This document shows, piece by piece, positions 1 through 64,000 of a stretch of DNA of 64,000 nucleotides. Below the pieces are notes generated by a model. The model made no database searches and had not been told where the DNA came from. It was given only the letters and a program-made list of their open reading frames with translations. Every line of letters begins with the position of its first letter. Position 1 is the stretch's first letter. Position numbers and translations under genes: made by a program. Origin of the DNA: Methanofastidiosum sp. (lineage in GTDB: Archaea; Methanobacteriota_B; Thermococci; Methanofastidiosales; Methanofastidiosaceae); NCBI GenBank assembly GCA_020854815.1, contig JAHKLW010000029.1, positions 21,821 to 85,820 on the forward strand, read 5' to 3'.

Positions 1-114
1 TGCCTTATAATTTTTAGGGTGTCTTATAATTTTTAGTTGTATTATTATATTTTAAAATATTAAACTAAAAAAACTGAGAGTTTTATTAAAAAATAAAGCT
101 AAAAACATATATAC

Positions 115-648
115 TTATTTTAATAATTTTACTTTTCTCATACCTGTTTCAAAAGCGTTTATATTTAAATCAAGCATTTTGGGCACGCTGTCTTTGATTG
201 ACTCCATCATGGCATCTTTTGAGATAAGATTACAGATCTCATTGAAAGCGCCGAGCATGACGATGTTTGCAACAATTTTAGTTCCAAGCTCGGATGCTAT
301 TCTTGTTGCATTTACTTCTGCAAGTTTGAAATCGCCTTCGATATTATGATCTGGTATAAGCTCTGGGTCATAAATAATAATGCCTTCTCTTTTTGTTCTT
401 GATGCATACTTAAAGAATGCTTCTTGGCTCATTATTATAGAAACTGATGCCGATTCAACTTTTGGGTAGTCAATCTCTTCATCAGAGACAACTACTTCAG
501 AACGTGTTGACCCACCTCTTGCCTCAGGCCCGTAAGATTGAGTCTGAACTGCATTAAAACCTTCAAAAACTGCTGCTTTGCCAACAATAACGCCAGATAG
601 AATTATCCCTTGACCGCCAAACCCGCTTATCCTTATACCTGCCTTCAT
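115..648 (-). CDS. 2-oxoacid:ferredoxin oxidoreductase, gamma subunit (POR/KOR/VOR family)
   Basis: 177-aa ORF with a glycine-rich 'ISGFGGQG' N-terminus typical of gamma subunits. It is the last gene of a delta-alpha-beta-gamma run on the minus strand and overlaps the beta subunit by 4 nt. Confidence 0.75.
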   Translation of the reverse strand: MKAGIRISGFGGQGIILSGVIVGKAAVFEGFNAVQTQSYGPEARGGSTRSEVVVSDEEIDYPKVESASVSIIMSQEAFFKYASRTKREGIIIYDPELIPDHNIEGDFKLAEVNATRIASELGTKIVANIVMLGAFNEICNLISKDAMMESIKDSVPKMLDLNINAFETGMRKVKLLK

Positions 649-1490
649 TTTAATTCTCCGCAGAATTTATTATACTTGGTGTTAAAGTCCTCTTTTTCAA
701 TATCTACAAGTTCTCCAATTACCATTTTATCGGTAGTTTTTCCCTCAGCCAACATTTTTTCATAAATCTTAATATTGATAGTTGACTCCTTGAAATGTTT
801 TGTCATATCAAGAGTCGTCCCCATCTTGTTTAGTCTTCCATATGAAGTCGGGCATGGGGATAAAACTTCAACGAAAGAGAATCCAGTTTTTTGAAGGGCT
901 TTTTTGATTGAACTGATGCATTGAACGGGGTGCGCTGTGGTCCATCTGGCAACATAGGGGGCTCCTATGACCTTTGCCATCATTGAAAGATCTATTGGGT
1001 ATTCTATGTTTCCATATGGGGTTGTTGTTGTCTTTGATTTCAGAGGCGTTGTGGGTGCGACTTGACCCCCGGTCATGCCGTAGATGAAGTTATTGATGGA
1101 AATCACAGTAATATCGACATTCCTCCTAATTGCATGGAGAAAATGATTCCCCCCTATGGCGCCGCAATCCCCATCGCCAGTGAATACTATGACTTTTAGT
1201 TCTGGGTTTGCAAGCTTTACACCTGTAGCGTAAGGTATTGCCCTTCCGTGCAAAGAGTGAAGGCCGTCAGAATAGATGTACCCAGGCACACGGGATGAGC
1301 ATCCTATGCCGGATACAAAAACAGTCTTATTCATATCAATATTCAGGTCATGAATCGCACGAAGGGAAAAGTTCATTACACTTCCAATTCCGCAACCGGT
1401 GCAGAATATTGTAGGAAGCATGTCCTTCCTGAGGTACTTCTCTATGACTATATCATTTGAAATAAATGCCAATTTATTCCTCCTCCTCAA
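645..1490 (-). CDS. 2-oxoacid:ferredoxin oxidoreductase, beta subunit (TPP-binding)
   Basis: 281 aa. Contains the TPP-binding 'GDGD...IGGNH' motif and the N-terminal Cys cluster 'CTGCGIGS'. Overlaps the alpha-subunit ORF. Confidence 0.85.
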   Translation of the reverse strand: MRRRNKLAFISNDIVIEKYLRKDMLPTIFCTGCGIGSVMNFSLRAIHDLNIDMNKTVFVSGIGCSSRVPGYIYSDGLHSLHGRAIPYATGVKLANPELKVIVFTGDGDCGAIGGNHFLHAIRRNVDITVISINNFIYGMTGGQVAPTTPLKSKTTTTPYGNIEYPIDLSMMAKVIGAPYVARWTTAHPVQCISSIKKALQKTGFSFVEVLSPCPTSYGRLNKMGTTLDMTKHFKESTINIKIYEKMLAEGKTTDKMVIGELVDIEKEDFNTKYNKFCGELK

Positions 1491-2667
1491 TGAATTTCAG
1501 TATCTCGTATGGAGTATGAATTGCACCACCAATCTTTGGTGCAGATATAACTCTAATATCCTTTCCAACAGCTTCTCTGATTGGATGGATCATCTGTCCA
1601 AGATTCATCTCAGGCACAATTATCGTGTGGGCATTTCTCAAAAGCTCTTTCATCTTTTGATAATGGAAGGGCCATATTGTTATAAGCCTGATATGCCCAA
1701 CTTTTATTCCGTTCTTTCTAGCCTTCTTGACAGCACTGGCCGCGGGTCTCGAAGTTGTGCCGTAAGAAATTACTATGATTTCGGCATCTTCAAGAAAATG
1801 GTCTTCATGATACCAGATAATATCCATATCGTCCTCTACCTTTTCAATCAGTCTTCTGACAAGCTCTTCGTGTACATCGGCCGATGTGGTAACAGGAAAA
1901 CCTCTCTTATCGTGCGTTAGCCCTGTGACATATGTTCTATAACCAGAGCCAAATGGCGCAAATTCAGGGACTTTTGATGATCTAGTAAATCCTGTCCTGT
2001 ACGGCCTATATTTATCAGGCCCTATTGTGGCAGGGACTCTCTCATCAACCTTAACTTTTGTGATTTCAGGCAACACAACTTTTTCCCTCATGTGTCCGAT
2101 TTCTGCATCCAATAGCAGAATTACTGGAACCCTATAGTCCTCAGAGAGATTGAATGCTTCAATTGTCAGATCAAGAGTTTCTTGGACAGATTTTGGTGCA
2201 AGTGCAATTAACTGGTGGTCACCGTGTGTACCCCACATTGCCTGCATCACATCACCCTGGGCAGCTTCTGTAGGTTGTCCTGTACTTGGGCCTCCTCTCT
2301 GTACATTTACAATGACACACGGTATCTCTGCCATGCATGCATACCCTATGCACTCCTGCATCAGTGAAAATCCAGGTCCGCTTGTTGCAGTCATGGATTT
2401 CACACCTGTGCAAGACGCCCCGATCACGGCAGCAATACTTGCTATCTCATCTTCCATCTGGACATAAACTCCACCAAGTCTTGGCATCCATAGTGCCATG
2501 CCTTCGGCAACTTCAGTGGCCGGTGTGATAGGGTAGCCTGCAAAGAATCTACAGTCAGCTATTAATGCGCCGTAGACAGCTGCTTCGTCACCCTGTATGA
2601 AAAGATTTTTTTTACCTAAAAGCCTAATAACATCATTTGTCATTTTTATCCTCCACAATAATTGCAA
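1474..2667 (-). CDS. 2-oxoacid:ferredoxin oxidoreductase, alpha subunit
   Basis: 397 aa with typical alpha-subunit length and sequence ('GYPITPATE', 'GGPSTGQPT'). Lies between the delta and beta subunit genes. Confidence 0.85.
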   Translation of the reverse strand: MQLLWRIKMTNDVIRLLGKKNLFIQGDEAAVYGALIADCRFFAGYPITPATEVAEGMALWMPRLGGVYVQMEDEIASIAAVIGASCTGVKSMTATSGPGFSLMQECIGYACMAEIPCVIVNVQRGGPSTGQPTEAAQGDVMQAMWGTHGDHQLIALAPKSVQETLDLTIEAFNLSEDYRVPVILLLDAEIGHMREKVVLPEITKVKVDERVPATIGPDKYRPYRTGFTRSSKVPEFAPFGSGYRTYVTGLTHDKRGFPVTTSADVHEELVRRLIEKVEDDMDIIWYHEDHFLEDAEIIVISYGTTSRPAASAVKKARKNGIKVGHIRLITIWPFHYQKMKELLRNAHTIIVPEMNLGQMIHPIREAVGKDIRVISAPKIGGAIHTPYEILKFIEEEE

Positions 2668-2842
2668 AGTCAGGGCACATCAATTCGCATAAGTGGCATC
2701 TAATACAATTTTCAGGAAACTTCACTTCAGGAGGAAATACTCCCTTTTTGCTCAGTTTTTCAGATTTAACGTAAACTTTTTTTGGACAATATTCCACACA
2801 CAAAAGACACCCTTTGCAGTAGTTTGTGTTGACATGAATCAA
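2633..2842 (-). CDS. 2-oxoacid:ferredoxin oxidoreductase, delta subunit (2x[4Fe-4S] ferredoxin)
   Basis: 69 aa with two CxxCxxCxxxCP motifs ('CKGCLLCVEYCP', 'CIRCHLCELMCP'). It is the first gene of the four-gene oxidoreductase operon. Confidence 0.8.
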   Translation of the reverse strand: MIHVNTNYCKGCLLCVEYCPKKVYVKSEKLSKKGVFPPEVKFPENCIRCHLCELMCPDFAIIVEDKNDK

Positions 2843-2960
2843 GAAATCACCATAATAATGTAGAAAAGAAATTTAAATCTTTTATAAACTTTATCATTAA
2901 AATGATTATTTCAACTTAAGCAAGAAAAATAATAGAGCATTTGTCCAATAAATGCTACTT

Positions 2961-4181
2961 TTATCGGCCATATTCAATATGCGCCTTTGCCAAATGTCTT
3001 GCTGAAAGTGCCCCTAGGAGGGATATCTCACCAGCTAAAACTGTTGCAGCACATATCTCTGAGAATGCTTTTGAGTTATCACCGCTATTTTTTCCGCCAC
3101 CCGAAATCCCAAGTATATTGAGTGCTTCTTTTTGTGTTTCAATTTTAGTCCCGCCGCCGACAGTTGCAACTTCAAGCGATGGTAGTGTGACTGCAAAGTA
3201 GACACCTTTTTTATCCTCTTCAACTGTTGTAAATCCCTGGCTCCCTTCAACTACCTGGGCAATGTCTTGGCCTGTGGCCAAAAAGATTGCAGCGATCATA
3301 TTTGCAAAATGGGAATTGAATCCGTATGACCCCGCCTGGGCCGAACCAAGCAGATTCTTTCTATAGTTTACATCAATTAGAGTGCTTGCGTCGGTCTTTA
3401 GTTTATCCTGGACTATCTCTAGGGGTATCACGACTTCAGCGGTAATGCTTTTGCCCCTACCTTCAATAAGATTAATTGCAGAAGATTTTTTATCTGTGCA
3501 GAGATTGCCTGAGAGTGAAACGCATTTGACCTCTGGAAACTTATCCTCAATCATTTTTAATGCGGCGTCAGTTCCTATCGTTACCCCGTTCATGCCCATG
3601 GAGTCGCCTGTATCATAGACAAATCGCAAGAAGAGGTTTCTACCCACAAGATATGGGATTATCTTCTGAAGCTTTCTAAATCGTGAGTCTTTTTCAGCTT
3701 CCTTTTTAATTTTATCAAAATTGTTATCAATGAATTCAGTTATTTTGTAATAATCCCTTGAAGATGCGAGTCTTATAACTGGCGCCCTTGTCATTCCATT
3801 TCTAAATATTGTTGTTATCGCTCCACCTGATGCAGTAATAACTGAGGCCCCTCTATTTGTACTTGCAAGAAGTGCCCCTTCTGATGTTGCCATGGGAACA
3901 TAAAAATCACCTTTTGCATAATTTCCATTGACTCTTAGAGGCCCTATGACACCCATTGGAACCTGCACCGCACCAATCATATTCTCTATGTTCTTACCAA
4001 ATAGATTATCTGGATCAAGAGAGTATCTGCCTATGTAATCCAGAGTAACGTTCTTTATTTTCTGGATTGCCTCTCTTCTTATCTCAACTGCTTCCTTGGG
4101 AGTTTTGGTAAACTTTTCAATTTGGTATATTTTTATCTCGCCACTGAGTACCTTATTCAAAATCTCTTCTTTTTCCATCAT
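2961..4181 (-). CDS. hmgA: 3-hydroxy-3-methylglutaryl-CoA reductase (class I, archaeal type)
   Basis: 406 aa. Carries the hallmark 'DTGDSMGMNG' motif and 'ATVLAGEISLLGAL', with the length expected for archaeal HMGR. Confidence 0.9.
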   Translation of the reverse strand: MMEKEEILNKVLSGEIKIYQIEKFTKTPKEAVEIRREAIQKIKNVTLDYIGRYSLDPDNLFGKNIENMIGAVQVPMGVIGPLRVNGNYAKGDFYVPMATSEGALLASTNRGASVITASGGAITTIFRNGMTRAPVIRLASSRDYYKITEFIDNNFDKIKKEAEKDSRFRKLQKIIPYLVGRNLFLRFVYDTGDSMGMNGVTIGTDAALKMIEDKFPEVKCVSLSGNLCTDKKSSAINLIEGRGKSITAEVVIPLEIVQDKLKTDASTLIDVNYRKNLLGSAQAGSYGFNSHFANMIAAIFLATGQDIAQVVEGSQGFTTVEEDKKGVYFAVTLPSLEVATVGGGTKIETQKEALNILGISGGGKNSGDNSKAFSEICAATVLAGEISLLGALSARHLAKAHIEYGR

Positions 4182-4187
4182 ATCCTC

Positions 4188-4613
4188 TCATGGGTGGGCG
4201 TACTCAACTATTGGCCTAAACTTGTAGCCATAACATATTATCCCGTTATCGTTATATTCCATTATCTTCCTTGTTACCATTTCAACTTCCATGCCAATCT
4301 CAAGCTCTTCTGCCCTGGCATCAGTTATCTGGGCAGTAATGATAGGCCCTTCCATGAGCTCTATTAGTGCCACCGCAAATGGAAGATTATACTTGTGTTC
4401 CTTTGGGGGACTGTTTATATTTGTGAAAGAGACAATCTTACCTCTCCCAATGAACTGATAATTTTCAGAGTTTCTGCTTCTGCACTTAGGACAAACAACC
4501 CTGTAAGGAAACGATAGTATTTTGCAATCCTTACATTTTGAGCCTACGAGCCTATACCGTCTAACTTGTTCTCTCCAGTGCCTTGGAACGTCCATCTTAA
4601 TCACCCCTCTCAA
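4188..4613 (-). CDS. DUF35 OB-fold/Zn-ribbon protein (scaffold of the archaeal thiolase/HMG-CoA synthase complex)
   Basis: 141 aa. Has a CxxC...CxxC rubredoxin-like Zn ribbon ('CKDCKILSFPYRVVCPKC') followed by an OB-fold-like region. Sits immediately downstream of the thiolase gene in the conserved trio arrangement; the real start is probably the internal 'MDVPRHW'. Confidence 0.7.
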   Translation of the reverse strand: MRGVIKMDVPRHWREQVRRYRLVGSKCKDCKILSFPYRVVCPKCRSRNSENYQFIGRGKIVSFTNINSPPKEHKYNLPFAVALIELMEGPIITAQITDARAEELEIGMEVEMVTRKIMEYNDNGIICYGYKFRPIVEYAHP

Positions 4614-5745
4614 GTACGCATACAGATATTGTGGCTCCGCTGCCGCCTATGTTTTCAGCCAATCCTCTTTCGGCGTCAACTCGACCATCACCTCTAAGGC
4701 TATAAACAAGCTCCCCTATCTGGTATACGCCTGTTGCACCGACAGGATGCCCTCTTGCCTTAAGACCGCCGTAGAGATTTATAGGAAGCTCTCCTCCAAT
4801 ATAATTCTGGCCTTCTAACGCCATTTTTGTACCCTGCCCTTTCTTTGCAAATCCCATATCTTCTAATGATAGGGCGCTCATAATAGAAAACGCGTCATGA
4901 ATCTCAGCTATATCGATATCCTTGGGTGTAACGCCCGCCATTTTGTAGGCCTTCTTACTAGCATTGACCGCTGCTGAAAGGGTGGTCATATATTTTCTGT
5001 CGTGAACTCCTAGTGTGTCAGTGGCAAGTCCAAGCCCTGAAACAATGATTGGAGTATCTGTAAATTCTCTGGCCTTTTTCTCAGAGCAAAGAATCACTGA
5101 AGCTGCACCATCACAAATCGGGGCGCAGTCCATAAGTGTAAGGGGATCCGCTATTGTAGGAGAATTAATAACTGCCTCAAGGGATATTTCCTTTCTGTAC
5201 ATGGCATGCTTGCTGAAAGGTGCGTTCTTGTGAGATATTACAGGAAATATTGAAAGCTCTTCTCTTTTCACATTGAACTCGTGCATGTAGCGCCTCATAA
5301 CTAGAGCGTTTAGTGCTACAAAAGAAACACCGTGAAACGCCTCGTAGTCTCTGTCTGATGCATTGGCAAGAATTGAAGTAGTTTTTGATGGAAGAACATC
5401 TGTCATCTTTTCAACGCCAGTCACAAGAACATAATCATACATTCCTGACTTTACACCCATGTAGCCTTCAATGAAAGCGGCTCCTCCTGACCCACATGCA
5501 GCTTCAACTTTTACAGCAGGTATTGGGCCAAGCCCAGCGAAATCTGCTATCAATGCGCCAAGGTGCTCCTGTTCTATGAAAGGTCCAGATGACATGTTTC
5601 CAACATAAAGTGCATCTACTTTGTCTATACCACTGTCTTCAAATGCCATCCATATAGACTCTATTGCAAGATCCCTCAAGGATTTTTCCCAGTGCTCTCC
5701 AACTTTTCCAAGCCCAACTCCAATTACGGCAACATTATCGTCCAT
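4597..5745 (-). CDS. acetyl-CoA C-acetyltransferase (archaeal thiolase)
   Basis: 382 aa thiolase-fold protein ('VKVEAACGSGGAAF', 'GHPVGATG'). Located between the HMG-CoA synthase and DUF35 genes. Confidence 0.8.
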   Translation of the reverse strand: MDDNVAVIGVGLGKVGEHWEKSLRDLAIESIWMAFEDSGIDKVDALYVGNMSSGPFIEQEHLGALIADFAGLGPIPAVKVEAACGSGGAAFIEGYMGVKSGMYDYVLVTGVEKMTDVLPSKTTSILANASDRDYEAFHGVSFVALNALVMRRYMHEFNVKREELSIFPVISHKNAPFSKHAMYRKEISLEAVINSPTIADPLTLMDCAPICDGAASVILCSEKKAREFTDTPIIVSGLGLATDTLGVHDRKYMTTLSAAVNASKKAYKMAGVTPKDIDIAEIHDAFSIMSALSLEDMGFAKKGQGTKMALEGQNYIGGELPINLYGGLKARGHPVGATGVYQIGELVYSLRGDGRVDAERGLAENIGGSGATISVCVLERGD

Positions 5746-5749
5746 TTGC

Positions 5750-6793
5750 TCACATCCTTATCTTCTTTCTATACCTTGCATAATGTGCATAGTCGATCTC
5801 TTCCCTTCTTTCAATATAGGATTTAACTGAAGGGGCCTTAACTTTCCTATCGGCAAGTTTATCTGTGACTTCAAGAGAAAATGAATCGCTTCCAGCCCCA
5901 GACCCATAAGATGTGCAAAAAATCTTATCGCCTGCTTTGGCTGTATCAAGAACAGCAGCCAGTCCCAAAAGCGCAGAGCCGGCATAGGTGTTACCTATAT
6001 AGGGTGAAATCAGACCGTCAAGGACCTTTTCCTTTGGGAATCCAAGTATCTTTGCAGCTTGCAGCGGAAACTTCCTGTTTGGCTGATGGAATATTGCATA
6101 ATCATAATCGTCTGGTTTTGTCCCAAGTTCCTCCATAAGCGCCTTTGAGCAACTTATAACATGTTTAAAGTATGAAGGTTCCCCTGTGAACCTGTTTCCA
6201 TGCTTTGGGTAATGCTCATGCTGCCTCCTCCAGAAATCAGGCGTATCTGTAACATAGGATAGCGAACCATCAATGACAGCTAAGCTTTCTTTTGCGCTAC
6301 CTATAATATATCCGGCTCCGCCTGCGGCGGCTGTGTATTCAAGGGCATCACTTGGAGCCCCTTGAGCAGTGTCAACTCCTATACCGAGAGCGTACTTTGC
6401 CATGTCTGAGCCAACATAGGCTATGCATGCCTGGACTGTTTCACTTCCCGCCTTACATGCAAACTCCCAGTCGGCAGCGTTGACAAGTGGCGTTGCTGCA
6501 ATAGCTTCTGCTACTATTGTAGAAGTCGGTTTTACGGCGTATGGTTTAGATTCAGTACCAACCCAAACAGCCTTCAAATCTTGTGGATCAATTTCCGCCC
6601 TCATTAAGGCATTTCTAGCTATTTCGATGGCTATTGTGACAGAATCTTCATCAGCGCCTGGCACTGATTTTTCTCTTATTGGTACAAGATTTGGGTCGTT
6701 TCCCCATACTCTTGCAATTTCCGTGTTCTGTATCCTATATTTTGGAACATAAGCACCATAACCTACAATACCTACAGATTTACTAGGTTTCAT
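5750..6793 (-). CDS. hydroxymethylglutaryl-CoA synthase (archaeal type)
   Basis: 347 aa FabH-like condensing enzyme. Has catalytic Cys in '[13 protein letters not shown]' and a His in 'AIFHQPN'. Forms an operon with the thiolase, DUF35 and HMGR genes. Confidence 0.8.
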
Positions 6794-6923
6794 TAAATTC
6801 CTCCTCCAACAAACACCGAGCTACTACAGATAAAAGAGATATAATTGGTATGATATAATAGATGGAAAATAAAATATATATAAATATTTCGGTATTAGTG
6901 AAATATTCTATCGGCAAGAAACG

Positions 6924-8441
6924 TTATTTTATTATTTCCTTTATGTATATTGACTTTTCCTTGTTTAAATCAATCTTGATCTTGTCGAGGTCGATCTTAC
7001 CGATGAGGTTTGTGCCGTCAAACTCCTCGCCTGTCGGCCCGTAAGCCTTGTCTTCCTTTAATCTGACCCCTATTAGGCCCTTGTGCTGCCTAGACATGTT
7101 TGTGACGCCAACATCCCCCCTATTTGACAGGCCGGTAGGTGTATTTTCAGGAGTGAGCCCGCCAGCTTCAACAGTGCCACCTTCAAATGCGACAAGCGAC
7201 ACAGTTGGATGCGCAAATTGAATGTCTAGTTTACCGATAGGTTTGTTGATAAGGCCTGTTATCTTCCTGAAGTATTTTACCGTGTTTGGAGCCTTGTCTT
7301 CGTATAGCTCAATTTCAATAATGTTATTTTTATTGATACCTAGAGTTTTTGCAGCTTTATTTTTTAAGACTTCAGCGGCATATGGGGGTTCCTGCTCAAC
7401 TATAATTGCCTCATCAGATGTGTCTCCTGTTCTTTCCACTTTGATGCCTTCTGCCTTTAGTCTAGATTCGGCTTCTTTTTGTGTGAGTCCAAGAAGTGAG
7501 AGGCTTTGAGGAGAAGTTTTAACTGCGAGTTTATCTCCTTTTTTTAACATCTCGATTAGCTCAGACCCCGAAGTAATCATGCCACTAACTGAGTGATTAG
7601 GTGTTGTGATTCTTTCCTTTTTGTATATGTATACAGCTCCAGTGTTTTTCCCTTCAGTCCTAACTGATACTGCATTCTTCTTTCTTAGGTTAGAATTCTC
7701 ATTTTCAACGTCAAATCCTTTCAATCCCTCTGAAAGGATATATGATTCAGTTACATCGTCGATGCCTATCTCGCCACTCTTAGTAAGTGAGAATATGTGC
7801 TCCATTGCCATTGGAGCATTTTGATTAAGTTCGATTAAAGCATGGGTAAATATCTTTTCCCCGCCCTTTAGATTATATGAAAGGTCTTTTATAGTTTCGA
7901 AGTCTTTTTCAACTGTAAAGACTTCAACAGGCTCAATTGATATTATCTCATCTCCCTCTTCTATCAATGGCAAAACATACCTGCCCTGAGTAATTTTTCC
8001 AAGGGGATTTTTGGTTCCATAAGATCCCTTCTGTATCTTTTTAGAGAGTACAAGGTATGTTGTATTGTTGTCAAACCCCGCAAGTGTGAAAAAAACGTCC
8101 CAAGGATTATAGGTTTGTTCTTCTTTTACAGGAGTTAGAGTTGTAGGAACTGAGCCTATTGCAATAAGAGTTGAAGTCTTCCATCTGACGTTCTTCTTTT
8201 CAAACTGTTTTGATATTTTCCTGAAGAGCTTTCCTTCGATAGAATCTTTAATCTTGATGACAAATGAGCCTTTGTTTGTTGTAACGAGAAATTCATCAAG
8301 GTAGGAGGACGTCTCAGTCTCCTTCTTGATTATCCCAATTGTAGTCCCTTTTTTGTAAGTAATATTATTATCTGAGAAAATTTCATTTAACGTTGCCCCA
8401 TCTTTTGCCTGAATTTTATTGCCATCGATTTCAACCTGCAT
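6924..8441 (-). CDS. conserved hypothetical protein (505 aa; beta-grasp-like N-terminus; possibly UPF0288/methanogen-marker-3-like)
   Basis: Long clean ORF with no internal stops, directly upstream of and co-oriented with the mevalonate operon. The N-terminus ('MQVEIDGNKIQAKDGATLNEI') resembles ThiS/MoaD-like proteins. The family assignment is from memory only. Confidence 0.4.
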   Translation of the reverse strand: MQVEIDGNKIQAKDGATLNEIFSDNNITYKKGTTIGIIKKETETSSYLDEFLVTTNKGSFVIKIKDSIEGKLFRKISKQFEKKNVRWKTSTLIAIGSVPTTLTPVKEEQTYNPWDVFFTLAGFDNNTTYLVLSKKIQKGSYGTKNPLGKITQGRYVLPLIEEGDEIISIEPVEVFTVEKDFETIKDLSYNLKGGEKIFTHALIELNQNAPMAMEHIFSLTKSGEIGIDDVTESYILSEGLKGFDVENENSNLRKKNAVSVRTEGKNTGAVYIYKKERITTPNHSVSGMITSGSELIEMLKKGDKLAVKTSPQSLSLLGLTQKEAESRLKAEGIKVERTGDTSDEAIIVEQEPPYAAEVLKNKAAKTLGINKNNIIEIELYEDKAPNTVKYFRKITGLINKPIGKLDIQFAHPTVSLVAFEGGTVEAGGLTPENTPTGLSNRGDVGVTNMSRQHKGLIGVRLKEDKAYGPTGEEFDGTNLIGKIDLDKIKIDLNKEKSIYIKEIIK

Positions 8442-8443
8442 GA

Positions 8444-10867
8444 TTATACCCTCATTAAGATGATGTCCCTGATATTCTGATCCTTTTTACCTTTGAACGC
8501 ATCAAAGACTTCTCGCCTCTCCCTTCCTTTTGAGTTTCGGTATACAACTAGCCAGTAAGGAAGGTATACCTCTTCAGTTTTCCAGATTTTGGCATTGCCA
8601 AGAGTTTCCATCCCATTTGAAATGTCATTTTTTGAGATAAGTGATTCAATTACTTTTCCAGATATTTCCTTACTCTTAATGGATATATCCAGTTTTTTAA
8701 GTTTTTTATCCTCAAATCCCTTGACCAATTTAAATTTAATCTTTGGCTTGACACTGATGTTTCCGCCGTCCTGTTTATACGCAAGGAGCCCTCTTGCCTC
8801 AAGACTCGAGATTAAGGAATGTGTTTTTCTGGGGGTGAAACCAATATCTTTTTTTATCTCAGAGATTGTTGGATTTTCTCTGTCAATAAGATAATCCAAA
8901 AACCATTTTTCGTCCTTTTTAAGTTTGTAAATTTCAGAAAATCCTACAGTTCTGGAAATCTTTCCTTCCCAGATGACAAGCTCACCTGTAATGCCGTCAA
9001 AAAAGCATGACATGCTCTTGTAACTGCCCTTCTTTGGCATATAATCAAAAAGCACCATGACAAGTGGATAGTAGATAGGCACTACTTCTTGTATCTCCTC
9101 TGATTTAAGGGCTATCTTTTTCCGATTTTTAACTGCAATCTCTTTCATTGTGACATAGTCAATTTCACTGGATACCACAGGTGCTATTTTTATGCCCTTA
9201 AATGCAGCTTCTCTGCCCGGATCGTATTCAGTTTCGTATTCATCGACGAATTCAATTTCTTCCGAGAGATCTTCTTCCTCATCGATCATTGGTATATCAA
9301 TTACAACGGGCTTTGGTTCAGGCTTCGGTTTTATTTCCTCTTTAACATCAAATTCACCGTCAAGTCTTAGCTCTTCTATGATCTCCTCAAATGAGAACTT
9401 GAACTTGTATTCTTGATTTACTATCTTCACCACTTCCTCCATTTCGGCAAGCGGTCTCTTCTGCCTATACTTCTCAAGGATAAGATTCTTAATATTTGTC
9501 TTCATTAGCTCTGGATCGATATCAAGCATGGGCTGCCTTTCCCTTCCCTCATGCTGACTTATCCTTGGCCTTACTGAGAGCAAAAAAGCCCTGGATGTCG
9601 ACTCTTCCTTGTCTCCAATTATTGCACTCCCTATGGGTAGAGACCTTATGAATCTAAAATCAGAAAGTTTATTTGGGATTTCAGAGGGCATCCTCTGTAG
9701 GACTGCCTTGATATCGTCTTGGTAAACTAGTTTATGGCAGATGAGAAGGTCTACCTGGGACAATATTCTCGAATCGATTGCCGATGGCTGCTGTGTGGCA
9801 AGAACTATGGAGCATCCTGGCTGCCTTCCCTGTCTGACATACTCTATCAAGCTATCTGTTGCTGCTGTGGCCTTTCCTCCTCTCGGCACAAGTATGTGGG
9901 CCTCATCTATCATAAGCCACGTTACGGGCACGTTTCCAATGATATTAATGTCTCCCATAGCTTCCTGTCTTGCGATAACTTTTCTACTGTTCAAGATGTT
10001 CCTTGAAAGGAGCCCCACCACAAGTGCTCGGACATTGTCCTCTAGAAAGCTGACATCAATGACTGAAACTTGCCCCCTTTTTGACAGGTCATTTAGCTTT
10101 GTTCCATTCTTGTCAAATATCCCCCACTGGATAGCACCTGTAAGTCTTGCATTTAACGCCCTTCTTGTGTTCTCCTTGAATCCTCCGCCTCTTGAAGATA
10201 TGCTTTCATCGTTTTCGATAGTCTTTATCAAATCTTCAATGTCATATTCATCGCCAAGTCCGGCTACATGCTTTTCATCAATTGTTGTGTATCCAGACTT
10301 TGTTTTATCTATGACTCGCTCAATTAAGAGGCCCATAGTGTCAAATCGCTCAATATCAAAGGTAAGACACCAATCATCAACTCGGAGTTCTGAAGGTTTG
10401 ATTTTAAAGACATCATCCCACGTCTCTTTTGGCGCCTTGTGGACGTAACCTACTGGAATAAAGACCTTAACATTCTTAATGCCTGTAGGCTTTAATCCCC
10501 AGCGCTCAAGCAGATCAGCCTCGCTTGCAGTTTTGTTTTTTTGCTTCATGCTCCAGAAGATCCCCATCGGATCGATAATCATTATACCAACGGCATCATT
10601 TTTCATGGCCATCTCTTCAACAATGACGCCAAGAGTATAGGACTTACCGCTTCCTCTCATCCCACAGATGAATATTGCATGCGGGCTAATGCTGTCAAGA
10701 AGGACTTTTTTGTTGAAATAGTTCTCCCACTGCCTAGTAGTTTCATTTACCTTTCCGACATAGAGTGCAGCTTTGCTTTTATATTTCTCAAATGTGCTTT
10801 TTTTCCTACCTACATATACCCCTTCTAAATCAGAAAGGAGTTCCAGGTTTTCCTCAATATCAATCAT
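8444..10867 (-). CDS. HerA/FtsK-superfamily (DUF87-like) P-loop ATPase with C-terminal winged-helix domain
   Basis: Walker A is 'GMRGSGKSYTLG' near the N-terminus and Walker B is 'WLMIDEAHILVP' (DEAH-type, as in HerA). An acidic linker is followed by a wHTH-like 'TISEIKKDIGFTPRKTHSLISSLEARGLL'. The likely start is the internal Met 'MIDIEEN' at 10867, because the track start at 10951 would overlap the divergent TGT gene. Confidence 0.65.
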   Translation of the reverse strand: MIDIEENLELLSDLEGVYVGRKKSTFEKYKSKAALYVGKVNETTRQWENYFNKKVLLDSISPHAIFICGMRGSGKSYTLGVIVEEMAMKNDAVGIMIIDPMGIFWSMKQKNKTASEADLLERWGLKPTGIKNVKVFIPVGYVHKAPKETWDDVFKIKPSELRVDDWCLTFDIERFDTMGLLIERVIDKTKSGYTTIDEKHVAGLGDEYDIEDLIKTIENDESISSRGGGFKENTRRALNARLTGAIQWGIFDKNGTKLNDLSKRGQVSVIDVSFLEDNVRALVVGLLSRNILNSRKVIARQEAMGDINIIGNVPVTWLMIDEAHILVPRGGKATAATDSLIEYVRQGRQPGCSIVLATQQPSAIDSRILSQVDLLICHKLVYQDDIKAVLQRMPSEIPNKLSDFRFIRSLPIGSAIIGDKEESTSRAFLLSVRPRISQHEGRERQPMLDIDPELMKTNIKNLILEKYRQKRPLAEMEEVVKIVNQEYKFKFSFEEIIEELRLDGEFDVKEEIKPKPEPKPVVIDIPMIDEEEDLSEEIEFVDEYETEYDPGREAAFKGIKIAPVVSSEIDYVTMKEIAVKNRKKIALKSEEIQEVVPIYYPLVMVLFDYMPKKGSYKSMSCFFDGITGELVIWEGKISRTVGFSEIYKLKKDEKWFLDYLIDRENPTISEIKKDIGFTPRKTHSLISSLEARGLLAYKQDGGNISVKPKIKFKLVKGFEDKKLKKLDISIKSKEISGKVIESLISKNDISNGMETLGNAKIWKTEEVYLPYWLVVYRNSKGRERREVFDAFKGKKDQNIRDIILMRV

Positions 10868-10918
10868 GTTCACTAAAAAGATATAAAAAGTCCTATAATT
10901 AAAACCTTTTCGGATTAA
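10868..10918. promoter_or_regulatory. divergent intergenic promoter region with two TATA-like boxes ('tttttatat' / 'tcctataattaaaa')
   Basis: 51-bp AT-rich spacer between the divergent ATPase and TGT-like genes. TATA-like elements lie about 20-30 nt from each start codon, which suggests leaderless transcripts. Confidence 0.3.
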
Positions 10919-11956
10919 ATGGAAGCAATTTCTAGGATTAAGACAGCTCATGGAGACATCAAAACACCTGCGCTCCTCCCTGTCTGCGCACTTACCTATG
11001 GCGTCTGGGACGTTTTTATTGAAGAGAGAGTCATTCCCCCCTGGAAACTTTCTGAGGCCACACTTTTCTCTTTAGAGTATGTGAGAAACACAAAATATGA
11101 GGAAAAGGTCGTAAACGGGTTTCACAGGCTGTTTAAAGAAAAAAAGCCGATATTTGTTGATTCGGGCGGATTTCAATCAATGAAGAAAGGAATTGAGAGG
11201 GATCCTATTGATGTGCTTAGATTTCAGGAAAAGCTCAAAGCAGATGTTGCTGCAACATTTGATTATCCTGTGCCACTGAATGTTGAAAGGGCAGAGTATA
11301 TGCAGATGCTTCAGAAGAGTATTGACAGTGCGAATCTAACCCTTCAAAATAAAGAGAGAGAAGAGATGCTCCTATATTCATGTGTGCACGGATTTTCTAA
11401 AGAAGAGGTCGACTGGTACTTTTCAAAGCTTCGTGGTGGTTTTGACGGCTATGCGATGGGATCACTTGTCCCAAGAAAAAATGACTATAAGACCCTTATT
11501 GAGATTATCCATAGGGCCAAAATGCACGCTCATGAGCGAGAAAAGCCTCTCCATATTTTTGGGGTCACTGGGTTTCCAATGTTATATGCCTTGAGTTATA
11601 TGGGTGTTGAGACCATGGATTCGTGGACATACCTTGTTGCATCAATTTACAAGGAATACATACATCCAGAAACTTTAAAGAGAGTCAGGATGAGAAAAAC
11701 TGGGAGTATCCCTGAATGCGATTGCTTTATCTGCAAGGAGCTTGGGATGGAAGATTTTTTGGGAGCTACAAGTGTTCCCCAGGCTTATCTTGCAATTCAT
11801 AATTTGAATATCTTCATGCGTGAGATGAAACTGATAAAAGAGCACATGGATGAGAACAGCTTTGAAGAGCTAGTTCAACGTAAAAGTAAACAAAACATTC
11901 GAATAAAAAAAGTTTATGATTATGCTAAAGAACATATGAAAAACAATGTCTTATAG
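10919..11956 (+). CDS. tRNA-guanine transglycosylase family protein, archaeosine-TGT-like catalytic domain only (no C1/C2/PUA domains); DpdA-like candidate
   Basis: 345 aa. Has the substrate-Asp motif 'FVDSGGFQ', a catalytic-Asp region 'HIFGVTGFPMLYALSYMGVETMDSWTY' and Zn site 'CDCFICK...AIHNLN' (CxCxxC...H). Sequence strings resemble the catalytic domain of archaeal ArcTGT (for example 'IKTPALLPV'). Confidence 0.75.
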   Translation: MEAISRIKTAHGDIKTPALLPVCALTYGVWDVFIEERVIPPWKLSEATLFSLEYVRNTKYEEKVVNGFHRLFKEKKPIFVDSGGFQSMKKGIERDPIDVLRFQEKLKADVAATFDYPVPLNVERAEYMQMLQKSIDSANLTLQNKEREEMLLYSCVHGFSKEEVDWYFSKLRGGFDGYAMGSLVPRKNDYKTLIEIIHRAKMHAHEREKPLHIFGVTGFPMLYALSYMGVETMDSWTYLVASIYKEYIHPETLKRVRMRKTGSIPECDCFICKELGMEDFLGATSVPQAYLAIHNLNIFMREMKLIKEHMDENSFEELVQRKSKQNIRIKKVYDYAKEHMKNNVL

Positions 11957-11961
11957 CATAG

Positions 11962-12123
11962 CATAAAATATCTAGAAACAGGTTAGGAATACCTGACGTG
12001 ATAAAAGATAAACTATTTGACGAAGGGGTTAGCTACGCTAAAAATAAAGTGTTGGGCCTAGGTCTTTACATTATTAAAACGACAATTGAGAGATATTGGG
12101 GGCAAAACCACATTTTAGAATAA
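11962..12123 (+). pseudogene. C-terminal remnant of a histidine kinase (HATPase_c G2 box) without start codon
   Basis: A 53-codon open frame starts right after a stop codon. It reads 'KDKLFDEGVSYAKNKVLGLGLYIIKTTIERYWGQN', matching the HK consensus '...RIFE.F......GTGLGLSIVKRIVEAHGG'. There is no start codon or N-terminal portion. Confidence 0.35.
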
Positions 12124-12148
12124 TGCCCCCAAAGGCTCTATTTTTTTG
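12096..12148 (+). terminator. hairpin (9-bp perfect stem 'TTGGGGGCA'/'TGCCCCCAA', 19-nt loop) followed by T7 run
   Basis: The inverted repeat at 12096-12104 / 12124-12132 is followed by 'ggctctatttttttg' and lies downstream of the TGT-like gene. Archaeal terminators are usually oligo-T tracts. Confidence 0.4.
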
Positions 12149-12363
12149 AAATTGAAAAGTTTTTAAAAAATAGTTAGTTCTATATTTATTAACTACTAAA
12201 ATTTAATTAAACCTATACTTATTCTTTTATTGCATAGTTTTACTCAATATAAAATTTATCAAAATAATAGAAAGAAAAATAAATATGTTTATCCTATAAT
12301 TAATGGTAAATTATTAGATAATTTGCCCCAAAGAGGGAATAATGAGAAAGATAAATAAAAGAT

Positions 12364-12651
12364 TTAAGATTTGTGGATCTCGTATTTTATTATATCCTCA
12401 ATCTGAGTTTTTATGGAGTCAATAATTTTCTTTCTTAAGAATAGGCAGTCTGTAGATATCTCTTTTCTAATTTTTGGAAGTATTTCGTCGTTACATTCGT
12501 CTTTATACTGTTCTATCTTGAGAGAGATATAATTCAATTCTTTTTTTAGAGCTGAAACATCAACCCCTTGATCCTCTAGCTTCTTTATTGATAAATTAAA
12601 TTGAGAAAGGGTCTCCAATATCTCATTTAATCCTGAATTTTTTATTTCCAT
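12364..12651 (-). CDS. hypothetical coiled-coil protein
   Basis: 95-aa ORF with heptad-like charged/hydrophobic pattern. No recognisable domain. Confidence 0.35.
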   Translation of the reverse strand: MEIKNSGLNEILETLSQFNLSIKKLEDQGVDVSALKKELNYISLKIEQYKDECNDEILPKIRKEISTDCLFLRKKIIDSIKTQIEDIIKYEIHKS

Positions 12652-12835
12652 ACCTAATCATGCCTTAATACATTAAGTGGTCCGATCTTGGATATATTGC
12701 ACACAGGTATAATTCTATATAGAGATTATGTAATATAATAACACTACAAAGTAATGAAACAATGTTACATTAAAAGCTTATTGATGGTTAAAAATAAAAA
12801 AATGTAAAAAAGAAAACTATTATTTAAGTGAATGA

Positions 12836-13021
12836 TTACTTCTGTTCAATTTCGACGACTTCAGCTATTGGGGCATTCTTTTTGACACTTTCAATGCCGT
12901 TAAGACATGCTCTCTTTGTGGTGTAACCTTCGCCTGTTGCAATTATTTCCCCATTTCCAGCTTTTAATCTAAATCGAAATTGTTTTTTTGCGTCCGTATA
13001 TACCTCAAATTTTGCTGCCAT
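12836..13021 (-). CDS. DUF1508 (YegP-like) domain protein
   Basis: 61 aa, 'KFEVYTDAKKQFRFRLKAGNGEIIATGEGYTTKRACLNGIESVKKNA'. Matches the DUF1508 single-domain pattern. Confidence 0.65.
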   Translation of the reverse strand: MAAKFEVYTDAKKQFRFRLKAGNGEIIATGEGYTTKRACLNGIESVKKNAPIAEVVEIEQK

Positions 13022-13099
13022 GCTATCACCTACTATATAGTCTTCTTACTATTTAACGTTATTGATTTTTAAAATTAAAAAATTGGATTTCATTTAGAT

Positions 13100-13913
13100 T
13101 TAATTTGAGTTCATTTTTAAAATGAAATGAAAAAGAAAAGATTGTTTCCAGAGCCATCCTATTATGCCCTTGTTATTTAATTCTTCATCTGCTAATAGCT
13201 TAAGCCTTGACTGTTCCTGTTCTATGTTTTGAACTTGTTCCTGAAGGATAGCTTTTGTTTGAGTGTCAAAATCACTTTCTTCTATGAGTCTGTTTAGTTC
13301 CCTGATTCTGTTTTCATTTATTACAATCTCCTGCACTATGAGTCCCGCTGCTTCGTTGTCCCCGCCTGCAAAGAATTTGACAAATCCGCTTCTGCTTTGT
13401 ATCCTTTCTTCTGCCCTAGTTGTTATCTCAAAGGAATTTTTGATTTCATTTGATACCTTTGATATGTTTGCTTCTGATTTGCCAAACATAGGGGCTGTTG
13501 ATTCGATTGCCTGGACTGCAACTTGGGCCATCTTTTGGTTCTGTGGTAAGTTTGGCATTGTGGAGTTTACTTCTTGATTTATTTGTTGGATAACTGATCT
13601 GAACTGTTGTTCAGTGTTTGGCGCAATTTGATTTTGATTCTGAATATTCCGGGGGTTACTGCGACATTGCCTTCATTCTGAATAATTTGAGTTTGTTGCT
13701 GAACTTGGATATTGGATGTATTTCCTTTATTTGAAATTTGCTCTTGAACATTCAATTGATTAGCATTCTGAGTCGGAGTTACATTATTATTTGAATTTGA
13801 AAGATTTTTAGGGGATGTGTTTGTTTCTTTGTTTGACTCTTGATTATGTGGTGCTGCGGCATATGCTGAAGTGAAAAGAAATAAAATAATTAAAAGAATA
13901 AAGAGTTTTTCAT
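13100..13913 (-). pseudogene. secreted Q/N-rich coiled-coil protein gene interrupted by two homopolymer frameshifts (A5 at 13906-13910, C5/G5 at 13651-13655)
   Basis: The ATG at 13913 gives 'MKNSLFF*'. Adding one A would give 'MKKLFILLIILFLFTSAYAAAPHNQ...', a canonical signal peptide. The frame then runs about 85 codons ('...IIQNEGNVAVTPG'). After a 1-nt shift at the C5 run it continues in the frame of ORF 13100..13558 ('RNIQNQNQIAPNTEQQ...MPNLPQNQ'). Confidence 0.45.
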
Positions 13914-13928
13914 TTAGTCACCCTTTAT

Positions 13929-14741
13929 TTATTTTTTACCTCCGCCACCGCCATTGCCGCCACTGTTTCCATTGCCATTTCCACCTGCATTGCCTGAGTT
14001 TCCTTTTGAGTTGCCCTTGTCTTCATTGTTTTTGTTAGAGTTGTTGTTTTTCGCCTCATCTTTCTTGTCTTGGATCATCTGTTTGATTCTCTCTCTTTCC
14101 TCTAGTTTTTCCTGGAGCTTTAGTTCATTCTGTTCCTTTAGCTGTGTCCTTGTGGCATCTTTTTCTAAGTATCTTTCAGAAGCATTGAGTCTTGCTTCAA
14201 GTGAAGTTAATAGACCAAATGCTCTGCCTGTTTTTCCTTCTTCAATGGCTAAAGAGATTTTGTCAAGTGTTGAAGAAAACTGGCTTAAGTGAGAGTAAAC
14301 AGATTGAGGTAGATTAAAGCTGTCTATATAATAAGAGTTGCCGTCAATATCGGTAAAGTAATATCCATCTTCCTTTTCTTCAAAGTAGAATTCGAATTCG
14401 CCAAGTGTGTATACGCCTTCTTCTGGAGCTTCTTCAGTTGTTGATTCTTCGCCAGTTTCTTCTCCTAAAGGCTCTTCGGGCGTTGTTTCTTCCTCAGTTT
14501 CAGGTGCGACCCCATAGAGAACAAATATTTCTTCTATGATCTCGTAAAATGCATTTGACTTTTCTGTGAACTTCTCATCAATTACCGATGTTTCAGAAGT
14601 AACTTCTTCGATTTCTACTGCCTCTTCAAAGGCAACGTTAGCTATATCTTCAATAGTGCTTTCGGCCATTGCAGGAGCTATAACGCTTAATAGGAGTCCA
14701 ATGCCTATTAATAATGCCATATGCCTATGTGTGTTTTTCAT
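13929..14741 (-). CDS. secreted acidic protein with Gly/Asn-rich C-terminal tail
   Basis: 270 aa with signal peptide 'MKNTHRHMALLIGIGLLLSVIAPAMA'. Has an E-rich middle, a coiled-coil segment and a 'GNSGNAGGNGNGNSGGNGGGGGKK' C-terminus. Confidence 0.6.
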   Translation of the reverse strand: MKNTHRHMALLIGIGLLLSVIAPAMAESTIEDIANVAFEEAVEIEEVTSETSVIDEKFTEKSNAFYEIIEEIFVLYGVAPETEEETTPEEPLGEETGEESTTEEAPEEGVYTLGEFEFYFEEKEDGYYFTDIDGNSYYIDSFNLPQSVYSHLSQFSSTLDKISLAIEEGKTGRAFGLLTSLEARLNASERYLEKDATRTQLKEQNELKLQEKLEERERIKQMIQDKKDEAKNNNSNKNNEDKGNSKGNSGNAGGNGNGNSGGNGGGGGKK

Positions 14742-14910
14742 ACGAAAAATAATGTTTCTTTAACCTATTTAAAGCTTTCTGTGCCTTTATTTTAAATTTA
14801 GAGTTTAAAAATAGTTCATAATAGTTTTTAATCGTTCATTAAAGTTTATTTTGTTTTTTAATTGTTTATATTAGTTTATTTTAGTTTTTTAAGTTATAAT
14901 AAATCATATT

Positions 14911-15342
14911 TTAGAATATTAAAATTATAAGGGGCATAATACCTAAAAAAAAGTTGAAATAAAGAATATTTATTAAAGAGAATAAAAAAGATTTATTTTT
15001 CTTACCGAAACCGAGTATCTTCATGAATGAAAACATTGGAGTTGGCTTGTCTATTGCAACTTTAATAAGCACAGAAGTATTTTTATTATAAAATTTTACC
15101 GTTCCAGATTTCTCAGCTTTCCAAGTCATGACTAATTTTTGGCCATCCCACTTGTCATCCACATAAGATAGCACCCCATTTGGAGTTTCCAAAGCATCAT
15201 AGCTACCATTACTTGTGACAATGACATCTTCTCCAATAGCATAATATATCTTATTTGGATAAATATATGTTGCATCTGGTAATTCAGTTGCAGTTACAGA
15301 AGCTACTCCAATCATGCTCCCGAATAGTAACAATCCTATCAA
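14911..15342 (-). CDS. small secreted protein carrying the shared C-terminal 'P..MKILGFGKK' motif (followed here by a 25-aa hydrophobic extension)
   Basis: Signal peptide 'MIGLLLFGSMIGVASVTA'. The motif 'PTPMFSFMKILGFGKKNKS' matches the island-wide C-terminal consensus. The extra tail 'FLFSLINILYFNFFLGIMPLIILIF' follows a T5 homopolymer and may be an indel artefact. Confidence 0.55.
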   Translation of the reverse strand: MIGLLLFGSMIGVASVTATELPDATYIYPNKIYYAIGEDVIVTSNGSYDALETPNGVLSYVDDKWDGQKLVMTWKAEKSGTVKFYNKNTSVLIKVAIDKPTPMFSFMKILGFGKKNKSFLFSLINILYFNFFLGIMPLIILIF

Positions 15343-15457
15343 AATTGTGAATATTTTTTTTCATAATTATCACTTTTAATTAACTTGATTTATATCTATG
15401 TGTTTTTAAATATTTGGTATCAATTTAGAAAAGATAGAAAGAAGAAAAAAAATTAAT

Positions 15458-16621
15458 TTATGGAACAACAATCTCAACGACAATCCTGTCAAATGTTCCG
15501 TTCAGTGAAAATGCCGTCATGACAACTGGATATCTACCTGAAGAAACGTTTGGCCCTACTGTGAAAGTTGCATCATAAGACCCTATGTTATGTGCTTTGA
15601 TCTTCTGTAAGCCTGGTTCGATGCCGACAATTATGCCCTCCGGTAATCCGTCAAATCTTACCCTTACATCATTCTGTGTAAAGAACCCTCTGTTTTCAAT
15701 CTGGATCTTCGTCTGTTGAGTTCCGGGCGATATGTTGAAGCTTGATATAGTCTTTCCGTCTTGAATAATTGTATCTCCGCCAACTATCTGGAAGTTCTCT
15801 ATGTCGACGTTTGGATAAAGTATCGCTGCAGGGATAGATTTTTGTCTGCACTCATAGCAACATTGCCTTTCTAAAGTTATCCCAAATTCATTTGGATCAA
15901 AACCCTCATCTGCAGTTATAGTTATGCTTGACGGTATTCCTTTTATAGAATTCATGTATTGTCCGTTTTCTTGGTCGTAGAAGTATATCTCAATATATTT
16001 TCCAAATAATATACCATTAGCTTGAAATGGAACTCCGTTGACATATATTGTTCCTGAACCGGAATAATATACTTTAAGGGAATACTGTTCATGCACAATT
16101 TGGCAATTATAATTGTTTGGGAGTGTGCAATCAAAAGAAATCTTAGGGGTACAATCACCCTCTGCAGGACAATTCCTTACGTCTATGCATCCTACAGGCC
16201 CAGAAAAGATTATTGGTGCAAGGCCATTTGTGCTGCACCTTGGAACGGGAATTGATTGTCCGAGAGTTATCGGTTTAGGTGAAGCTATCATGCATTCTTC
16301 TTGGCAAATATCTTCAGAATTTGATACTATGTGGAGTGAGTTTTCAAGCACACGACATTGAGTGAGGCAGTCTTGGTATCCATTATTCTCATCTCGACAG
16401 TAAGCCTGACAACCCTGTTGTTGTATAAATTGTAATTCTTGGGAGCAATCGGAATAACATTCTTCATCAAAATAGGGTTCATAAATAACATATTCCCATT
16501 TACATCCTTCTAGATGATCGTTATATATCTCTACTATAGACTCTTCTAAGCATCCAGAAAATAATGAAATTAATATAAGGCCAGATAATATCAATACTAT
16601 TTGCTTTTTCATAATGATCAC
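15458..16621 (-). CDS. secreted cysteine-rich protein (no C-terminal KIL motif)
   Basis: 387 aa with N-terminal signal peptide/lipobox-like 'LISLFSGC' and more than 30 Cys. The likely start is 'MKKQIV' at 16612. Confidence 0.55.
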   Translation of the reverse strand: MIIMKKQIVLILSGLILISLFSGCLEESIVEIYNDHLEGCKWEYVIYEPYFDEECYSDCSQELQFIQQQGCQAYCRDENNGYQDCLTQCRVLENSLHIVSNSEDICQEECMIASPKPITLGQSIPVPRCSTNGLAPIIFSGPVGCIDVRNCPAEGDCTPKISFDCTLPNNYNCQIVHEQYSLKVYYSGSGTIYVNGVPFQANGILFGKYIEIYFYDQENGQYMNSIKGIPSSITITADEGFDPNEFGITLERQCCYECRQKSIPAAILYPNVDIENFQIVGGDTIIQDGKTISSFNISPGTQQTKIQIENRGFFTQNDVRVRFDGLPEGIIVGIEPGLQKIKAHNIGSYDATFTVGPNVSSGRYPVVMTAFSLNGTFDRIVVEIVVP

Positions 16622-16727
16622 GGTTATTATTTGTTAATGTTTTTATTCGTTGATATATAAATATTTTGGTAATCATTGTTCGATAAAGATGAAATTTAAA
16701 TTTTAAATAAAAGAAATAAAAAATGAT

Positions 16728-17123
16728 TTATTTTTCCTTGCCAAGTCTTAAGATTTTCATAAACTGTTGCATTGGGTACTCTTTTGGAACTATTGTAACT
16801 GTAGTAGCGTTACCCTTTGTAACACAACACCCGAGCCCACAACAAAAATTTACTTTTCCGGGTTTTAACGCTCTGAAAGTATATTCCCCATTGACATTGC
16901 TTATAAGTTCTAGGTACCCCTCCCCCGATTCACAAAGTATAATTGGTGACTGTATTGTAAAAGTGTCACCTACTTCTACCCTTGTTATCGAAGGTTTGTT
17001 GCATGTAGTTGCCATAACTGATGCAATACTAGATAGAAGGAAAATAATGGAAATTAACAATGCAAATAATTTCTTCATTAAATCACGATTAAAATTAGGA
17101 TTAGTTAATATAAACATTTGCAT
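16728..17123 (-). CDS. small secreted protein with C-terminal 'PMQQFMKILRLGKEK' motif
   Basis: 131 aa with signal peptide 'MKKLFALLISIIFLLSSIASVMA'. The C-terminus matches the shared motif. Confidence 0.6.
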   Translation of the reverse strand: MQMFILTNPNFNRDLMKKLFALLISIIFLLSSIASVMATTCNKPSITRVEVGDTFTIQSPIILCESGEGYLELISNVNGEYTFRALKPGKVNFCCGLGCCVTKGNATTVTIVPKEYPMQQFMKILRLGKEK

Positions 17124-17149
17124 TTAATTTTTACAAAAGAATAAAAAAA

Positions 17150-18136
17150 TTAATTTTTGTTTTTATTTAGGATCTCTAATATCTTCATTATAGGTATTGA
17201 CCCTGTCGGGTCTCTACTAGATGCGTAGTGGAATCCCATATCTACTGTGCCTTTGTCCCATTTCTCATCTGTCCTTGTTGTAAATCCATTGTATAGCCCA
17301 AGGGCAGCTGACTCGTCTGAGCCAGAATCAACAGATGGACTAGCAATTGAAAGGTAATACTCACCAAGTCTTCCTGTAGCAAACTTTGGATCAACTGAAA
17401 TTGAGCCTATGCCAGGCCCCTGCTCATCGTAATCTCCTCCGGTATTGCCCCACGCATTTGAATATGTTATTTCTGATGGGTCGCCATCATCCTCTATGTC
17501 AAATCCTTCATCGCCGTTTCCGACAGCGATGCAGTTTATCACTTTGGTTCCTCCATAGTCATCATAGAATCCATCGCTACTATTATTTGCAGCTGTGCAA
17601 TTTATGTATGTGCAGTGGCTATTATCGTCAAATCCATCTGTATTGTCATATGCTAGACAGTTCTTGAGCGTTCCATAATCGTCTGTAACAAATCCATCAA
17701 AAGCGTTGCTATGGGAGATACAGTTCTCAATATACACATAGTTGCCATCAAGGTAGAATCCGGCACCTGAAGCATTCCTAATAGTTATATTTTTCATTGT
17801 AGTATAGGAGCTAGTGCTAGATATCGCATTGCCGACGCCGGCATTTGTGGCATCAATTATAGTATTGAAAGGACTGTCCCCGATTATTGTAAGATTACTT
17901 GCTGAAAATTCAATTCCGTCTTTAATATAATAAGTCCCTGCATGAACGTAAATTGTTGACCCGGGGGGTGCGCCTTGGATTGTGTCATGAAGGACCTGCC
18001 ATCCATCGCTTTCGTATACATGGTATACGTCTGCTGAAACTGGATTTACCATAATTAAAATAGATATTAATAAAATTCCAGATATTAAAAATGAAGTAAG
18101 TTTTTTCATTATAGTCGCCATTATAAAAAAAATCAT
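17150..18136 (-). CDS. secreted right-handed parallel beta-helix (PbH1/pectate-lyase-fold) protein with C-terminal 'SIPIMKILEILNKNKN' motif
   Basis: Signal peptide (likely start 'MKKLTSFL' at 18109). Has repeated 'N..DGF' beta-helix rungs ('NAFDGFVTDD', 'NTDGFDDN', 'SSDGFYDD', 'GDEGFDIED'). It is a paralogue of 25180..26181. Confidence 0.7.
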   Translation of the reverse strand: MIFFIMATIMKKLTSFLISGILLISILIMVNPVSADVYHVYESDGWQVLHDTIQGAPPGSTIYVHAGTYYIKDGIEFSASNLTIIGDSPFNTIIDATNAGVGNAISSTSSYTTMKNITIRNASGAGFYLDGNYVYIENCISHSNAFDGFVTDDYGTLKNCLAYDNTDGFDDNSHCTYINCTAANNSSDGFYDDYGGTKVINCIAVGNGDEGFDIEDDGDPSEITYSNAWGNTGGDYDEQGPGIGSISVDPKFATGRLGEYYLSIASPSVDSGSDESAALGLYNGFTTRTDEKWDKGTVDMGFHYASSRDPTGSIPIMKILEILNKNKN

Positions 18137-18171
18137 GAGATTATATAACTGTTACGGCTAGTTAGAATAAG

Positions 18172-18197
18172 AAATAATTTAGTTCCTAAAGCTTGTA
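18172..18197. repeat. 26-bp direct repeat 'aaataatttagttcctaaagcttgta' (copy 1 of 2; copy 2 at 19563..19588)
   Basis: Exact 26/26 match with 19563..19588. Copy 2 is the 3' end (codons 'TSFRN*') of the UPF0210 gene. Copy 1 lies downstream of the COG1373 ATPase gene, so the two copies bracket it. Confidence 0.8.
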
Positions 18198-18222
18198 GCT
18201 GATATTATTACCTTTTGATTTT

Positions 18223-19539
18223 TTAGAGGTTTGACATATTACTTTTTTCAATAACCCACCTATAAGCAGGTATAACTCTAATTTTTTTATCTTCTATTTG
18301 AATTTCATCTGTCTGTTCAAAAGTTATGATTAGTCCTTCTCTAATCTTTAAGGCGTCCATAACTTCAATCAATCCATTTATCTCCCGTTCCATATTAGTT
18401 TCATCGAGTGCAAAACTGACCTGTATAGCATCTGTTATTTTGTTGCCCTTTTTGACTAGGAAGTCACATTCGTTCTTGTTTGAGTAGTAATAGATATCTT
18501 TATTTTCCCTCTTTAGCTCGATATACACCAGATTCTCTAAGTTTCTACCTTTGTTTGGCGTAAATGTTAAGCCACATATCTTGTTGAACGCTTGGTCGAC
18601 AAGGTATATCTTCCTTGGAGAGTTAAGCTGCTGTCTCAATGAATGGGAGAATTTTAGCACTTCGAAGAAGATGTAGGAGTTCCCAAGATAGGAAATATAC
18701 TCTTTCACAGTTATGGCATTCCCAAGGTTAAGTGTTTTTTTAAGAGAGTTGTATGTGAACTTACATGTGGCGTTAGTTGCAAGTATATTAACGAGCTCCT
18801 TCAATAGCTTCTCTTTCTTTATAGAATACCTAACTATTATATCCTTATACAGTATGTTCTCATACACTGTTTTTAAGTAATCCGAATCTTGATTTTTTAG
18901 ATACTCTGGAAATCCCCCGGAGTTAAGGTATTCTTCAAAGAGTTTTTGAAGATTAATCCTTTTTTCAGATATGTAAAAATCATCCTTGTTGAAGATTATA
19001 TTTTTGAATGAGAGGAACTCCACAAATGAGAAGGGGTATACCTCAAACACCTTGTATCTCCCTGTAAGCCTTGTACCAAACTCTTTGCTAAGAAGAGACG
19101 CATTTGATCCGGTGATTATTATTTTTTTGCCTTGGTCCTGTAATCTTCTAACAAAAGTTTCAAATTTCTCAACGTTTTGGATCTCGTCGAAGAAGTAGAT
19201 TTTTGAGGGTCCGTATGATTCGATTAGGACTTCGTTTAGAGTTTCGAATTCTTTAGCGTTAAAGTCAAGTAATCTTTCGTCTTCAAAGTTTATATAACAC
19301 CATCCCGATTTATTCTGCATTAATTGTTTTAACAGGGTAGATTTGCCACACCTTCTGACACCCGTTAGGATAATTATCCTTTCATCTTCGAAGAAACCTA
19401 ATATTTTATCTAATATCTCTCTTCTTACTGTTTCTTTCTGGATGTTTAGTTCCTTTTTTTGATTTATCACTACCTGTCTCAATATCTCTTTGGTAGTCAT
19501 ACTCATTAATAATGAGTACTTATATATAAATCTACTCAT
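18223..19539 (-). CDS. AAA+ superfamily ATPase, COG1373/DUF4143-type (archaeal ATPase)
   Basis: Walker A 'GVRRCGKSTLL' and Walker B 'IYFFDEIQ', with an overall COG1373-like architecture and a DUF4143-like C-terminal domain. The probable start is 'MTTKEIL' at 19500. Confidence 0.7.
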   Translation of the reverse strand: MSRFIYKYSLLMSMTTKEILRQVVINQKKELNIQKETVRREILDKILGFFEDERIIILTGVRRCGKSTLLKQLMQNKSGWCYINFEDERLLDFNAKEFETLNEVLIESYGPSKIYFFDEIQNVEKFETFVRRLQDQGKKIIITGSNASLLSKEFGTRLTGRYKVFEVYPFSFVEFLSFKNIIFNKDDFYISEKRINLQKLFEEYLNSGGFPEYLKNQDSDYLKTVYENILYKDIIVRYSIKKEKLLKELVNILATNATCKFTYNSLKKTLNLGNAITVKEYISYLGNSYIFFEVLKFSHSLRQQLNSPRKIYLVDQAFNKICGLTFTPNKGRNLENLVYIELKRENKDIYYYSNKNECDFLVKKGNKITDAIQVSFALDETNMEREINGLIEVMDALKIREGLIITFEQTDEIQIEDKKIRVIPAYRWVIEKSNMSNL

Positions 19540-19551
19540 TGCTAATGAGTA
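19497..19551. promoter_or_regulatory. two palindromic sites 'ACTCATTAATAATGAGT' and 'TACTCATTGCTAATGAGTA' about 32 bp apart at the 5' end of the ATPase gene
   Basis: Perfect 8-bp half-sites ('ACTCATTA'/'TAATGAGT') at 19501-19517 and 19533-19551. They overlap the candidate start codons and look like operators for a dimeric regulator. Confidence 0.35.
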
Positions 19552-19562
19552 TTTTAAATAAA

Positions 19563-19588
19563 AAATAATTTAGTTCCTAAAGCTTGTA
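19563..19588. repeat. 26-bp direct repeat (copy 2 of 2), overlapping the stop region of the UPF0210 gene
   Basis: Identical to 18172..18197. Confidence 0.8.
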
Positions 19589-20931
19589 ACAGATGCCGGA
19601 ATCCTGCCGCCACGTTTTACGAATCTAGAGCAGTCAACCTTCTTTACAGGCATTACTGACCCTTCGCCTAACAGGCCTCCAAAGTGGACATAGTCCCCTT
19701 CCTTCTTTCCTTTGATTGGAACAAGCCTGACACCAACAGTCTTGTTGTTGTATACGCCTATGGCAATCTCATCTGCGATAATCCCTGCAATGATCTCTTC
19801 TGGAGTGTCGCCTGGTATTGGGACCATATCTAGCCCTACAGAGCATACTGATGTCATAGCTTCAAGCTTTTCAATATTGATGTAGCCCTCTTTTGCAACT
19901 TCAATCATGCCTCGGTCTTCTGATACAGGTATGAACGCGCCGCTGTATCCTCCGATTCTAGAGCTTGCCATGATGCCTCCTTTCTTTACAGCGTCAGTTA
20001 GAAGTGCTAATGCGCAAGTGGATCCAGGACCGCCGCAGTGCTCTATGCCCATGTCCTCAATGATCTTTGCAACGCTATCCCCTACCGCAGGAGTTGGTGC
20101 TAGAGACAGATCGATTGAGCCAAAGTCAACCTTCATTCTTTTAGCGACCTCTTCCCCAATCAATTCCCCGGCTCTGACAATTTTGAAAGAGACTCGCTTT
20201 ATGGTGTCGCATAGCTCCATGAAGTTCCCATCGGTCTTTTCTACTGCAGCCCTTACTACCCCTGGCCCGCTGATACCTACATTAATTGATGCGTCAGAGT
20301 TTCCAATGCCGTGATAAGCACCTGGCATGAAAGGTATATCTTCTGGTGCGTTTGCTAGAACTACTAGCCTTGCGCATCCAGTATCAGATACCTCAGAGGT
20401 CTTTTTGATTATCCGGCCCATCCTAAGGATCTCGTCCATGTTTATTCCATCACGAGTTGATGCGACAACTACTGAAGAGCAGAGCCTCTCTGTAGCGTCC
20501 ATTGCCTCTGGTATTGATTCAATAAGGATGTTGTCCCCTAGTGATGCTGCCCTATGAACAAGAGCTGTATAGCCCCCAATAAAATTGATACCTAGGTCTT
20601 CAGCTGCCTCATCAAGAGTTGTGGCTATCTTTACTGCCGCCTTTTTTGAAGGCATTCCAAGAGCATTTATTATTAAAGAAATTGGAGTCACAGCTATCCT
20701 TTTGTTCACTATCGGGATTCCAAAATCTTCCTGAACGCTGTTTACGATCTCGACGAAATCCCCGGCTTTGTCCTCTAGCTTTTCAGCTATCCGCTCGCAT
20801 GTGTGGCCTACATCATTTTTAGCACAATCCAATAAATTGATGCCGAGCGTAACAGTCCTTATGTCAAGCTGCTCAACCTTTACCATCTTTATGGTCTCAA
20901 GAATCTCATCAGATGTTACCATAGGCCTCAA
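19570..20931 (-). CDS. UPF0210 family protein
   Basis: 453 aa. Shows the conserved partnership with a small ACT-domain (UPF0237) gene immediately upstream; the two overlap by 4 nt. Confidence 0.6.
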   Translation of the reverse strand: MRPMVTSDEILETIKMVKVEQLDIRTVTLGINLLDCAKNDVGHTCERIAEKLEDKAGDFVEIVNSVQEDFGIPIVNKRIAVTPISLIINALGMPSKKAAVKIATTLDEAAEDLGINFIGGYTALVHRAASLGDNILIESIPEAMDATERLCSSVVVASTRDGINMDEILRMGRIIKKTSEVSDTGCARLVVLANAPEDIPFMPGAYHGIGNSDASINVGISGPGVVRAAVEKTDGNFMELCDTIKRVSFKIVRAGELIGEEVAKRMKVDFGSIDLSLAPTPAVGDSVAKIIEDMGIEHCGGPGSTCALALLTDAVKKGGIMASSRIGGYSGAFIPVSEDRGMIEVAKEGYINIEKLEAMTSVCSVGLDMVPIPGDTPEEIIAGIIADEIAIGVYNNKTVGVRLVPIKGKKEGDYVHFGGLLGEGSVMPVKKVDCSRFVKRGGRIPASVTSFRN

Positions 20932-21215
20932 ACCCTGTGCATCCTGTCAAATATCTCTTTCCTTTGAATTAGAAGATTAATGTTAAGTTTGGCCCCTTCG
21001 TCCTCTAGGTCCTTCTTTATCTTCTTAAAGTCATAGCCTGATGTGGATATATCGGCTATGGCAATCATTGAGAATACGCCGTCAAGAACGGTCTGGCTGA
21101 GCTCTAGTATATTGACATTTAAGTCAGCTAGCACCCTTGTAACACCTGCCACGATACCGGGCCTATCGGCTGATAATACAGTAATAACAATCTTTTCTCC
21201 AATTTTGTCTGCCAT
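20928..21215 (-). CDS. ACT domain protein (UPF0237 family)
   Basis: 95 aa, 'IVITVLSADRPGIVAGVTRVLADLNVNILELSQT' ACT fold. Precedes the UPF0210 gene. Confidence 0.65.
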   Translation of the reverse strand: MADKIGEKIVITVLSADRPGIVAGVTRVLADLNVNILELSQTVLDGVFSMIAIADISTSGYDFKKIKKDLEDEGAKLNINLLIQRKEIFDRMHRV

Positions 21216-21321
21216 GTCTAAAAAGATGTTTATTGTCTTAAAAAGTTAGTGGAGAAAAGAAGATATTTATTTTATTATACTATACCATAAAATATATAAA
21301 GAAGTAAGATAATCTTACTTT

Positions 21322-21609
21322 ATGGCTACAACTACCGTAAACTCCAAGGAAGAGTTCACACGTGTAAGCTCTAAAGGGCAGATTGTCATCCCAAAAGATA
21401 TCAGGGATAATCTAGATATCAAAGAGGGCGATCTTCTAGCCGCAGTTTCTGAAGAGAACTTCATCATCTTGAAAAAGATTGACCCCAAGATTACTGAAGA
21501 AGAGAAGGTACTCCTAAAAAGAATAAAGGAATCCTGGGACAGTATAGATAGGGGCGATTACACAGAGATGGAAGGAAGCGAACTCCTAAAGGAAATGAAG
21601 AAATGGTAA
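21322..21609 (+). CDS. AbrB/SpoVT-family antitoxin
   Basis: Has the 'SSKGQIVIPKDIRDNLDIKEGDLL' swapped-hairpin motif. Overlaps the downstream RelE-like gene (ATGGTAA). Confidence 0.6.
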   Translation: MATTTVNSKEEFTRVSSKGQIVIPKDIRDNLDIKEGDLLAAVSEENFIILKKIDPKITEEEKVLLKRIKESWDSIDRGDYTEMEGSELLKEMKKW

Positions 21610-21818
21610 GGGTAGTATATTCTAAGGAATTTGAGCAGGATGTCAAAAAGATCCGCGACAAGGCTTTAAAGGAACGACTTATTAAACAAGTTAAGAAAAT
21701 ACTTAAAAATCCCGATATTGAAAAGCCCCTGCGATACAATCTAAAAGGCGAGAGGTCTGTCTACGTCCCTCCATATAGATTAGTATATGCGCTTATTGAT
21801 GACAAGATTTTTTTCTGA
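21603..21818 (+). CDS. relE: RelE/ParE-family toxin
   Basis: 71 aa, '...NLKGERSVYVPPYRLVYALIDDKIFF', a typical RelE/StbE C-terminus. Translationally coupled to the antitoxin. Confidence 0.6.
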   Translation: MVRVVYSKEFEQDVKKIRDKALKERLIKQVKKILKNPDIEKPLRYNLKGERSVYVPPYRLVYALIDDKIFF

Positions 21819-21884
21819 GGTTTAGACACCGGGAAGATGTCTACGATTGAAAGTTGTAATAAGAGAAAATAAATAAAGAAAGAG

Positions 21885-22982
21885 TTACTTTTCTTTTAGA
21901 TTCAATCCAAGTATCTTAAGTATCTGTGCTATTGGAAGTGACTTGCTTCTTGGTGGTGTGCCCTGGTACTTAATTGTAAAGTAGTCATATTGTGAGATGT
22001 TCCATACGTATCCTGTGACGATAATGTTGTTTTGTGAGTCTATAGCGATATCATAGGAGTCGTCATAATCATTTGAGAAGTCATATTTTCTTTCCCAGAC
22101 CTTTTTGCCGTTTGGATCATATTTGACGGTCAAGTACTGGTAGTATCTATAAGAGTCGTATTCCCCTCCAGTTATGAAAATATTGTTGTATGAATCAACT
22201 GCGACTTTATAGCTCCATCTGCCGCCTGTGTTATCAATTATATCCCAAAGCTCTGCACCGCTAGAGCTGTACTTCACTGTGACTGATGAATAACTGTTTA
22301 CATGATCATCTGCATAACCCGATATAATCACATTGTTAAGGGAGTCTATCGCAACACCGGGAGAGTAGTCTGAGTCACCACTGTCAAAGATCTTTTCCCA
22401 GATTATATTGCCACTTGAATCATACTTTACAGTATAGAAGTCACTTGCAGAAACTCCTGTAACGACAATATTGCTATGCGAGTCAACTGCAACGCCATAT
22501 ACTGTTCCAAGATAATCCACCTGGCGGAGAAGATTGCCATTTGAATCATACTTTATTATACCAGAGTTCCCAGCCACTATGACATTGTTTTGTGAGTCTG
22601 TTGTAACTGCATAAGCGGTACCTGAATATGGCTCATCCCAGATATAGGTTCCATTTGGACCATATTTTACAGTCCCACTATCTCCTGTTACTATGATATT
22701 GTTTTGGGAATCTGTTGTAACGTCGCGGGGCTTTCCAGATGGACCTATTACGGCTGTTGGCCACGCTAGATTGCCACTTGAATCGTACTTTATTATCAAA
22801 TAGTTAGCGCCAGAGTATCCAGAGACTATGACATTGTTCTGCGAATCAGTTGCGACACCGTAAGAGTAATAATTACTGGAAGGATAGATTTTAGACCAGA
22901 TAATATCGCCATCTCCAGCAGATGCCAATCCTAGAGAGGCAACAAACATTATCGCTACTAAAATAGAGATTAGTTTTCTCAT
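21885..22982 (-). CDS. secreted SBBP-type beta-propeller repeat protein with C-terminal 'KSLPIAQILKILGLNLKEK' motif
   Basis: Signal peptide 'MRKLISILVAIMFVASLGLASA'. Has about 7 repeats of 'DSQNNVIV(S/T)GYS...(I/V)KYDSSGN'. C-terminal shared motif. Confidence 0.65.
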   Translation of the reverse strand: MRKLISILVAIMFVASLGLASAGDGDIIWSKIYPSSNYYSYGVATDSQNNVIVSGYSGANYLIIKYDSSGNLAWPTAVIGPSGKPRDVTTDSQNNIIVTGDSGTVKYGPNGTYIWDEPYSGTAYAVTTDSQNNVIVAGNSGIIKYDSNGNLLRQVDYLGTVYGVAVDSHSNIVVTGVSASDFYTVKYDSSGNIIWEKIFDSGDSDYSPGVAIDSLNNVIISGYADDHVNSYSSVTVKYSSSGAELWDIIDNTGGRWSYKVAVDSYNNIFITGGEYDSYRYYQYLTVKYDPNGKKVWERKYDFSNDYDDSYDIAIDSQNNIIVTGYVWNISQYDYFTIKYQGTPPRSKSLPIAQILKILGLNLKEK

Positions 22983-23122
22983 ATTGTTTCACCTAGTGCT
23001 ACCATAAAATAGTCAAGCAATGATATATAAAATTATTGGTTATTATTGGTAATCAATGCTAAAAATATAGTTTTTATCTGTAAGGTTGAAAGTTAATAAT
23101 AAGAAAAGAAAAAAATATAGTA

Positions 23123-23902
23123 TTAGTTTTCTTGATTCTCTTTGAGAATCTTTAGTATCTGTGCTATGGGCAAAGACTTTGGATCTGGGTCTGCGCCTGT
23201 AGTAAACCAAAGTGCAAGTCCATTTCTTATTGGCCCATCGTATGAAACGCCTGTGACGTCATCAAGATCAAGCCCGATAACTGGGGGATGTTCATGATCG
23301 TCAATTATATTAGTTATGTTCTTGTACTGCATCTTGATATTACCGTTCTTGTAGAGTATTACCTGTACTGTTTGGGCCCCCTCGTTTGTACCCTCACCGT
23401 AATACATACCCGCTGCATCAAATTCAATAACAAGATAATCTCCAAAGTTCTGGTAGTATGCATTGCCCCTCTCTTTAAAACTCATATCATAAAATAGGAA
23501 GGCAATGAGTGGATTTTCACCCCAATAGTTTGTTCCGATTGAGTAACTTTCAGTAGGTATTTTATAACCATAATAGTTGTAACTTGCATAATTTCCTACT
23601 CCTGAAGAGAAATCTATGTGGCCGTTTGTTGAGAGGTAAAGCTGATTGTAAGTCTCCCCATAGAAGGGAAAATCAAAACCGATGTCAATCTTTACATAAT
23701 CATCGTCTAGTGGATTATCGCCGGCATTCGCCCACACAACTTCTGTTCCCGTATCCTTTATCTCAATCCAATTGTAGTTTGCATCATAGACTCTGTATGG
23801 ATTTGCTCCAAAGCTCGTATACTGCGCCCCAAGAATTGATGCTACCCCAAAAAAACTCCCTACAAAGAGTAAGGATATAACAATTGCATATAGTTTTTTC
23901 AT
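23123..23902 (-). CDS. secreted protein with C-terminal 'KSLPIAQILKILKENQEN' motif
   Basis: Signal peptide 'MKKLYAIVISLLFVGSFFGVASILGA'. Aromatic-rich beta-type sequence with the C-terminal shared motif. Confidence 0.6.
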   Translation of the reverse strand: MKKLYAIVISLLFVGSFFGVASILGAQYTSFGANPYRVYDANYNWIEIKDTGTEVVWANAGDNPLDDDYVKIDIGFDFPFYGETYNQLYLSTNGHIDFSSGVGNYASYNYYGYKIPTESYSIGTNYWGENPLIAFLFYDMSFKERGNAYYQNFGDYLVIEFDAAGMYYGEGTNEGAQTVQVILYKNGNIKMQYKNITNIIDDHEHPPVIGLDLDDVTGVSYDGPIRNGLALWFTTGADPDPKSLPIAQILKILKENQEN

Positions 23903-24005
23903 AATAATAACTCCATTAGATATAAAAAAATATTAATTATTAATATATAAATTTAACTGCAAGAACTAATTTATTATAAAAATAGAAAAAATTATAAAAA
24001 AGATT

Positions 24006-24701
24006 TTATATTGCAAGATCTCCTGGTGCGAGTTCCTCAACTTTTTTCCCTTTTGAGAGAAGGTCTTGCATTATCTCCAATCTCTTTAGAATAGTGCTTC
24101 TGTGGCACATGATGAATGTACATTTGTCGTCCCCTTTTGCTTTGCATGTTATTTCCCTTGCCTCAAGCGGTATGCCAAAGGATTCTTCACACCAGCCTGC
24201 AGAGTACCCGGCATTTATGTGGCAGATATTACGATTTGACTTCTCTCCTCTTTTCAAGAAGGGTTCAGCTTCAAAAGATCCAGGATGGTGATACACTAAC
24301 AGATAATTCTCGTCAGGTGAAGGTGCAGACGCCGGCAGAATGTCCACAAACGCCCAGCCGCTATATGAGAAGTATACTGGTCCCGCAGACAGCTTTTCTA
24401 AAGGATCTTTTATCCCAAATTTCTTGTGAAACTCTTTGGCTTCTTGGAGACCTACGGCCTTGCCAAATTTATACATGATCTGGTCTGCTCCCTTGTCCCC
24501 GTAAACTTCCTCTAAAGTGTGCCTAAAAGAAACTGCAAGCGATGTTGCACGAACCCACATATATCTATCGCCATCAATATCAATTCTCCCCTTTTCAGGC
24601 TGATGAACAACCTTTTTGAAGAATTCGTTAATTGTGTTTTCTGATTTAAGAAATATGGGTACCATCTCTGGGGGAACTTTTGCTGCCTTAAACTCAACCA
24701 T
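24006..24701 (-). CDS. V4R (4-vinyl reductase) domain protein
   Basis: C-terminal 'ICHINAGYSAGWCEESFG' matches the V4R 'C-h-x3-G-x3-G-x2-E' signature. Cytoplasmic, with no signal peptide. Confidence 0.5.
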   Translation of the reverse strand: MVEFKAAKVPPEMVPIFLKSENTINEFFKKVVHQPEKGRIDIDGDRYMWVRATSLAVSFRHTLEEVYGDKGADQIMYKFGKAVGLQEAKEFHKKFGIKDPLEKLSAGPVYFSYSGWAFVDILPASAPSPDENYLLVYHHPGSFEAEPFLKRGEKSNRNICHINAGYSAGWCEESFGIPLEAREITCKAKGDDKCTFIMCHRSTILKRLEIMQDLLSKGKKVEELAPGDLAI

Positions 24702-25073
24702 TTATATCACTCCTGAAATTTTGTCGGCCGTCCTTTTCATATCTAGAAAAACTAGGCCCAGTTTTGCATCCTTTTTTGCAAGTGCTGTGAGAACTGCATC
24801 TTCCCCAGCGCCCATTAAGAGAATGTATCCGTCCTGACCTTTAACAAAGACCTGCTCAAGAGACCCCTTCATGAGCTCTTTTGATGTTCTTTCTCCTAAT
24901 GAGAGCATTGCTGCTGACATTGCAGCTACTCTGTCCTCTTCGACGTCTTGTGGTAATTCACTTGCAATAATTAAACCATCAGTCGATACCACAGCAGATG
25001 CTTGAACATCTGCGGATGTTGATTTAAATTCTTTTAGAAGTTCTTTAAGTACTTCGGTTCTTGATTTGGCCAT
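24702..25073 (-). CDS. Roadblock/LC7 (MglB-like) domain protein
   Basis: 123 aa, 'SAVVSTDGLIIASELPQDVEEDRVAAMSAAMLSLGERTSKEL' Roadblock fold pattern. Abuts the V4R gene with no gap. Confidence 0.55.
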   Translation of the reverse strand: MAKSRTEVLKELLKEFKSTSADVQASAVVSTDGLIIASELPQDVEEDRVAAMSAAMLSLGERTSKELMKGSLEQVFVKGQDGYILLMGAGEDAVLTALAKKDAKLGLVFLDMKRTADKISGVI

Positions 25074-25179
25074 AAAAACTCCTCAATTGGTAATCTATAT
25101 TTACAGATGACAGATTTTTACGGCCTTATAAGGCTAGTGGAGAAAAAAATAATTAAAATAGAGAAAAATTAATAAAAAT

Positions 25180-26181
25180 TTATTCTTGATTTTCTTTTAG
25201 GATCTTAAGAATCTTATCCACTGGTAGGCTTGATGGTGGGCCTCTACTAGATGCGTAGTGGAATCCCATGTCTACTGTGCCTTTGTCCCAGATTCCATCT
25301 GTTCTTGTTGTAAATCCTTGGTACAGCCCAAGTGCCGCTGATGAGGTAGAGCCTTTATCTACGCATGGGCTATTTGGTGAAAGGTAGAAAGTGTCTATTC
25401 CATCGACAAACTTTGGGTCAACTGAAATAGAGCCAGTTCCGGCAGGTGTTTCGTCATAATTGCCCCAAGGATTATTCCATGCGTTACAATATATTACTTC
25501 TGATGGGTCATATTCATCCTCTATGTCAAATCCATTGTCACCATTTCCAACTGCTATGCAGTTTATCACTTTAGTTCCGCCATCGTCACTATAGAATCCA
25601 TCGTACACATTCCCAACAGAGGTGCAGTTGATGAATGTACTGTGGCTATTATCTCCAATCCCATCAGATCCGTTATTATATGAAAGGCAATTTTTAACTG
25701 TGGCATAATCGGTAACAAGAATACCGTTTGCTCCATCTGTAAAACCATTGCTGTGAGTGATACAATTCTCAATAGTTGCATACTCTCCCCCCACCCAATT
25801 TCCACCAACATTTTCTTGATCCATAAGAATTCCATATCCCGGCGCATTTCTTACAGTGATATTTTTTATAGTTATATATTTTTTCAAGGAGCAGAAGCCG
25901 TCCCCACCAGAAGATGTTGCATCAATTATGGTATTAAAAGGGCTATCGCCTATTATTGAAATATTATCTGCATTTACGGTAATTGTGCCATTTGTGGAAT
26001 AAATTCCTGCGTGAACGTAAATCGTGTCCCCTGCAGATGCAGCTTCAATTATTACCTCAATGTCGTCCCCTTGGTAGACATGATACGTTGCCGCAGAGAC
26101 CGGGCTTAATATCATAAAAATACTTGCAAAAAGTATTGACATTATTATTATAGATTTTATTTTATTCATAATAAACACCAT
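25180..26181 (-). CDS. secreted right-handed parallel beta-helix protein (paralogue of 17150..18136) with C-terminal 'LPVDKILKILKENQE' motif
   Basis: Signal peptide (start likely 'MNKIKSII' at 26169), 'N..DGF' rungs, and a C-terminal about 60 aa nearly identical to its paralogue. Confidence 0.7.
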   Translation of the reverse strand: MVFIMNKIKSIIIMSILFASIFMILSPVSAATYHVYQGDDIEVIIEAASAGDTIYVHAGIYSTNGTITVNADNISIIGDSPFNTIIDATSSGGDGFCSLKKYITIKNITVRNAPGYGILMDQENVGGNWVGGEYATIENCITHSNGFTDGANGILVTDYATVKNCLSYNNGSDGIGDNSHSTFINCTSVGNVYDGFYSDDGGTKVINCIAVGNGDNGFDIEDEYDPSEVIYCNAWNNPWGNYDETPAGTGSISVDPKFVDGIDTFYLSPNSPCVDKGSTSSAALGLYQGFTTRTDGIWDKGTVDMGFHYASSRGPPSSLPVDKILKILKENQE

Positions 26182-26278
26182 TATATTGTTAAAAATGGAA
26201 AGAAATTAATATATTTAAAGCTAACTATAAAAAAATCTATTAAAAAATAATGGTAAAATTATTATAAATTAAAAATAT

Positions 26279-27541
26279 CTATTTATTATTTTCGTTCTTT
26301 TCTAGAATCTTCATTATCCTGTCCATTGGAAGAGATTTGGGAACAAAGGGTATTGCTCTATGAGTATTGAAATTGTTCTGTCCGAACTTTGGCCAGTTTG
26401 AGTTTGCATATGCCTTCATTGATTGTTGATAAGACGCATATGTCCAACTTGAACTGCTCTGAATAGCGTAGAGTTTATAGTCGTCTTCGCCTCCAACATA
26501 GATTGTGCCGTCAGGAGCTATTGCAGGAGATGACCTACCACCACCGACATCATACCTCCACTTGTAGTCAGTACGATCTCCACTACCTGTCGGGCTTATC
26601 GCGTAAAGATAATCATCCTGGCTCACAAAATATATTGTGCCGTCTGCACCGATTGCAGCGGATGATGGAACACTGCTACCTGTTTCAAATCTCCACTTTA
26701 GAGAACCGTTTGGATTTATTGCATAGAGGTATTTATCGGAGCTCCCAATATATACTGTGCCATCTGCACCGATTGCTGGTGATGATCGATTAATGCCTCC
26801 ACCGGTCTCATATCTCCACTTTAGAGAACCATTTGGATTTATTGCATAAAGATAATCATCATAACTTCCTATGTATATAGTGCCGTCTGCTGCAACAGCA
26901 GGGGATGAGCGAGCATAATACGTATTGATGTCATAAGTCCATTTCAATGACCCGCTTGGTGTTATTGCGTAAAGGTTGCCGTCTTGGCTTCCAACATAGA
27001 TTGTGCCGTCTGCACCTATTGCTGGTGATGACTGAGCATAGCTAGTGCTACCTATGTCATAATTCCATTTAAATGATCCGCCTGCAGTCAGCGCATAAAG
27101 GTAGCCGTCATGGCTTATAAAATATATTGTGCCATCTGCACCGATTGCGGGAGATGAGCAAACATTTGATCCTGTTTCATATGACCACTTTAGAGATCCG
27201 TCTGGATTTATTGCATAAAGATAATCATCCTGGCTCCCAATGTATATTGTTCCATCAGGAGCTATTGATGGTGAGCCTGTGATATAACTCCCAGTTTCAT
27301 ATGTCCATTTTGGGGCCCCTCCACTTGGGGAGAATGCATAGAGGGAAAAATCATACCCCCCAACATATATTGTGCCATCTGCACCGATTGCTGGGGATGA
27401 ATAAACATAATTTCCTATATAGTAATCCCATTTAAGGTCCCCATCCGCGGCAAAAACTGCTCCAAAAGACGTTAAAAATATAGTAACTAATAAAACAGCT
27501 GTTATTTTTTTCTTCATGAAAATCACCATTATTGTTATCAA
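26279..27541 (-). CDS. secreted PQQ-like beta-propeller repeat protein with C-terminal 'PKSLPMDRIMKILEKNENNK' motif
   Basis: About 8 repeats of 'SSPAIGADGTIY(V/I)GS.D..LYAI.P.GSLKW'. Signal peptide (start likely 'MKKKITAVLL' at 27517). Confidence 0.7.
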   Translation of the reverse strand: MITIMVIFMKKKITAVLLVTIFLTSFGAVFAADGDLKWDYYIGNYVYSSPAIGADGTIYVGGYDFSLYAFSPSGGAPKWTYETGSYITGSPSIAPDGTIYIGSQDDYLYAINPDGSLKWSYETGSNVCSSPAIGADGTIYFISHDGYLYALTAGGSFKWNYDIGSTSYAQSSPAIGADGTIYVGSQDGNLYAITPSGSLKWTYDINTYYARSSPAVAADGTIYIGSYDDYLYAINPNGSLKWRYETGGGINRSSPAIGADGTVYIGSSDKYLYAINPNGSLKWRFETGSSVPSSAAIGADGTIYFVSQDDYLYAISPTGSGDRTDYKWRYDVGGGRSSPAIAPDGTIYVGGEDDYKLYAIQSSSSWTYASYQQSMKAYANSNWPKFGQNNFNTHRAIPFVPKSLPMDRIMKILEKNENNK

Positions 27542-27585
27542 AACAAGATTTTAAGACTATTTAAGTTTTACGGTTTTCTTTATTA

Positions 27586-27915
27586 ATGTCTTATCCCAAA
27601 ATCATTTCCCGTGAGGAAATGTTATTGGGGTATGGCAAAGCTCAAGGAGAGTGCAAGTTTCAGATAGCCCTAAAGGAGCTAGGGATAGAGCATATACTTT
27701 CCGGTGTCAGCCATCCCCAGACAAACGGGAAGATTGAAAGATTCTTGGAACGCTTGAGCAGAAGCTAAAATACTTCAAGTCGATAGAAGAGTTCATGAAC
27801 TTCTACAACAAGAAACGGCCACACATGAGCTTAAATCTTGACGTGCTTGAGACTCCAGAAATGGCATTTTACAGAAAGCTAGAATCTGGCAGTAATTTGC
27901 CAGATACTACCTAAA
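27586..27915 (+). mobile_element. truncated, frameshifted IS transposase (rve integrase-core C-terminal fragment)
   Basis: 'HPQTNGKIERFLERL' is the rve-core signature. After a frameshift the frame continues 'EEFMNFYNKKRPHMSLNLDVLETPEMAF' (the ...YN..RPH..L motif). The N-terminal DDE portion is absent. Confidence 0.6.
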
Positions 27916-28026
27916 ATAGGGGAGATTTTTTAATGAAAGGAAAAGGAAATAATTGCAGGATAAGACAAATAATTTATTATAATGTTTTAATTATTGTGAT
28001 AATAGAAAAAGAGATAAAAAATAAAT

Positions 28027-30063
28027 TTATCTTATCTTTGCACCGGTCTTGATTTCCTTGTCTGCTTCAAGTAATGATACAAGCTTTCCGTCGTCAGCAG
28101 CCAAAAGCATAGCTTCACTCTTTACGCCACGGATTGTTGCTGGTTCAAGATTGCATATTGCCACTATCTTCTTTCCGACTAATTCTTCCTTCTTATAGTA
28201 GCTCTTTATGCCTGCAACTATAGTTCTCTCTTCGCCGACATCAATCTTCATGACATATAGCTTGTCAGCCTTCGGGTGGTCTTCAACTGAGATGATCTTC
28301 CCAGTCCTTATATCAAGTTTTGCAAACTCATCAAATGGTATCATGGGCTTTTCCTCCTTCTTTACTAGGGTCTTTTTCATTGGGGGCGGATTATCAAGCT
28401 TTTCTATCTGCCTCTTTATCTCCTCATCAGGGACCTTGGAGAATATCGGCTCTGGTTTTTCTAAAGGCTTTCCCTGCTCTAAAAGAAGTTTTGCACTATC
28501 GTCCCAGGAAAACTTAGCTATTCCAATCTCACTCAGCATCTTCTCTGTTGAGAACGGCAAAAATGGATTTAGTACCATTGAGAGCGTCTTTGCTAGCTCT
28601 AGAGATATGTAGATTGTGTTTGCTGCCCTTTGCTTATCGGTCTTAACTAGCTTCCATGGCTCCTTCTTATCAAAGTACCTGTTGCAGCTCTTTGCAAATG
28701 AGACGACCTCCTTCAATGCATCCTTCATCTTGAATACCTTTATGAGGTCAGAGACCTTTGTACCGATCTCTTCCATGTTCTTTATGGCTTCCTTATCGTC
28801 ATCATCAAGGAGTGATTTATCAAGAGAAGGAATCTTACCGTCAAAGTTATTGAAAGCAAATGTGATGGACCTGTGGACAAAGTTGCCTATGATGTCATTT
28901 AGCTCGTCATTTATCCTCTTCTGGAAATCCTCCCAGAGGAAGTCTGAGTCCCTTGATTCTGGGGCTACTGTTGTTAGATAATACCTAAGATAGTCAGGCG
29001 GGAAATCCTTCAGGAATTCTCCAAGCCATATCGCCCAGTTCCTTGATGTCGATGTCTTCTTTCCGCCTATGTTGAGGTACTCATTTGCCGGGACGTCGTA
29101 TGGGAGCTTCCATTTTCTCCCTTCATATTCGCCATACCCTAAGAGGAACGCCGGCCACATGATAGCATGGAAAGGTATGTTATCCTTACCTATGAAGTGG
29201 ACGATCTTTCCGTCCAGCCAGTAATCCTTCCATGCGTCTGGTTTTCCCATTCGCTCTGCCCACTCCTTTGTGGATGAGACGTAACCTATGACCGCTTCAA
29301 ACCAGACATACAATACTTTGTCTTTTCCTTCTTCTAGCGGGACCTTGATACCCCACTGCAAATCTCTTGTGATTGCCCTATCTTGTAACCCTTCCTTGAT
29401 CCAGTTCAGGCAGAAGTTTACTACGTTAGGCCTCCAGTGCTTGTTTGACTTCATCCAGACTTCTAATTCATCCTGAAAGTCGCTTAGCCTGATAAACCAC
29501 TGGAATGTTTCCTTTACTTCAGGCGTTGTGCCGCATGTTATGCACTTTGGGTCTACAAGCTCAATTGGCTCTAAGACCTTTCCGCAGACCTCGCACTGAT
29601 TGCCCTTTTGATCCGGGGCGCCGCATGTCGGGCATGTCCCCTCGACGTATCTGTCCGCCAAGAACATGTTGCACTTGGGGCAGAATGCCTGGACGACGGT
29701 CTTCCTCTCAATATGGCCGTTCTTTAAGATCTTCAAGAAAAAGTCTTGAGAGGTCTTGTGGTGAATGGGTAGCGAAGTCCTTGAAAAGTTATCATAGGAT
29801 ATGCCGAGATTTTTAAAATCTGTCTTCATATCCTCATAGTAAAAGTCAACAAGCTCCTTTGGCGTGACGCCATCCTTTAGGGCCTTTATCTCTATTGCCG
29901 TTCCATGTTCGTCTGTCCCACCTACATAAACTATATCCGCGCCAGCTAGCCTATTGTACCTGACATAGGTATCTGCTGGAAGGTAAGCCCCTGCTATATG
30001 GCCTACATGGAGGGGGCCATTTGCATAGGGAAGAGCGGAAGTGACAAGTATTCTTTCTCTCAT
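28027..30063 (-). CDS. metG: methionyl-tRNA synthetase with C-terminal tRNA-binding (EMAP/Trbp111-like) domain
   Basis: HIGH motif 'HVGHIAG', a four-Cys CP knuckle region, and a C-terminal 'GKIISVEDHPKADKLYVMKIDVGEE...' OB-fold. 678 aa. Confidence 0.9.
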   Translation of the reverse strand: MRERILVTSALPYANGPLHVGHIAGAYLPADTYVRYNRLAGADIVYVGGTDEHGTAIEIKALKDGVTPKELVDFYYEDMKTDFKNLGISYDNFSRTSLPIHHKTSQDFFLKILKNGHIERKTVVQAFCPKCNMFLADRYVEGTCPTCGAPDQKGNQCEVCGKVLEPIELVDPKCITCGTTPEVKETFQWFIRLSDFQDELEVWMKSNKHWRPNVVNFCLNWIKEGLQDRAITRDLQWGIKVPLEEGKDKVLYVWFEAVIGYVSSTKEWAERMGKPDAWKDYWLDGKIVHFIGKDNIPFHAIMWPAFLLGYGEYEGRKWKLPYDVPANEYLNIGGKKTSTSRNWAIWLGEFLKDFPPDYLRYYLTTVAPESRDSDFLWEDFQKRINDELNDIIGNFVHRSITFAFNNFDGKIPSLDKSLLDDDDKEAIKNMEEIGTKVSDLIKVFKMKDALKEVVSFAKSCNRYFDKKEPWKLVKTDKQRAANTIYISLELAKTLSMVLNPFLPFSTEKMLSEIGIAKFSWDDSAKLLLEQGKPLEKPEPIFSKVPDEEIKRQIEKLDNPPPMKKTLVKKEEKPMIPFDEFAKLDIRTGKIISVEDHPKADKLYVMKIDVGEERTIVAGIKSYYKKEELVGKKIVAICNLEPATIRGVKSEAMLLAADDGKLVSLLEADKEIKTGAKIR

Positions 30064-30262
30064 GATTATAACTCCTATTTAGTAGTAAATAGTGCTTAAA
30101 AAATGTTTAAAAGGCTTTGTGAGGGTTAAGCTAAGGGAAAAATGATTTAAATCTTTTTATTGAAAATATGAAAAATTAAATATTTTTAATCAAATAAATG
30201 ATTTTAAAGAAATATTGTGAAACATTTTTAAATAAAAGTGACTATCTAAAATTGGTGACTAG

Positions 30263-33200
30263 GTGCCAAAAGAAGTTAATCAAATAACTAGAGAAATTGT
30301 TAAAAATCACCTAGAGAAAATTTCTAATTTTAAAGATGTTTATGACTTATTTAGATTATTAAATTATCCCGATGAGATTATTTATCCTTCTCCCACTAGA
30401 AGAAAAAAAGACTCATTTAATTTCAAGAAAGAAGACCAAGATAGAATTAAAGAAGTATATTCAATAATAAGCATTGGTGAGGGATTATCTAAAGGAGATA
30501 ATCTTCAAGTATTTTTTGTAGAATGCAATTCCATCAGTACAAGATTTACTAGAGAAGTAACTAAAAAGTTAGCAGAATCTTATAGAAGCCTATTAGTAAT
30601 ATTTACCGATAACTATGATAATATTGTATTCATACTACCTGAAAATGTTAAAGAGAGAGATGTTTTCAAACTAAAACTGACACGCCTTCACGCCATTAAA
30701 TCTGATTTATACTATACTGATATAGATATTGTTTCTCGCCTATTGTACGAACAAGAAAATAGTTGGCGTTTTATTTTTAAAAAATGGAAAGATGCTTTTA
30801 GTGTTGAGAGAGTACAAGATTCATTTTTTGAAGATTACAAAAAAGTTTTCTTCAAAGTTAGAGATTATCTTCGTGAGCAAAAAGTTCCTAAAAAAGAATC
30901 GCATGAATTTACATTACAGCTGTTGAATAGAATAATGTTCATCTATTTCATTTCAAAAAAAGGCTGGCTTAAAGAGAAAAAATTCATTTCTTACTTATGG
31001 AAGGAATACAAAAAAAGCAACGAAAAAGATACGTTCTATTCCAAATGGTTAAAGCAAATATTTTTTAAAGCTTTTAACGGCAGGGCGGCAGAGATATCTG
31101 AAATATCTGAATCGATGCGTCAGTTATTACTAGAATATGCACCTCACTTAAATGGTGGACTTTTTAGAGAGAGTAAATTGGACAAACATGAGTCACTGAA
31201 AAATTTAGTTTTGCCAGATTCTCTTTTTTTAGAATTAATCCAAGGTTTTTTTGAAAGATACAACTTTACAATAAAAGAGGATATACCATTAGATCAAGAT
31301 GTTGCTGTTGACCCGCAAATGATTGGATATGTTTACGAATCATTAGCTAATGTTGCAGATGAAATTTACGATAGAAACGATCTTGGGATATTTTACACCC
31401 CTTCAATTGAAGTAGAGTTTATGTGTAAAAGATCTTTAGTTGAATATATATGGAATAATATGCCAGATATTTTACCTAAAGAAAAAATTTATCATCTCCT
31501 TTTTGATTTACCTGACCTTGATGAAGATTTAATTGATTATTTTAATTCAAATAATATATGGCATAGACTTGAAGAAGTGTTAGATAACTTATCAGTTGTA
31601 GACCCTGCATGTGGTTCTGGTGCATTTTTAGTTGGAATGCTAAATATTTTATCAGAAGTTTATTCTTACATTCATATCCAATCGAGCCGTAATATCCCTG
31701 ATTTTGAGAGAAAATACAGAATTATCCAGAGAAATTTATATGGTGTAGATGTAATGCCTTGGGCTTTGCATGCTGCAGAGTTAAGGCTATGGTTACAATT
31801 AATAGTTGAATCCGATTTCAAAACTGAAGAACTAAAGAAAGGGCCACTTCTACCTAATCTGGATATGAATCTTAGAAGAGGTGATTCTTTAGTTCAAGAG
31901 ATTGGAGATATGACTTTTAACCTACGCCAAAATATATTGAATCCAATATTGAAAAAAAGATTAGACAAACTAAAGTTAGAGAAACAGAAGTATTTTGAAA
32001 GTTCAAGAACTGGAAGATTTAGAAGATCAGATGAAATTAGAAATGAGGAAATTTCGATTTTCCAAGAAATAATTGCACAAAGAATAGAGGCTGTTGAAAA
32101 TAAAATCAAAGAAAACAATGATAAATTGCTCAAAAGCAAAAAATCAGAACAAACTTTTTTAGTTGAAAGGCCAAAATCAAAAATTCAACTTGAGATAGAA
32201 GAAGAGAAAAAAGAAGGAATTTTGCAGAAACAAATTACAGATCTAAAGCAAGAGATACATATATTAAACGAATTGAATAAGAAGCTTTTGAATCCTGAAG
32301 AAAAACCTTTCGTTTGGGATATTGATTTTGCCGAGATATTTGGAGATAAAGGGGGATTTGATATAGTTATCGGAAATCCACCATATGTTAGATATCAAAA
32401 AATATCTCCTCCAAATATACCTAAATCTGAAGTATCTTTGGAAGCTAAAAAAGAATATAAAGAGAAACTAATTAATTCAGTTAATAACCAATTCCCATTA
32501 ATTCAAAGTTTGGATAGAAAAAGCGATTATTACATATATTTTTACTTTCACGGTTTAAGCTTATTAAATAAAAAGGGAACATTTTGTTTTATTACTTCAA
32601 ACTCGTGGTTAGATGTAGAATATGGTAGAGACTTGCAAGAATTTTTAGTAAAATATGTTCCTATCTATTCTATTTACGACAATTTAGTAAAAAAGAGCTT
32701 TGCTCATGCAGACGTGAATACAATCATTGCTTTTTTTGGAAGCCCAAAAATAAAAATAGAAAACTTAACTGAATGGTTATTTGAAGAGGAAACAAATAAA
32801 GGAACATGGCCATATATAAATAATATTGCAAAATTTGTAATGTTTAAGAAACCATTTGAAGAATGTTTAATGATTGACAATTTATTAGAGATAGAAAAAT
32901 GCCAAAACACGAAAGTAACTAACGATATGAGAGTAGTATGTATTAGTCAAAAAGAATTATTCCAACAGGGATTGACTAATAAAAATATTTATTATGGAAC
33001 TATGTGGGGCGGGAGATATCTTCGAAGTCCAGACATATTCTTAGATATCCAGAAAAATTCAAGAGAAAAACTTACTAGATTAAGTGACATAATTAATGTA
33101 GAAACATATCTTAATACTCTAGGTTCAGACAAATTCTTTTTTGTCTCTGTTGAACAAACAGTTAATAATTTGTGCAAAATAAAGAGTAGAATAGATGGAA

Positions 33201-33919
33201 GCACTTTTGAGATAGAAAAAGAATTTCTCACTGATTTCATAGAATCACCAAAAGAATTGAAATCGATACTAGTAAAAGAGCCCTTTAAAACAAAATTGTT
33301 TAGAGTTCCAAAAGAAATATCCTTATCAGATTTAAAATCAAGTAAAGCATATCGATACATTTCTTTTGGGGAAAAAAATAAGTATAAGACAGATTTACCA
33401 AAACAAGCATATTATGGTTCTAAAATAATAATGGCTTGTTATCAAGGGGCAAGTCATATAATAAACTATAATCCTAATAGAATAATTTCCCATAGATTTT
33501 TTAGGATAATACCAAGAACTAAAGAAATAGATGAAGAAACATTAATTTTATTATTAAACTCTACTTTTTCATCTTTATCGCTTGAAATATTCAGAAATCC
33601 AAGTTTAGGCGGCGGAGTTTTAGCACATGGAACTTATACCATTAAAGAGTTTATAATACCAAAAATTGAAAAAATTGAGATTAACAAAAAAAAATTTATT
33701 TATAGAGAAATCAAGCCAATTTTTGAAGAAATAGGAATAGATCCAACAAAAACTATTAGGGATCAATTCCCCAAACCCATTCCTGAAAGAGAAGAATTAG
33801 ACGATATTATATTTGATGAATTAGGATTAACAAAAGAAGAAAGAAATGAAGTATATTGGTCTCTATGTGAACTAGTCAAACAAAGATTAGATAAAGCAAA
33901 AAGTTTGAAATGTGAGTAA
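30263..33919 (+). CDS. N6-adenine DNA methyltransferase, Eco57I/type IIG/PglX/DrmMI-like (1218 aa)
   Basis: Motif I 'VVDPACGSGAFLVG', 'LYGVDVMPWALHAAELRLWL', 'LPNLDMNLRRGDSL' and motif IV 'IVIGNPPYVRYQ'. A coiled-coil insertion of about 150 aa sits between the GDSL and NPPY motifs. A long C-terminal region could be a target-recognition domain (TRD). Overlaps the next gene by 8 nt. Confidence 0.8.
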   Translation: MPKEVNQITREIVKNHLEKISNFKDVYDLFRLLNYPDEIIYPSPTRRKKDSFNFKKEDQDRIKEVYSIISIGEGLSKGDNLQVFFVECNSISTRFTREVTKKLAESYRSLLVIFTDNYDNIVFILPENVKERDVFKLKLTRLHAIKSDLYYTDIDIVSRLLYEQENSWRFIFKKWKDAFSVERVQDSFFEDYKKVFFKVRDYLREQKVPKKESHEFTLQLLNRIMFIYFISKKGWLKEKKFISYLWKEYKKSNEKDTFYSKWLKQIFFKAFNGRAAEISEISESMRQLLLEYAPHLNGGLFRESKLDKHESLKNLVLPDSLFLELIQGFFERYNFTIKEDIPLDQDVAVDPQMIGYVYESLANVADEIYDRNDLGIFYTPSIEVEFMCKRSLVEYIWNNMPDILPKEKIYHLLFDLPDLDEDLIDYFNSNNIWHRLEEVLDNLSVVDPACGSGAFLVGMLNILSEVYSYIHIQSSRNIPDFERKYRIIQRNLYGVDVMPWALHAAELRLWLQLIVESDFKTEELKKGPLLPNLDMNLRRGDSLVQEIGDMTFNLRQNILNPILKKRLDKLKLEKQKYFESSRTGRFRRSDEIRNEEISIFQEIIAQRIEAVENKIKENNDKLLKSKKSEQTFLVERPKSKIQLEIEEEKKEGILQKQITDLKQEIHILNELNKKLLNPEEKPFVWDIDFAEIFGDKGGFDIVIGNPPYVRYQKISPPNIPKSEVSLEAKKEYKEKLINSVNNQFPLIQSLDRKSDYYIYFYFHGLSLLNKKGTFCFITSNSWLDVEYGRDLQEFLVKYVPIYSIYDNLVKKSFAHADVNTIIAFFGSPKIKIENLTEWLFEEETNKGTWPYINNIAKFVMFKKPFEECLMIDNLLEIEKCQNTKVTNDMRVVCISQKELFQQGLTNKNIYYGTMWGGRYLRSPDIFLDIQKNSREKLTRLSDIINVETYLNTLGSDKFFFVSVEQTVNNLCKIKSRIDGSTFEIEKEFLTDFIESPKELKSILVKEPFKTKLFRVPKEISLSDLKSSKAYRYISFGEKNKYKTDLPKQAYYGSKIIMACYQGASHIINYNPNRIISHRFFRIIPRTKEIDEETLILLLNSTFSSLSLEIFRNPSLGGGVLAHGTYTIKEFIIPKIEKIEINKKKFIYREIKPIFEEIGIDPTKTIRDQFPKPIPEREELDDIIFDELGLTKEERNEVYWSLCELVKQRLDKAKSLKCE

Positions 33920-36900
33920 TATGCCAATTCCAAATGAAATTATAGATAACAGTGAAGATAACAAATTATTCTCTTTCCTAAATTGGGCTCTTAAAGATTA
34001 TCCTAAAACAAATTTAGATATTGCCACAGCTTTTTTTGATATCAAAGCTTATGCTCTAGTAAAAAACAATCTCAACGGAGTTACTCAATTTAGATTATTA
34101 CTAGGTAAGCCTCCTGAAATAAAATCTGAAAGAACATTAGGCGATGTTCTTTCTGAAGAAATTCGTCAAAATCTTGAAGATCTAGAGTTATCTAAAAGAT
34201 GCAATGACACTGTAAAACAGCTGATTGACTTCTTAAAAAAAGAGAATGTCGAAGTTAAACTATTTGAAGATTTTCTTCATGGTAAGGCATATATCTTCGA
34301 TAATTTGATTGTTATAGGTTCTTCAAACTTTACAGGTGCTGGCCTAACAAGATACGGAGAATTAAATACTTGGAAACAAGAATCTCAAGCAATATATACA
34401 AAAAAAGAATGGTTTGAAAAGTTCTGGGCAGAGTCTATTGATTTTAAAAATGATCTTATTGAGTTACTTGATTCATCAAGATATGGTAGTAAAGAATATA
34501 CGCCATACCAAGTTTATATCAAAGCTCTTTATGAGCTACAAAAAAATGATATTAGAGAAGAACAAGAAGAAATAGACCCATATCTCCCCGCATCTAAAGT
34601 TAATCTTACAGAGTTTCAAGAGGATGCCATATATAGGATTGAATCAAGAATAGAAAAATATGGATTTATAATAATAGCTGACTCAGTAGGTCTTGGAAAA
34701 ACTTGGATTGCAAAAAAGATTATAGAAAAAAGAGGTTACTATAGAAGAGAAAATATCCTTGTAATATGCCCCGCCCAGTTAAAATCAATGTGGTCAAAAG
34801 AATTAAAATCTATAGATGTCAAAGATAATATATTGTCCCAAGAGGAGTTAGCTTCTGAGGAATATCTCAAAAAAATAAAGAATGTGATCAAAGATAATCT
34901 TTCTACTATCAGGTTAGTAGTTATAGACGAAAGCCATAACTTCAGAAATCCCTTGTCAAATAAATGGGAGCATCTATTCAATCTTCTATCAGAACATATT
35001 ACTAAGAAAGGAAAGAAACCTGAAATTCTGATGTTAACTGCTACGCCCATAAACAATAGTATTTGGGATTTGTATTGGCAGATAATGTTACTAACTTTAC
35101 AAAATCAAAGAACTTTTTCTAAAGACAATATTGATAACTTATTCAAATTTTTCAAAGAAGTTGAAAAGGAAGGAGAGCCAACTTTACTTAGTGATCTTCT
35201 AAATGAGATATCTGTAAGAAGGACTAGAGATTACATCGTAAAAAATTATCCAGAAGCTTTTGTTACTATCAATAACGAAGAAAAAAGAATAATATTCCCA
35301 AAAAGAGAATTGGAAAATATTAATTATAGTTTGGAAGAAACATATGCAGGATTGTATAGAGAGATATCAGAAATCATCACCGATAAATTATCAATGGCCT
35401 ACTATAGGCTTCTTGATTATAAGAAAGATGAAGAGTTAACAAAAGAAGAGGAATTCTTACGTGGACGAATGATTGCTATTGAAGGTATATTCAGTACAAT
35501 TTTATTGAAAAGATTAGAGAGTAGTATTGAAGCTTTTAGGATAAGCATAGGAAAACACGTCAATTTTCTCAACACTTTTAAAGAGTACCTTTTTGAAGGA
35601 AAACTTGTCACAAAAGAATTCTTTTCTAAATATTTAATGAATTTAGATGAAGAACTTGAGGATGAAGAAATAATACAATCACTCGAAGATTTTAATTTAG
35701 AGAAGTATAATACAGATAAACTGATTGAGGATATTGATTCAGACATTAAACTCTTAAACATTATCTTAGACAAAGTCAAGACAATCAAACCAAAAAATGA
35801 TGCGAAATTAAATTCTCTTAAAGAAATTCTATTTGATCTTTCTAAAAAAGGCCAAGTAGTAATATTTACTTATTATGCCGATACTCTGAACTATATTTAC
35901 AAAGAGATAAATTCTGATCCACAGTTTTCCAAGATAAAAATCCAAGCAATATCGAGCTCAGGCTTAACTTCAAAGAATCCCAATGAACGAGTGAGAATTC
36001 TTGAAGACTTTGCATCACATAAAGTTGATATTTTAATGAGTACGGATGTTTTATCGGAAGGGCAGAACCTCCAATCTGCACAGTTTTTGATTAATTATGA
36101 TCTTCACTGGAATCCAACTAGAATGATCCAGAGAGCAGGTAGAATAGATAGGATAGGATCCCCATTCTCAAAGATTCATGTATATAACTTCTTTCCTGAA
36201 AAGGAGCTTGAAGCTCTTTTGAGATTATTAGAATATCTTCAAAAAAAGATATTAGATATTGATCACTCTGTTGGATTAGATCAAACCGTATTAGGTGAAC
36301 AAATACATCCAAAAGTATTTGGAATAATGAGAAGGATAAAGAATAAAGATAATACGGTAATTGATGAAATTGAATCTGATGCATTTGGTGGTGGGGAGCA
36401 GTTCTATCAACCCCTTAAAGATTATTTAAAATCAAAGGCGAAAGAAGAAATTGAATCGATACCTAACGGCGTTTATAGTGGATTAAAAACTAAGAAACTA
36501 GCAGGGATTTTTTTCTATTACAAATATGATAATGATTTCCACTTCTGGTATCTTTATGATTTTAAGAATAATAGATTAATAAAAAACAAGACTGAGATAC
36601 TTAATTATATAAAATGTCCTCCCGATGAAAAAAGAGTAGTGCCTGATTTCTTTGAAAAGGTCTACGAAGTAAATCAGGTTATTGTTGAGGATATAAGAAA
36701 AGTATATGAAAACTTATCATCAAGTCAAGAACAGGACTCACAACTAAAAGAATTGGCTAGCTCAAAGAGTACAAAATTTATTAGAGATATAAGAAACGAA
36801 ATAGATAGATATATTGATGAATTCATGGATACTTATCAAGAGGGCAATGAGTTAGTAGAAAAATTAGAACAGATTAACGCTAAATTAGTAAAGATTCCTT

Positions 36901-37085
36901 ATACAAAACAGAGAACTAGAGAGATAAGAAGATTGTGGTCTACTTACAAGAAAAATAATAATTTTGATCTATTGATAAAAGGGTTAGGAGAATTTCTTAA
37001 AGACAAATCAATTTTTGAACGAGTTAGTATATCCCCTTACAATGAAGATAAATTAAAATTGATTGTTGTGGACTTAGTTTCTTAA
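33912..37085 (+). CDS. PLD-family nuclease domain fused to SNF2-family (SF2) helicase (1057 aa)
   Basis: N-terminal HxK PLD motif 'HGKAYIF...GSSNFT'. Helicase motifs: I 'DSVGLGKT', II 'VIDESHNF', III 'LMLTATPINN', V 'MSTDVLSEGQNLQ', VI 'QRAGRIDRIGS'. Translationally coupled to the methyltransferase. Confidence 0.8.
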   Translation: MSNMPIPNEIIDNSEDNKLFSFLNWALKDYPKTNLDIATAFFDIKAYALVKNNLNGVTQFRLLLGKPPEIKSERTLGDVLSEEIRQNLEDLELSKRCNDTVKQLIDFLKKENVEVKLFEDFLHGKAYIFDNLIVIGSSNFTGAGLTRYGELNTWKQESQAIYTKKEWFEKFWAESIDFKNDLIELLDSSRYGSKEYTPYQVYIKALYELQKNDIREEQEEIDPYLPASKVNLTEFQEDAIYRIESRIEKYGFIIIADSVGLGKTWIAKKIIEKRGYYRRENILVICPAQLKSMWSKELKSIDVKDNILSQEELASEEYLKKIKNVIKDNLSTIRLVVIDESHNFRNPLSNKWEHLFNLLSEHITKKGKKPEILMLTATPINNSIWDLYWQIMLLTLQNQRTFSKDNIDNLFKFFKEVEKEGEPTLLSDLLNEISVRRTRDYIVKNYPEAFVTINNEEKRIIFPKRELENINYSLEETYAGLYREISEIITDKLSMAYYRLLDYKKDEELTKEEEFLRGRMIAIEGIFSTILLKRLESSIEAFRISIGKHVNFLNTFKEYLFEGKLVTKEFFSKYLMNLDEELEDEEIIQSLEDFNLEKYNTDKLIEDIDSDIKLLNIILDKVKTIKPKNDAKLNSLKEILFDLSKKGQVVIFTYYADTLNYIYKEINSDPQFSKIKIQAISSSGLTSKNPNERVRILEDFASHKVDILMSTDVLSEGQNLQSAQFLINYDLHWNPTRMIQRAGRIDRIGSPFSKIHVYNFFPEKELEALLRLLEYLQKKILDIDHSVGLDQTVLGEQIHPKVFGIMRRIKNKDNTVIDEIESDAFGGGEQFYQPLKDYLKSKAKEEIESIPNGVYSGLKTKKLAGIFFYYKYDNDFHFWYLYDFKNNRLIKNKTEILNYIKCPPDEKRVVPDFFEKVYEVNQVIVEDIRKVYENLSSSQEQDSQLKELASSKSTKFIRDIRNEIDRYIDEFMDTYQEGNELVEKLEQINAKLVKIPYTKQRTREIRRLWSTYKKNNNFDLLIKGLGEFLKDKSIFERVSISPYNEDKLKLIVVDLVS

Positions 37086-37142
37086 GTCGTATAAAATATT
37101 TAATAATTCATAATGCCTATATCTCAATCAATTATACTCAAA

Positions 37143-37697
37143 TTAGTATCGTTTATTTTTCTTAATTAATCTAAGTTGATTCCTCGTTTTAATTTCTCCT
37201 TTAATTAGCTTGGATTCACATTCTTTTCTGAAAGAATTATCGTTAATATCTAATAATTCTTTATATTTGTCCCAACTGATTTTTTCGTTTATAGATTCTA
37301 ACTTAGGATAAGTTGTTCTAAATTCAATTAAATAATTAATTTGTCTTGTAGATATTTCTAAATCTCTGGATAAAGCCTCTGTAATGTTGGCAAAGATAAA
37401 ATCTTTATTTTCTAAATCTTTTGCAAATCTGTAAATATTGTCCGCTAAATGCCATTTCAAAATTGAATTACCTCTAGATTTATTATTTTGTTGGGTTTTA
37501 TTGATAATATCTAATGATTTTATTATAAATTCTTGATACTTTGATTGAATTATAAAAGATTCTTTCTCTAAACTATTATTAGCAATTGCATGACTTAAGG
37601 ATATTTTAATTTTATAACTATTTTTTTCATCATTCGATTTATGAATCTCTATAGGAATTTTCATGCGGTTTGCCCCCTTAGTCTTATTTGATGCCAT
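37143..37697 (-). CDS. hypothetical protein (184 aa), downstream partner of the GHKL ATPase
   Basis: ORF overlaps the GHKL gene end; the likely start is 'MKIPIEIHK' at 37664. Has a possible HTH-like stretch 'EISTRQINYLIEF'. Confidence 0.35.
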   Translation of the reverse strand: MASNKTKGANRMKIPIEIHKSNDEKNSYKIKISLSHAIANNSLEKESFIIQSKYQEFIIKSLDIINKTQQNNKSRGNSILKWHLADNIYRFAKDLENKDFIFANITEALSRDLEISTRQINYLIEFRTTYPKLESINEKISWDKYKELLDINDNSFRKECESKLIKGEIKTRNQLRLIKKNKRY

Positions 37698-39220
37698 TTA
37701 GTCAATAAATCAGAGGTAAGTCTCTTCGAATTTTGTTCATCTACTTCATTGGCCACTATACCAAAAACAGTAGTTACTAAATGATACACCCTAACATGCT
37801 CTGCCCTAGATTCTTTAGATAGCCCGTCAGCAATTTTCCATGTAGGATGTGCGACATTAATTGTTATACTTTTACTAAGTGGATCTACCCATCCTTCGGA
37901 TAAGTTATCTGGTCTATCGTCATAGCTAATGCTAATTCCACCTTTGACTGTTCTTCTAATTCGTTCTATAGGAGTGTCGCCATCATCTTTATTTTCAACA
38001 ATCCCTTCTTTTTCTTCATCATCACCGATTGTGATGATTCCACCACCATGATGACTTCCTCCAATCGTTCCCCTTGTTGTTTGTCCACCAGTAGCAATAT
38101 TTCCTAATGATCCACCTTCATTTGATTTAATAGAAGTTTGTTTAGATATCAGATTTTGGAATAATTTGTCCGTGATATCATTAAACTCAGGCATTTTTAA
38201 AACATCGTTTATTGTTGATTCAACATCTTTATACAGTTTATCAATATCATCAACAGTAGTTTTTGGTTTTTGTATTGCTCCTACCTCTTGAAGCCATTTA
38301 CCAAAAATACCCCCTACTTTATTATGATAATGTTTCCAGAGCATAGAAGTTTTATCGAAATCTGATTTAGAAGTTCTTAGCACTCCAATCAAATAATCAG
38401 ATTTACATATGCCAGTTATACACTCTCCACATGAAGGATAAAGATTAAACCAAAAATTAGTCAATACTGTTTTCCCATGAACAACGACACTAATCCCTTG
38501 ATATTTTTCAGGTAACTTATCTTTAGTTTTATATACATATAGTATAGGATAATTATTTCCGATTTTAGTAGTAATTTTTTTAGTGGATTCTATATCCTCT
38601 TTTTTAGGCGCCCAACCTTCAATTAGTTTATCATTAACATATACTTTTTTAACATTATAATGTCCTAAAAGGATAGTATTGTAATTATCCAATAACGCAT
38701 TCTCAACAAATTCTTGATTAAAGTTTTTTTTGTCTTCTGGATGTTTTATTTTAACTTCTACATAAGTTCCATTTGATTTTAATTTATTAGAAGTTTCAAT
38801 AATCTTCCATTCAGGTATTTTTTCAATGAATTGCCAAAATGAAGCTCCTTTGAATTTTTCAGATTTCGTTTCAGTTATAATATATTCCGCTCTGTCTAAA
38901 TAAGTTTTTGCACCGACTCCTGCAAATCCAATTCCCTCACCTTTAGTTTTTGTTAATGATGCGATGTTGTGATATTGAGAAAACTGAAATTCATTCATTC
39001 CACAACCATTATCTATTACAATGAATTTATCTTTTTCAATGCATATTCTAATTTCTGTAGCCTTCGCGTCTATTGAATTGGCAAATGTTTCAACAATTAA
39101 GGCAGTGAGTGGATCGTAGGGAAATTGATCTCTAAAATCTATTATTAATTTTTTCCAATCACTTATCATGGACTGACGTATTTCTCCAACTTTCCAATTT
39201 TGACTCATTATAATCCCCAA
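37661..39220 (-). CDS. GHKL-superfamily ATPase (HATPase_c_3, MORC/MutL/Hsp90-like Bergerat fold)
   Basis: N-box 'ETFANSIDAKATEI', G1 box 'VIDNGCGMNE' and G2 box 'GEGIGFAGVGAKTY'. The C-terminal part is Gly-rich. Confidence 0.65.
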   Translation of the reverse strand: MGIIMSQNWKVGEIRQSMISDWKKLIIDFRDQFPYDPLTALIVETFANSIDAKATEIRICIEKDKFIVIDNGCGMNEFQFSQYHNIASLTKTKGEGIGFAGVGAKTYLDRAEYIITETKSEKFKGASFWQFIEKIPEWKIIETSNKLKSNGTYVEVKIKHPEDKKNFNQEFVENALLDNYNTILLGHYNVKKVYVNDKLIEGWAPKKEDIESTKKITTKIGNNYPILYVYKTKDKLPEKYQGISVVVHGKTVLTNFWFNLYPSCGECITGICKSDYLIGVLRTSKSDFDKTSMLWKHYHNKVGGIFGKWLQEVGAIQKPKTTVDDIDKLYKDVESTINDVLKMPEFNDITDKLFQNLISKQTSIKSNEGGSLGNIATGGQTTRGTIGGSHHGGGIITIGDDEEKEGIVENKDDGDTPIERIRRTVKGGISISYDDRPDNLSEGWVDPLSKSITINVAHPTWKIADGLSKESRAEHVRVYHLVTTVFGIVANEVDEQNSKRLTSDLLTKWHQIRLRGQTA

Positions 39221-39341
39221 AATTATTTTAAATTACAATCGATTTATTATCATTTTTCATATATAAGGATATGGAAAAAAATATGGGAAATAGAGAAAAA
39301 AATTTCTTTTCCATTGGAAAATTCACAAGCAATCATATTTA

Positions 39342-39695
39342 TTACTCCTTGGAAACTTCTTCCCATGATTTCATAGAAAGAGCCTCTTCCTCTTCCATTC
39401 TTCGCTCGTGCTGCTTTCTTGATTCCTCTATTTTTCGTCTCCTCTGTTCTTCATTCGCCAGGTATTGTTTGTAGCCATCAGGATCTAGCTCTGTGTAAAT
39501 CTCCTTGAAATCTAGAGGGTATTGATCCTTTTTTGATTCATAACTCATGCCTGCAATATAGTTAAGCTTTTCGCCTGATATCGCCCGCTCAAGAAACATC
39601 AGATCCTGAATATACTTGGCATTCTCATCATTATACTCCAATCCTTTCAGTTTGTTTCTAACATATCCAGTTTTAATATTCTTAAAATCTGTCAT
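39342..39695 (-). CDS. hypothetical charged protein (117 aa)
   Basis: Lies between the P-loop ATPase and GHKL genes in the same orientation. The C-terminus is very E/R/K-rich. Confidence 0.3.
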   Translation of the reverse strand: MTDFKNIKTGYVRNKLKGLEYNDENAKYIQDLMFLERAISGEKLNYIAGMSYESKKDQYPLDFKEIYTELDPDGYKQYLANEEQRRRKIEESRKQHERRMEEEEALSMKSWEEVSKE

Positions 39696-40634
39696 TCACT
39701 CATCCTCATGCATCCTACTCACAATCTGATTTCTGACTTCATCCAAATTATTTCGATTTTTCTTTATATTAAATTGAATCATCTTAATCTCATCCTCAAT
39801 ACTCATAATCTGCTCCTTGATTGACTTTATTTCTTCTTCTTTTAGACCACCTGCTTCAGATTCCTTTAATCTTTGTTCTTTTAATTCAAATTTGGCCCTT
39901 AGCATTTCTAACTGTTTCTCCCTCTTCATCATTTCATGGATTAGCTGCCTCTCCATTATATGTAGGTCCTCACTGGGGTCATTTTGGATTTCAATCATTT
40001 TGAAATTTTTTATCCACGGTTCGTAGGAGTACCCATCAGAGGAAAGCGATGTTATTATTATTTGCTCTTTTCTATCCAAAAGGTATTTCAAGAAAACAAC
40101 ACTTGCATCGTGATCAAGTCTTTCAAGTCCCTCATCAATCAAGATACACCCCCCATTCAAATTGATTCTTTCCCCGTAGACTTCACAGGTAAGTTTGTCT
40201 ATCTGGTTAAAGGTGATTTTTATCTCCTCAGGCCCACCAAGGTAGTCCTCATAGGAGAAATCCTTTAGGCTATGGCTATTATCAAAGAACAGGAGGATGG
40301 ATCTTACAATTGTAGTTTTCCCAGATGCAGTGCCCCCTACCATCATGTTATTCTGCTCAAAATCGATATCTATTTTTTTTAGAAATCTGTGATTGTCTAT
40401 TTTTATTTTACTTATCTTGAAAGGTATCCTGTATGCAAGCCCCTTCTTTCTAAGATTCTCAAGGTATTTTGACGGATCAAACCTCTTGTTGTATCCGTTT
40501 ATATTCAATTTTGTCTTGATGGCCTCCTCTGCAAGCTCTGATATATTGAAATTCATCTCTTTTGCCAGCTCCACTAGATTCTCATCAAGGTAGAGCAGGG
40601 TATTTTTCTTAGTTGATTTAGATTTCTTATCCAT
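39696..40634 (-). CDS. P-loop NTPase with N-terminal RHH/HTH-like segment and C-terminal coiled coil
   Basis: Walker A 'GGTASGKTT' and Walker B 'CILIDEGLERLD', with a C-terminal heptad-rich coiled coil of about 110 aa. Confidence 0.5.
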   Translation of the reverse strand: MDKKSKSTKKNTLLYLDENLVELAKEMNFNISELAEEAIKTKLNINGYNKRFDPSKYLENLRKKGLAYRIPFKISKIKIDNHRFLKKIDIDFEQNNMMVGGTASGKTTIVRSILLFFDNSHSLKDFSYEDYLGGPEEIKITFNQIDKLTCEVYGERINLNGGCILIDEGLERLDHDASVVFLKYLLDRKEQIIITSLSSDGYSYEPWIKNFKMIEIQNDPSEDLHIMERQLIHEMMKREKQLEMLRAKFELKEQRLKESEAGGLKEEEIKSIKEQIMSIEDEIKMIQFNIKKNRNNLDEVRNQIVSRMHEDE

Positions 40635-40758
40635 ACTTTACATATGGACATATGGATATTTAAGGTTATCTGTTTATAAAAATTAAATTCAGGCATAGAG
40701 CTAAAAATTAGTAACATAGCATCAATCCAATATATCAGAAATTGGCTTATGCCCTTAA

Positions 40759-41151
40759 CTACTTTTGATTTATCTCCTGAAGAACTGAAATCTCAAACTT
40801 GAGGCGATTTATCTCTGCATTCAAGGAGTCAATCCTTATATTCTGATCCAATATCGTTCCGTTTTTTGAAATGACTAAATCGTTTAGTCTTAGATTATCC
40901 TCTGAAAGCCTTCTATACGAATCCTTTAGAGCCTCAGCCTCTGAATCTGTCAGGCTGCATCCACCTATCTTGACAGTAGGCTTTTGGGCAGGCTGTTCTG
41001 AACTGCTCTGGGTAGTTGTGGTAGGTGTATAGCTATTTTGAGAGGGGTTTGCTATCGCGCTACCGACAAAAAGCCCTATTATAAATCCAATTAACATTAG
41101 AATCACAGCTATTTTAGTTATGTCATTAGTTGCCTCCATAATCACGCCCAT
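40759..41151 (-). CDS. membrane-anchored coiled-coil protein
   Basis: N-terminal TM helix 'IAVILMLIGFIIGLFVGSAIA', a Thr/Ser/Gln-rich linker and a coiled coil. Confidence 0.4.
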   Translation of the reverse strand: MGVIMEATNDITKIAVILMLIGFIIGLFVGSAIANPSQNSYTPTTTTQSSSEQPAQKPTVKIGGCSLTDSEAEALKDSYRRLSEDNLRLNDLVISKNGTILDQNIRIDSLNAEINRLKFEISVLQEINQK

Positions 41152-41243
41152 TGAAAAGACCTCCCTACAATATCTTCACTATTGTTTTGTATTTGTCCTT
41201 TATAAAAATATGGAAAAATATCAAAAGAAAAAAGTAAGGCCAG

Positions 41244-41429
41244 TTATTTCCTGTATTCAACTGCCCCGCCGATTGCCGCACCCATTGCAATACCAATACC
41301 TATGCCAATAGATAATCCAATTGCAATGTCTTTAATTAAAATCCCGACTATAACTCCAAGGACAGCACCCGCTCCAAATCCAATAGAAACGCCCAGCGCC
41401 ATCCTGTTCTTCTTTTCTTCCATAGGCAA
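41244..41429 (-). CDS. small glycine-zipper membrane protein
   Basis: 61 aa with two hydrophobic GxxxG-rich segments. Confidence 0.35.
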   Translation of the reverse strand: MPMEEKKNRMALGVSIGFGAGAVLGVIVGILIKDIAIGLSIGIGIGIAMGAAIGGAVEYRK

Positions 41430-41484
41430 TATTAAAAATAATTATTATTTAAATCTTTCATTTTTCTTTTGGCCCTAAAAATAA

Positions 41485-42294
41485 CTACTTTACCCCGGTA
41501 AAGATGAAATACCCAAATGAATCTCCTTCCAGCGCCTTCTGGAACTTCTTAACAAACTTTAGCATCGGGCCCAACTTCCGCCTAAGCTCTCTGTTTACCG
41601 CCATATGGTAAAGCACTCTAATCGAGATCATTATCTTCTCAGCAAAGGAATATTCCCTTACAAAAATATCTTCATAGTAGTCATTTATCTTGATATCATT
41701 AAATCCAGCTTCTTTGAATATATTCTCCCATTCATTAAGAGTTCTGATATCAGTTTCTGGCCCAATAATATTGGACATGATCATGATATTCTTCATCTCT
41801 TGATAAAATTCAGAGTCTAAAGATTCATTAGTGAAAAGATCAAGTGTGGCAACTTTTCCGCCTTTTTTTAGAACTCTTTTATAATCCTTCAAAACCATTA
41901 CAGGGTCGCTGACTAATGCTGTTATTGCCTCCCCATAGACTATATCAAAGGAATTATCGACAAATGGAAGGCTCTCAGCACTTGCCCTCTCAAAACTAAC
42001 ATTTTTTAGATTTAATTTTTCTGACTCTTCCCTAGCGAGCTCTATAAGTATCTCAGATAGATCCACACCGACAATTTCACAATCGAACTTTTGGGCCACA
42101 TGCCTTGTGATATAACCTGTTGAGCATCCAACTTCCAATATCCTTGGCCTTTCCATATCTTTGATATTAAGTAGCTCCAGTAATCTATCAGTTCCCTTCC
42201 AGCCACCAAATGTTGGCGAGGTCATAGCCCCGATGTAACCCTGAAACTCGTAGAGCCCAATCTTTCCAATTTCCTCGTTAGTTAACTTTCTCAT
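41485..42294 (-). CDS. class I SAM-dependent methyltransferase
   Basis: Motif I 'ILEVGCSTGYITRHVA' and motif II 'EIVGVDLSE', with a Methyltransf_11-like layout. Confidence 0.7.
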   Translation of the reverse strand: MRKLTNEEIGKIGLYEFQGYIGAMTSPTFGGWKGTDRLLELLNIKDMERPRILEVGCSTGYITRHVAQKFDCEIVGVDLSEILIELAREESEKLNLKNVSFERASAESLPFVDNSFDIVYGEAITALVSDPVMVLKDYKRVLKKGGKVATLDLFTNESLDSEFYQEMKNIMIMSNIIGPETDIRTLNEWENIFKEAGFNDIKINDYYEDIFVREYSFAEKIMISIRVLYHMAVNRELRRKLGPMLKFVKKFQKALEGDSFGYFIFTGVK

Positions 42295-42342
42295 TCCAAC
42301 ATAATAATGGAATTTATCATATAAATAGGTAATCTAAATTTT

Positions 42343-42448
42343 GCACTAAAAATAAATCCTATTAAAAAAATACCCGATTTTGTTTAATAAGAAGTGATCA
42401 TATTAAAGGATCCTTTTGCATTCCCAACTTCTGTTAAAAGAAAAGGCC
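42343..42448 (+). repeat. intergenic repeat element, copy A (upstream of hicB)
   Basis: Its core, 'taaaaataaatcctattaaaaaaatacc[cgat|gtg]ttttgtttaataagaag', is shared with copies C and D (copy C matches 44598..44712). In this copy the first motif reads 'gcactaaaaata' rather than 'ggccctaaaaata'. Contains the palindromes 'tgatca' and 'ggatcc'. Confidence 0.75.
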
Positions 42449-42512
42449 AGATCTAAAGATGAACTCTTAATATACGTCAATTTTATATATTCTTTATTAG
42501 TAATTAGAATGT

Positions 42513-42713
42513 ATGAAGCTAACAGTTATTTTGGAACCTCAGGAAGAAGGAGGATTCACTGTTTATGTTCCGTCTCTTCCCGGGTGCATCTCTCAAGGAG
42601 AAACAAAAACTGAAGCGTTAGATAATATCAAAGAGGCCATAGAACTATACTTGGAGCCGGATGTAAATGAGCTTGTGGAATATTCCGGAGAAAGGCTCGA
42701 AGTGGCTATATGA
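42513..42713 (+). CDS. hicB: HicB-family antitoxin (UPF0150-like)
   Basis: 'MKLTVILEPQEEGGFTVYVPSLPGCISQGETKTEALDNIKEAIELYLE' HicB N-domain fold pattern. Overlaps hicA by 4 nt. Confidence 0.65.
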   Translation: MKLTVILEPQEEGGFTVYVPSLPGCISQGETKTEALDNIKEAIELYLEPDVNELVEYSGERLEVAI

Positions 42714-42934
42714 ACTCTGCTGTCCTTTCAGGCTTAGAAGTTATCAAAATTCTAAAAAAGGCAGGATTTATTGCAGTAAGGCAAAAAGGCTCCCATGTTA
42801 GACTTGAGAAACTAGGCGAAAATGGGCTTATCAAAGTCACGGTCCCACTTCACAAGGAACTTAAAAAAGGGACATTGTTAAAAATCATCAAAGATTCTGG
42901 ATTAACACAGGAAGAGTTTGAACAGTATAGATAG
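42710..42934 (+). CDS. hicA: HicA-family toxin
   Basis: 'LKKAGFIAVRQKGSHVRLEK' (the 'GSH' motif in a YcfA-like fold). 74 aa. Confidence 0.7.
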   Translation: MNSAVLSGLEVIKILKKAGFIAVRQKGSHVRLEKLGENGLIKVTVPLHKELKKGTLLKIIKDSGLTQEEFEQYR

Positions 42935-42939
42935 TTTTT

Positions 42940-43024
42940 CTTATTAAAGGATCCTTTAAGATTCCCAACTTCTATTAAAAGACAGGGTCATTTTCTTTAA
43001 TATGATCTGGCCTTAAAAATAGAG
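42940..43024 (+). repeat. intergenic repeat element, partial copy B (3' half) upstream of secreted-protein gene
   Basis: 'cttattaaaggatcctttaagattcccaacttctattaaaagacagggtc' followed by 'attttctttaata' and 'ggccttaaaaata'. Confidence 0.65.
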
Positions 43025-43050
43025 CAAAGATTTAAATGAGATAAGAATTA

Positions 43051-43656
43051 TTGATAAATAGTATAATGGTGAAAACTATGAGAAAAATAATATCTTTATT
43101 GGTTAGCTTGTTATTTGTTGGAAGCACCTTTGGGGTGGCATCAATAACTGCCAGCGCCGTTGATCCAGACATTGAATGCTCTTCATGTGATGGTTCAGCT
43201 CCATGCCTATGTGAAGGGTCCTCTTATGGGATTAGTATGGGGACAGTTAAGGTTGGGGAAACATTTACCATTACTCATAACAAACGAGAGTCATATTGGC
43301 AATGGATAAAAGTCGATGATTCTACACGTACGGATATTTGGTATAATGAAATCGTTCCGAATGGACTTCCAGTTCGTTTGGGCCTTGTAGAACTAATAGA
43401 CTTTAGAGCATATTATACTGATGGGTCATCATATAATTACAAAGAAGCGCCCAAAAAAGGAATCGGCGTTCTTGATCACACAGTATACACATTTAGGACA
43501 GTTCGCCCCGGTACAGTGTATTTCACATTCAAATGCAATCCCCGAGAAGAGCCATGTAGTTGCTGTGATAGGGTAGTCCCAGTCGAAATAACTCCAAAAT
43601 CACATCCAATCGACTGGATACTGAGGAAGTTCGGGCTTGGCAAATTCAAAGAATAA
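43051..43656 (+). CDS. secreted Cys-containing protein with C-terminal 'PKSHPIDWILRKFGLGKFKE' motif
   Basis: Signal peptide from 'MRKIISLLVSLLFVGSTFGVASITASA' (start likely 43078). The C-terminus matches the shared motif of the 15-27 kb island. Confidence 0.55.
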   Translation: MINSIMVKTMRKIISLLVSLLFVGSTFGVASITASAVDPDIECSSCDGSAPCLCEGSSYGISMGTVKVGETFTITHNKRESYWQWIKVDDSTRTDIWYNEIVPNGLPVRLGLVELIDFRAYYTDGSSYNYKEAPKKGIGVLDHTVYTFRTVRPGTVYFTFKCNPREEPCSCCDRVVPVEITPKSHPIDWILRKFGLGKFKE

Positions 43657-43738
43657 ATTTATTTTTTATATTACAATCTTTTCTAATCAATTATTTTTTT
43701 TTACCGGTAAATTTAGAAGATAAATCTTCATTAGGAAA

Positions 43739-43936
43739 GTGATTATAATGGATTGCGTATTGTGTAAGAAACCAATTGAGAAGTATAATGCAAAATTAAA
43801 TCAGTTAAAGATTGATGAATCTAATAGGGTAGAGATATGTTCAGATTGCATTGATAAATTTCTCAACTGGCAAAAGACCATATTTGCAACTCTTTTCCCC
43901 ACAAAGGCAGCCAAGAAGTGGGCCAGTAAGAAATGA
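43739..43936 (+). CDS. small zinc-ribbon protein
   Basis: CxxC ('CVLCKK') and CxxC ('CSDCID') about 30 aa apart, with a basic C-terminus. Confidence 0.35.
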   Translation: MIIMDCVLCKKPIEKYNAKLNQLKIDESNRVEICSDCIDKFLNWQKTIFATLFPTKAAKKWASKK

Positions 43937-43960
43937 ACTTATGAAAAATTCTATAGTGCC

Positions 43961-44521
43961 CTATTTTGACTTTGAATCTCTCTTCTTCCCTTCACGATTG
44001 CACCCATAATGGTCATATCCGTCCCTATCATAGCCATCCTTGTCAAAGCCGCTGTACGCATATTTTGTCCCGTTTCTGTGAAGGCCGTTCCTATCAAATC
44101 CATTTTTGTCATAACCCTCTTTGTCAAAGCCTTCTTTGTCCCGGCCGAATCTGTCATATCCGCTTCTGTTATACCCTGCCCCATCAAATCCCTTGTCATC
44201 ATATCCGTCTTTGTCAATATTCTGAAAGTTAAATTTCCTGCCTGTGTATCTATGGATCCCCTGTTTGTTGAAGTCACTTTTATCAAAGCCCGCTTTGGAA
44301 TATCCAGATCTGTTGTAGCCCTCTCTGTCATAGCCAAGCTTATCATAGCCTTCCAAGTCATAGCCATGCTTGTCAAAGCCGTCTTTAGAATAGCCGCCGC
44401 TATCAAAAACTTCTGTATCAGAAATAGTCTCTAGATAAACATTGCATATAGGGCATTTTTCTATTTCCTTGACAAATTTAATCCCGCAGCTTGGGCATTT
44501 TTTGCCTAAAATATCGGACAT
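43961..44521 (-). CDS. N-terminal zinc-ribbon protein with about 20 tandem 'G(Y/F)D(K/R)xG' pentapeptide-like repeats
   Basis: 'CPSCGIKFVKEIEKCPICN' is followed by 'GYSKDGFDKHGYDLEGYDKLGYDREGYNRSGYSKAGFDK...GYDRDGYDHYG'. The three overlapping ORFs in other frames are repeat artefacts. Confidence 0.5.
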   Translation of the reverse strand: MSDILGKKCPSCGIKFVKEIEKCPICNVYLETISDTEVFDSGGYSKDGFDKHGYDLEGYDKLGYDREGYNRSGYSKAGFDKSDFNKQGIHRYTGRKFNFQNIDKDGYDDKGFDGAGYNRSGYDRFGRDKEGFDKEGYDKNGFDRNGLHRNGTKYAYSGFDKDGYDRDGYDHYGCNREGKKRDSKSK

Positions 44522-44592
44522 GTTAGATCATTCTCTTAATAATTGCAATGGCAATTTGATATAAATTTCTTGTTATAGAGCACGAAAAAGTT

Positions 44593-44712
44593 GGCCCTAA
44601 AAATAAATCCTATTAAAAAAATACCGTGTTTTGTTTAATAAGAAGGATTCTTATTAAAGGATCCGTTAATATCTCCAACTTCTATTAAAAGAAAAGGCCT
44701 TTTTCTTTAATA
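44593..44712 (+). repeat. intergenic repeat element, copy C (upstream of fic)
   Basis: 'ggccctaaaaataaatcctattaaaaaaataccgtgttttgtttaataagaaggattcttattaaaggatccgttaatatctccaacttctattaaaagaaaaggcc'. Confidence 0.8.
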
Positions 44713-44775
44713 GAAACTACTCCTATTAAAGAAATAATAGAAAATTTTAAATAGAATGGCCGCCTATATTAATAT

Positions 44776-45930
44776 GTGGAAGAAGAATACTATAAAGATG
44801 CATTTGGTAAAATAGAGGCGGCAAAGGGTGAGGCCGGTAAAGAATACAACGTATTTATACCAAATCCCTTGCCCCCTAAGATTGAGTTTGACCAGGAGCT
44901 CGTCTTGATACTGTCAAAGGCTGAAGAGAAGCTAGGAAAGCTATCTGGTGTTGGTTTATCTCTTCCAAGCCCTAATCTACTGATCATTCCCTACCTTAGA
45001 AAAGAAGCTATAATGAGTACAAGAATAGAAGGTACAAGAATCTCTCTGCAGGAAGTATTGCTTTCAGAGACTAAAGAGGGGGAAGAAAAGACGCCTGATG
45101 CGAAAGAGGTAATAAATTACATCAACACGGTAAACTATGCTTTAAAACATGTTGAAGATAATCAGATTGATTTAAGCCTTATAAAAAAGATGCACAAAAT
45201 ACTGATGGGGGGCGTAAGAGGGGATGAGAAGTCTCCTGGAAAATTTAGAGATGTGCAGAACTGGATTGGATCAGAATTTTCTAACGTATCAGACGCCATC
45301 TTTGTTCCGCCAAATCCCGAAGCCGTTCCAAAATTGATGGATGACCTAATAGATTACCTAAATACGGAGCACAATATTCCAGTTCTAGTAAGATGCGCAT
45401 TGATGCATTACCAGTTTGAGACCATCCACCCATTCTGTGATGGCAATGGCAGGATAGGGCGAAGCCTGATATCAGTTTATTTGTGCAAAAAGAAGAAGAT
45501 AATAAAACCATTACTATATATCAGTGAATTTTTTGAAAAGTATAGGCTTAATTACAATGAACTCTTGCTTAAAACTGGGCAGACGGGAAAATTTGAAGAG
45601 TGGATCAAATTCTTCTTAAAGGCCATTGAAGTTCAATCTGAAGATGCCCTGTTAAGGGCGCATAAACTCCTTCTGCTAAGAGAATCTTATAGGAAGCGGA
45701 TACAAAATGAAACACAGACCTCTGAGATTCTAAACATAATAGACTACTTGTTTTCTAATCCATTTGTTACAGTTGCTAAGGCTGGAAAGGTATCGGCCGT
45801 TACCTATCCCACAGCAAAGAGGTATATCGATAAATTAATCAAATATGGAATATTAAAGGAAACAAAACATCTGCAGAGAGAAAGAACTTATGTTGCCCAT
45901 GAGATCTACGAGATAATAAAAGAGATTTAA
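44776..45930 (+). CDS. Fic/DOC family protein (Fic domain + C-terminal winged helix)
   Basis: Canonical Fic motif 'HPFCDGNGRIGRSL'. GTG start in the ORF track; 384 aa. Confidence 0.8.
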   Translation: MEEEYYKDAFGKIEAAKGEAGKEYNVFIPNPLPPKIEFDQELVLILSKAEEKLGKLSGVGLSLPSPNLLIIPYLRKEAIMSTRIEGTRISLQEVLLSETKEGEEKTPDAKEVINYINTVNYALKHVEDNQIDLSLIKKMHKILMGGVRGDEKSPGKFRDVQNWIGSEFSNVSDAIFVPPNPEAVPKLMDDLIDYLNTEHNIPVLVRCALMHYQFETIHPFCDGNGRIGRSLISVYLCKKKKIIKPLLYISEFFEKYRLNYNELLLKTGQTGKFEEWIKFFLKAIEVQSEDALLRAHKLLLLRESYRKRIQNETQTSEILNIIDYLFSNPFVTVAKAGKVSAVTYPTAKRYIDKLIKYGILKETKHLQRERTYVAHEIYEIIKEI

Positions 45931-45963
45931 AACTATAAAGTTGTTCTAATTTTAAAGTAACTT

Positions 45964-46112
45964 GGCCCTAAAAATATATCCTATTAAAAAAATACCGTGT
46001 TTTGTTTAATAATAAGTGATCATATTAAAGGGCCCGTTAATCTCCTCAACTTCTATTAAAAGATAGGGCCAATTCGTTTTAATGGAATCTGGCCCTAAAA
46101 ATAAGGTCTGAT
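45964..46112 (+). repeat. intergenic repeat element, copy D plus an extra 'ggccctaaaaata' box
   Basis: 'ggccctaaaaatatatcctattaaaaaaataccgtgttttgtttaataataagtgatcatattaaagggcccgttaatctcctcaacttctattaaaagatagggcc' is followed by 'aattcgttttaatggaatctggccctaaaaataagg'. The minus-strand ORF 46006..46197 inside it is probably spurious. Confidence 0.8.
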
Positions 46113-46258
46113 TGCTTTCTGGTAATCGATTTGGAAACTCCAAATGAAAGAAAGGGGTATAAAAATAAGGCCAAAAAGAAAGCGTGGCCCATATCAAAAG
46201 AAATAAAAGTCAATTACGTCTTTAATAATAGAACATAAACTTTACAGGAGATAAAAAT

Positions 46259-46699
46259 ATGTCAGTTACTGATGAGCTAAAGAATATAGTTTCAGGAATA
46301 CCTGCAAAAATCAGCGAGAAAAAGGGAATTTATGGATTTGAAGTGCAGTTAGCTGAAAGGAAGGCATTTCTAGCTAAACAAAAGTTAATTTATTCAGCAA
46401 AGTTTAGAGTCGATGAGCAGAATAAGGAAGTTAGATTCACTGAAATGCTAAAAGAATCAGGGGCAGGGATGTCGTCTGGTGGCATTGACAGTGGAATGAG
46501 CCCTGGATTTGGTTTCAAGAAAGAATCTTACAACACAATGTCTGGTGCAAGAGAGGGAACAATAGAAGAACAGTCTAATCTTTTTGGAAAAAAATATGAA
46601 TATAAATTTGACTATGGGGCTATCAGAAAAAAATTTGAATCGAAGGCAACAGAACACGGATATAAATTTACCTACAAAGTTACAAGCGTCGGATTGTAG
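46259..46699 (+). CDS. hypothetical protein (146 aa)
   Basis: Clean ORF downstream of repeat copy D. No recognisable domain. Confidence 0.35.
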   Translation: MSVTDELKNIVSGIPAKISEKKGIYGFEVQLAERKAFLAKQKLIYSAKFRVDEQNKEVRFTEMLKESGAGMSSGGIDSGMSPGFGFKKESYNTMSGAREGTIEEQSNLFGKKYEYKFDYGAIRKKFESKATEHGYKFTYKVTSVGL

Positions 46700-46825
46700 C
46701 AAGAGAAGATTAATTTATTTTTTATATTTCAACTTAGAATAACTGGCGCTAAAAATAAGGCCAATTCCTTTTCTATATATTTAAATATGAGAATAACAAA
46801 TCTTTAGTAATTGATGGTGTTTTAA

Positions 46826-49800
46826 TTGAAATCTGATTTACTTACTGAATTAAACTCCCAACAGAGGAAGGCCGTTGAATCAACAGAAGGGCCAATACTA
46901 ATCATTGCCGGTGCTGGTAGCGGAAAAACTGGCGTTATAACAAAAAAGATTGCCTACCTCGTAGAGTCAGGGATACCTCAGGAGAATATTCTGGCTCTGA
47001 CATTTACAGACAAAGCTGCAGCTGAGATGCTTGACAGGGTGAACAAGCTTGTTGGCTCGACAGAGGATATAATCATAACAACATTCCACTCATTTTGCAA
47101 AGAGTTAATTGAAGATAATATCTTAGAACTCAAAATGAACTCCCCACTAAAGGTCATAGAGGATACGGCGCAACTAGTGTGGTTTATCAAAAACATAGAT
47201 TCGTTCAATCTTGAATTCATCAAAGTCGGGTTTAAGCCCGTCACTTTAGTTGAAGAGCTAAGAAAGATTATCTCAAAGTTTAAGGATGAGTTTGTTACAA
47301 TTGAAAAGCTTGAAAATTATATCGAAAACAAATCAGAAGAAAAACTAGACCTTGAAAACTACGAGCGACTTGAAACTCTAAAGGATATCCTAAAGGCCTA
47401 CAAATTCTATGAGGATTACAAGGCGAAAAATAATCTCGTGGATTTCGGGGACATGCTTACAAAAATCTATGAGCTTTTTAAAACTAGACCAACTATCCTA
47501 AAAAAGTACCAGGAGAGGTTTAAGTACATACTCATAGATGAGTTCCAGGATACAAACTTCATCCAGCTTCAAATTGTAAATCTTATAGCAGGAAAACACC
47601 AGAATCTCACAGTCGTTGGTGACGATGACCAGAGCATATACCGGTTTAGGGGTGCATACCTCACAAACATCTCTGAGTTTAGGCAAACTTACCCCTCCCA
47701 TCAAGAAATCGTCCTGGAGCAGAACTACCGAAGCACCAAGAAAATCTTGAGCGTTTCAAACAAATTAATATCGAACAAGCCTGATAGATTTGTGAAGAAG
47801 CTTTTCACAGAAAATGAGGAGGGTGAAAAGGTAACGGTGGCCCGGCTTGAAAATGAAGAGGAGCAGTCGCACTTCACATTAAATCAAGTTGAAACTCTTT
47901 TGAAGGACCATGACTATAAGGACATTGCCATCCTAGTTAGAAGGAAAAAGGATGCGCAGCCAATAATAGACACATTTGACAAGCACAAGATGCCCTACGA
48001 GTTTGTCGGGAACTCTGATTTCTTCAGAGAGCCGCTGATAAAGGATGTCGTCTCATTTATCAAAATCGCATCAAAACCTATTGAGTCAAACATTGAGATA
48101 GCAAGGGTCCTGCAAAGAAAGCAGAGCTCGATAAGACCAGTTGAAGTAACTAGATTCACAAGGTATGCCTACAAGAACAAGTTAAGCCTATATGAAGCGT
48201 TTGATAAGATTAAAGAAATAGATATAGAACAGGAAAAGTTTAATCACATAAAAGAAAAGCTAAACTTGATAGTATCACAAAAAAAGGTCCTTAATCTTCC
48301 TGAGTTAATTTACAAGATCCTCTTTGATATTGATTTTTACAGGTATGAGTTAAGCCTTAATAACAAGAGGAACATATCGCTTCTAAATCAGTTCTATAAG
48401 TTCACAGTTGACTACTATAATCTTTACAGGGATAGCGAGCTAGAAGATTTTATTGATTTTATTAATTACGCATCAAACTTTGAGATAAAGACCGAGACTG
48501 GAGAGGAAAATAACGTCATCCAGATCATGACTATACACACTGCAAAGGGCAAGGAATTCCCGGTCGTCATTGTCCCAGACCTTGTGAGCGGCAAGCTTCC
48601 AACAAGATATAGGAGTGACAAGTTTGAAATTCCAAGAGAGCTACTAAACGGAGCAGAGAGCGAGTTTGATGAGAGGGAGCTGCACCTGCAAGAAGAGCGG
48701 CGCCTGTTCTATGTTTCTATGACCCGTGCTATGAAAAAGCTTTTTATAACATATGCCAATAGGTACGGCGATAACAAACGTGATTCAAAAGCAAGCCAGT
48801 TTCTTGAGGAAATAGAATATACAAAAAATCCCGATATAAATTTCCTGACTCCAAAGACAGATCCCATCTCAATAAAGGAAGATTCGGTCAAGGGGTTAAT
48901 AAGGCAGAACTATATCGGTGAGATAATATCGGATCTCCATAGAAAGGATTACAGAGGGATTATACCAAAGCTCATGCTCCTAGAAAAGCTAGAGGGGAAT
49001 GATCACAAATCAATTGTCCAAAATCTAAAGGAGCTTGACTACGATGCGATACTAAAGCAGATAGAGGATGGCGAGATAAAAAAGGAAAAGATTATAGAAG
49101 AGGAGCTGACATTTTCAGCCTCACAGTTTAACACCTATAAGAGGTGCCCAAGGATTTACAAGTATAACTATGTATACAGGATCCCTACACTCCCAAAGCC
49201 TTACTTTGATTTAGGTGGCACTGTCCACAGCGTCATTGAGGAGCTCTCTAAAAAAATAATGGAAGGGGAATCCATAGATCTAGAGCTTGCAATAAAATAC
49301 CTTGATGCCTTCTGGAAGAGCAGCGGGTATTCAACAGAGCTAGAGGAAAAGCAGGCAAAGAAAGATGCGATTGATATTTTAGAGATATTTCTTAGAGAGC
49401 AGGAAAAGATGGATACAAAGATAGTTGAAACAGAAAAAAGATTTACAATAAAGCTTGATGAATACAGCATAAACGGGGTTATTGATAGAGTTGATAAGGA
49501 TGGAAATGAGTACATAATCTGGGACTATAAGACCTCTAAGACCCCTATTTCAGAAAGCGATCTAAGACGAGACATTCAGCTTTTAACTTACGACATGGCA
49601 GTAAAAGAGCTTTTTGGGAAGAGGCCAAAACAGGTGGGGCTATGGTATTTACGGCAAAACAAGAAGGTCGCTATTCAACCAAAGGATGAGGATATTGAAA
49701 AGATAAAACAAGAACTCCTTGAGACAATAAACAGGATAATGAATGAGGAATTTGATCCAAAGGCAGGCTGGGAGTGCTACAACTGTGACTATGCTCTACT

Positions 49801-49828
49801 GTGCGATCTTAAGGAGAAGAGTGTATGA
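46826..49828 (+). CDS. UvrD/PcrA-type SF1 helicase fused to C-terminal Cas4/RecB-like PD-(D/E)xK Fe-S nuclease (AddA-like architecture)
   Basis: Helicase motifs: I 'AGAGSGKTGV', II 'DEFQDTN', III 'VVGDDDQSIYRFRGA', IV 'LEQNYRST'. C-terminal nuclease 'IIWDYKTSK' with four Cys ('CPRIY', 'CYNCDYALLC'). Confidence 0.8.
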   Translation: MKSDLLTELNSQQRKAVESTEGPILIIAGAGSGKTGVITKKIAYLVESGIPQENILALTFTDKAAAEMLDRVNKLVGSTEDIIITTFHSFCKELIEDNILELKMNSPLKVIEDTAQLVWFIKNIDSFNLEFIKVGFKPVTLVEELRKIISKFKDEFVTIEKLENYIENKSEEKLDLENYERLETLKDILKAYKFYEDYKAKNNLVDFGDMLTKIYELFKTRPTILKKYQERFKYILIDEFQDTNFIQLQIVNLIAGKHQNLTVVGDDDQSIYRFRGAYLTNISEFRQTYPSHQEIVLEQNYRSTKKILSVSNKLISNKPDRFVKKLFTENEEGEKVTVARLENEEEQSHFTLNQVETLLKDHDYKDIAILVRRKKDAQPIIDTFDKHKMPYEFVGNSDFFREPLIKDVVSFIKIASKPIESNIEIARVLQRKQSSIRPVEVTRFTRYAYKNKLSLYEAFDKIKEIDIEQEKFNHIKEKLNLIVSQKKVLNLPELIYKILFDIDFYRYELSLNNKRNISLLNQFYKFTVDYYNLYRDSELEDFIDFINYASNFEIKTETGEENNVIQIMTIHTAKGKEFPVVIVPDLVSGKLPTRYRSDKFEIPRELLNGAESEFDERELHLQEERRLFYVSMTRAMKKLFITYANRYGDNKRDSKASQFLEEIEYTKNPDINFLTPKTDPISIKEDSVKGLIRQNYIGEIISDLHRKDYRGIIPKLMLLEKLEGNDHKSIVQNLKELDYDAILKQIEDGEIKKEKIIEEELTFSASQFNTYKRCPRIYKYNYVYRIPTLPKPYFDLGGTVHSVIEELSKKIMEGESIDLELAIKYLDAFWKSSGYSTELEEKQAKKDAIDILEIFLREQEKMDTKIVETEKRFTIKLDEYSINGVIDRVDKDGNEYIIWDYKTSKTPISESDLRRDIQLLTYDMAVKELFGKRPKQVGLWYLRQNKKVAIQPKDEDIEKIKQELLETINRIMNEEFDPKAGWECYNCDYALLCDLKEKSV

Positions 49829-50400
49829 CGTATCTTTTCATTGACACAGAGACTACCGGCCTTCCAAGGAAAAGGTATGCCCCTTATACCGATACGAATA
49901 ACTGGCCAAGGCTCGTCCAGATTGCCTGGCTCTACTGTGACCAGAACGGAGAAATATTGTCCTCAGAAGAGTACATAATTAAACCGGAAGGTTTTGTCAT
50001 CCCATTTGATTCTCAGAATATACACGGAATATCAAATGAGCGAGCCCATATGGAAGGAAAAGAACTGATATATGTCTTGAACAGATTCTCTGAATTTTTG
50101 AACAGATCAAATTACCTAGTTGCCCATAACATCGATTTTGATTTCAATGTGATAGGGGCAGAGCTTGTTAGAAAAGGCATTAACACTAGATTAAACTCCA
50201 TCAATAGATTCTGCACGATGGTTGGCACAACGGAATATTGCCAGATCCCAGGTGGCCAGTATGAGTTTAAGTGGCCAAGTCTTTTTGAACTTTATTACAC
50301 CTTATTTAATCAAACTTTTGAAGAAAAGCATGATGCCCTTTATGATGTAAAAATTTGCAGAGAGTGCTTCTTTGAGTTAAAGAAAAGAGGAATTATATAA
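49825..50400 (+). CDS. DEDDh 3'-5' exonuclease (DnaQ/epsilon-like)
   Basis: Exo I 'LFIDTETTGL', Exo II 'HNIDFDFNVI', Exo III 'HDALYDVKICRE'. Overlaps the helicase-nuclease gene by 4 nt. Confidence 0.7.
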   Translation: MTYLFIDTETTGLPRKRYAPYTDTNNWPRLVQIAWLYCDQNGEILSSEEYIIKPEGFVIPFDSQNIHGISNERAHMEGKELIYVLNRFSEFLNRSNYLVAHNIDFDFNVIGAELVRKGINTRLNSINRFCTMVGTTEYCQIPGGQYEFKWPSLFELYYTLFNQTFEEKHDALYDVKICRECFFELKKRGII

Positions 50401-50434
50401 AGTTACTATTTTGAAAAAGAAAAAATATTTGAGT

Positions 50435-50953
50435 TTAAGGAACAACAGTTACTCTGACGCTTGCGTATTTGGCCACATCTTCTGCAACGTGGCCCATTGT
50501 AAGTCTCTTAATTCCAGTTAATCCTGTTTTCCCAATGATTATATGATTGCAACATTTTTCATCTTCGGCTGTTTGTATTATGGTGTCGACAACCTTTCCA
50601 AGTTTCATGTCTGTCTTGACTTTCACGCCTTGTTTTTCTGCATACTTTGACATCTCTTTTAGAATATTGCTGCCTCTTTTGCATAGTGGGTCGTCCATCA
50701 TGCAACTCAGCTGCTCTTCAAAGAATGGGGAGTACCTCTTTATGTCGTCTGTTCCTTTTATTTTATCTTCCCATTCAGGAAGAAATCTGTCCATAGCTTC
50801 ATAGGATAGCTTTAATTTATCTACATCTACTACATGGAGCAGCATTACACATGCTCCAGTTTTGCCTGCTACCCATGCTGCATACTCTACAGCTTTTTCT
50901 GAAGCTTTAGATCCATCTACTGGGACCAATATTCTTCTTATCAATTCAGTCAT
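50435..50953 (-). CDS. universal stress protein (UspA family)
   Basis: 'ILVPVDGSKASEKAVEYAAWVA' and C-terminal 'HIIIGKTGLTGIKRLTMGHVAEDVAKYASVRVTVV'. Confidence 0.75.
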   Translation of the reverse strand: MTELIRRILVPVDGSKASEKAVEYAAWVAGKTGACVMLLHVVDVDKLKLSYEAMDRFLPEWEDKIKGTDDIKRYSPFFEEQLSCMMDDPLCKRGSNILKEMSKYAEKQGVKVKTDMKLGKVVDTIIQTAEDEKCCNHIIIGKTGLTGIKRLTMGHVAEDVAKYASVRVTVVP

Positions 50954-51198
50954 TTTCTCACCGGATATTATAGAATATTTATCTATTTAAATGTATCGAT
51001 TTTTAATAATTATTTGAATTTAAAATATTTCTTATATACTGGATATAAATAATAACATTTTTTTATCTAGAAATTATGGTAAGATAAGTAAAGCTTGAAA
51101 AGAACAAAAACGAATAATATTAGAGACTTTATCTCGATGACCTTAAAGGTCCTTTAAATTTAAATACCCTAAAATTCTCTCTAAAACTGGAAGATAAA

Positions 51199-51894
51199 AT
51201 GGAAGATGAACAATTAGAGATGTACAGGAACCCAACAAAAAAAGAAATTGAAAAACTTGAAAATGCAAAGCCTGGTGACACAATCTCTTTTGGGGATGAA
51301 GTGGAGCACTATGAGCCCAGATGGCTCAAAGAAGATGAAACACCGTTTGGCGCCGTTCTATTTGACACAAGAGAATATGCAATTAATATGAGGTCTCACA
51401 CAACGAATAAGGATATCTTAGAAAAATATATCGCCATGCAGGCCTCAGACGGGAAAGAATACCTAAAGGATAATTTTGAAAATGGTGTCAAGATAAAGTG
51501 CAATGTTGATTTTCCCTTTCCGGATGCTTCCCTCCCTGATGGAATACTTTTTAGATCAGAGGCTATGGAAGAAAAGTGGAACATCTACAAGTATGACGGC
51601 CACATATTTTTTGTAAGGAGCTGGACTGGTGAACTTAGATACATTGCAGACTACGAAGAAACAGAAGAAGGTTTTCTAGTAAAGGAAATCGCCATGGGCA
51701 AAGATGCATTCCATGAAGATAAAATCGGCTTTTATGTGAATGAAGTCCACTTTCTAATTGTAAGCCATGCACTCGGGTATTTGATCCCGCACCCCCTCCC
51801 ACATGACATTCAGGATAAGCCTGAAGAAATACTAAAGTTTTCATTTGGGGAGTTCGGGAACAGAGGATACTTTGGGTATTTCTCATTAGAATGA
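51199..51894 (+). CDS. hypothetical protein (231 aa)
   Basis: Clean ORF. No recognisable motifs. Confidence 0.35.
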   Translation: MEDEQLEMYRNPTKKEIEKLENAKPGDTISFGDEVEHYEPRWLKEDETPFGAVLFDTREYAINMRSHTTNKDILEKYIAMQASDGKEYLKDNFENGVKIKCNVDFPFPDASLPDGILFRSEAMEEKWNIYKYDGHIFFVRSWTGELRYIADYEETEEGFLVKEIAMGKDAFHEDKIGFYVNEVHFLIVSHALGYLIPHPLPHDIQDKPEEILKFSFGEFGNRGYFGYFSLE

Positions 51895-51958
51895 TTGCCA
51901 TAAAATCTACACCAACAGCAAAAGGCATAACATTAAATACTTTTCTCTCAAATAATTA

Positions 51959-52402
51959 ATGTTTCTTATGCCTCAAGAATCTGTCCTGCCAACGAAGGAA
52001 CAGGTCTATAAGATCCTGGAATATCTCCCCTACTTTGAAGACAAGGAAAACGGCTTCTTTGAATTTTTCCCCAATAGGGAAATAAAGCCTAGCATCATAC
52101 ACCGTCCGTACTATACATACTCCAGCGTTGTCAGTGATTTCATAAAGTGTCTAGAGGATCACAAATTCTTAGTCGCCCCATACGACCACAAATGCGTCAG
52201 AAAGTACTTTAGTCTTCTAAAAGGGGAATTGGATTTTTCTGATCTAAATATGCTTGATATCAGAAACATATTTTCATTTGTATTGAATGCAGAATACTTC
52301 TGCGAAGGTCAGATCGCAAGGGCGATTGACAAAGATATTTTCCGAAAGATGCTCCAGAGGCTAAACGAGATAATTGAGGAAATACAAATTTCCTCTGATT
52401 AA
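51959..52402 (+). CDS. hypothetical protein (147 aa)
   Basis: Clean ORF following the previous hypothetical gene. Confidence 0.35.
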   Translation: MFLMPQESVLPTKEQVYKILEYLPYFEDKENGFFEFFPNREIKPSIIHRPYYTYSSVVSDFIKCLEDHKFLVAPYDHKCVRKYFSLLKGELDFSDLNMLDIRNIFSFVLNAEYFCEGQIARAIDKDIFRKMLQRLNEIIEEIQISSD

Positions 52403-52499
52403 TCATTAAAATGGCCTTGCGTGTTCTGATACAAGACCCAGATTACTATCATCTCGTAAACTCCCCGATTTATATCTGGGCCTTTATATCAAATATTCT

Positions 52500-52997
52500 T
52501 TATGGTTTCCATATTTTAAATAAATCTAAATTTTCAAAATCTTTATCGTTAGTTGCTATATTTGTAATTTTGTATTCCTTGCATGTAGCTGCATGTATTG
52601 CATCTGAAAATAATAGTTTAGAAGAAAAAGACAATGCAATTTGTAATGTTTCAGGAGCGATATTTGCTATTTTCAAATTATTAAAAGCCATTATGTCTTC
52701 AATTGTTTTTCTCGGTGTATTCACTTCTTGTAAGACTTCAGACTTGTTTTTTATGTAACTTGGAACATCTAGCGGGGCAATATTATACTTCTCCGATATT
52801 TCCATTATGAGTATCTTATGATAGATTTCATCCAATACTATCCCGTTAATTATTCCATTTATCTCCATTTTCATAAGTTTAAAAAGAAAATTCTTAGTTT
52901 TTTCCTTTAGCGGATGGGAGTGGGAGTTTGAATAAATAAAAATATTTGAATCAATGAAAATTTCTCCAGAAGTAAAATTTACTAATCTCTGAAACAT
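52500..52997 (-). CDS. PIN-domain protein (VapC-like toxin)
   Basis: 'IFIDSNIFIY' (first acidic residue), 'SDAIHAATC' and 'TNDKDF', a PIN acidic-residue pattern. Overlaps the upstream small gene by 1 nt. Confidence 0.6.
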   Translation of the reverse strand: MFQRLVNFTSGEIFIDSNIFIYSNSHSHPLKEKTKNFLFKLMKMEINGIINGIVLDEIYHKILIMEISEKYNIAPLDVPSYIKNKSEVLQEVNTPRKTIEDIMAFNNLKIANIAPETLQIALSFSSKLLFSDAIHAATCKEYKITNIATNDKDFENLDLFKIWKP

Positions 52998-53212
52998 TAA
53001 TCCACCAAAAGATCTATGTCTAGATCTACTACTTCATCAATTATTTTATTAGATGCATTTATAGATTGCCTAAAGAGTTCCTTATTTTTTGTCTTATACT
53101 TGGGGGTTTTAATCTCTAAAATAACTTCCCCATCTTCAATCCCTAGTTTAGAGATATCCTCAAGTGGTTTTAGTACTCCTTTTTCTACTTTTGCATGAAC
53201 AATAATTGACAT
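52997..53212 (-). CDS. DUF104-type putative antitoxin (VapB-like)
   Basis: 71 aa, 'AKVEKGVLKPLEDISKLGIEDGEVILEI', resembling the DUF104 'ENGVLKPLE...LPEG..V.I' pattern. Directly upstream of the PIN gene. Confidence 0.5.
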   Translation of the reverse strand: MSIIVHAKVEKGVLKPLEDISKLGIEDGEVILEIKTPKYKTKNKELFRQSINASNKIIDEVVDLDIDLLVD

Positions 53213-53371
53213 ATGAACTAACTATACAAGTTAATATAAATAGTTTATGTATCTATTTTCAAAATTGATGTTAAAAGTATTGGCTCCTATCTAAATATTT
53301 TCCCCAATATGTAATATATTTTTGACAAAATCGAAACCTTTATAAATAAAATGTAATATATTTTTTACATA

Positions 53372-53800
53372 TTGGAGGTATGTAAAATGACGAGCAAAAA
53401 AGTTGTGACAAAGAAAGGTATGATTTACAGGATCATCTTCATAGCAGTTTTGATGATTTCGGGAATGCTATTAAATTTCTACAATATTGGGGAAAACGAG
53501 TTATTTGGGTATTCCACTGTTGGGAATTACCTCATCTTCATAGGATTTGTTATGATCCTTGCAACTGCAATGATCTACTTCACAAAGCGAGAAAAGATTG
53601 TTGACGAAAGGATAGAGATGTTAAGGTATAAGGCCGGGACAATGACCTTTATGGTCTTTATCTTCGTTGCTTTTGCCATAATAATCCTTGATGGCATACA
53701 GCCGATTACGATGAGATACTCGCTATTCATAAGCTACATGGTATGTGCAATACTTGTCTTCTATGTCATTGCATACAAAGTCTTAGATAGGAAGTATTAA
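53372..53800 (+). CDS. 4-TM membrane protein (DUF2178-like) upstream of an XRE regulator
   Basis: Four hydrophobic helices. The likely start is 'MTSKK' at 53387. Conserved pairing with the small HTH gene. Confidence 0.45.
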   Translation: MEVCKMTSKKVVTKKGMIYRIIFIAVLMISGMLLNFYNIGENELFGYSTVGNYLIFIGFVMILATAMIYFTKREKIVDERIEMLRYKAGTMTFMVFIFVAFAIIILDGIQPITMRYSLFISYMVCAILVFYVIAYKVLDRKY

Positions 53801-53818
53801 AGTTAAAATGAGGACTAT

Positions 53819-54013
53819 ATGAAAACAAAGATCAAGGAATTCCGAAAAGAGCAAAAGATTACCCAAGAAGAGCTTGCGGCGATTGTAGATGTAACAAGGC
53901 AAACCATTAACTCTCTGGAGCAGGGGAGGTATAATCCATCGCTAGAGCTTGCCTATAAGATTACCAAAGCACTTAACAAAGATAAAATAGAAGATGTATT
54001 CATAATGGAATAA
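53819..54013 (+). CDS. XRE-family (Cro/C1-type) HTH transcriptional regulator
   Basis: '[47 protein letters not shown]' is a canonical HTH_XRE. Confidence 0.75.
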
Positions 54014-54026
54014 AGAGTATTAAAGT

Positions 54027-54251
54027 TTATAAAAACTCTAAAAAATCTTCTTTTTCTATTTCTGCTTCCTTTAAAATTTTTCTTAGAAGGCCTTTTCCAA
54101 TCTCTTTGTCATGAATAGGAACGATTACAATTTTTCCTTTGGCATTACCTAATATTAAATGACTCCCTTTTTGTCTTATTTGTCTGAATCCAAACTTTTC
54201 TAAAATTTTAATAATTTTTTCAGGATTTAAAGGTATTAGTTTTTCAGACAT
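54027..54251 (-). CDS. hicA: HicA-family toxin (second copy)
   Basis: 'LEKFGFRQIRQKGSHLILG'. Overlaps hicB by 8 nt. Confidence 0.7.
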   Translation of the reverse strand: MSEKLIPLNPEKIIKILEKFGFRQIRQKGSHLILGNAKGKIVIVPIHDKEIGKGLLRKILKEAEIEKEDFLEFL

Positions 54252-54459
54252 TTACTTCGACTCTCTGAATGCCCAAAAATTTAATATCCTCTTTTTGTTC
54301 TTCCTTGACTTCTAAGTAAAGTTCTATAGCTTCTTTAATCCTAATCAAAAGCTCGTCTATTGATCTGGCTTGAGTATGGCATCCAGGGAGTAGTGGTACA
54401 CTTCCAACATAATACCCATCTTCGTCCATCTCTATTACTACATCATAAGTTTTTCCCAT
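54244..54459 (-). CDS. hicB: HicB-family antitoxin (second copy)
   Basis: 'YDVVIEMDEDGYYVGSVPLLPGCHTQARSIDELLIRIKEAIELYLE'. Confidence 0.65.
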   Translation of the reverse strand: MGKTYDVVIEMDEDGYYVGSVPLLPGCHTQARSIDELLIRIKEAIELYLEVKEEQKEDIKFLGIQRVEVNV

Positions 54460-54524
54460 GATATCATATTTTTATGATGACAACATGTATTTAAGATTAA
54501 TGAACCACTTATTTGGCAAAATAA

Positions 54525-55067
54525 TTACTCCATAAACTGGTCTAGTGTTTTATCTATACCCCTCTCATCGACTATGTGCTCTATTATTATATCATAGCTA
54601 TTTTCCAAGATTATTTTTTCTAGGTCTTCAGAGATAAATCTCCTGTGACAGTTATTATAGTCTCTCTCGCTGCACATTAGCGCAACGGTCTTGTTTGACA
54701 TCAATATTTCTCTCAGAAGCTGATGCAGTGCATCGATGTACTTTTGAGTTCTGCGATAGTTATCAAAGCCTTCAGGATGAAGACCACCAAGTATATCGCC
54801 CCTGTAGAGATATTCTATATCGTTTCCTTTTAGAAATCTGAAGAGATTTTCTTTGTTGTAGTCAGGGACATATTTGCTCGTTGGATAGGTCCTTATATCT
54901 ATCAAGAGCTCAATATTGAATTTTTTCAAGATGAAAATAAAATCAGAGATCTTTCTATTACTATGGCCTATAGTATAGATAACTAATAGGTCTCTAGCTA
55001 CTTTTCCTCCAAATAGTATCTTTGATCCTCCGATTTCACCCTTCTCTTCAAGTATTTTAATATCCAC
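54525..55067 (-). CDS. DUF488 family protein
   Basis: 'LLVIYTIGHSNRKISDFIFILKKFNIELLIDIRTYPTS' matches the DUF488 N-terminal signature 'TIGHS...LVDVR..P.S'. Confidence 0.55.
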   Translation of the reverse strand: MDIKILEEKGEIGGSKILFGGKVARDLLVIYTIGHSNRKISDFIFILKKFNIELLIDIRTYPTSKYVPDYNKENLFRFLKGNDIEYLYRGDILGGLHPEGFDNYRRTQKYIDALHQLLREILMSNKTVALMCSERDYNNCHRRFISEDLEKIILENSYDIIIEHIVDERGIDKTLDQFME

Positions 55068-55165
55068 GTAATACTATTAAGAATGATTGTATATATTTTT
55101 ATGCATTTTGAAAATATTTATCTGAGTTGCATATGCTTATATATTTAGAATGAAAGTACTCTACG

Positions 55166-55678
55166 ATGAAAACTCTTAATAAGGTTCTGATTATATTTGC
55201 AGTTTTCGGGGTATTGATTAGTGCAGGGTGTCTTGGGTCAACTCAAACTGGGACAACAAAAACTGCAGAGTCATATTACACTGCAGGCGAGCTACTTTTC
55301 AATCAGGCGAGATATAAAGAGGCAATAATAATGTTTGATTCTGCTTTGGAGATTAATCCAAATTTTAAAGAAGCTTGGGCCTACAAAGGCGTGTGCCATG
55401 ACCAACTTGGCGAATACCCTGATGCCATTAAATCCTATGACAAGGCGATTACATTGGATCCAAATGACCCTCTTCCCTGGTACAATAAAGGTGTGATACT
55501 TGGAGGCCAGGGCCACTACCTTGATGCAATCACCTGTTTTGACAAAGTTATCTCCATAGATCCAAAGGATGCAGGGGCATGGTATAACAAAGGTGTTGCA
55601 CTTCAACTTCTTGGTAGACCTTCTGAAGCTCAGGTGTGCTTCAATGAAGCCAAAAGACTAGATCCTTCTCTAACATAA
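55166..55678 (+). CDS. secreted/lipoprotein TPR-repeat protein
   Basis: Signal peptide plus lipobox-like 'LISAGC'. Has 4 TPR units ('AWAYKGVCHDQLGEYPDAIKSYDKAITLDPN'). Confidence 0.7.
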   Translation: MKTLNKVLIIFAVFGVLISAGCLGSTQTGTTKTAESYYTAGELLFNQARYKEAIIMFDSALEINPNFKEAWAYKGVCHDQLGEYPDAIKSYDKAITLDPNDPLPWYNKGVILGGQGHYLDAITCFDKVISIDPKDAGAWYNKGVALQLLGRPSEAQVCFNEAKRLDPSLT

Positions 55679-55763
55679 TTTATTTTTCCATGTTTTACCT
55701 GATTCTTTACATATTCCTAAATATAGGTAAAGCTATCGTTAAATTTACCGGAGATTTGATTAA

Positions 55764-55949
55764 ATGATGGAGAAAGAAAATCCCATATGTAGCTATTGCA
55801 GCTCTAATAAAGTAATCCCGATATTTTACGGATACCCAACTTCTAGAGACTACCAGCAGTATGAGAGGGGCAATCTAAAGTTTGGCGAGAGTATCATTTT
55901 AGGGCCAAAACCTGACTGGTACTGCAAAAAATGTGGCAGAAGCTTCTAA
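55764..55949 (+). CDS. small zinc-ribbon protein
   Basis: 'CSYCSS'...'CKKCGRSF', two CxxC pairs. 61 aa. Confidence 0.4.
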   Translation: MMEKENPICSYCSSNKVIPIFYGYPTSRDYQQYERGNLKFGESIILGPKPDWYCKKCGRSF

Positions 55950-56038
55950 ATCTCTTATCTTTTTTGCATAAATTTTTATAGGGGTAAATTAACTTATAAA
56001 TGGACTAATTTGTATTAGTGTAACTGGAGGTAAAGAAA

Positions 56039-56215
56039 ATGAAGGAAGAAACAGAGTATATGTTGTTAAAGCTTATGACGGAGATCTTAAAGGAAATGAA
56101 GGCGATTAATAAAAACCTTGAGACTATGAATGAAACTATTGAAGATGTTGGATTCATTGATTTCTACGACGATGACGATGACGAAGAAGAGCCAGAAGAT
56201 CTGGAAGAAAATTAA
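56039..56215 (+). CDS. small acidic protein (58 aa), not in ORF track
   Basis: Strong SD 'ctGGAGGTaaagaaaATG'. Encodes 'MKEETEYMLLKLMTEILKEMKAINKNLETMNETIEDVGFIDFYDDDDDEEEPEDLEEN'. Confidence 0.3.
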   Translation: MKEETEYMLLKLMTEILKEMKAINKNLETMNETIEDVGFIDFYDDDDDEEEPEDLEEN

Positions 56216-56709
56216 AAGACATCACAATTTTAATAATAATAGACTCTGCAACAATGATTGGGTGAAAAGAAAAGGCCCGGTTAAAGGGGGTAGTTAAATT
56301 AGAGGATGACTCTATTTTCCGGGCCTGTATTCGTTATATGTAAGATATTTTAATTAGTAATCGTGGCGTATTTGTACTTTCACTATTTCTATCCATAAAA
56401 CTTAATAAAATGACTGCCTTTGGTAGAGTATGGACGAAAGAGAGCTCTTCTATGTAAGGGAAAGGAGAGAGCCAAGGCTAGTCCCAAGAAAGACTAAAGA
56501 AAAGATACTCACCGACCCATTTATTTTGACGTGCCTTATAATTCAGCTTATTATGATTGTAATTGTCCTTATTCTTCATCTTACATAGTTTTTACTGGCG
56601 CTAAAGGTAAAATTATAATTGTTCTGACTTTTTCTTGTTCTTTAGAAAAATTTTAAATAGTAAAAACATCTAATAGATACAGCATAATAGCTTCTAAACG
56701 GAGACTCAA

Positions 56710-57489
56710 ATGACAAAAATATCTGATCCTAAAAAAATCAAGAAGAAATACGAGGTTATATTTTCTCTACTTGATGAACTAAAAATAAAAGAAGCTAAAG
56801 AGAAGATTGACAAACTCTTAATCAGGAATAAAAAGGATTCTTTTCTCCATTGGCTAAAGGGTTATGTTCTTTTGTATGAAGGAACAGATAACTTTGAGGA
56901 TGCGATAGTCTCTTTTAATAAGGCGATAGAAATTGACCCAAACAATACCTTTGCCTGGGAGTTTAAGGCTATAGCTTTGAGATCCCTTGGGAGATATGAA
57001 GAGGCCATAGAGTGCTATGACAAATCGATGGAGTTTGACCCTCTTGACTATGCAGCAATCTATAACAGGGCAGTCCTTTTAGAGAGAATCGGGAAGAATG
57101 AAGAAGCCCTTGACTACTACTCTCTTGCAACTAAGATTGATCCAGAAAATATCCTTGCCTGGGAAAGTAAAGCAAATCTTCTGGAAGATCTGGAAAGATT
57201 TGATGAGGCTGAGGAGTCTAGAGGCAAGATAGAGAAGGACTACACAGCAAGGATCGTTGAGAAGGATCCTGCTACGCCTGAAGAATGGATTCACAAGGGT
57301 GAGACGCTTGAAAAACTTGGGAAATACCTCTGGGCAAATCAGTGCTATGATATGGCCCTAAAAATTGACGAGAATCATCAGAAAGCCCGTGACCTAAAAT
57401 ATATGCTCCTTGAAAAGCACAGGATTGACGCAGGCTCAAGGAAAAGCTATCTCAGATCCATAATTGGTTCAGATAGGTTTGCAGTTTAG
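56710..57489 (+). CDS. TPR-repeat protein
   Basis: About 6 TPR units ('AWEFKAIALRSLGRYEEAIECYDKSMEFDP', 'AWESKANLLEDLERFDEA'). Confidence 0.7.
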   Translation: MTKISDPKKIKKKYEVIFSLLDELKIKEAKEKIDKLLIRNKKDSFLHWLKGYVLLYEGTDNFEDAIVSFNKAIEIDPNNTFAWEFKAIALRSLGRYEEAIECYDKSMEFDPLDYAAIYNRAVLLERIGKNEEALDYYSLATKIDPENILAWESKANLLEDLERFDEAEESRGKIEKDYTARIVEKDPATPEEWIHKGETLEKLGKYLWANQCYDMALKIDENHQKARDLKYMLLEKHRIDAGSRKSYLRSIIGSDRFAV

Positions 57490-57545
57490 TACTTTAAAGA
57501 AAGATTAATTATTATTTTAGATTCTTAAATTGAAAATTTTTATTG

Positions 57546-58016
57546 TTAATATCTCGCTTTAACTTCGTTATATTTTGTATCGACGTTATTCTGGATTTTA
57601 TTTAATAGTTCGTATAACTTTTGGATATCTTGATCGCTAAGCCCATAAAACAGCGAGCTTATGAACGCAACATCATCAGTGGATTTTGACTCCCAGTACT
57701 CTGTATTTTTTTCAGTTAATCTTATCCTCAAGACTCTCTTGTCTTTTTCATCCTTATCAATTGAAATAAATCCCTTCTTTTGAAGTTTCAGTGCTATCTG
57801 CTTCACATTTTGATGTGTTGTGCTTAGTACCTCTGCTACTTCACTCACGGAAGGGGGAAGGGTAAAATATTTTCCGGTGACTGCAATCAGCTGCCACTGC
57901 TTTGTTGTGAGCCCTTCTTTTCGTAGTTCGTTATCACCTAAATATTCTAGCCTATTGCTTAAGAAAAATATTTTACCAAAGATTTCAAATGCTTCAGGTT
58001 TTAGAATTTTTTCCAT
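57546..58016 (-). CDS. MarR-family transcriptional regulator
   Basis: 'LTTKQWQLIAV...PSVSEVAEVLSTTHQNVKQIALKLQKKGFISIDKDEKDKRVLRIRLTEKN' winged HTH. Confidence 0.7.
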   Translation of the reverse strand: MEKILKPEAFEIFGKIFFLSNRLEYLGDNELRKEGLTTKQWQLIAVTGKYFTLPPSVSEVAEVLSTTHQNVKQIALKLQKKGFISIDKDEKDKRVLRIRLTEKNTEYWESKSTDDVAFISSLFYGLSDQDIQKLYELLNKIQNNVDTKYNEVKARY

Positions 58017-58026
58017 TTTAATCTCC

Positions 58027-58473
58027 CTATATCCTGCCTAGAACATATTTAGCAACTACATACGGCCCTACAGTTGTCCAGATAAGCACAAGTGACCAAA
58101 GTCTTCCTTCCAAGAAATTATAATCGTGCAATAGTTTTGCCCAGCTGTGGCCCATGATATAATGTCCAAATATGAATTCAAATATAATTGTTGCAATCAG
58201 GAAAGATATACCTATGACTATTAAATTATTTCCGGTATAGGATGAACCTGTGAACTTAAGCCACAATAACATGACCAAGAAAAACAAAGAGATCCCTGTA
58301 AAGCAGCTTATCTGGTGAGCCGTAAGTTCATTTACTCTTGGCAATATTAAGAATTGTCTTATTGTTCCATTTAATATCGCCACAAAAACAAATAATATCC
58401 ATATTCCAATCGCCTGTAAATATATTTTTTCCATGATTTTCCTCCTAAATAGGTAATACATTACCTTTATCAA
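58027..58473 (-). CDS. 4-TM membrane protein, downstream of the MarR gene
   Basis: Four hydrophobic helices. 10-nt spacing to the MarR gene. Confidence 0.45.
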   Translation of the reverse strand: MIKVMYYLFRRKIMEKIYLQAIGIWILFVFVAILNGTIRQFLILPRVNELTAHQISCFTGISLFFLVMLLWLKFTGSSYTGNNLIVIGISFLIATIIFEFIFGHYIMGHSWAKLLHDYNFLEGRLWSLVLIWTTVGPYVVAKYVLGRI

Positions 58474-58566
58474 GCTGATATATGACCTATTTATAAATCT
58501 TTCTATTAGGTAATATGTTACCTATATTTAGAATGAATTTAGCAAATTTTATTAACTAATAATCCT

Positions 58567-58992
58567 ATGCTACTTTGGAATGGATTTATGAGGAAAAAAG
58601 AAGAAGGCACGTCAACGCTAAAAAGTCAAATACCTAAAGATATTGACGAATATATCCAAATCTTTCCCAAAGAAGTTCAAGAAAGATTAAAGAAGATAAG
58701 AGAAATAATTAAAGAACTGGCACCTAGCGCAGAGGAGACGATAAGCTATGGAATACCAACATTTGTTCTTAAAGGCTATAACTTAGTTCACTTTGCAGCT
58801 TATAAGAATCATATAGGATTTTATCCTACGCCCTCAGGAATTGAAAAATATAAAAGTGAGATCTCAGTTTATGAATGGTCAAAAGGCACAGTAAAATTCC
58901 CTCTCGATAAGCCAGTTCCATTTGATTTAATCAGAGAAATTGTAGCCTTTCGAGTAAGGGAAAATTGCGAAATTGCAAAATCAAAAAAATAG
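58567..58992 (+). CDS. DUF1801 (YdhG-like) domain protein
   Basis: 'IDEYIQIFPKEVQERLKKIREIIKELAPSAEETISYGIPTF' matches the DUF1801 pattern. Confidence 0.55.
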   Translation: MLLWNGFMRKKEEGTSTLKSQIPKDIDEYIQIFPKEVQERLKKIREIIKELAPSAEETISYGIPTFVLKGYNLVHFAAYKNHIGFYPTPSGIEKYKSEISVYEWSKGTVKFPLDKPVPFDLIREIVAFRVRENCEIAKSKK

Positions 58993-59051
58993 TGAATCCT
59001 GAATAGTATAAAATCCAAAAAGAATTTTAACAAAAAAAACAATATTTTTTT

Positions 59052-59681
59052 ATGAAAGATAATGTCTTTGATAGGGCTAGAAACGATCTTTATCTTTTAC
59101 TGAATAGAAACTATCCGAAAACCTATGCCTTAAGGTTTGTAGGTGATCACTATGGCCTTAAAAATGAGGAAAGATATGCTCTGTCTAGAATTGTTTTCTC
59201 CAAGTCTTACATTAAGAAAACCAAAGAGAAAAAGAGGAGTTTAAAGGACATCAAAGGGAAATCTCTATTCATTGACGGCTATAATGTCATAATTACAACT
59301 GAGTCTGTTCTTATGGGCAAGGCCTTTGTTTCTATGGATGGTCTTTTAAGAGACACACGGAATGTTTCTAAAAAACATAAGATAACAAAAGAGACTTTGG
59401 AGTCAATTGATCTTATATTGGGCCTTTTGAAGAAATATCCACCAGAAAATACTCAAGTTTACCTAGACAAGATGATGAGCAAGAGTGGGAAGATTTCTGA
59501 AACTATAAGAGATGGGTTAGAAGAAAGAAATCTAAGAGGAGATTCGGAAACTGTTTCAAGCGTTGATCATATCCTAAAGAATAGTCGGGGTATAGTAGCA
59601 ACAAATGACTCGGCCATAATACTGGAGATAAACGAATTTATTGACCTGCCATCAAAAGTTAAAATTTCCAGGGGAACTTAA
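59052..59681 (+). CDS. hypothetical protein with NYN/YacP-like segment
   Basis: 'KSLFIDGYNVIITTE' resembles the NYN/YacP 'L.VDGYNV' core. The assignment is weak. Confidence 0.35.
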   Translation: MKDNVFDRARNDLYLLLNRNYPKTYALRFVGDHYGLKNEERYALSRIVFSKSYIKKTKEKKRSLKDIKGKSLFIDGYNVIITTESVLMGKAFVSMDGLLRDTRNVSKKHKITKETLESIDLILGLLKKYPPENTQVYLDKMMSKSGKISETIRDGLEERNLRGDSETVSSVDHILKNSRGIVATNDSAIILEINEFIDLPSKVKISRGT

Positions 59682-60072
59682 CGCATCCCTTAAACTCTTC
59701 TAGGGAGTAATCGCCCTTGCCAATTAGGACAAGAGATTTTATTTCAGAAGCGCCTTTTTCTATAAGAATCTTTTTTGCAAATTCTATTGTTTCTCCTGTT
59801 CTCGAGAGATCGTCAACAATGAGTATCCTTTTGCCATAGACATCATGATCAAAGGGGCGCATGAGTTTTGGTTTCTCATGAACTTTTTCAGGTGGCATCC
59901 CCTCGCCATAAAGATTCAACCATAACAAGAAAAGCTCTTTTTCGTAAATAAATGATAAAATTGAGGAAGGGATTATCCCGCCTCTTGCTATTCCAACTAT
60001 TATATCAAAATTAAATGGGATTTTAGTTTCCTTTAAAGAATAAAAAATACTATGGAAAGTATATTCTTCCAC
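59659..60072 (-). CDS. small phosphoribosyltransferase-like protein
   Basis: Type I PRTase PRPP motif 'RILIVDDLSRTGETI'. Only 137 aa. Confidence 0.5.
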   Translation of the reverse strand: MEEYTFHSIFYSLKETKIPFNFDIIVGIARGGIIPSSILSFIYEKELFLLWLNLYGEGMPPEKVHEKPKLMRPFDHDVYGKRILIVDDLSRTGETIEFAKKILIEKGASEIKSLVLIGKGDYSLEEFKGCVKFPWKF

Positions 60073-60075
60073 AGT

Positions 60076-60675
60076 TTATGCAGCCTCTTTTGCTTTTGGC
60101 TGGTCAATGAGCTTTATCTTTGTGACCTCTACCCTCTTTAGTGGGAAGACCTTCCTTGCTTTCTTGTAAATTTCGCTTGACATCTTGCCGCTTGTGACTT
60201 CGTCCAAGAACTGTGCGAAATCGTTGTTTGTGCTAATTGTTGTTAGCTCTTGATTGATTATTTCTCTTATAGCCTTCTTCTGTGAAGTAAGTATCCTTGT
60301 TGTAAGTATTGCTGAAGTGGATGCCCTGAGGGTGTATCCATCCTTTGTCTTTATGTTGAAAATTGAGTCGACTTTTGAGTTTCTTCTTCTTATCTGACTT
60401 CTAAGGTATGATCTTGAAAGTTCCTGTCTAAAGAATTCGGTGTAGGCATTTTCGCCTGTGACCTCTTTAACTCTAAAAATTAGTTTTATGTGACCTTTCT
60501 TCATGTCCCCAGTAATTTCCTTCATATTTGTCTCAATCTTTCTCCCCAAAACCTTCTCGGGTTTATCAGATATCGTCTCACCAATCTCTCTTTTATCAAA
60601 AATATCTGGAGCGTAAATAGTGTACCATGATTTTGCCTTCCATGGATCTTTTCCTGCTACTCTTTTTCTAGCCAA
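60076..60675 (-). CDS. rps3ae: 30S ribosomal protein S3Ae (S1e)
   Basis: 'RKRVAGKDPWKAKSWYTIYAPDIF' is a typical S3Ae N-terminus. 199 aa. Confidence 0.85.
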   Translation of the reverse strand: MARKRVAGKDPWKAKSWYTIYAPDIFDKREIGETISDKPEKVLGRKIETNMKEITGDMKKGHIKLIFRVKEVTGENAYTEFFRQELSRSYLRSQIRRRNSKVDSIFNIKTKDGYTLRASTSAILTTRILTSQKKAIREIINQELTTISTNNDFAQFLDEVTSGKMSSEIYKKARKVFPLKRVEVTKIKLIDQPKAKEAA

Positions 60676-60686
60676 TAAAATTCCTC

Positions 60687-60923
60687 CTATAATACTAATG
60701 TTTTTCTAATTGCCTCAACACATGCGATAACATCATCTACAGTATTTTTAAGAGTCCCTATAGATTCAGACTCAGACTCTACCTCTAAGGTCTCTTTATA
60801 TATTCTAGTAGAGATGGAAGTTCCTTTAAAAGGTTTGTTATCAACGTAAATTCCGTTGTAATAAGCCTGAGCCATCTTTTCGCTGTCTAAAAAAAAAGAA
60901 AGTTTAACTTTAATTCTAGACAC
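60687..60923 (-). CDS. small protein, possibly KEOPS subunit Pcc1-like
   Basis: 78 aa. The pattern 'F.SEK.A.A....I..D...........[29 protein letters not shown]' loosely resembles Pcc1. Confidence 0.35.
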
Positions 60924-62244
60924 CAGCTGCTTCCATTTCTCCGCTCTGGCCCTTAAATGAAAGTACCTTTAGGTTAACTGACTTCTTTGTTATATTCCCA
61001 GTCTTTACGCCTACTAAGAATTTGACACCTTTCTCACCCGCTATATCGACAAGCCTCTGTGTTACGACTCCATCAAAGACTACTGCCTCGTAGTCCTCAG
61101 TGTATCTCATTGCATCAACTAAATCCCTTACTGAAACCTTGTGCTTTACATTGCCATCTGCGTCCAATAGGTATGCGTCTAGTGTTCCTGGCAACTTTTC
61201 AATTATCTCGCCAAATCTGTCTAGGTCGGAGTATGGTTTTTTTGGCTGTACCGGCTCTACTGGCTTTTGTGACTCATGATTTTGATGCTTATGTTGTGGC
61301 TCTTTTTCTTCAGGTTTTGCGTGAGGTTTATGATTCTCTGTTCTTGGTTTATCTAAATTCTCAACAATCCACTGCTCTGCTGGGATCTTATTTCTTAAGG
61401 CCTTAATTATCTCTTTTTTTGTAAGATCTTCTACTTCCTTCCCCATTGGCGCCCTTGCAATGTAGTCTATCTCTGCTATCTGAAAAAGCTCTCTTAGTAT
61501 TAGTTCTCCGCCTCTGTCTCCATCAACAAATGCTGTGACTGTCTTTTCATGAGATATCGCTGATATTGTCTTTGATACGCTTGTCCCTTCAACGGCTAGA
61601 GTGTTCTTAATTCCGTATTTCAATAAATTTAAAACATCAGCCCGTCCTTCGACAACGATGATTGCGTCACTTTCCTCAACGTTAGGCCCTGCTGGGAGCT
61701 GATCTTCTCCATAGGCCTTAATCTCTCCCATCCTCACAGATTCCTTTACCTCGTCTGTAAGCTCAGAGCTTTCAGGTGTTATCTCATCAACCATTGTTGT
61801 TAGTATAATCTTGGCTCTATCAATGACGTAATTTCTTTTTGATTTTCTGACATCTTCTATTGTTGATACATCTATCCTGGCGTTGCACGGACCAACTCTA
61901 TCGATTGTCTCTAAGGAAGCAGCAAGTATTGCAGTCTCAACCTTATCAAGACTTGATGGAACTATTATCTCCCCAGTGCTTTTCCCATTTTTTGAAGTGA
62001 TATTAACTCTAATCCTTCCTATTCTCCCTGTCTTTTGTAACTCCCGTAGATCCAGATCATCGCTTAACAAACCCTCAGTCTGGCCAAATATAGCCCCTAC
62101 AACATCGGGTCTTTCGACGATACCGCTTGCTGTAATTTGTGCTTTGATGATGTATTTAGTTGTACCAACCTCTTCTTTTATATCCTTAAAATAATCCTCA
62201 CTTTTCTTCGATACAATATCCTCAATAAAATCTTTATCACTCAT
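60916..62244 (-). CDS. dnaG: archaeal DnaG-like primase (Toprim domain)
   Basis: N-terminal '[31 protein letters not shown]' is characteristic of archaeal DnaG. Toprim '[11 protein letters not shown]...[11 protein letters not shown]'. Lys/Glu/Pro-rich C-terminal tail. Confidence 0.85.
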
Positions 62245-62269
62245 AATTAAATTCCCTCCCTCAAAAGAA

Positions 62270-63280
62270 TTATAGAATGCCCATAGCCTTGTTTGTCATT
62301 TCGATTGACTCATCTCTCTTCTTAAGGTCAAACATGGCTCTTATGGCATCTACATTTTCTGGGACAATGTCTGATTCCTGATGAATAGCCTGGATATAGT
62401 AAAGTGTTCCGTCTTTAATATTAATTGAATCTTTCCAGACATTAATTTCATACATGTCCCCTCTATTTCTACCCAGATTCTTTGCAAATTCCATTATATC
62501 TGCGGTAGAATCAATTCCATCTTCTTTACTTACTAGAATAACTCTCGATCTGTTATTGAATAAGTCTATTACTTCCTCCCTCTTAATGTCTTTCTTTAAA
62601 TCGACCATTATTGTGTGAAGGTGCATCAGTGTTGTTGGCACCTTTACAGCTATGGTTTCAATATCTATCGGAAGAACAGTCTTTAAATCAGGGCCGTGAT
62701 GGGATGGTACCTTAACTTCAGGTACGATAGCATTTATAGGGCCTCTTTTGTTATCTCCTGGATCTGCTGCCCTTCTTATCATTACAGCCTTCACCTTACT
62801 AATGGCGTCGGCCTCGTTTAGGCAGCTTAAGGTCCTTGCAAGTCCAGTTGTATTGCAAGAAACAACCCTTATGTATTTTTGACCTACATTTTTATCAAAA
62901 TTAGCGTGAGCATTAAAAGAGGTACCAATAGAAGCGTCTTCTCCTCCTTGGAAAATGGCATTTAACCCAAGTGATTTATAGAGCTCCATGTTCTTGGCAC
63001 CCTGTTTTCCAGGGGCGCCGTCTATGACTACGTCTACGGAGTCTTTGATATCCTTTAGGTAACCGCTTGTTTCCAATCCCCTCTTCTTGAAGGCATCAAC
63101 ATCGGCCCCCTCAACACAATAAAGGTCAAAGCCCTTCTTTATTGCCTGTTCTGCATCAAAATCGGGCGTTCTCTTTGAGACGCCAATAATCTTCATATCT
63201 TTCTGGAGGGCGACTGCATCTGCTACCCTCTTCCCAACTGTACCGTATCCATTTATGAATACATTGATCATGAAATTCAC
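62270..63280 (-). CDS. gap: glyceraldehyde-3-phosphate dehydrogenase, archaeal type II
   Basis: '[16 protein letters not shown]' and catalytic '[13 protein letters not shown]'. 336 aa. Confidence 0.85.
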
Positions 63281-63428
63281 CTTTGTTAGAAGTTATTGAT
63301 AAGTAAATTAATTTCACCTTAAAGATATTTGAAAGTGGACGTTTATAAGCGTTTGCTATACAATTTTTGGCAAAAAAGTTCTATATCAATAACAAATTTT
63401 ATATAAACTATACTTCATTGCAAAGTTT

Positions 63429-64000
63429 ATGAAAAGTATAATGGTCTATGGTACAGTTCAGGCTGTAGGTTTTAGGCCGTTCGTTTATAGGATTGCCATT
63501 GAAAACCGAGTCAGTGGCTATGTAAGAAACAGGGGCGAGTATGTGGAGGTTGTAATTGATGGCTCGGTAGAACAGATAAATAATTTTATCAACGACCTTA
63601 ATCAAAAAAAACCTCCTTTGGCTAAAATTGATAGGCTTGACATATCTGACAAATCCTCTGATGAAAACTTTAAACCTAGCCTCTTTTATATTAAGGAGAG
63701 TAAAAGCGGGAGCTCTGGCTCAGCTTCTATGATACCTCCCGATATATGCTTGTGCAAAGACTGTGAGAGGGAGCTTTTCCAGAGGGCAGACAGAAGGTTT
63801 CTTTACCCATTTATTAACTGCACAAACTGCGGCCCAAGATTTACCATAATCAAAAAGACCCCATATGATAGAGAAATGACCACTATGGGTAAATTTAAGC
63901 TATGCCCTGACTGTCTTAGGGAATATAAGGATGTTCTTGATAGGCGTTATCATGCGGAGCCTGTGGCGTGTCCTGCATGCGGCCCCCATTACTCGCTATT
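63429..64000 (+). CDS. hypF: [NiFe]-hydrogenase maturation carbamoyltransferase HypF, N-terminal part (continues beyond window)
   Basis: Not in the ORF track because it has no stop inside the window. Acylphosphatase-like 'VYGTVQAVGFRPFVYRIA' and Zn-finger motifs 'CLCKDCERE', 'NCTNCGPRF', 'CPDCLREY' and 'CPACGPHY'. Confidence 0.85.
   Translation, partial: MKSIMVYGTVQAVGFRPFVYRIAIENRVSGYVRNRGEYVEVVIDGSVEQINNFINDLNQKKPPLAKIDRLDISDKSSDENFKPSLFYIKESKSGSSGSASMIPPDICLCKDCERELFQRADRRFLYPFINCTNCGPRFTIIKKTPYDREMTTMGKFKLCPDCLREYKDVLDRRYHAEPVACPACGPHYSL

Follow-up and report, generated by a model that had tools for sequence, protein, structure and literature searches.

Candidate att-type recombination sites bounding an integron-like cassette array in a chromosomal defence island of Methanofastidiosum

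In the window, as the whole 64-kb stretch of Methanofastidiosum DNA analysed here is called, toxin-antitoxin, Fic, and other accessory genes lie between copies of an intergenic repeat and of a shorter box, all confined to 41470-46763 with none in the rest of the 64 kb (Table 1). A UvrD/PD-(D/E)XK helicase gene follows immediately beyond the terminal box. The original prediction described four copies of approximately 110-130 bp; repeats are present at those positions, but only A, C, and D are full copies of approximately 121 nt, while B is a 3' half copy (profile positions 61-121) in which the ggccctaaaaata...ttgtttaataagaag part is missing. An nhmmer profile built from the three full copies recovers A (42338-42456), C (44588-44708), and D (45959-46080) with E values of 1e-34 to 1e-36 and B (42938-42998) with 2e-11. 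Across the window, CCAACTTCTATTAAAAGA occurs five times against 0.21 expected, and GGCCCTAAAAATA, allowing up to two mismatches, occurs 15 times against 3.3 expected; the repeats are real and far above chance.

Table 1. Features of the array, in window coordinates.
Feature	Position	Strand	Details
Box 1 (TGGCCCTAAAAATA)	41470-41483	+	Left array edge; the methyltransferase segment is flanked by boxes 1 and 2 as direct repeat TTTTGSMCTAAAAATAA
Cassette 1	41484-42340	-	Class I SAM methyltransferase gene, 41485-42294
Copy A, full	42337-42457	+	Degenerate box 42341-42354; 5' half with dyad CCTATTAAAAAAATACCC-GATTTTGTTTAATAAG; palindrome TTAAAGGATCCTTTT; core-left ...CAACTTCTGTTAAAAGAAAAGGCC; right flank AGATCTAAAG... 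on the hicB side
Cassette 2 cargo	42513-42934	+	hicB 42513-42713; hicA 42710-42934
Copy B, core only	42938-43021	+	Begins 4 nt past the hicA stop codon; terminal box 43008-43021
Cassette 3	43022-44591	.	Secreted 201-aa protein 43051-43656 (+); 65-aa ORF 43739-43936 (+); Zn-ribbon protein with G-Y-D pentapeptide repeats 43961-44521 (-)
Copy C, full	44588-44715	+	Box 44592-44605; 5' half; palindrome TTAAAGGATCC; core-left; near-perfect palindrome TTCTATTAAAAGAAAAGGCCTTTTTCTTTAATAGAA
Cassette 4 cargo	44776-45930	+	Fic-domain protein; PADLOC SoFic model match, E 2.7e-112
Copy D, full	45959-46103	+	Between boxes 45963-45976 and 46090-46103; "empty" 127-nt unit without cargo
Cassette 6 cargo	46259-46699	+	146-aa protein, function unknown
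Terminal box, palindromic form TGGCGC-TAAAAATA-AGGCCA	46744-46763	+	Right array edge

The 14-nt box occurs seven times, always on the plus strand, and no comparable box was found elsewhere in the 64-kb window. Two short boxes had been predicted, at 41471 and 46745; both exist, at 41470 and 46744, but there are more, including those that end B at 43008 and D at 46090. The box is frequently a 20-nt palindrome, TGGCCY-TAAAAWTA-RGGCCA, and RGGCCA follows 24 of the 54 distinct exact boxes from all loci. The 3' part of the repeat is a core of approximately 80 nt with the arrangement TTTTCTT-ATTAAAGGATCCTTTAAC-ATTCCCAACTTCTAT-TAAAAGATA-GGGCCA-ATTCGTTTAATGGGATC-box, in which a box-like spacer and right arm (TAAAAGATA-GGGCCA) come after 45 conserved nt on the left that contain repeated CTATTAAA motifs. 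The full 121-nt element consists of this core and, on its left, a diverged inverted copy of it (the 5' half). The 3' part of copy D contains the hairpin GGGCCA-N18-TGGCCC.

The next plus-strand start codon lies 56, 30-57, about 61-68, and 156 nt beyond A, B, C, and D, respectively, close to the 30-150 bp originally given, and the cassette genes in the window have their own TATA-like box 20-35 nt before the start codon, outside the repeat. The description of the repeat as a portable intergenic module tied to accessory genes (toxin-antitoxin, Fic) holds, as does the exclusion of CRISPR. The genes flanking the copies are unrelated to one another, and segmental duplication of the toxin-antitoxin/Fic region, the other source considered for the similarity, is therefore rejected.

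Related genomes contain the same cassettes (hicBA, SoFic, the secreted-protein block, the methyltransferase, and the 146-aa gene) in different orders, with the endpoints of insertions and deletions exactly at boxes or cores. The order in the window is hicBA, block 3, Fic, and the 146-aa gene, while that in L036 is block 3, Fic, and hicBA; L061 has the secreted protein followed by hicBA, and L009 is without block 3. In L025 (same population, 99.87% identical) the 146-aa gene follows an integrase-core junction, not Fic and copy D. In L036 and L027 the whole cassette 3 block, from box to box, moves together. The syntenic L035/L009 and L027 do not have the methyltransferase segment, and there the junction coincides exactly with the box. 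Additional box-bounded indels are a 1.78-kb segment present in L005 and not in L010 and a 300-nt cassette present in L036 and not in the window; the MazE/ParE pair at 21322-21818 of the window is a box-flanked cassette in L021. The inferred crossover positions differ, since comparison of the window with L009 points to GGATCC or further left, comparison of L025 with copy D points to the right of 46046, and others fall inside the box; part of the rearrangements could thus reflect homologous recombination or repeat slippage.

Roughly 60 related loci contain the core. At least 20 of the core-pattern loci have it 8-48 nt past the stop codon of a gene for a 404-416 aa Xer/SNJ2-like tyrosine recombinase, a proportion conditional on most loci having been gathered by core search. 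Protein-based retrieval again gave the core 3' of the integrase gene in P0003, P0007, and P0021, and a diverged form in P0031. The recombinase matches Pfam Phage_integrase (5.5e-25) and has the R...HxxR...Y motifs together with a C-terminal Zn ribbon. Archaeal XerA is its top NCBIfam match, and among solved structures Pyrococcus abyssi XerA (4a8e, E 1e-17) is nearest. The integrase of Geoglobus acetivorans pleomorphic virus 1 belongs to the same family (44% identity). Neither tblastn nor Pfam on the larger ORFs gave an integrase homologue in the 64-kb window.

The core is more conserved than its surroundings: over 91 locus pairs, median identity is 0.90 for the non-coding core, 0.69 for the final 340 nt of integrase coding sequence, and 0.55 for the 100 nt that come after the core. 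Three different downstream sequences follow integrases sharing 97-99% identity, and eight lineages have the order integrase-core, 806-3542 nt of variable genes, box-55 nt-box, and a conserved 121-aa gene. Boxes are co-oriented with the integrase in 41 cases and opposite in 17. Some observations speak against the boxes and cores being recombination sites: box-like 14-mers are also present within coding regions at some loci, integrase lineage P0033 has boxes and no core, and L077 has the core but, over 8 kb, no boxes. In the provirus-like P0031 loci, moreover, the core is internal, and the left junction of the element is at a different GC-rich hairpin, 78 nt ahead of the integrase gene. The recombinase link and the rearrangement of cassettes at the repeats are visible only from related genomes and lie beyond the original prediction.

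The presence of the core right after the integrase gene in relatives gives the locus the look of integron-style gene capture without the classical integron enzyme. From these sequence comparisons, the boxes and cores are probably att-type recombination sites that delimit the cassettes of an integron-like array, one with neither IntI nor attC, in a chromosomal Methanofastidiosum defence island. The basic joint would be the 14-20 nt box, with two 6-bp inverted arms and an asymmetric 8-bp spacer, and the core of approximately 80 nt would be an elaborated form of this joint. The Xer/SNJ2-like tyrosine recombinase, which may be supplied in trans in the genome of the window, would exchange DNA in the A-rich spacer of boxes and cores, and such exchange could lead to insertion, excision, and reordering of 0.1-2 kb cassettes, each with its own promoter. 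The CTATTAAA motifs are putative accessory binding sites.

An explanation that we consider unlikely, but the strongest of the alternatives, is that the repeats are passive. They would be REP-like palindromes or terminator-insulators, in which GC-rich hairpins and T-rich tracts end transcripts or stabilize mRNAs, and they would coincide with breakpoints only because recombination, by homology or microhomology, tends to occur at dispersed repeats; the core would be the 3' flank of the integrase gene, copied around with decayed integrase genes. The oligo-T tract (TTTTCTT) ahead of the core, straight after stop codons, is consistent with this, as are the 6-bp GC stem possible in the box, the variable inferred crossover points, the decayed integrase remnants beside cores in L003, L045, and L049, and the presence of both box orientations in provirus-like loci. 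However, the homology at three box-bounded indels is only 14-18 nt, boxes are co-oriented within arrays despite their palindromic arms, and those in the window are limited to one variable 5.3-kb stretch, not scattered intergenically. The stop codons of hicA, of a viral ORF, and of a secreted-protein gene, which are unrelated, also run straight into the core, and the conservation of the core exceeds that of neighboring coding DNA.

A promoter or operator module, proposed originally as a promoter/5'UTR cassette, is improbable. The CTATTAAA/TTTAATAG dyads would then be TATA-like boxes or transcription-factor sites co-regulating accessory or defence genes, and the motifs are indeed AT-rich dyads with regular spacing; a box overlaps the start codon of the conserved 121-aa gene just past the TATA-like GATAATAT, and a gene start lies 33-157 nt downstream of 10 of 11 full-length copies, although most of those ten are the same Fic cassette across genomes and not independent. 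Among the 33 core-only copies with sufficient flank, however, it is the 3' end of the upstream gene that the repeat tracks: the upstream neighbor is a same-strand gene end in 26 (at 4-97 nt), while on the downstream side (at 30-285 nt) there is no bias toward gene starts, with 15 of them against 18 gene ends. The TATA-like boxes that cassette genes have outside the repeat also count against this function, as do box 41470, which lies between two minus-strand genes, and box 44592, which abuts the start of a minus-strand gene.

A MITE-like non-autonomous element, spreading by transposition and landing near accessory genes by chance, was another of the original candidates and is very unlikely. The sharp left and right boundaries, the many unrelated flanks, and the "empty" copy D between two direct box repeats are compatible with it, but there are no transposase-end terminal inverted repeats, no target-site duplication, and no associated transposase, the associated enzyme being a tyrosine recombinase, and copies are few (12 loci in 185,579 species genomes, 1-4 per locus). 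A structured non-coding or cis-regulatory RNA, also suggested at first, is the least likely: sequence conservation is strong and C and D fold better than shuffled controls (z -2.4 to -4.8), but A and B do not (z +0.2 and +0.4), predicted folds differ among copies, there are zero Rfam matches at E<=1, the consensus structure reaches only -3.95 kcal/mol and none of its 15 predicted pairs shows compensatory covariation, and the diverged core of L070 alters one side of the palindrome and loses the 3' hairpin arm with no compensation.

As recombination sites in a cassette array, the boxes and cores resemble those of systems in which a tyrosine recombinase gene and an adjoining complex site are followed by variable short, mostly single-gene cassettes between repeated sites, as in integrons. 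Cassette content and order vary among close relatives in both, the cargo includes toxin-antitoxin and defence genes, and arrays without an adjacent integrase, such as that in the window, exist as CALINs. Sites in chromosomal integrons, for example the Vibrio VCRs, are highly uniform within a lineage, as is the element here. Unlike in integrons, the recombinase is not IntI (TIGR02249, 66.8 bits against a cut-off of 265; best match archaeal XerA), the sites are without RYYYAAC...GTTRRRY boxes and are conserved in sequence and not only in folded structure, the minimal joint is a 20-bp duplex-type palindrome, and the cassettes bring their own promoters. Archaeal attI is immediately downstream of intI (Ghaly et al. 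2022, PMC9668308), comparable to the core 3' of the recombinase gene here; Methanofastidiosa are absent from the main text of that paper.

The box, in which an asymmetric spacer of 6-8 bp separates short inverted arms, is like dif, loxP, and FRT sites, and the recombinase is Xer-like, as in Xer-dependent modules. Toxin-antitoxin pairs and other small gene modules lie between such sites both here and in the pdif modules of Acinetobacter plasmids. Unlike those of dif, loxP, FRT, pdif, and IMEX systems, the sites here are direct and not inverted, and a larger 80-nt site adjoins a dedicated gene for a recombinase that has an additional Zn ribbon and tail. The recombinase belongs to the same broad integrase family as SNJ2-type and pleolipovirus integrases (PMC5861418, PMC8371274). 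Similarity to archaeal integrative elements extends to a core variant inside a 13-17 kb predicted virus (IMG/VR class viral), which also encodes an integrase, and to some Methanofastidiosum integrases at the edge of provirus-like regions. Known archaeal integrases mainly target tRNA genes (PMC8371274), whereas no tRNA or known RNA gene was found near any of these loci; moreover, the moved units are 0.1-2 kb single-gene cassettes, not whole viruses or plasmids, and several integrases sit at fixed places in the chromosome, next to an array that varies. REP/BIME and MITE sequences are likewise short palindromic intergenic repeats with sharp edges that serve as recombination breakpoints, but the repeats here are few, clustered, co-oriented, and tied to a tyrosine recombinase gene, without TIR or TSD.

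The repeats that lie between accessory genes in the window are probably att-type recombination sites that mark off the units of an integron-like cassette array, on which an Xer/SNJ2-like recombinase would act. The original prediction of four full copies is correct in that the repeats are real and span 42337-46103, but only three copies are full and the fourth is a 3' half. A profile built from copies A, C and D recovers all four at E values from 1e-34 to 2e-11 and finds no further match of comparable strength anywhere in the 64 kb, while the 18-mer CCAACTTCTATTAAAAGA occurs five times against 0.21 expected. A shorter 14-nt repeat, the box, is found throughout the array at 41470-46763, and the remaining 58 kb of the window has no comparable box; copy D, flanked by two boxes, is an empty unit. 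Flanking the repeats are genes for a SAM methyltransferase, for the HicB/HicA pair, for a secreted protein together with a Zn-ribbon repeat protein and a small ORF, for a Fic protein (a match to the SoFic defence model), and for a 146-aa protein. These genes are mutually unrelated, and segmental duplication is therefore rejected. CRISPR is excluded by unit size and spacing, the same grounds on which it had been set aside from the outset.

Positions of the repeats and associated features (window positions unless a related locus is named)
Feature	Position	Strand	Description
Copy A	42337-42457		full, ~121 nt
Copy B	42938-43002		3' half of the element only
Copy C	44588-44708		full, ~121 nt
Copy D	45959-46079		full, ~121 nt
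Box TGGCCCTAAAAATA	41470, 42341 (degenerate), 43008, 44592, 45963, 46090, 46744	+ (all seven)	14-nt repeat
Second short repeat TTTTCCCTATTTTCCC/TCCATATTCTTATAAATATGGAAA	39252-39282, 41191-41221		palindrome-like TCCATATTCTTATAAATATGGAAA
MazE/ParE pair	21322-21818		MazE/AbrB-type antitoxin, ParE-type toxin
Defence island	30263-41151		low GC (28-32%)
Defence island gene			1218-aa type IIG restriction-methylase, Eco57I/MmeI-like
Defence island gene			1057-aa HKD(PLD)+Snf2 helicase, PADLOC C3a139/DrmD-like
Defence island genes			DUF1016-like protein; 519-aa GHKL ATPase
Defence island gene			312-aa GajA-like AAA ATPase, CcdA-like N-terminus
Zn-ribbon repeat protein	43961-44521	-	N-terminal Zn ribbon, then ~25 degenerate pentapeptide repeats (G-Y/F-D-K/R-x)
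UvrD helicase	46826-50400		1000 aa, fused to PD-(D/E)XK nuclease (GajB/AddB-like); range includes the following DEDDh exonuclease gene
Far-end anchor, L005	2134-2292		two boxes, 121-aa gene start
Far-end anchor, L010	4512-4670		two boxes, 121-aa gene start
Far-end anchor, L018, L029, L037, L050, L057, L075			two boxes, 121-aa gene start

The full element consists of repeated CTATTAAA and TTTAATAG motifs in a dyad arrangement. Its conserved 3' part of about 80 nt, the core, has the sequence (TTTTCTT)ATTAAAGGATCCTTTAAC-ATTCCCAACTTCTATTAAAAGATAGGGCCAATTCGTTTAATGGGATC-TGGCCYTAAAAATA and contains both a perfect 16-nt palindrome, TTAAAGGATCCTTTAA, and a second dyad, CTATTAAA-N16-TTTAATAG, with GGCC at its centre. 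In the full copies, the 5' half repeats the core in inverted and diverged form, and the profile matches its own reverse strand. This mirror image is obvious in three related loci (L026, L031, and L033), in a version that folds into one long hairpin; among the copies, only the L031-type variant forms such a single hairpin. In many cases the box makes up the left two thirds of a 20-nt palindrome (TGGCCY-TAAAAWTA-RGGCCA), and the right arm RGGCCA follows 24 of the 54 distinct exact boxes. With its 6-bp inverted arms and asymmetric 8-bp spacer the box has the simple layout of a tyrosine-recombinase site, and the TAAAAGATA-GGGCCA of the core is similar to the box spacer and right arm. Among about 57 distinct copies the core is near-invariant from ATTAAAGG through the box, and the sequence beyond is unrelated. 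RGGCC stands directly after TAAAARAWA in every right-flank class following the core except one (L061), which fits exchange inside the A-rich spacer. The inverted arms around an asymmetric overlap and the junctions inside the site resemble dif, lox, and FRT, and on sequence grounds make this a candidate recombinase target. Despite the palindromic arms, box orientation is uniform within an array (7/7 in the window and 6/6 in L005); relative to the integrase, 41 boxes are co-oriented and 17 opposite overall. The second short repeat also adjoins boxes, and lies just past integrase-core units, in several loci (outside the window L005, L010, L021, L037, L053, and L064).

Of the functions proposed initially for the element, only its portability is retained. 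A tRNA-targeting integrative element, considered in addition, is rejected because neither the window nor 16 related loci have tRNA genes. A MITE is contradicted by the flanks of 57 copies, which show neither TIR nor TSD, and by low copy number: 12 loci when one genome per species was searched by pattern, mostly in Candidatus Methanofastidiosum MAGs with a few contigs binned to other taxa, and 51 additional loci in a metagenome search, largely from anaerobic digesters. As for a cis-regulatory or structured RNA, Rfam gives nothing in the whole window at the gathering threshold and nothing in 41300-46900 at E<=1, none of the 15 pairs in the alignment fold is compensatory in a covariance check, and single-copy RNA and DNA folds differ from copy to copy. 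Evidence against a promoter or 5' UTR module is that TATA-like boxes lie outside the element, between each repeat of the window and the next start codon (TTTTATATA 23-31 nt before hicB, TTTTAAATAG 25-34 nt before the Fic gene). Such a module should also keep a constant orientation and spacing relative to the gene start that follows, which the 33 core-only copies do not: on the upstream side 26 of them have a gene end at 4-97 nt, and on the downstream side, at 30-285 nt, 15 face a gene start and 18 a gene end, with no preference for starts.

The portability of the element is supported by related loci, where the same cassettes are reordered, present, or absent at boxes and cores. The order in the window is hicBA, the block at 43022-44591 (secreted protein, small ORF, and Zn-ribbon repeat protein), Fic, and the 146-aa gene. 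It is block, Fic, and hicBA in L036; secreted protein and hicBA in L061; hicBA and Fic, with the block absent, in L009; and integrase-core, 146-aa gene, and UvrD helicase in L025. The 857-nt methyltransferase segment, flanked in the window by the direct repeat TTTTGSMCTAAAAATAA, is absent from L035 and L027; a 1.78-kb segment is present in L005 and absent from L010, the indel ending in boxes; and at the site of a single box in the window, L036 carries a further 300-nt cassette. The junctions of three indels and of several translocated blocks fall in boxes; other events map to the core. The MazE/ParE pair has no boxes around it in the window, yet the same pair (84-85% identical DNA) is flanked by boxes in L021 and by core and box in L004. 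Two loci, L064 and L075, have the same chromosomal genes upstream (photolyase, DUF4013) but different first cassettes. Eight lineages have a conserved platform: between the integrase-core on one side and a conserved 121-aa gene on the other lies a variable region of 806-3542 nt, with a box at its distal edge. The 121-aa gene is truly coding (substitutions by codon position are 66/36/151), Cys-rich, and under purifying selection; its product matches no family and could be an accessory factor of the proposed recombination system. No Rfam RNA lies near this anchor, where two boxes 55 nt apart (TGGCCCTAAAAATAAACCCTAAATACATTTTCACGCTAGGATAGCGATAATATTCC-TGGCCCTAAAATTAAGGCC) are found, the second overlapping the start codon of the 121-aa gene.

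The candidate recombinase is encoded beside the core. In at least 20 loci the core starts 8-48 nt past the stop codon of a 404-416 aa recombinase with a Phage_integrase domain (5.5e-25), the motifs LRIGEL, HxLRHTRATHL, and YVHL, and a C-terminal Zn ribbon; in L041 it follows a different, 332-aa integrase. The best NCBIfam match of the recombinase is archaeal XerA, at 117.6 bits and so below the cut-off of 220, and its closest solved structure is Pyrococcus abyssi XerA. Among the 429 relatives at E<=1e-20 are multiple "XerC-like" paralogues per Methanofastidiosum MAG as well as, at 44% identity, the Geoglobus acetivorans pleomorphic virus 1 integrase. A second set of loci was fetched through the integrase protein instead of through the repeat. 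The core follows the integrase genes with 77% (P0003), 74% (P0007), and 70% (P0021) identity to the query and, in diverged form, that with 59% (P0031); there are boxes only at 56% (P0033), and no core is found at 46% (P0046). Over 91 locus pairs, identity has a median of 0.90 in the core, 0.69 in the 3' coding DNA of the integrase, and 0.55 in downstream DNA, the non-coding core being better conserved than the adjoining gene. Integrases that are 97-99% identical have three different sequences downstream of the core. A core variant also occurs inside a 13-17 kb element classed as viral by IMG/VR; an exact search for the palindromic 20-mer box found none in viral contigs. The window is without an integrase homologue, both by tblastn with four integrases and by Pfam on 30 ORFs.

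In the proposed mechanism, exchange would take place within the A-rich spacer of box or core. The left arm may be either simple (TGGCCY) or complex (a 45-nt core-left with CTATTAAA motifs), and the right arm, RGGCCA, would arrive with the cassette being inserted. The integrase-proximal core would then be an attI-like site and the boxes cassette joints. A broader and distinctly more tentative proposal is that Methanofastidiosum has an integron analogue of independent origin from IntI/attC, with recombinase, 80-nt site, and cassette arrays on a fixed chromosomal platform, and secondary integrase-less arrays, such as that of the window, serviced in trans. The analogue would combine a tyrosine recombinase of Xer/SNJ2-like type that has a Zn ribbon, an 80-nt hyper-conserved site immediately 3' of the recombinase gene, and arrays of cassettes that express themselves and are linked through a 20-bp palindromic site; these would carry mainly defence, toxin-antitoxin, and secreted-protein genes.

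Homologous recombination between repeats may explain part of the same pattern. The comparisons establish no single crossover point, indicating the GGATCC palindrome, the TAAAAGATA-GGGCCA site of the core, or the box: between the window and L009 the crossover appears to be at GGATCC or further left, between L025 and copy D to the right of 46046, and in the remaining comparisons in the box. Internal deletions between CTATTAAA motifs occur, as in L036. In the provirus-like P0031 loci (L070-L074) the left junction of the provirus-like element falls 78 nt before the start codon of the integrase gene, at a GGGGCA...TGCCCC hairpin, and the core is therefore internal there. Some integrase loci have cores without boxes or boxes without cores, and box-like 14-mers are found inside genes too. 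Because of the non-uniform crossovers, the P0031 junction, the loci with only cores or only boxes, and the genic 14-mers, homologous recombination stays a serious rival for part of the pattern. A search for circular cassette contigs found no terminal direct repeats in any fetched locus. In L070-L074, the region after the integrase includes an N6_N4 methyltransferase and Phage_tube_2, and the hairpin spacer differs between insertion contexts.

If the repeats are sites of a dedicated recombinase, the system would by analogy work most like an integron. Shared with integrons are a recombinase with an adjacent site, a toxin-antitoxin and defence cargo, and repeat-separated cassettes that vary among relatives and are either integrase-adjacent or free-standing in integrase-less arrays (CALIN). 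However, the system fails the defining tests of integron membership. The recombinase is not IntI and falls short of the integron-integrase models (66.8 bits on TIGR02249, cut-off 265; 36.2 on NF011946, cut-off 435). By inspection of the alignments, canonical attC R''/R' boxes (RYYYAAC ... GTTRRRY) are absent, and the candidates CTTTAAC/TCCCAAC and GTTTAAT violate the consensus. The sites are conserved in sequence and of duplex type, whereas attC keeps an imperfect hairpin and not a sequence, and the cassettes are predicted from their TATA-like boxes to have their own promoters. There is also a resemblance to Xer-dependent modules and to archaeal SNJ2-type integrative elements, yet tRNA genes are not targeted and single-gene units are moved.

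No description of such a system was found in the literature, including the archaeal integron paper (Ghaly et al. 2022, PMC9668308) and a review of archaeal tyrosine recombinases, and no paper was found linking Methanofastidiosum to such elements. If the proposal is true, site-specific gene-cassette capture evolved more than once, and an uncultured methanogen lineage performs it with a recombinase and sites unrelated to IntI/attC, which integron pipelines keyed to those components would miss. It would also explain the shuffling of defence and toxin-antitoxin genes in these archaeal defence islands, make box and core a sequence signature for variable gene pools in archaeal metagenomes, and offer a compact recombinase/site pair testable as an archaeal genetic tool. 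The cassette array would be of clear interest to researchers of archaeal mobile elements and defence islands.

The window is chromosomal, with mevalonate-pathway genes, MetRS, archaeal TGT, and GAPDH. The array is at the edge of the defence island, which adjoins MetRS and whose position in L035 is taken by another segment, of about 4 kb; L035/L009, from a 91-kb Methanofastidiosum contig, is syntenic with the window at 85-93%. Two loci from one metagenome (Ga0334890) are nearly identical to parts of the window: L059 (100%) aligns to 43162-46010 and L025 (99.87%) to 46024-50640. They disagree to the left of copy D, with Fic in L059 and an integrase C-terminus in L025, a difference that suggests recent recombination in a single population or, alternatively, a branch in the assembly at the repeat. 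In the DNA, the pentapeptide repeats of the Zn-ribbon repeat protein show up as a 15-nt periodicity; the protein has no match in Pfam, PHROG, or PADLOC, and in L021 a copy of the core comes after the gene for a 208-aa homologue. The start of a DEDDh exonuclease gene overlaps the stop codon of the UvrD/PD-(D/E)XK gene. This UvrD/DEDDh block sits on the other side of the cassettes in L027 and may itself move with the array.
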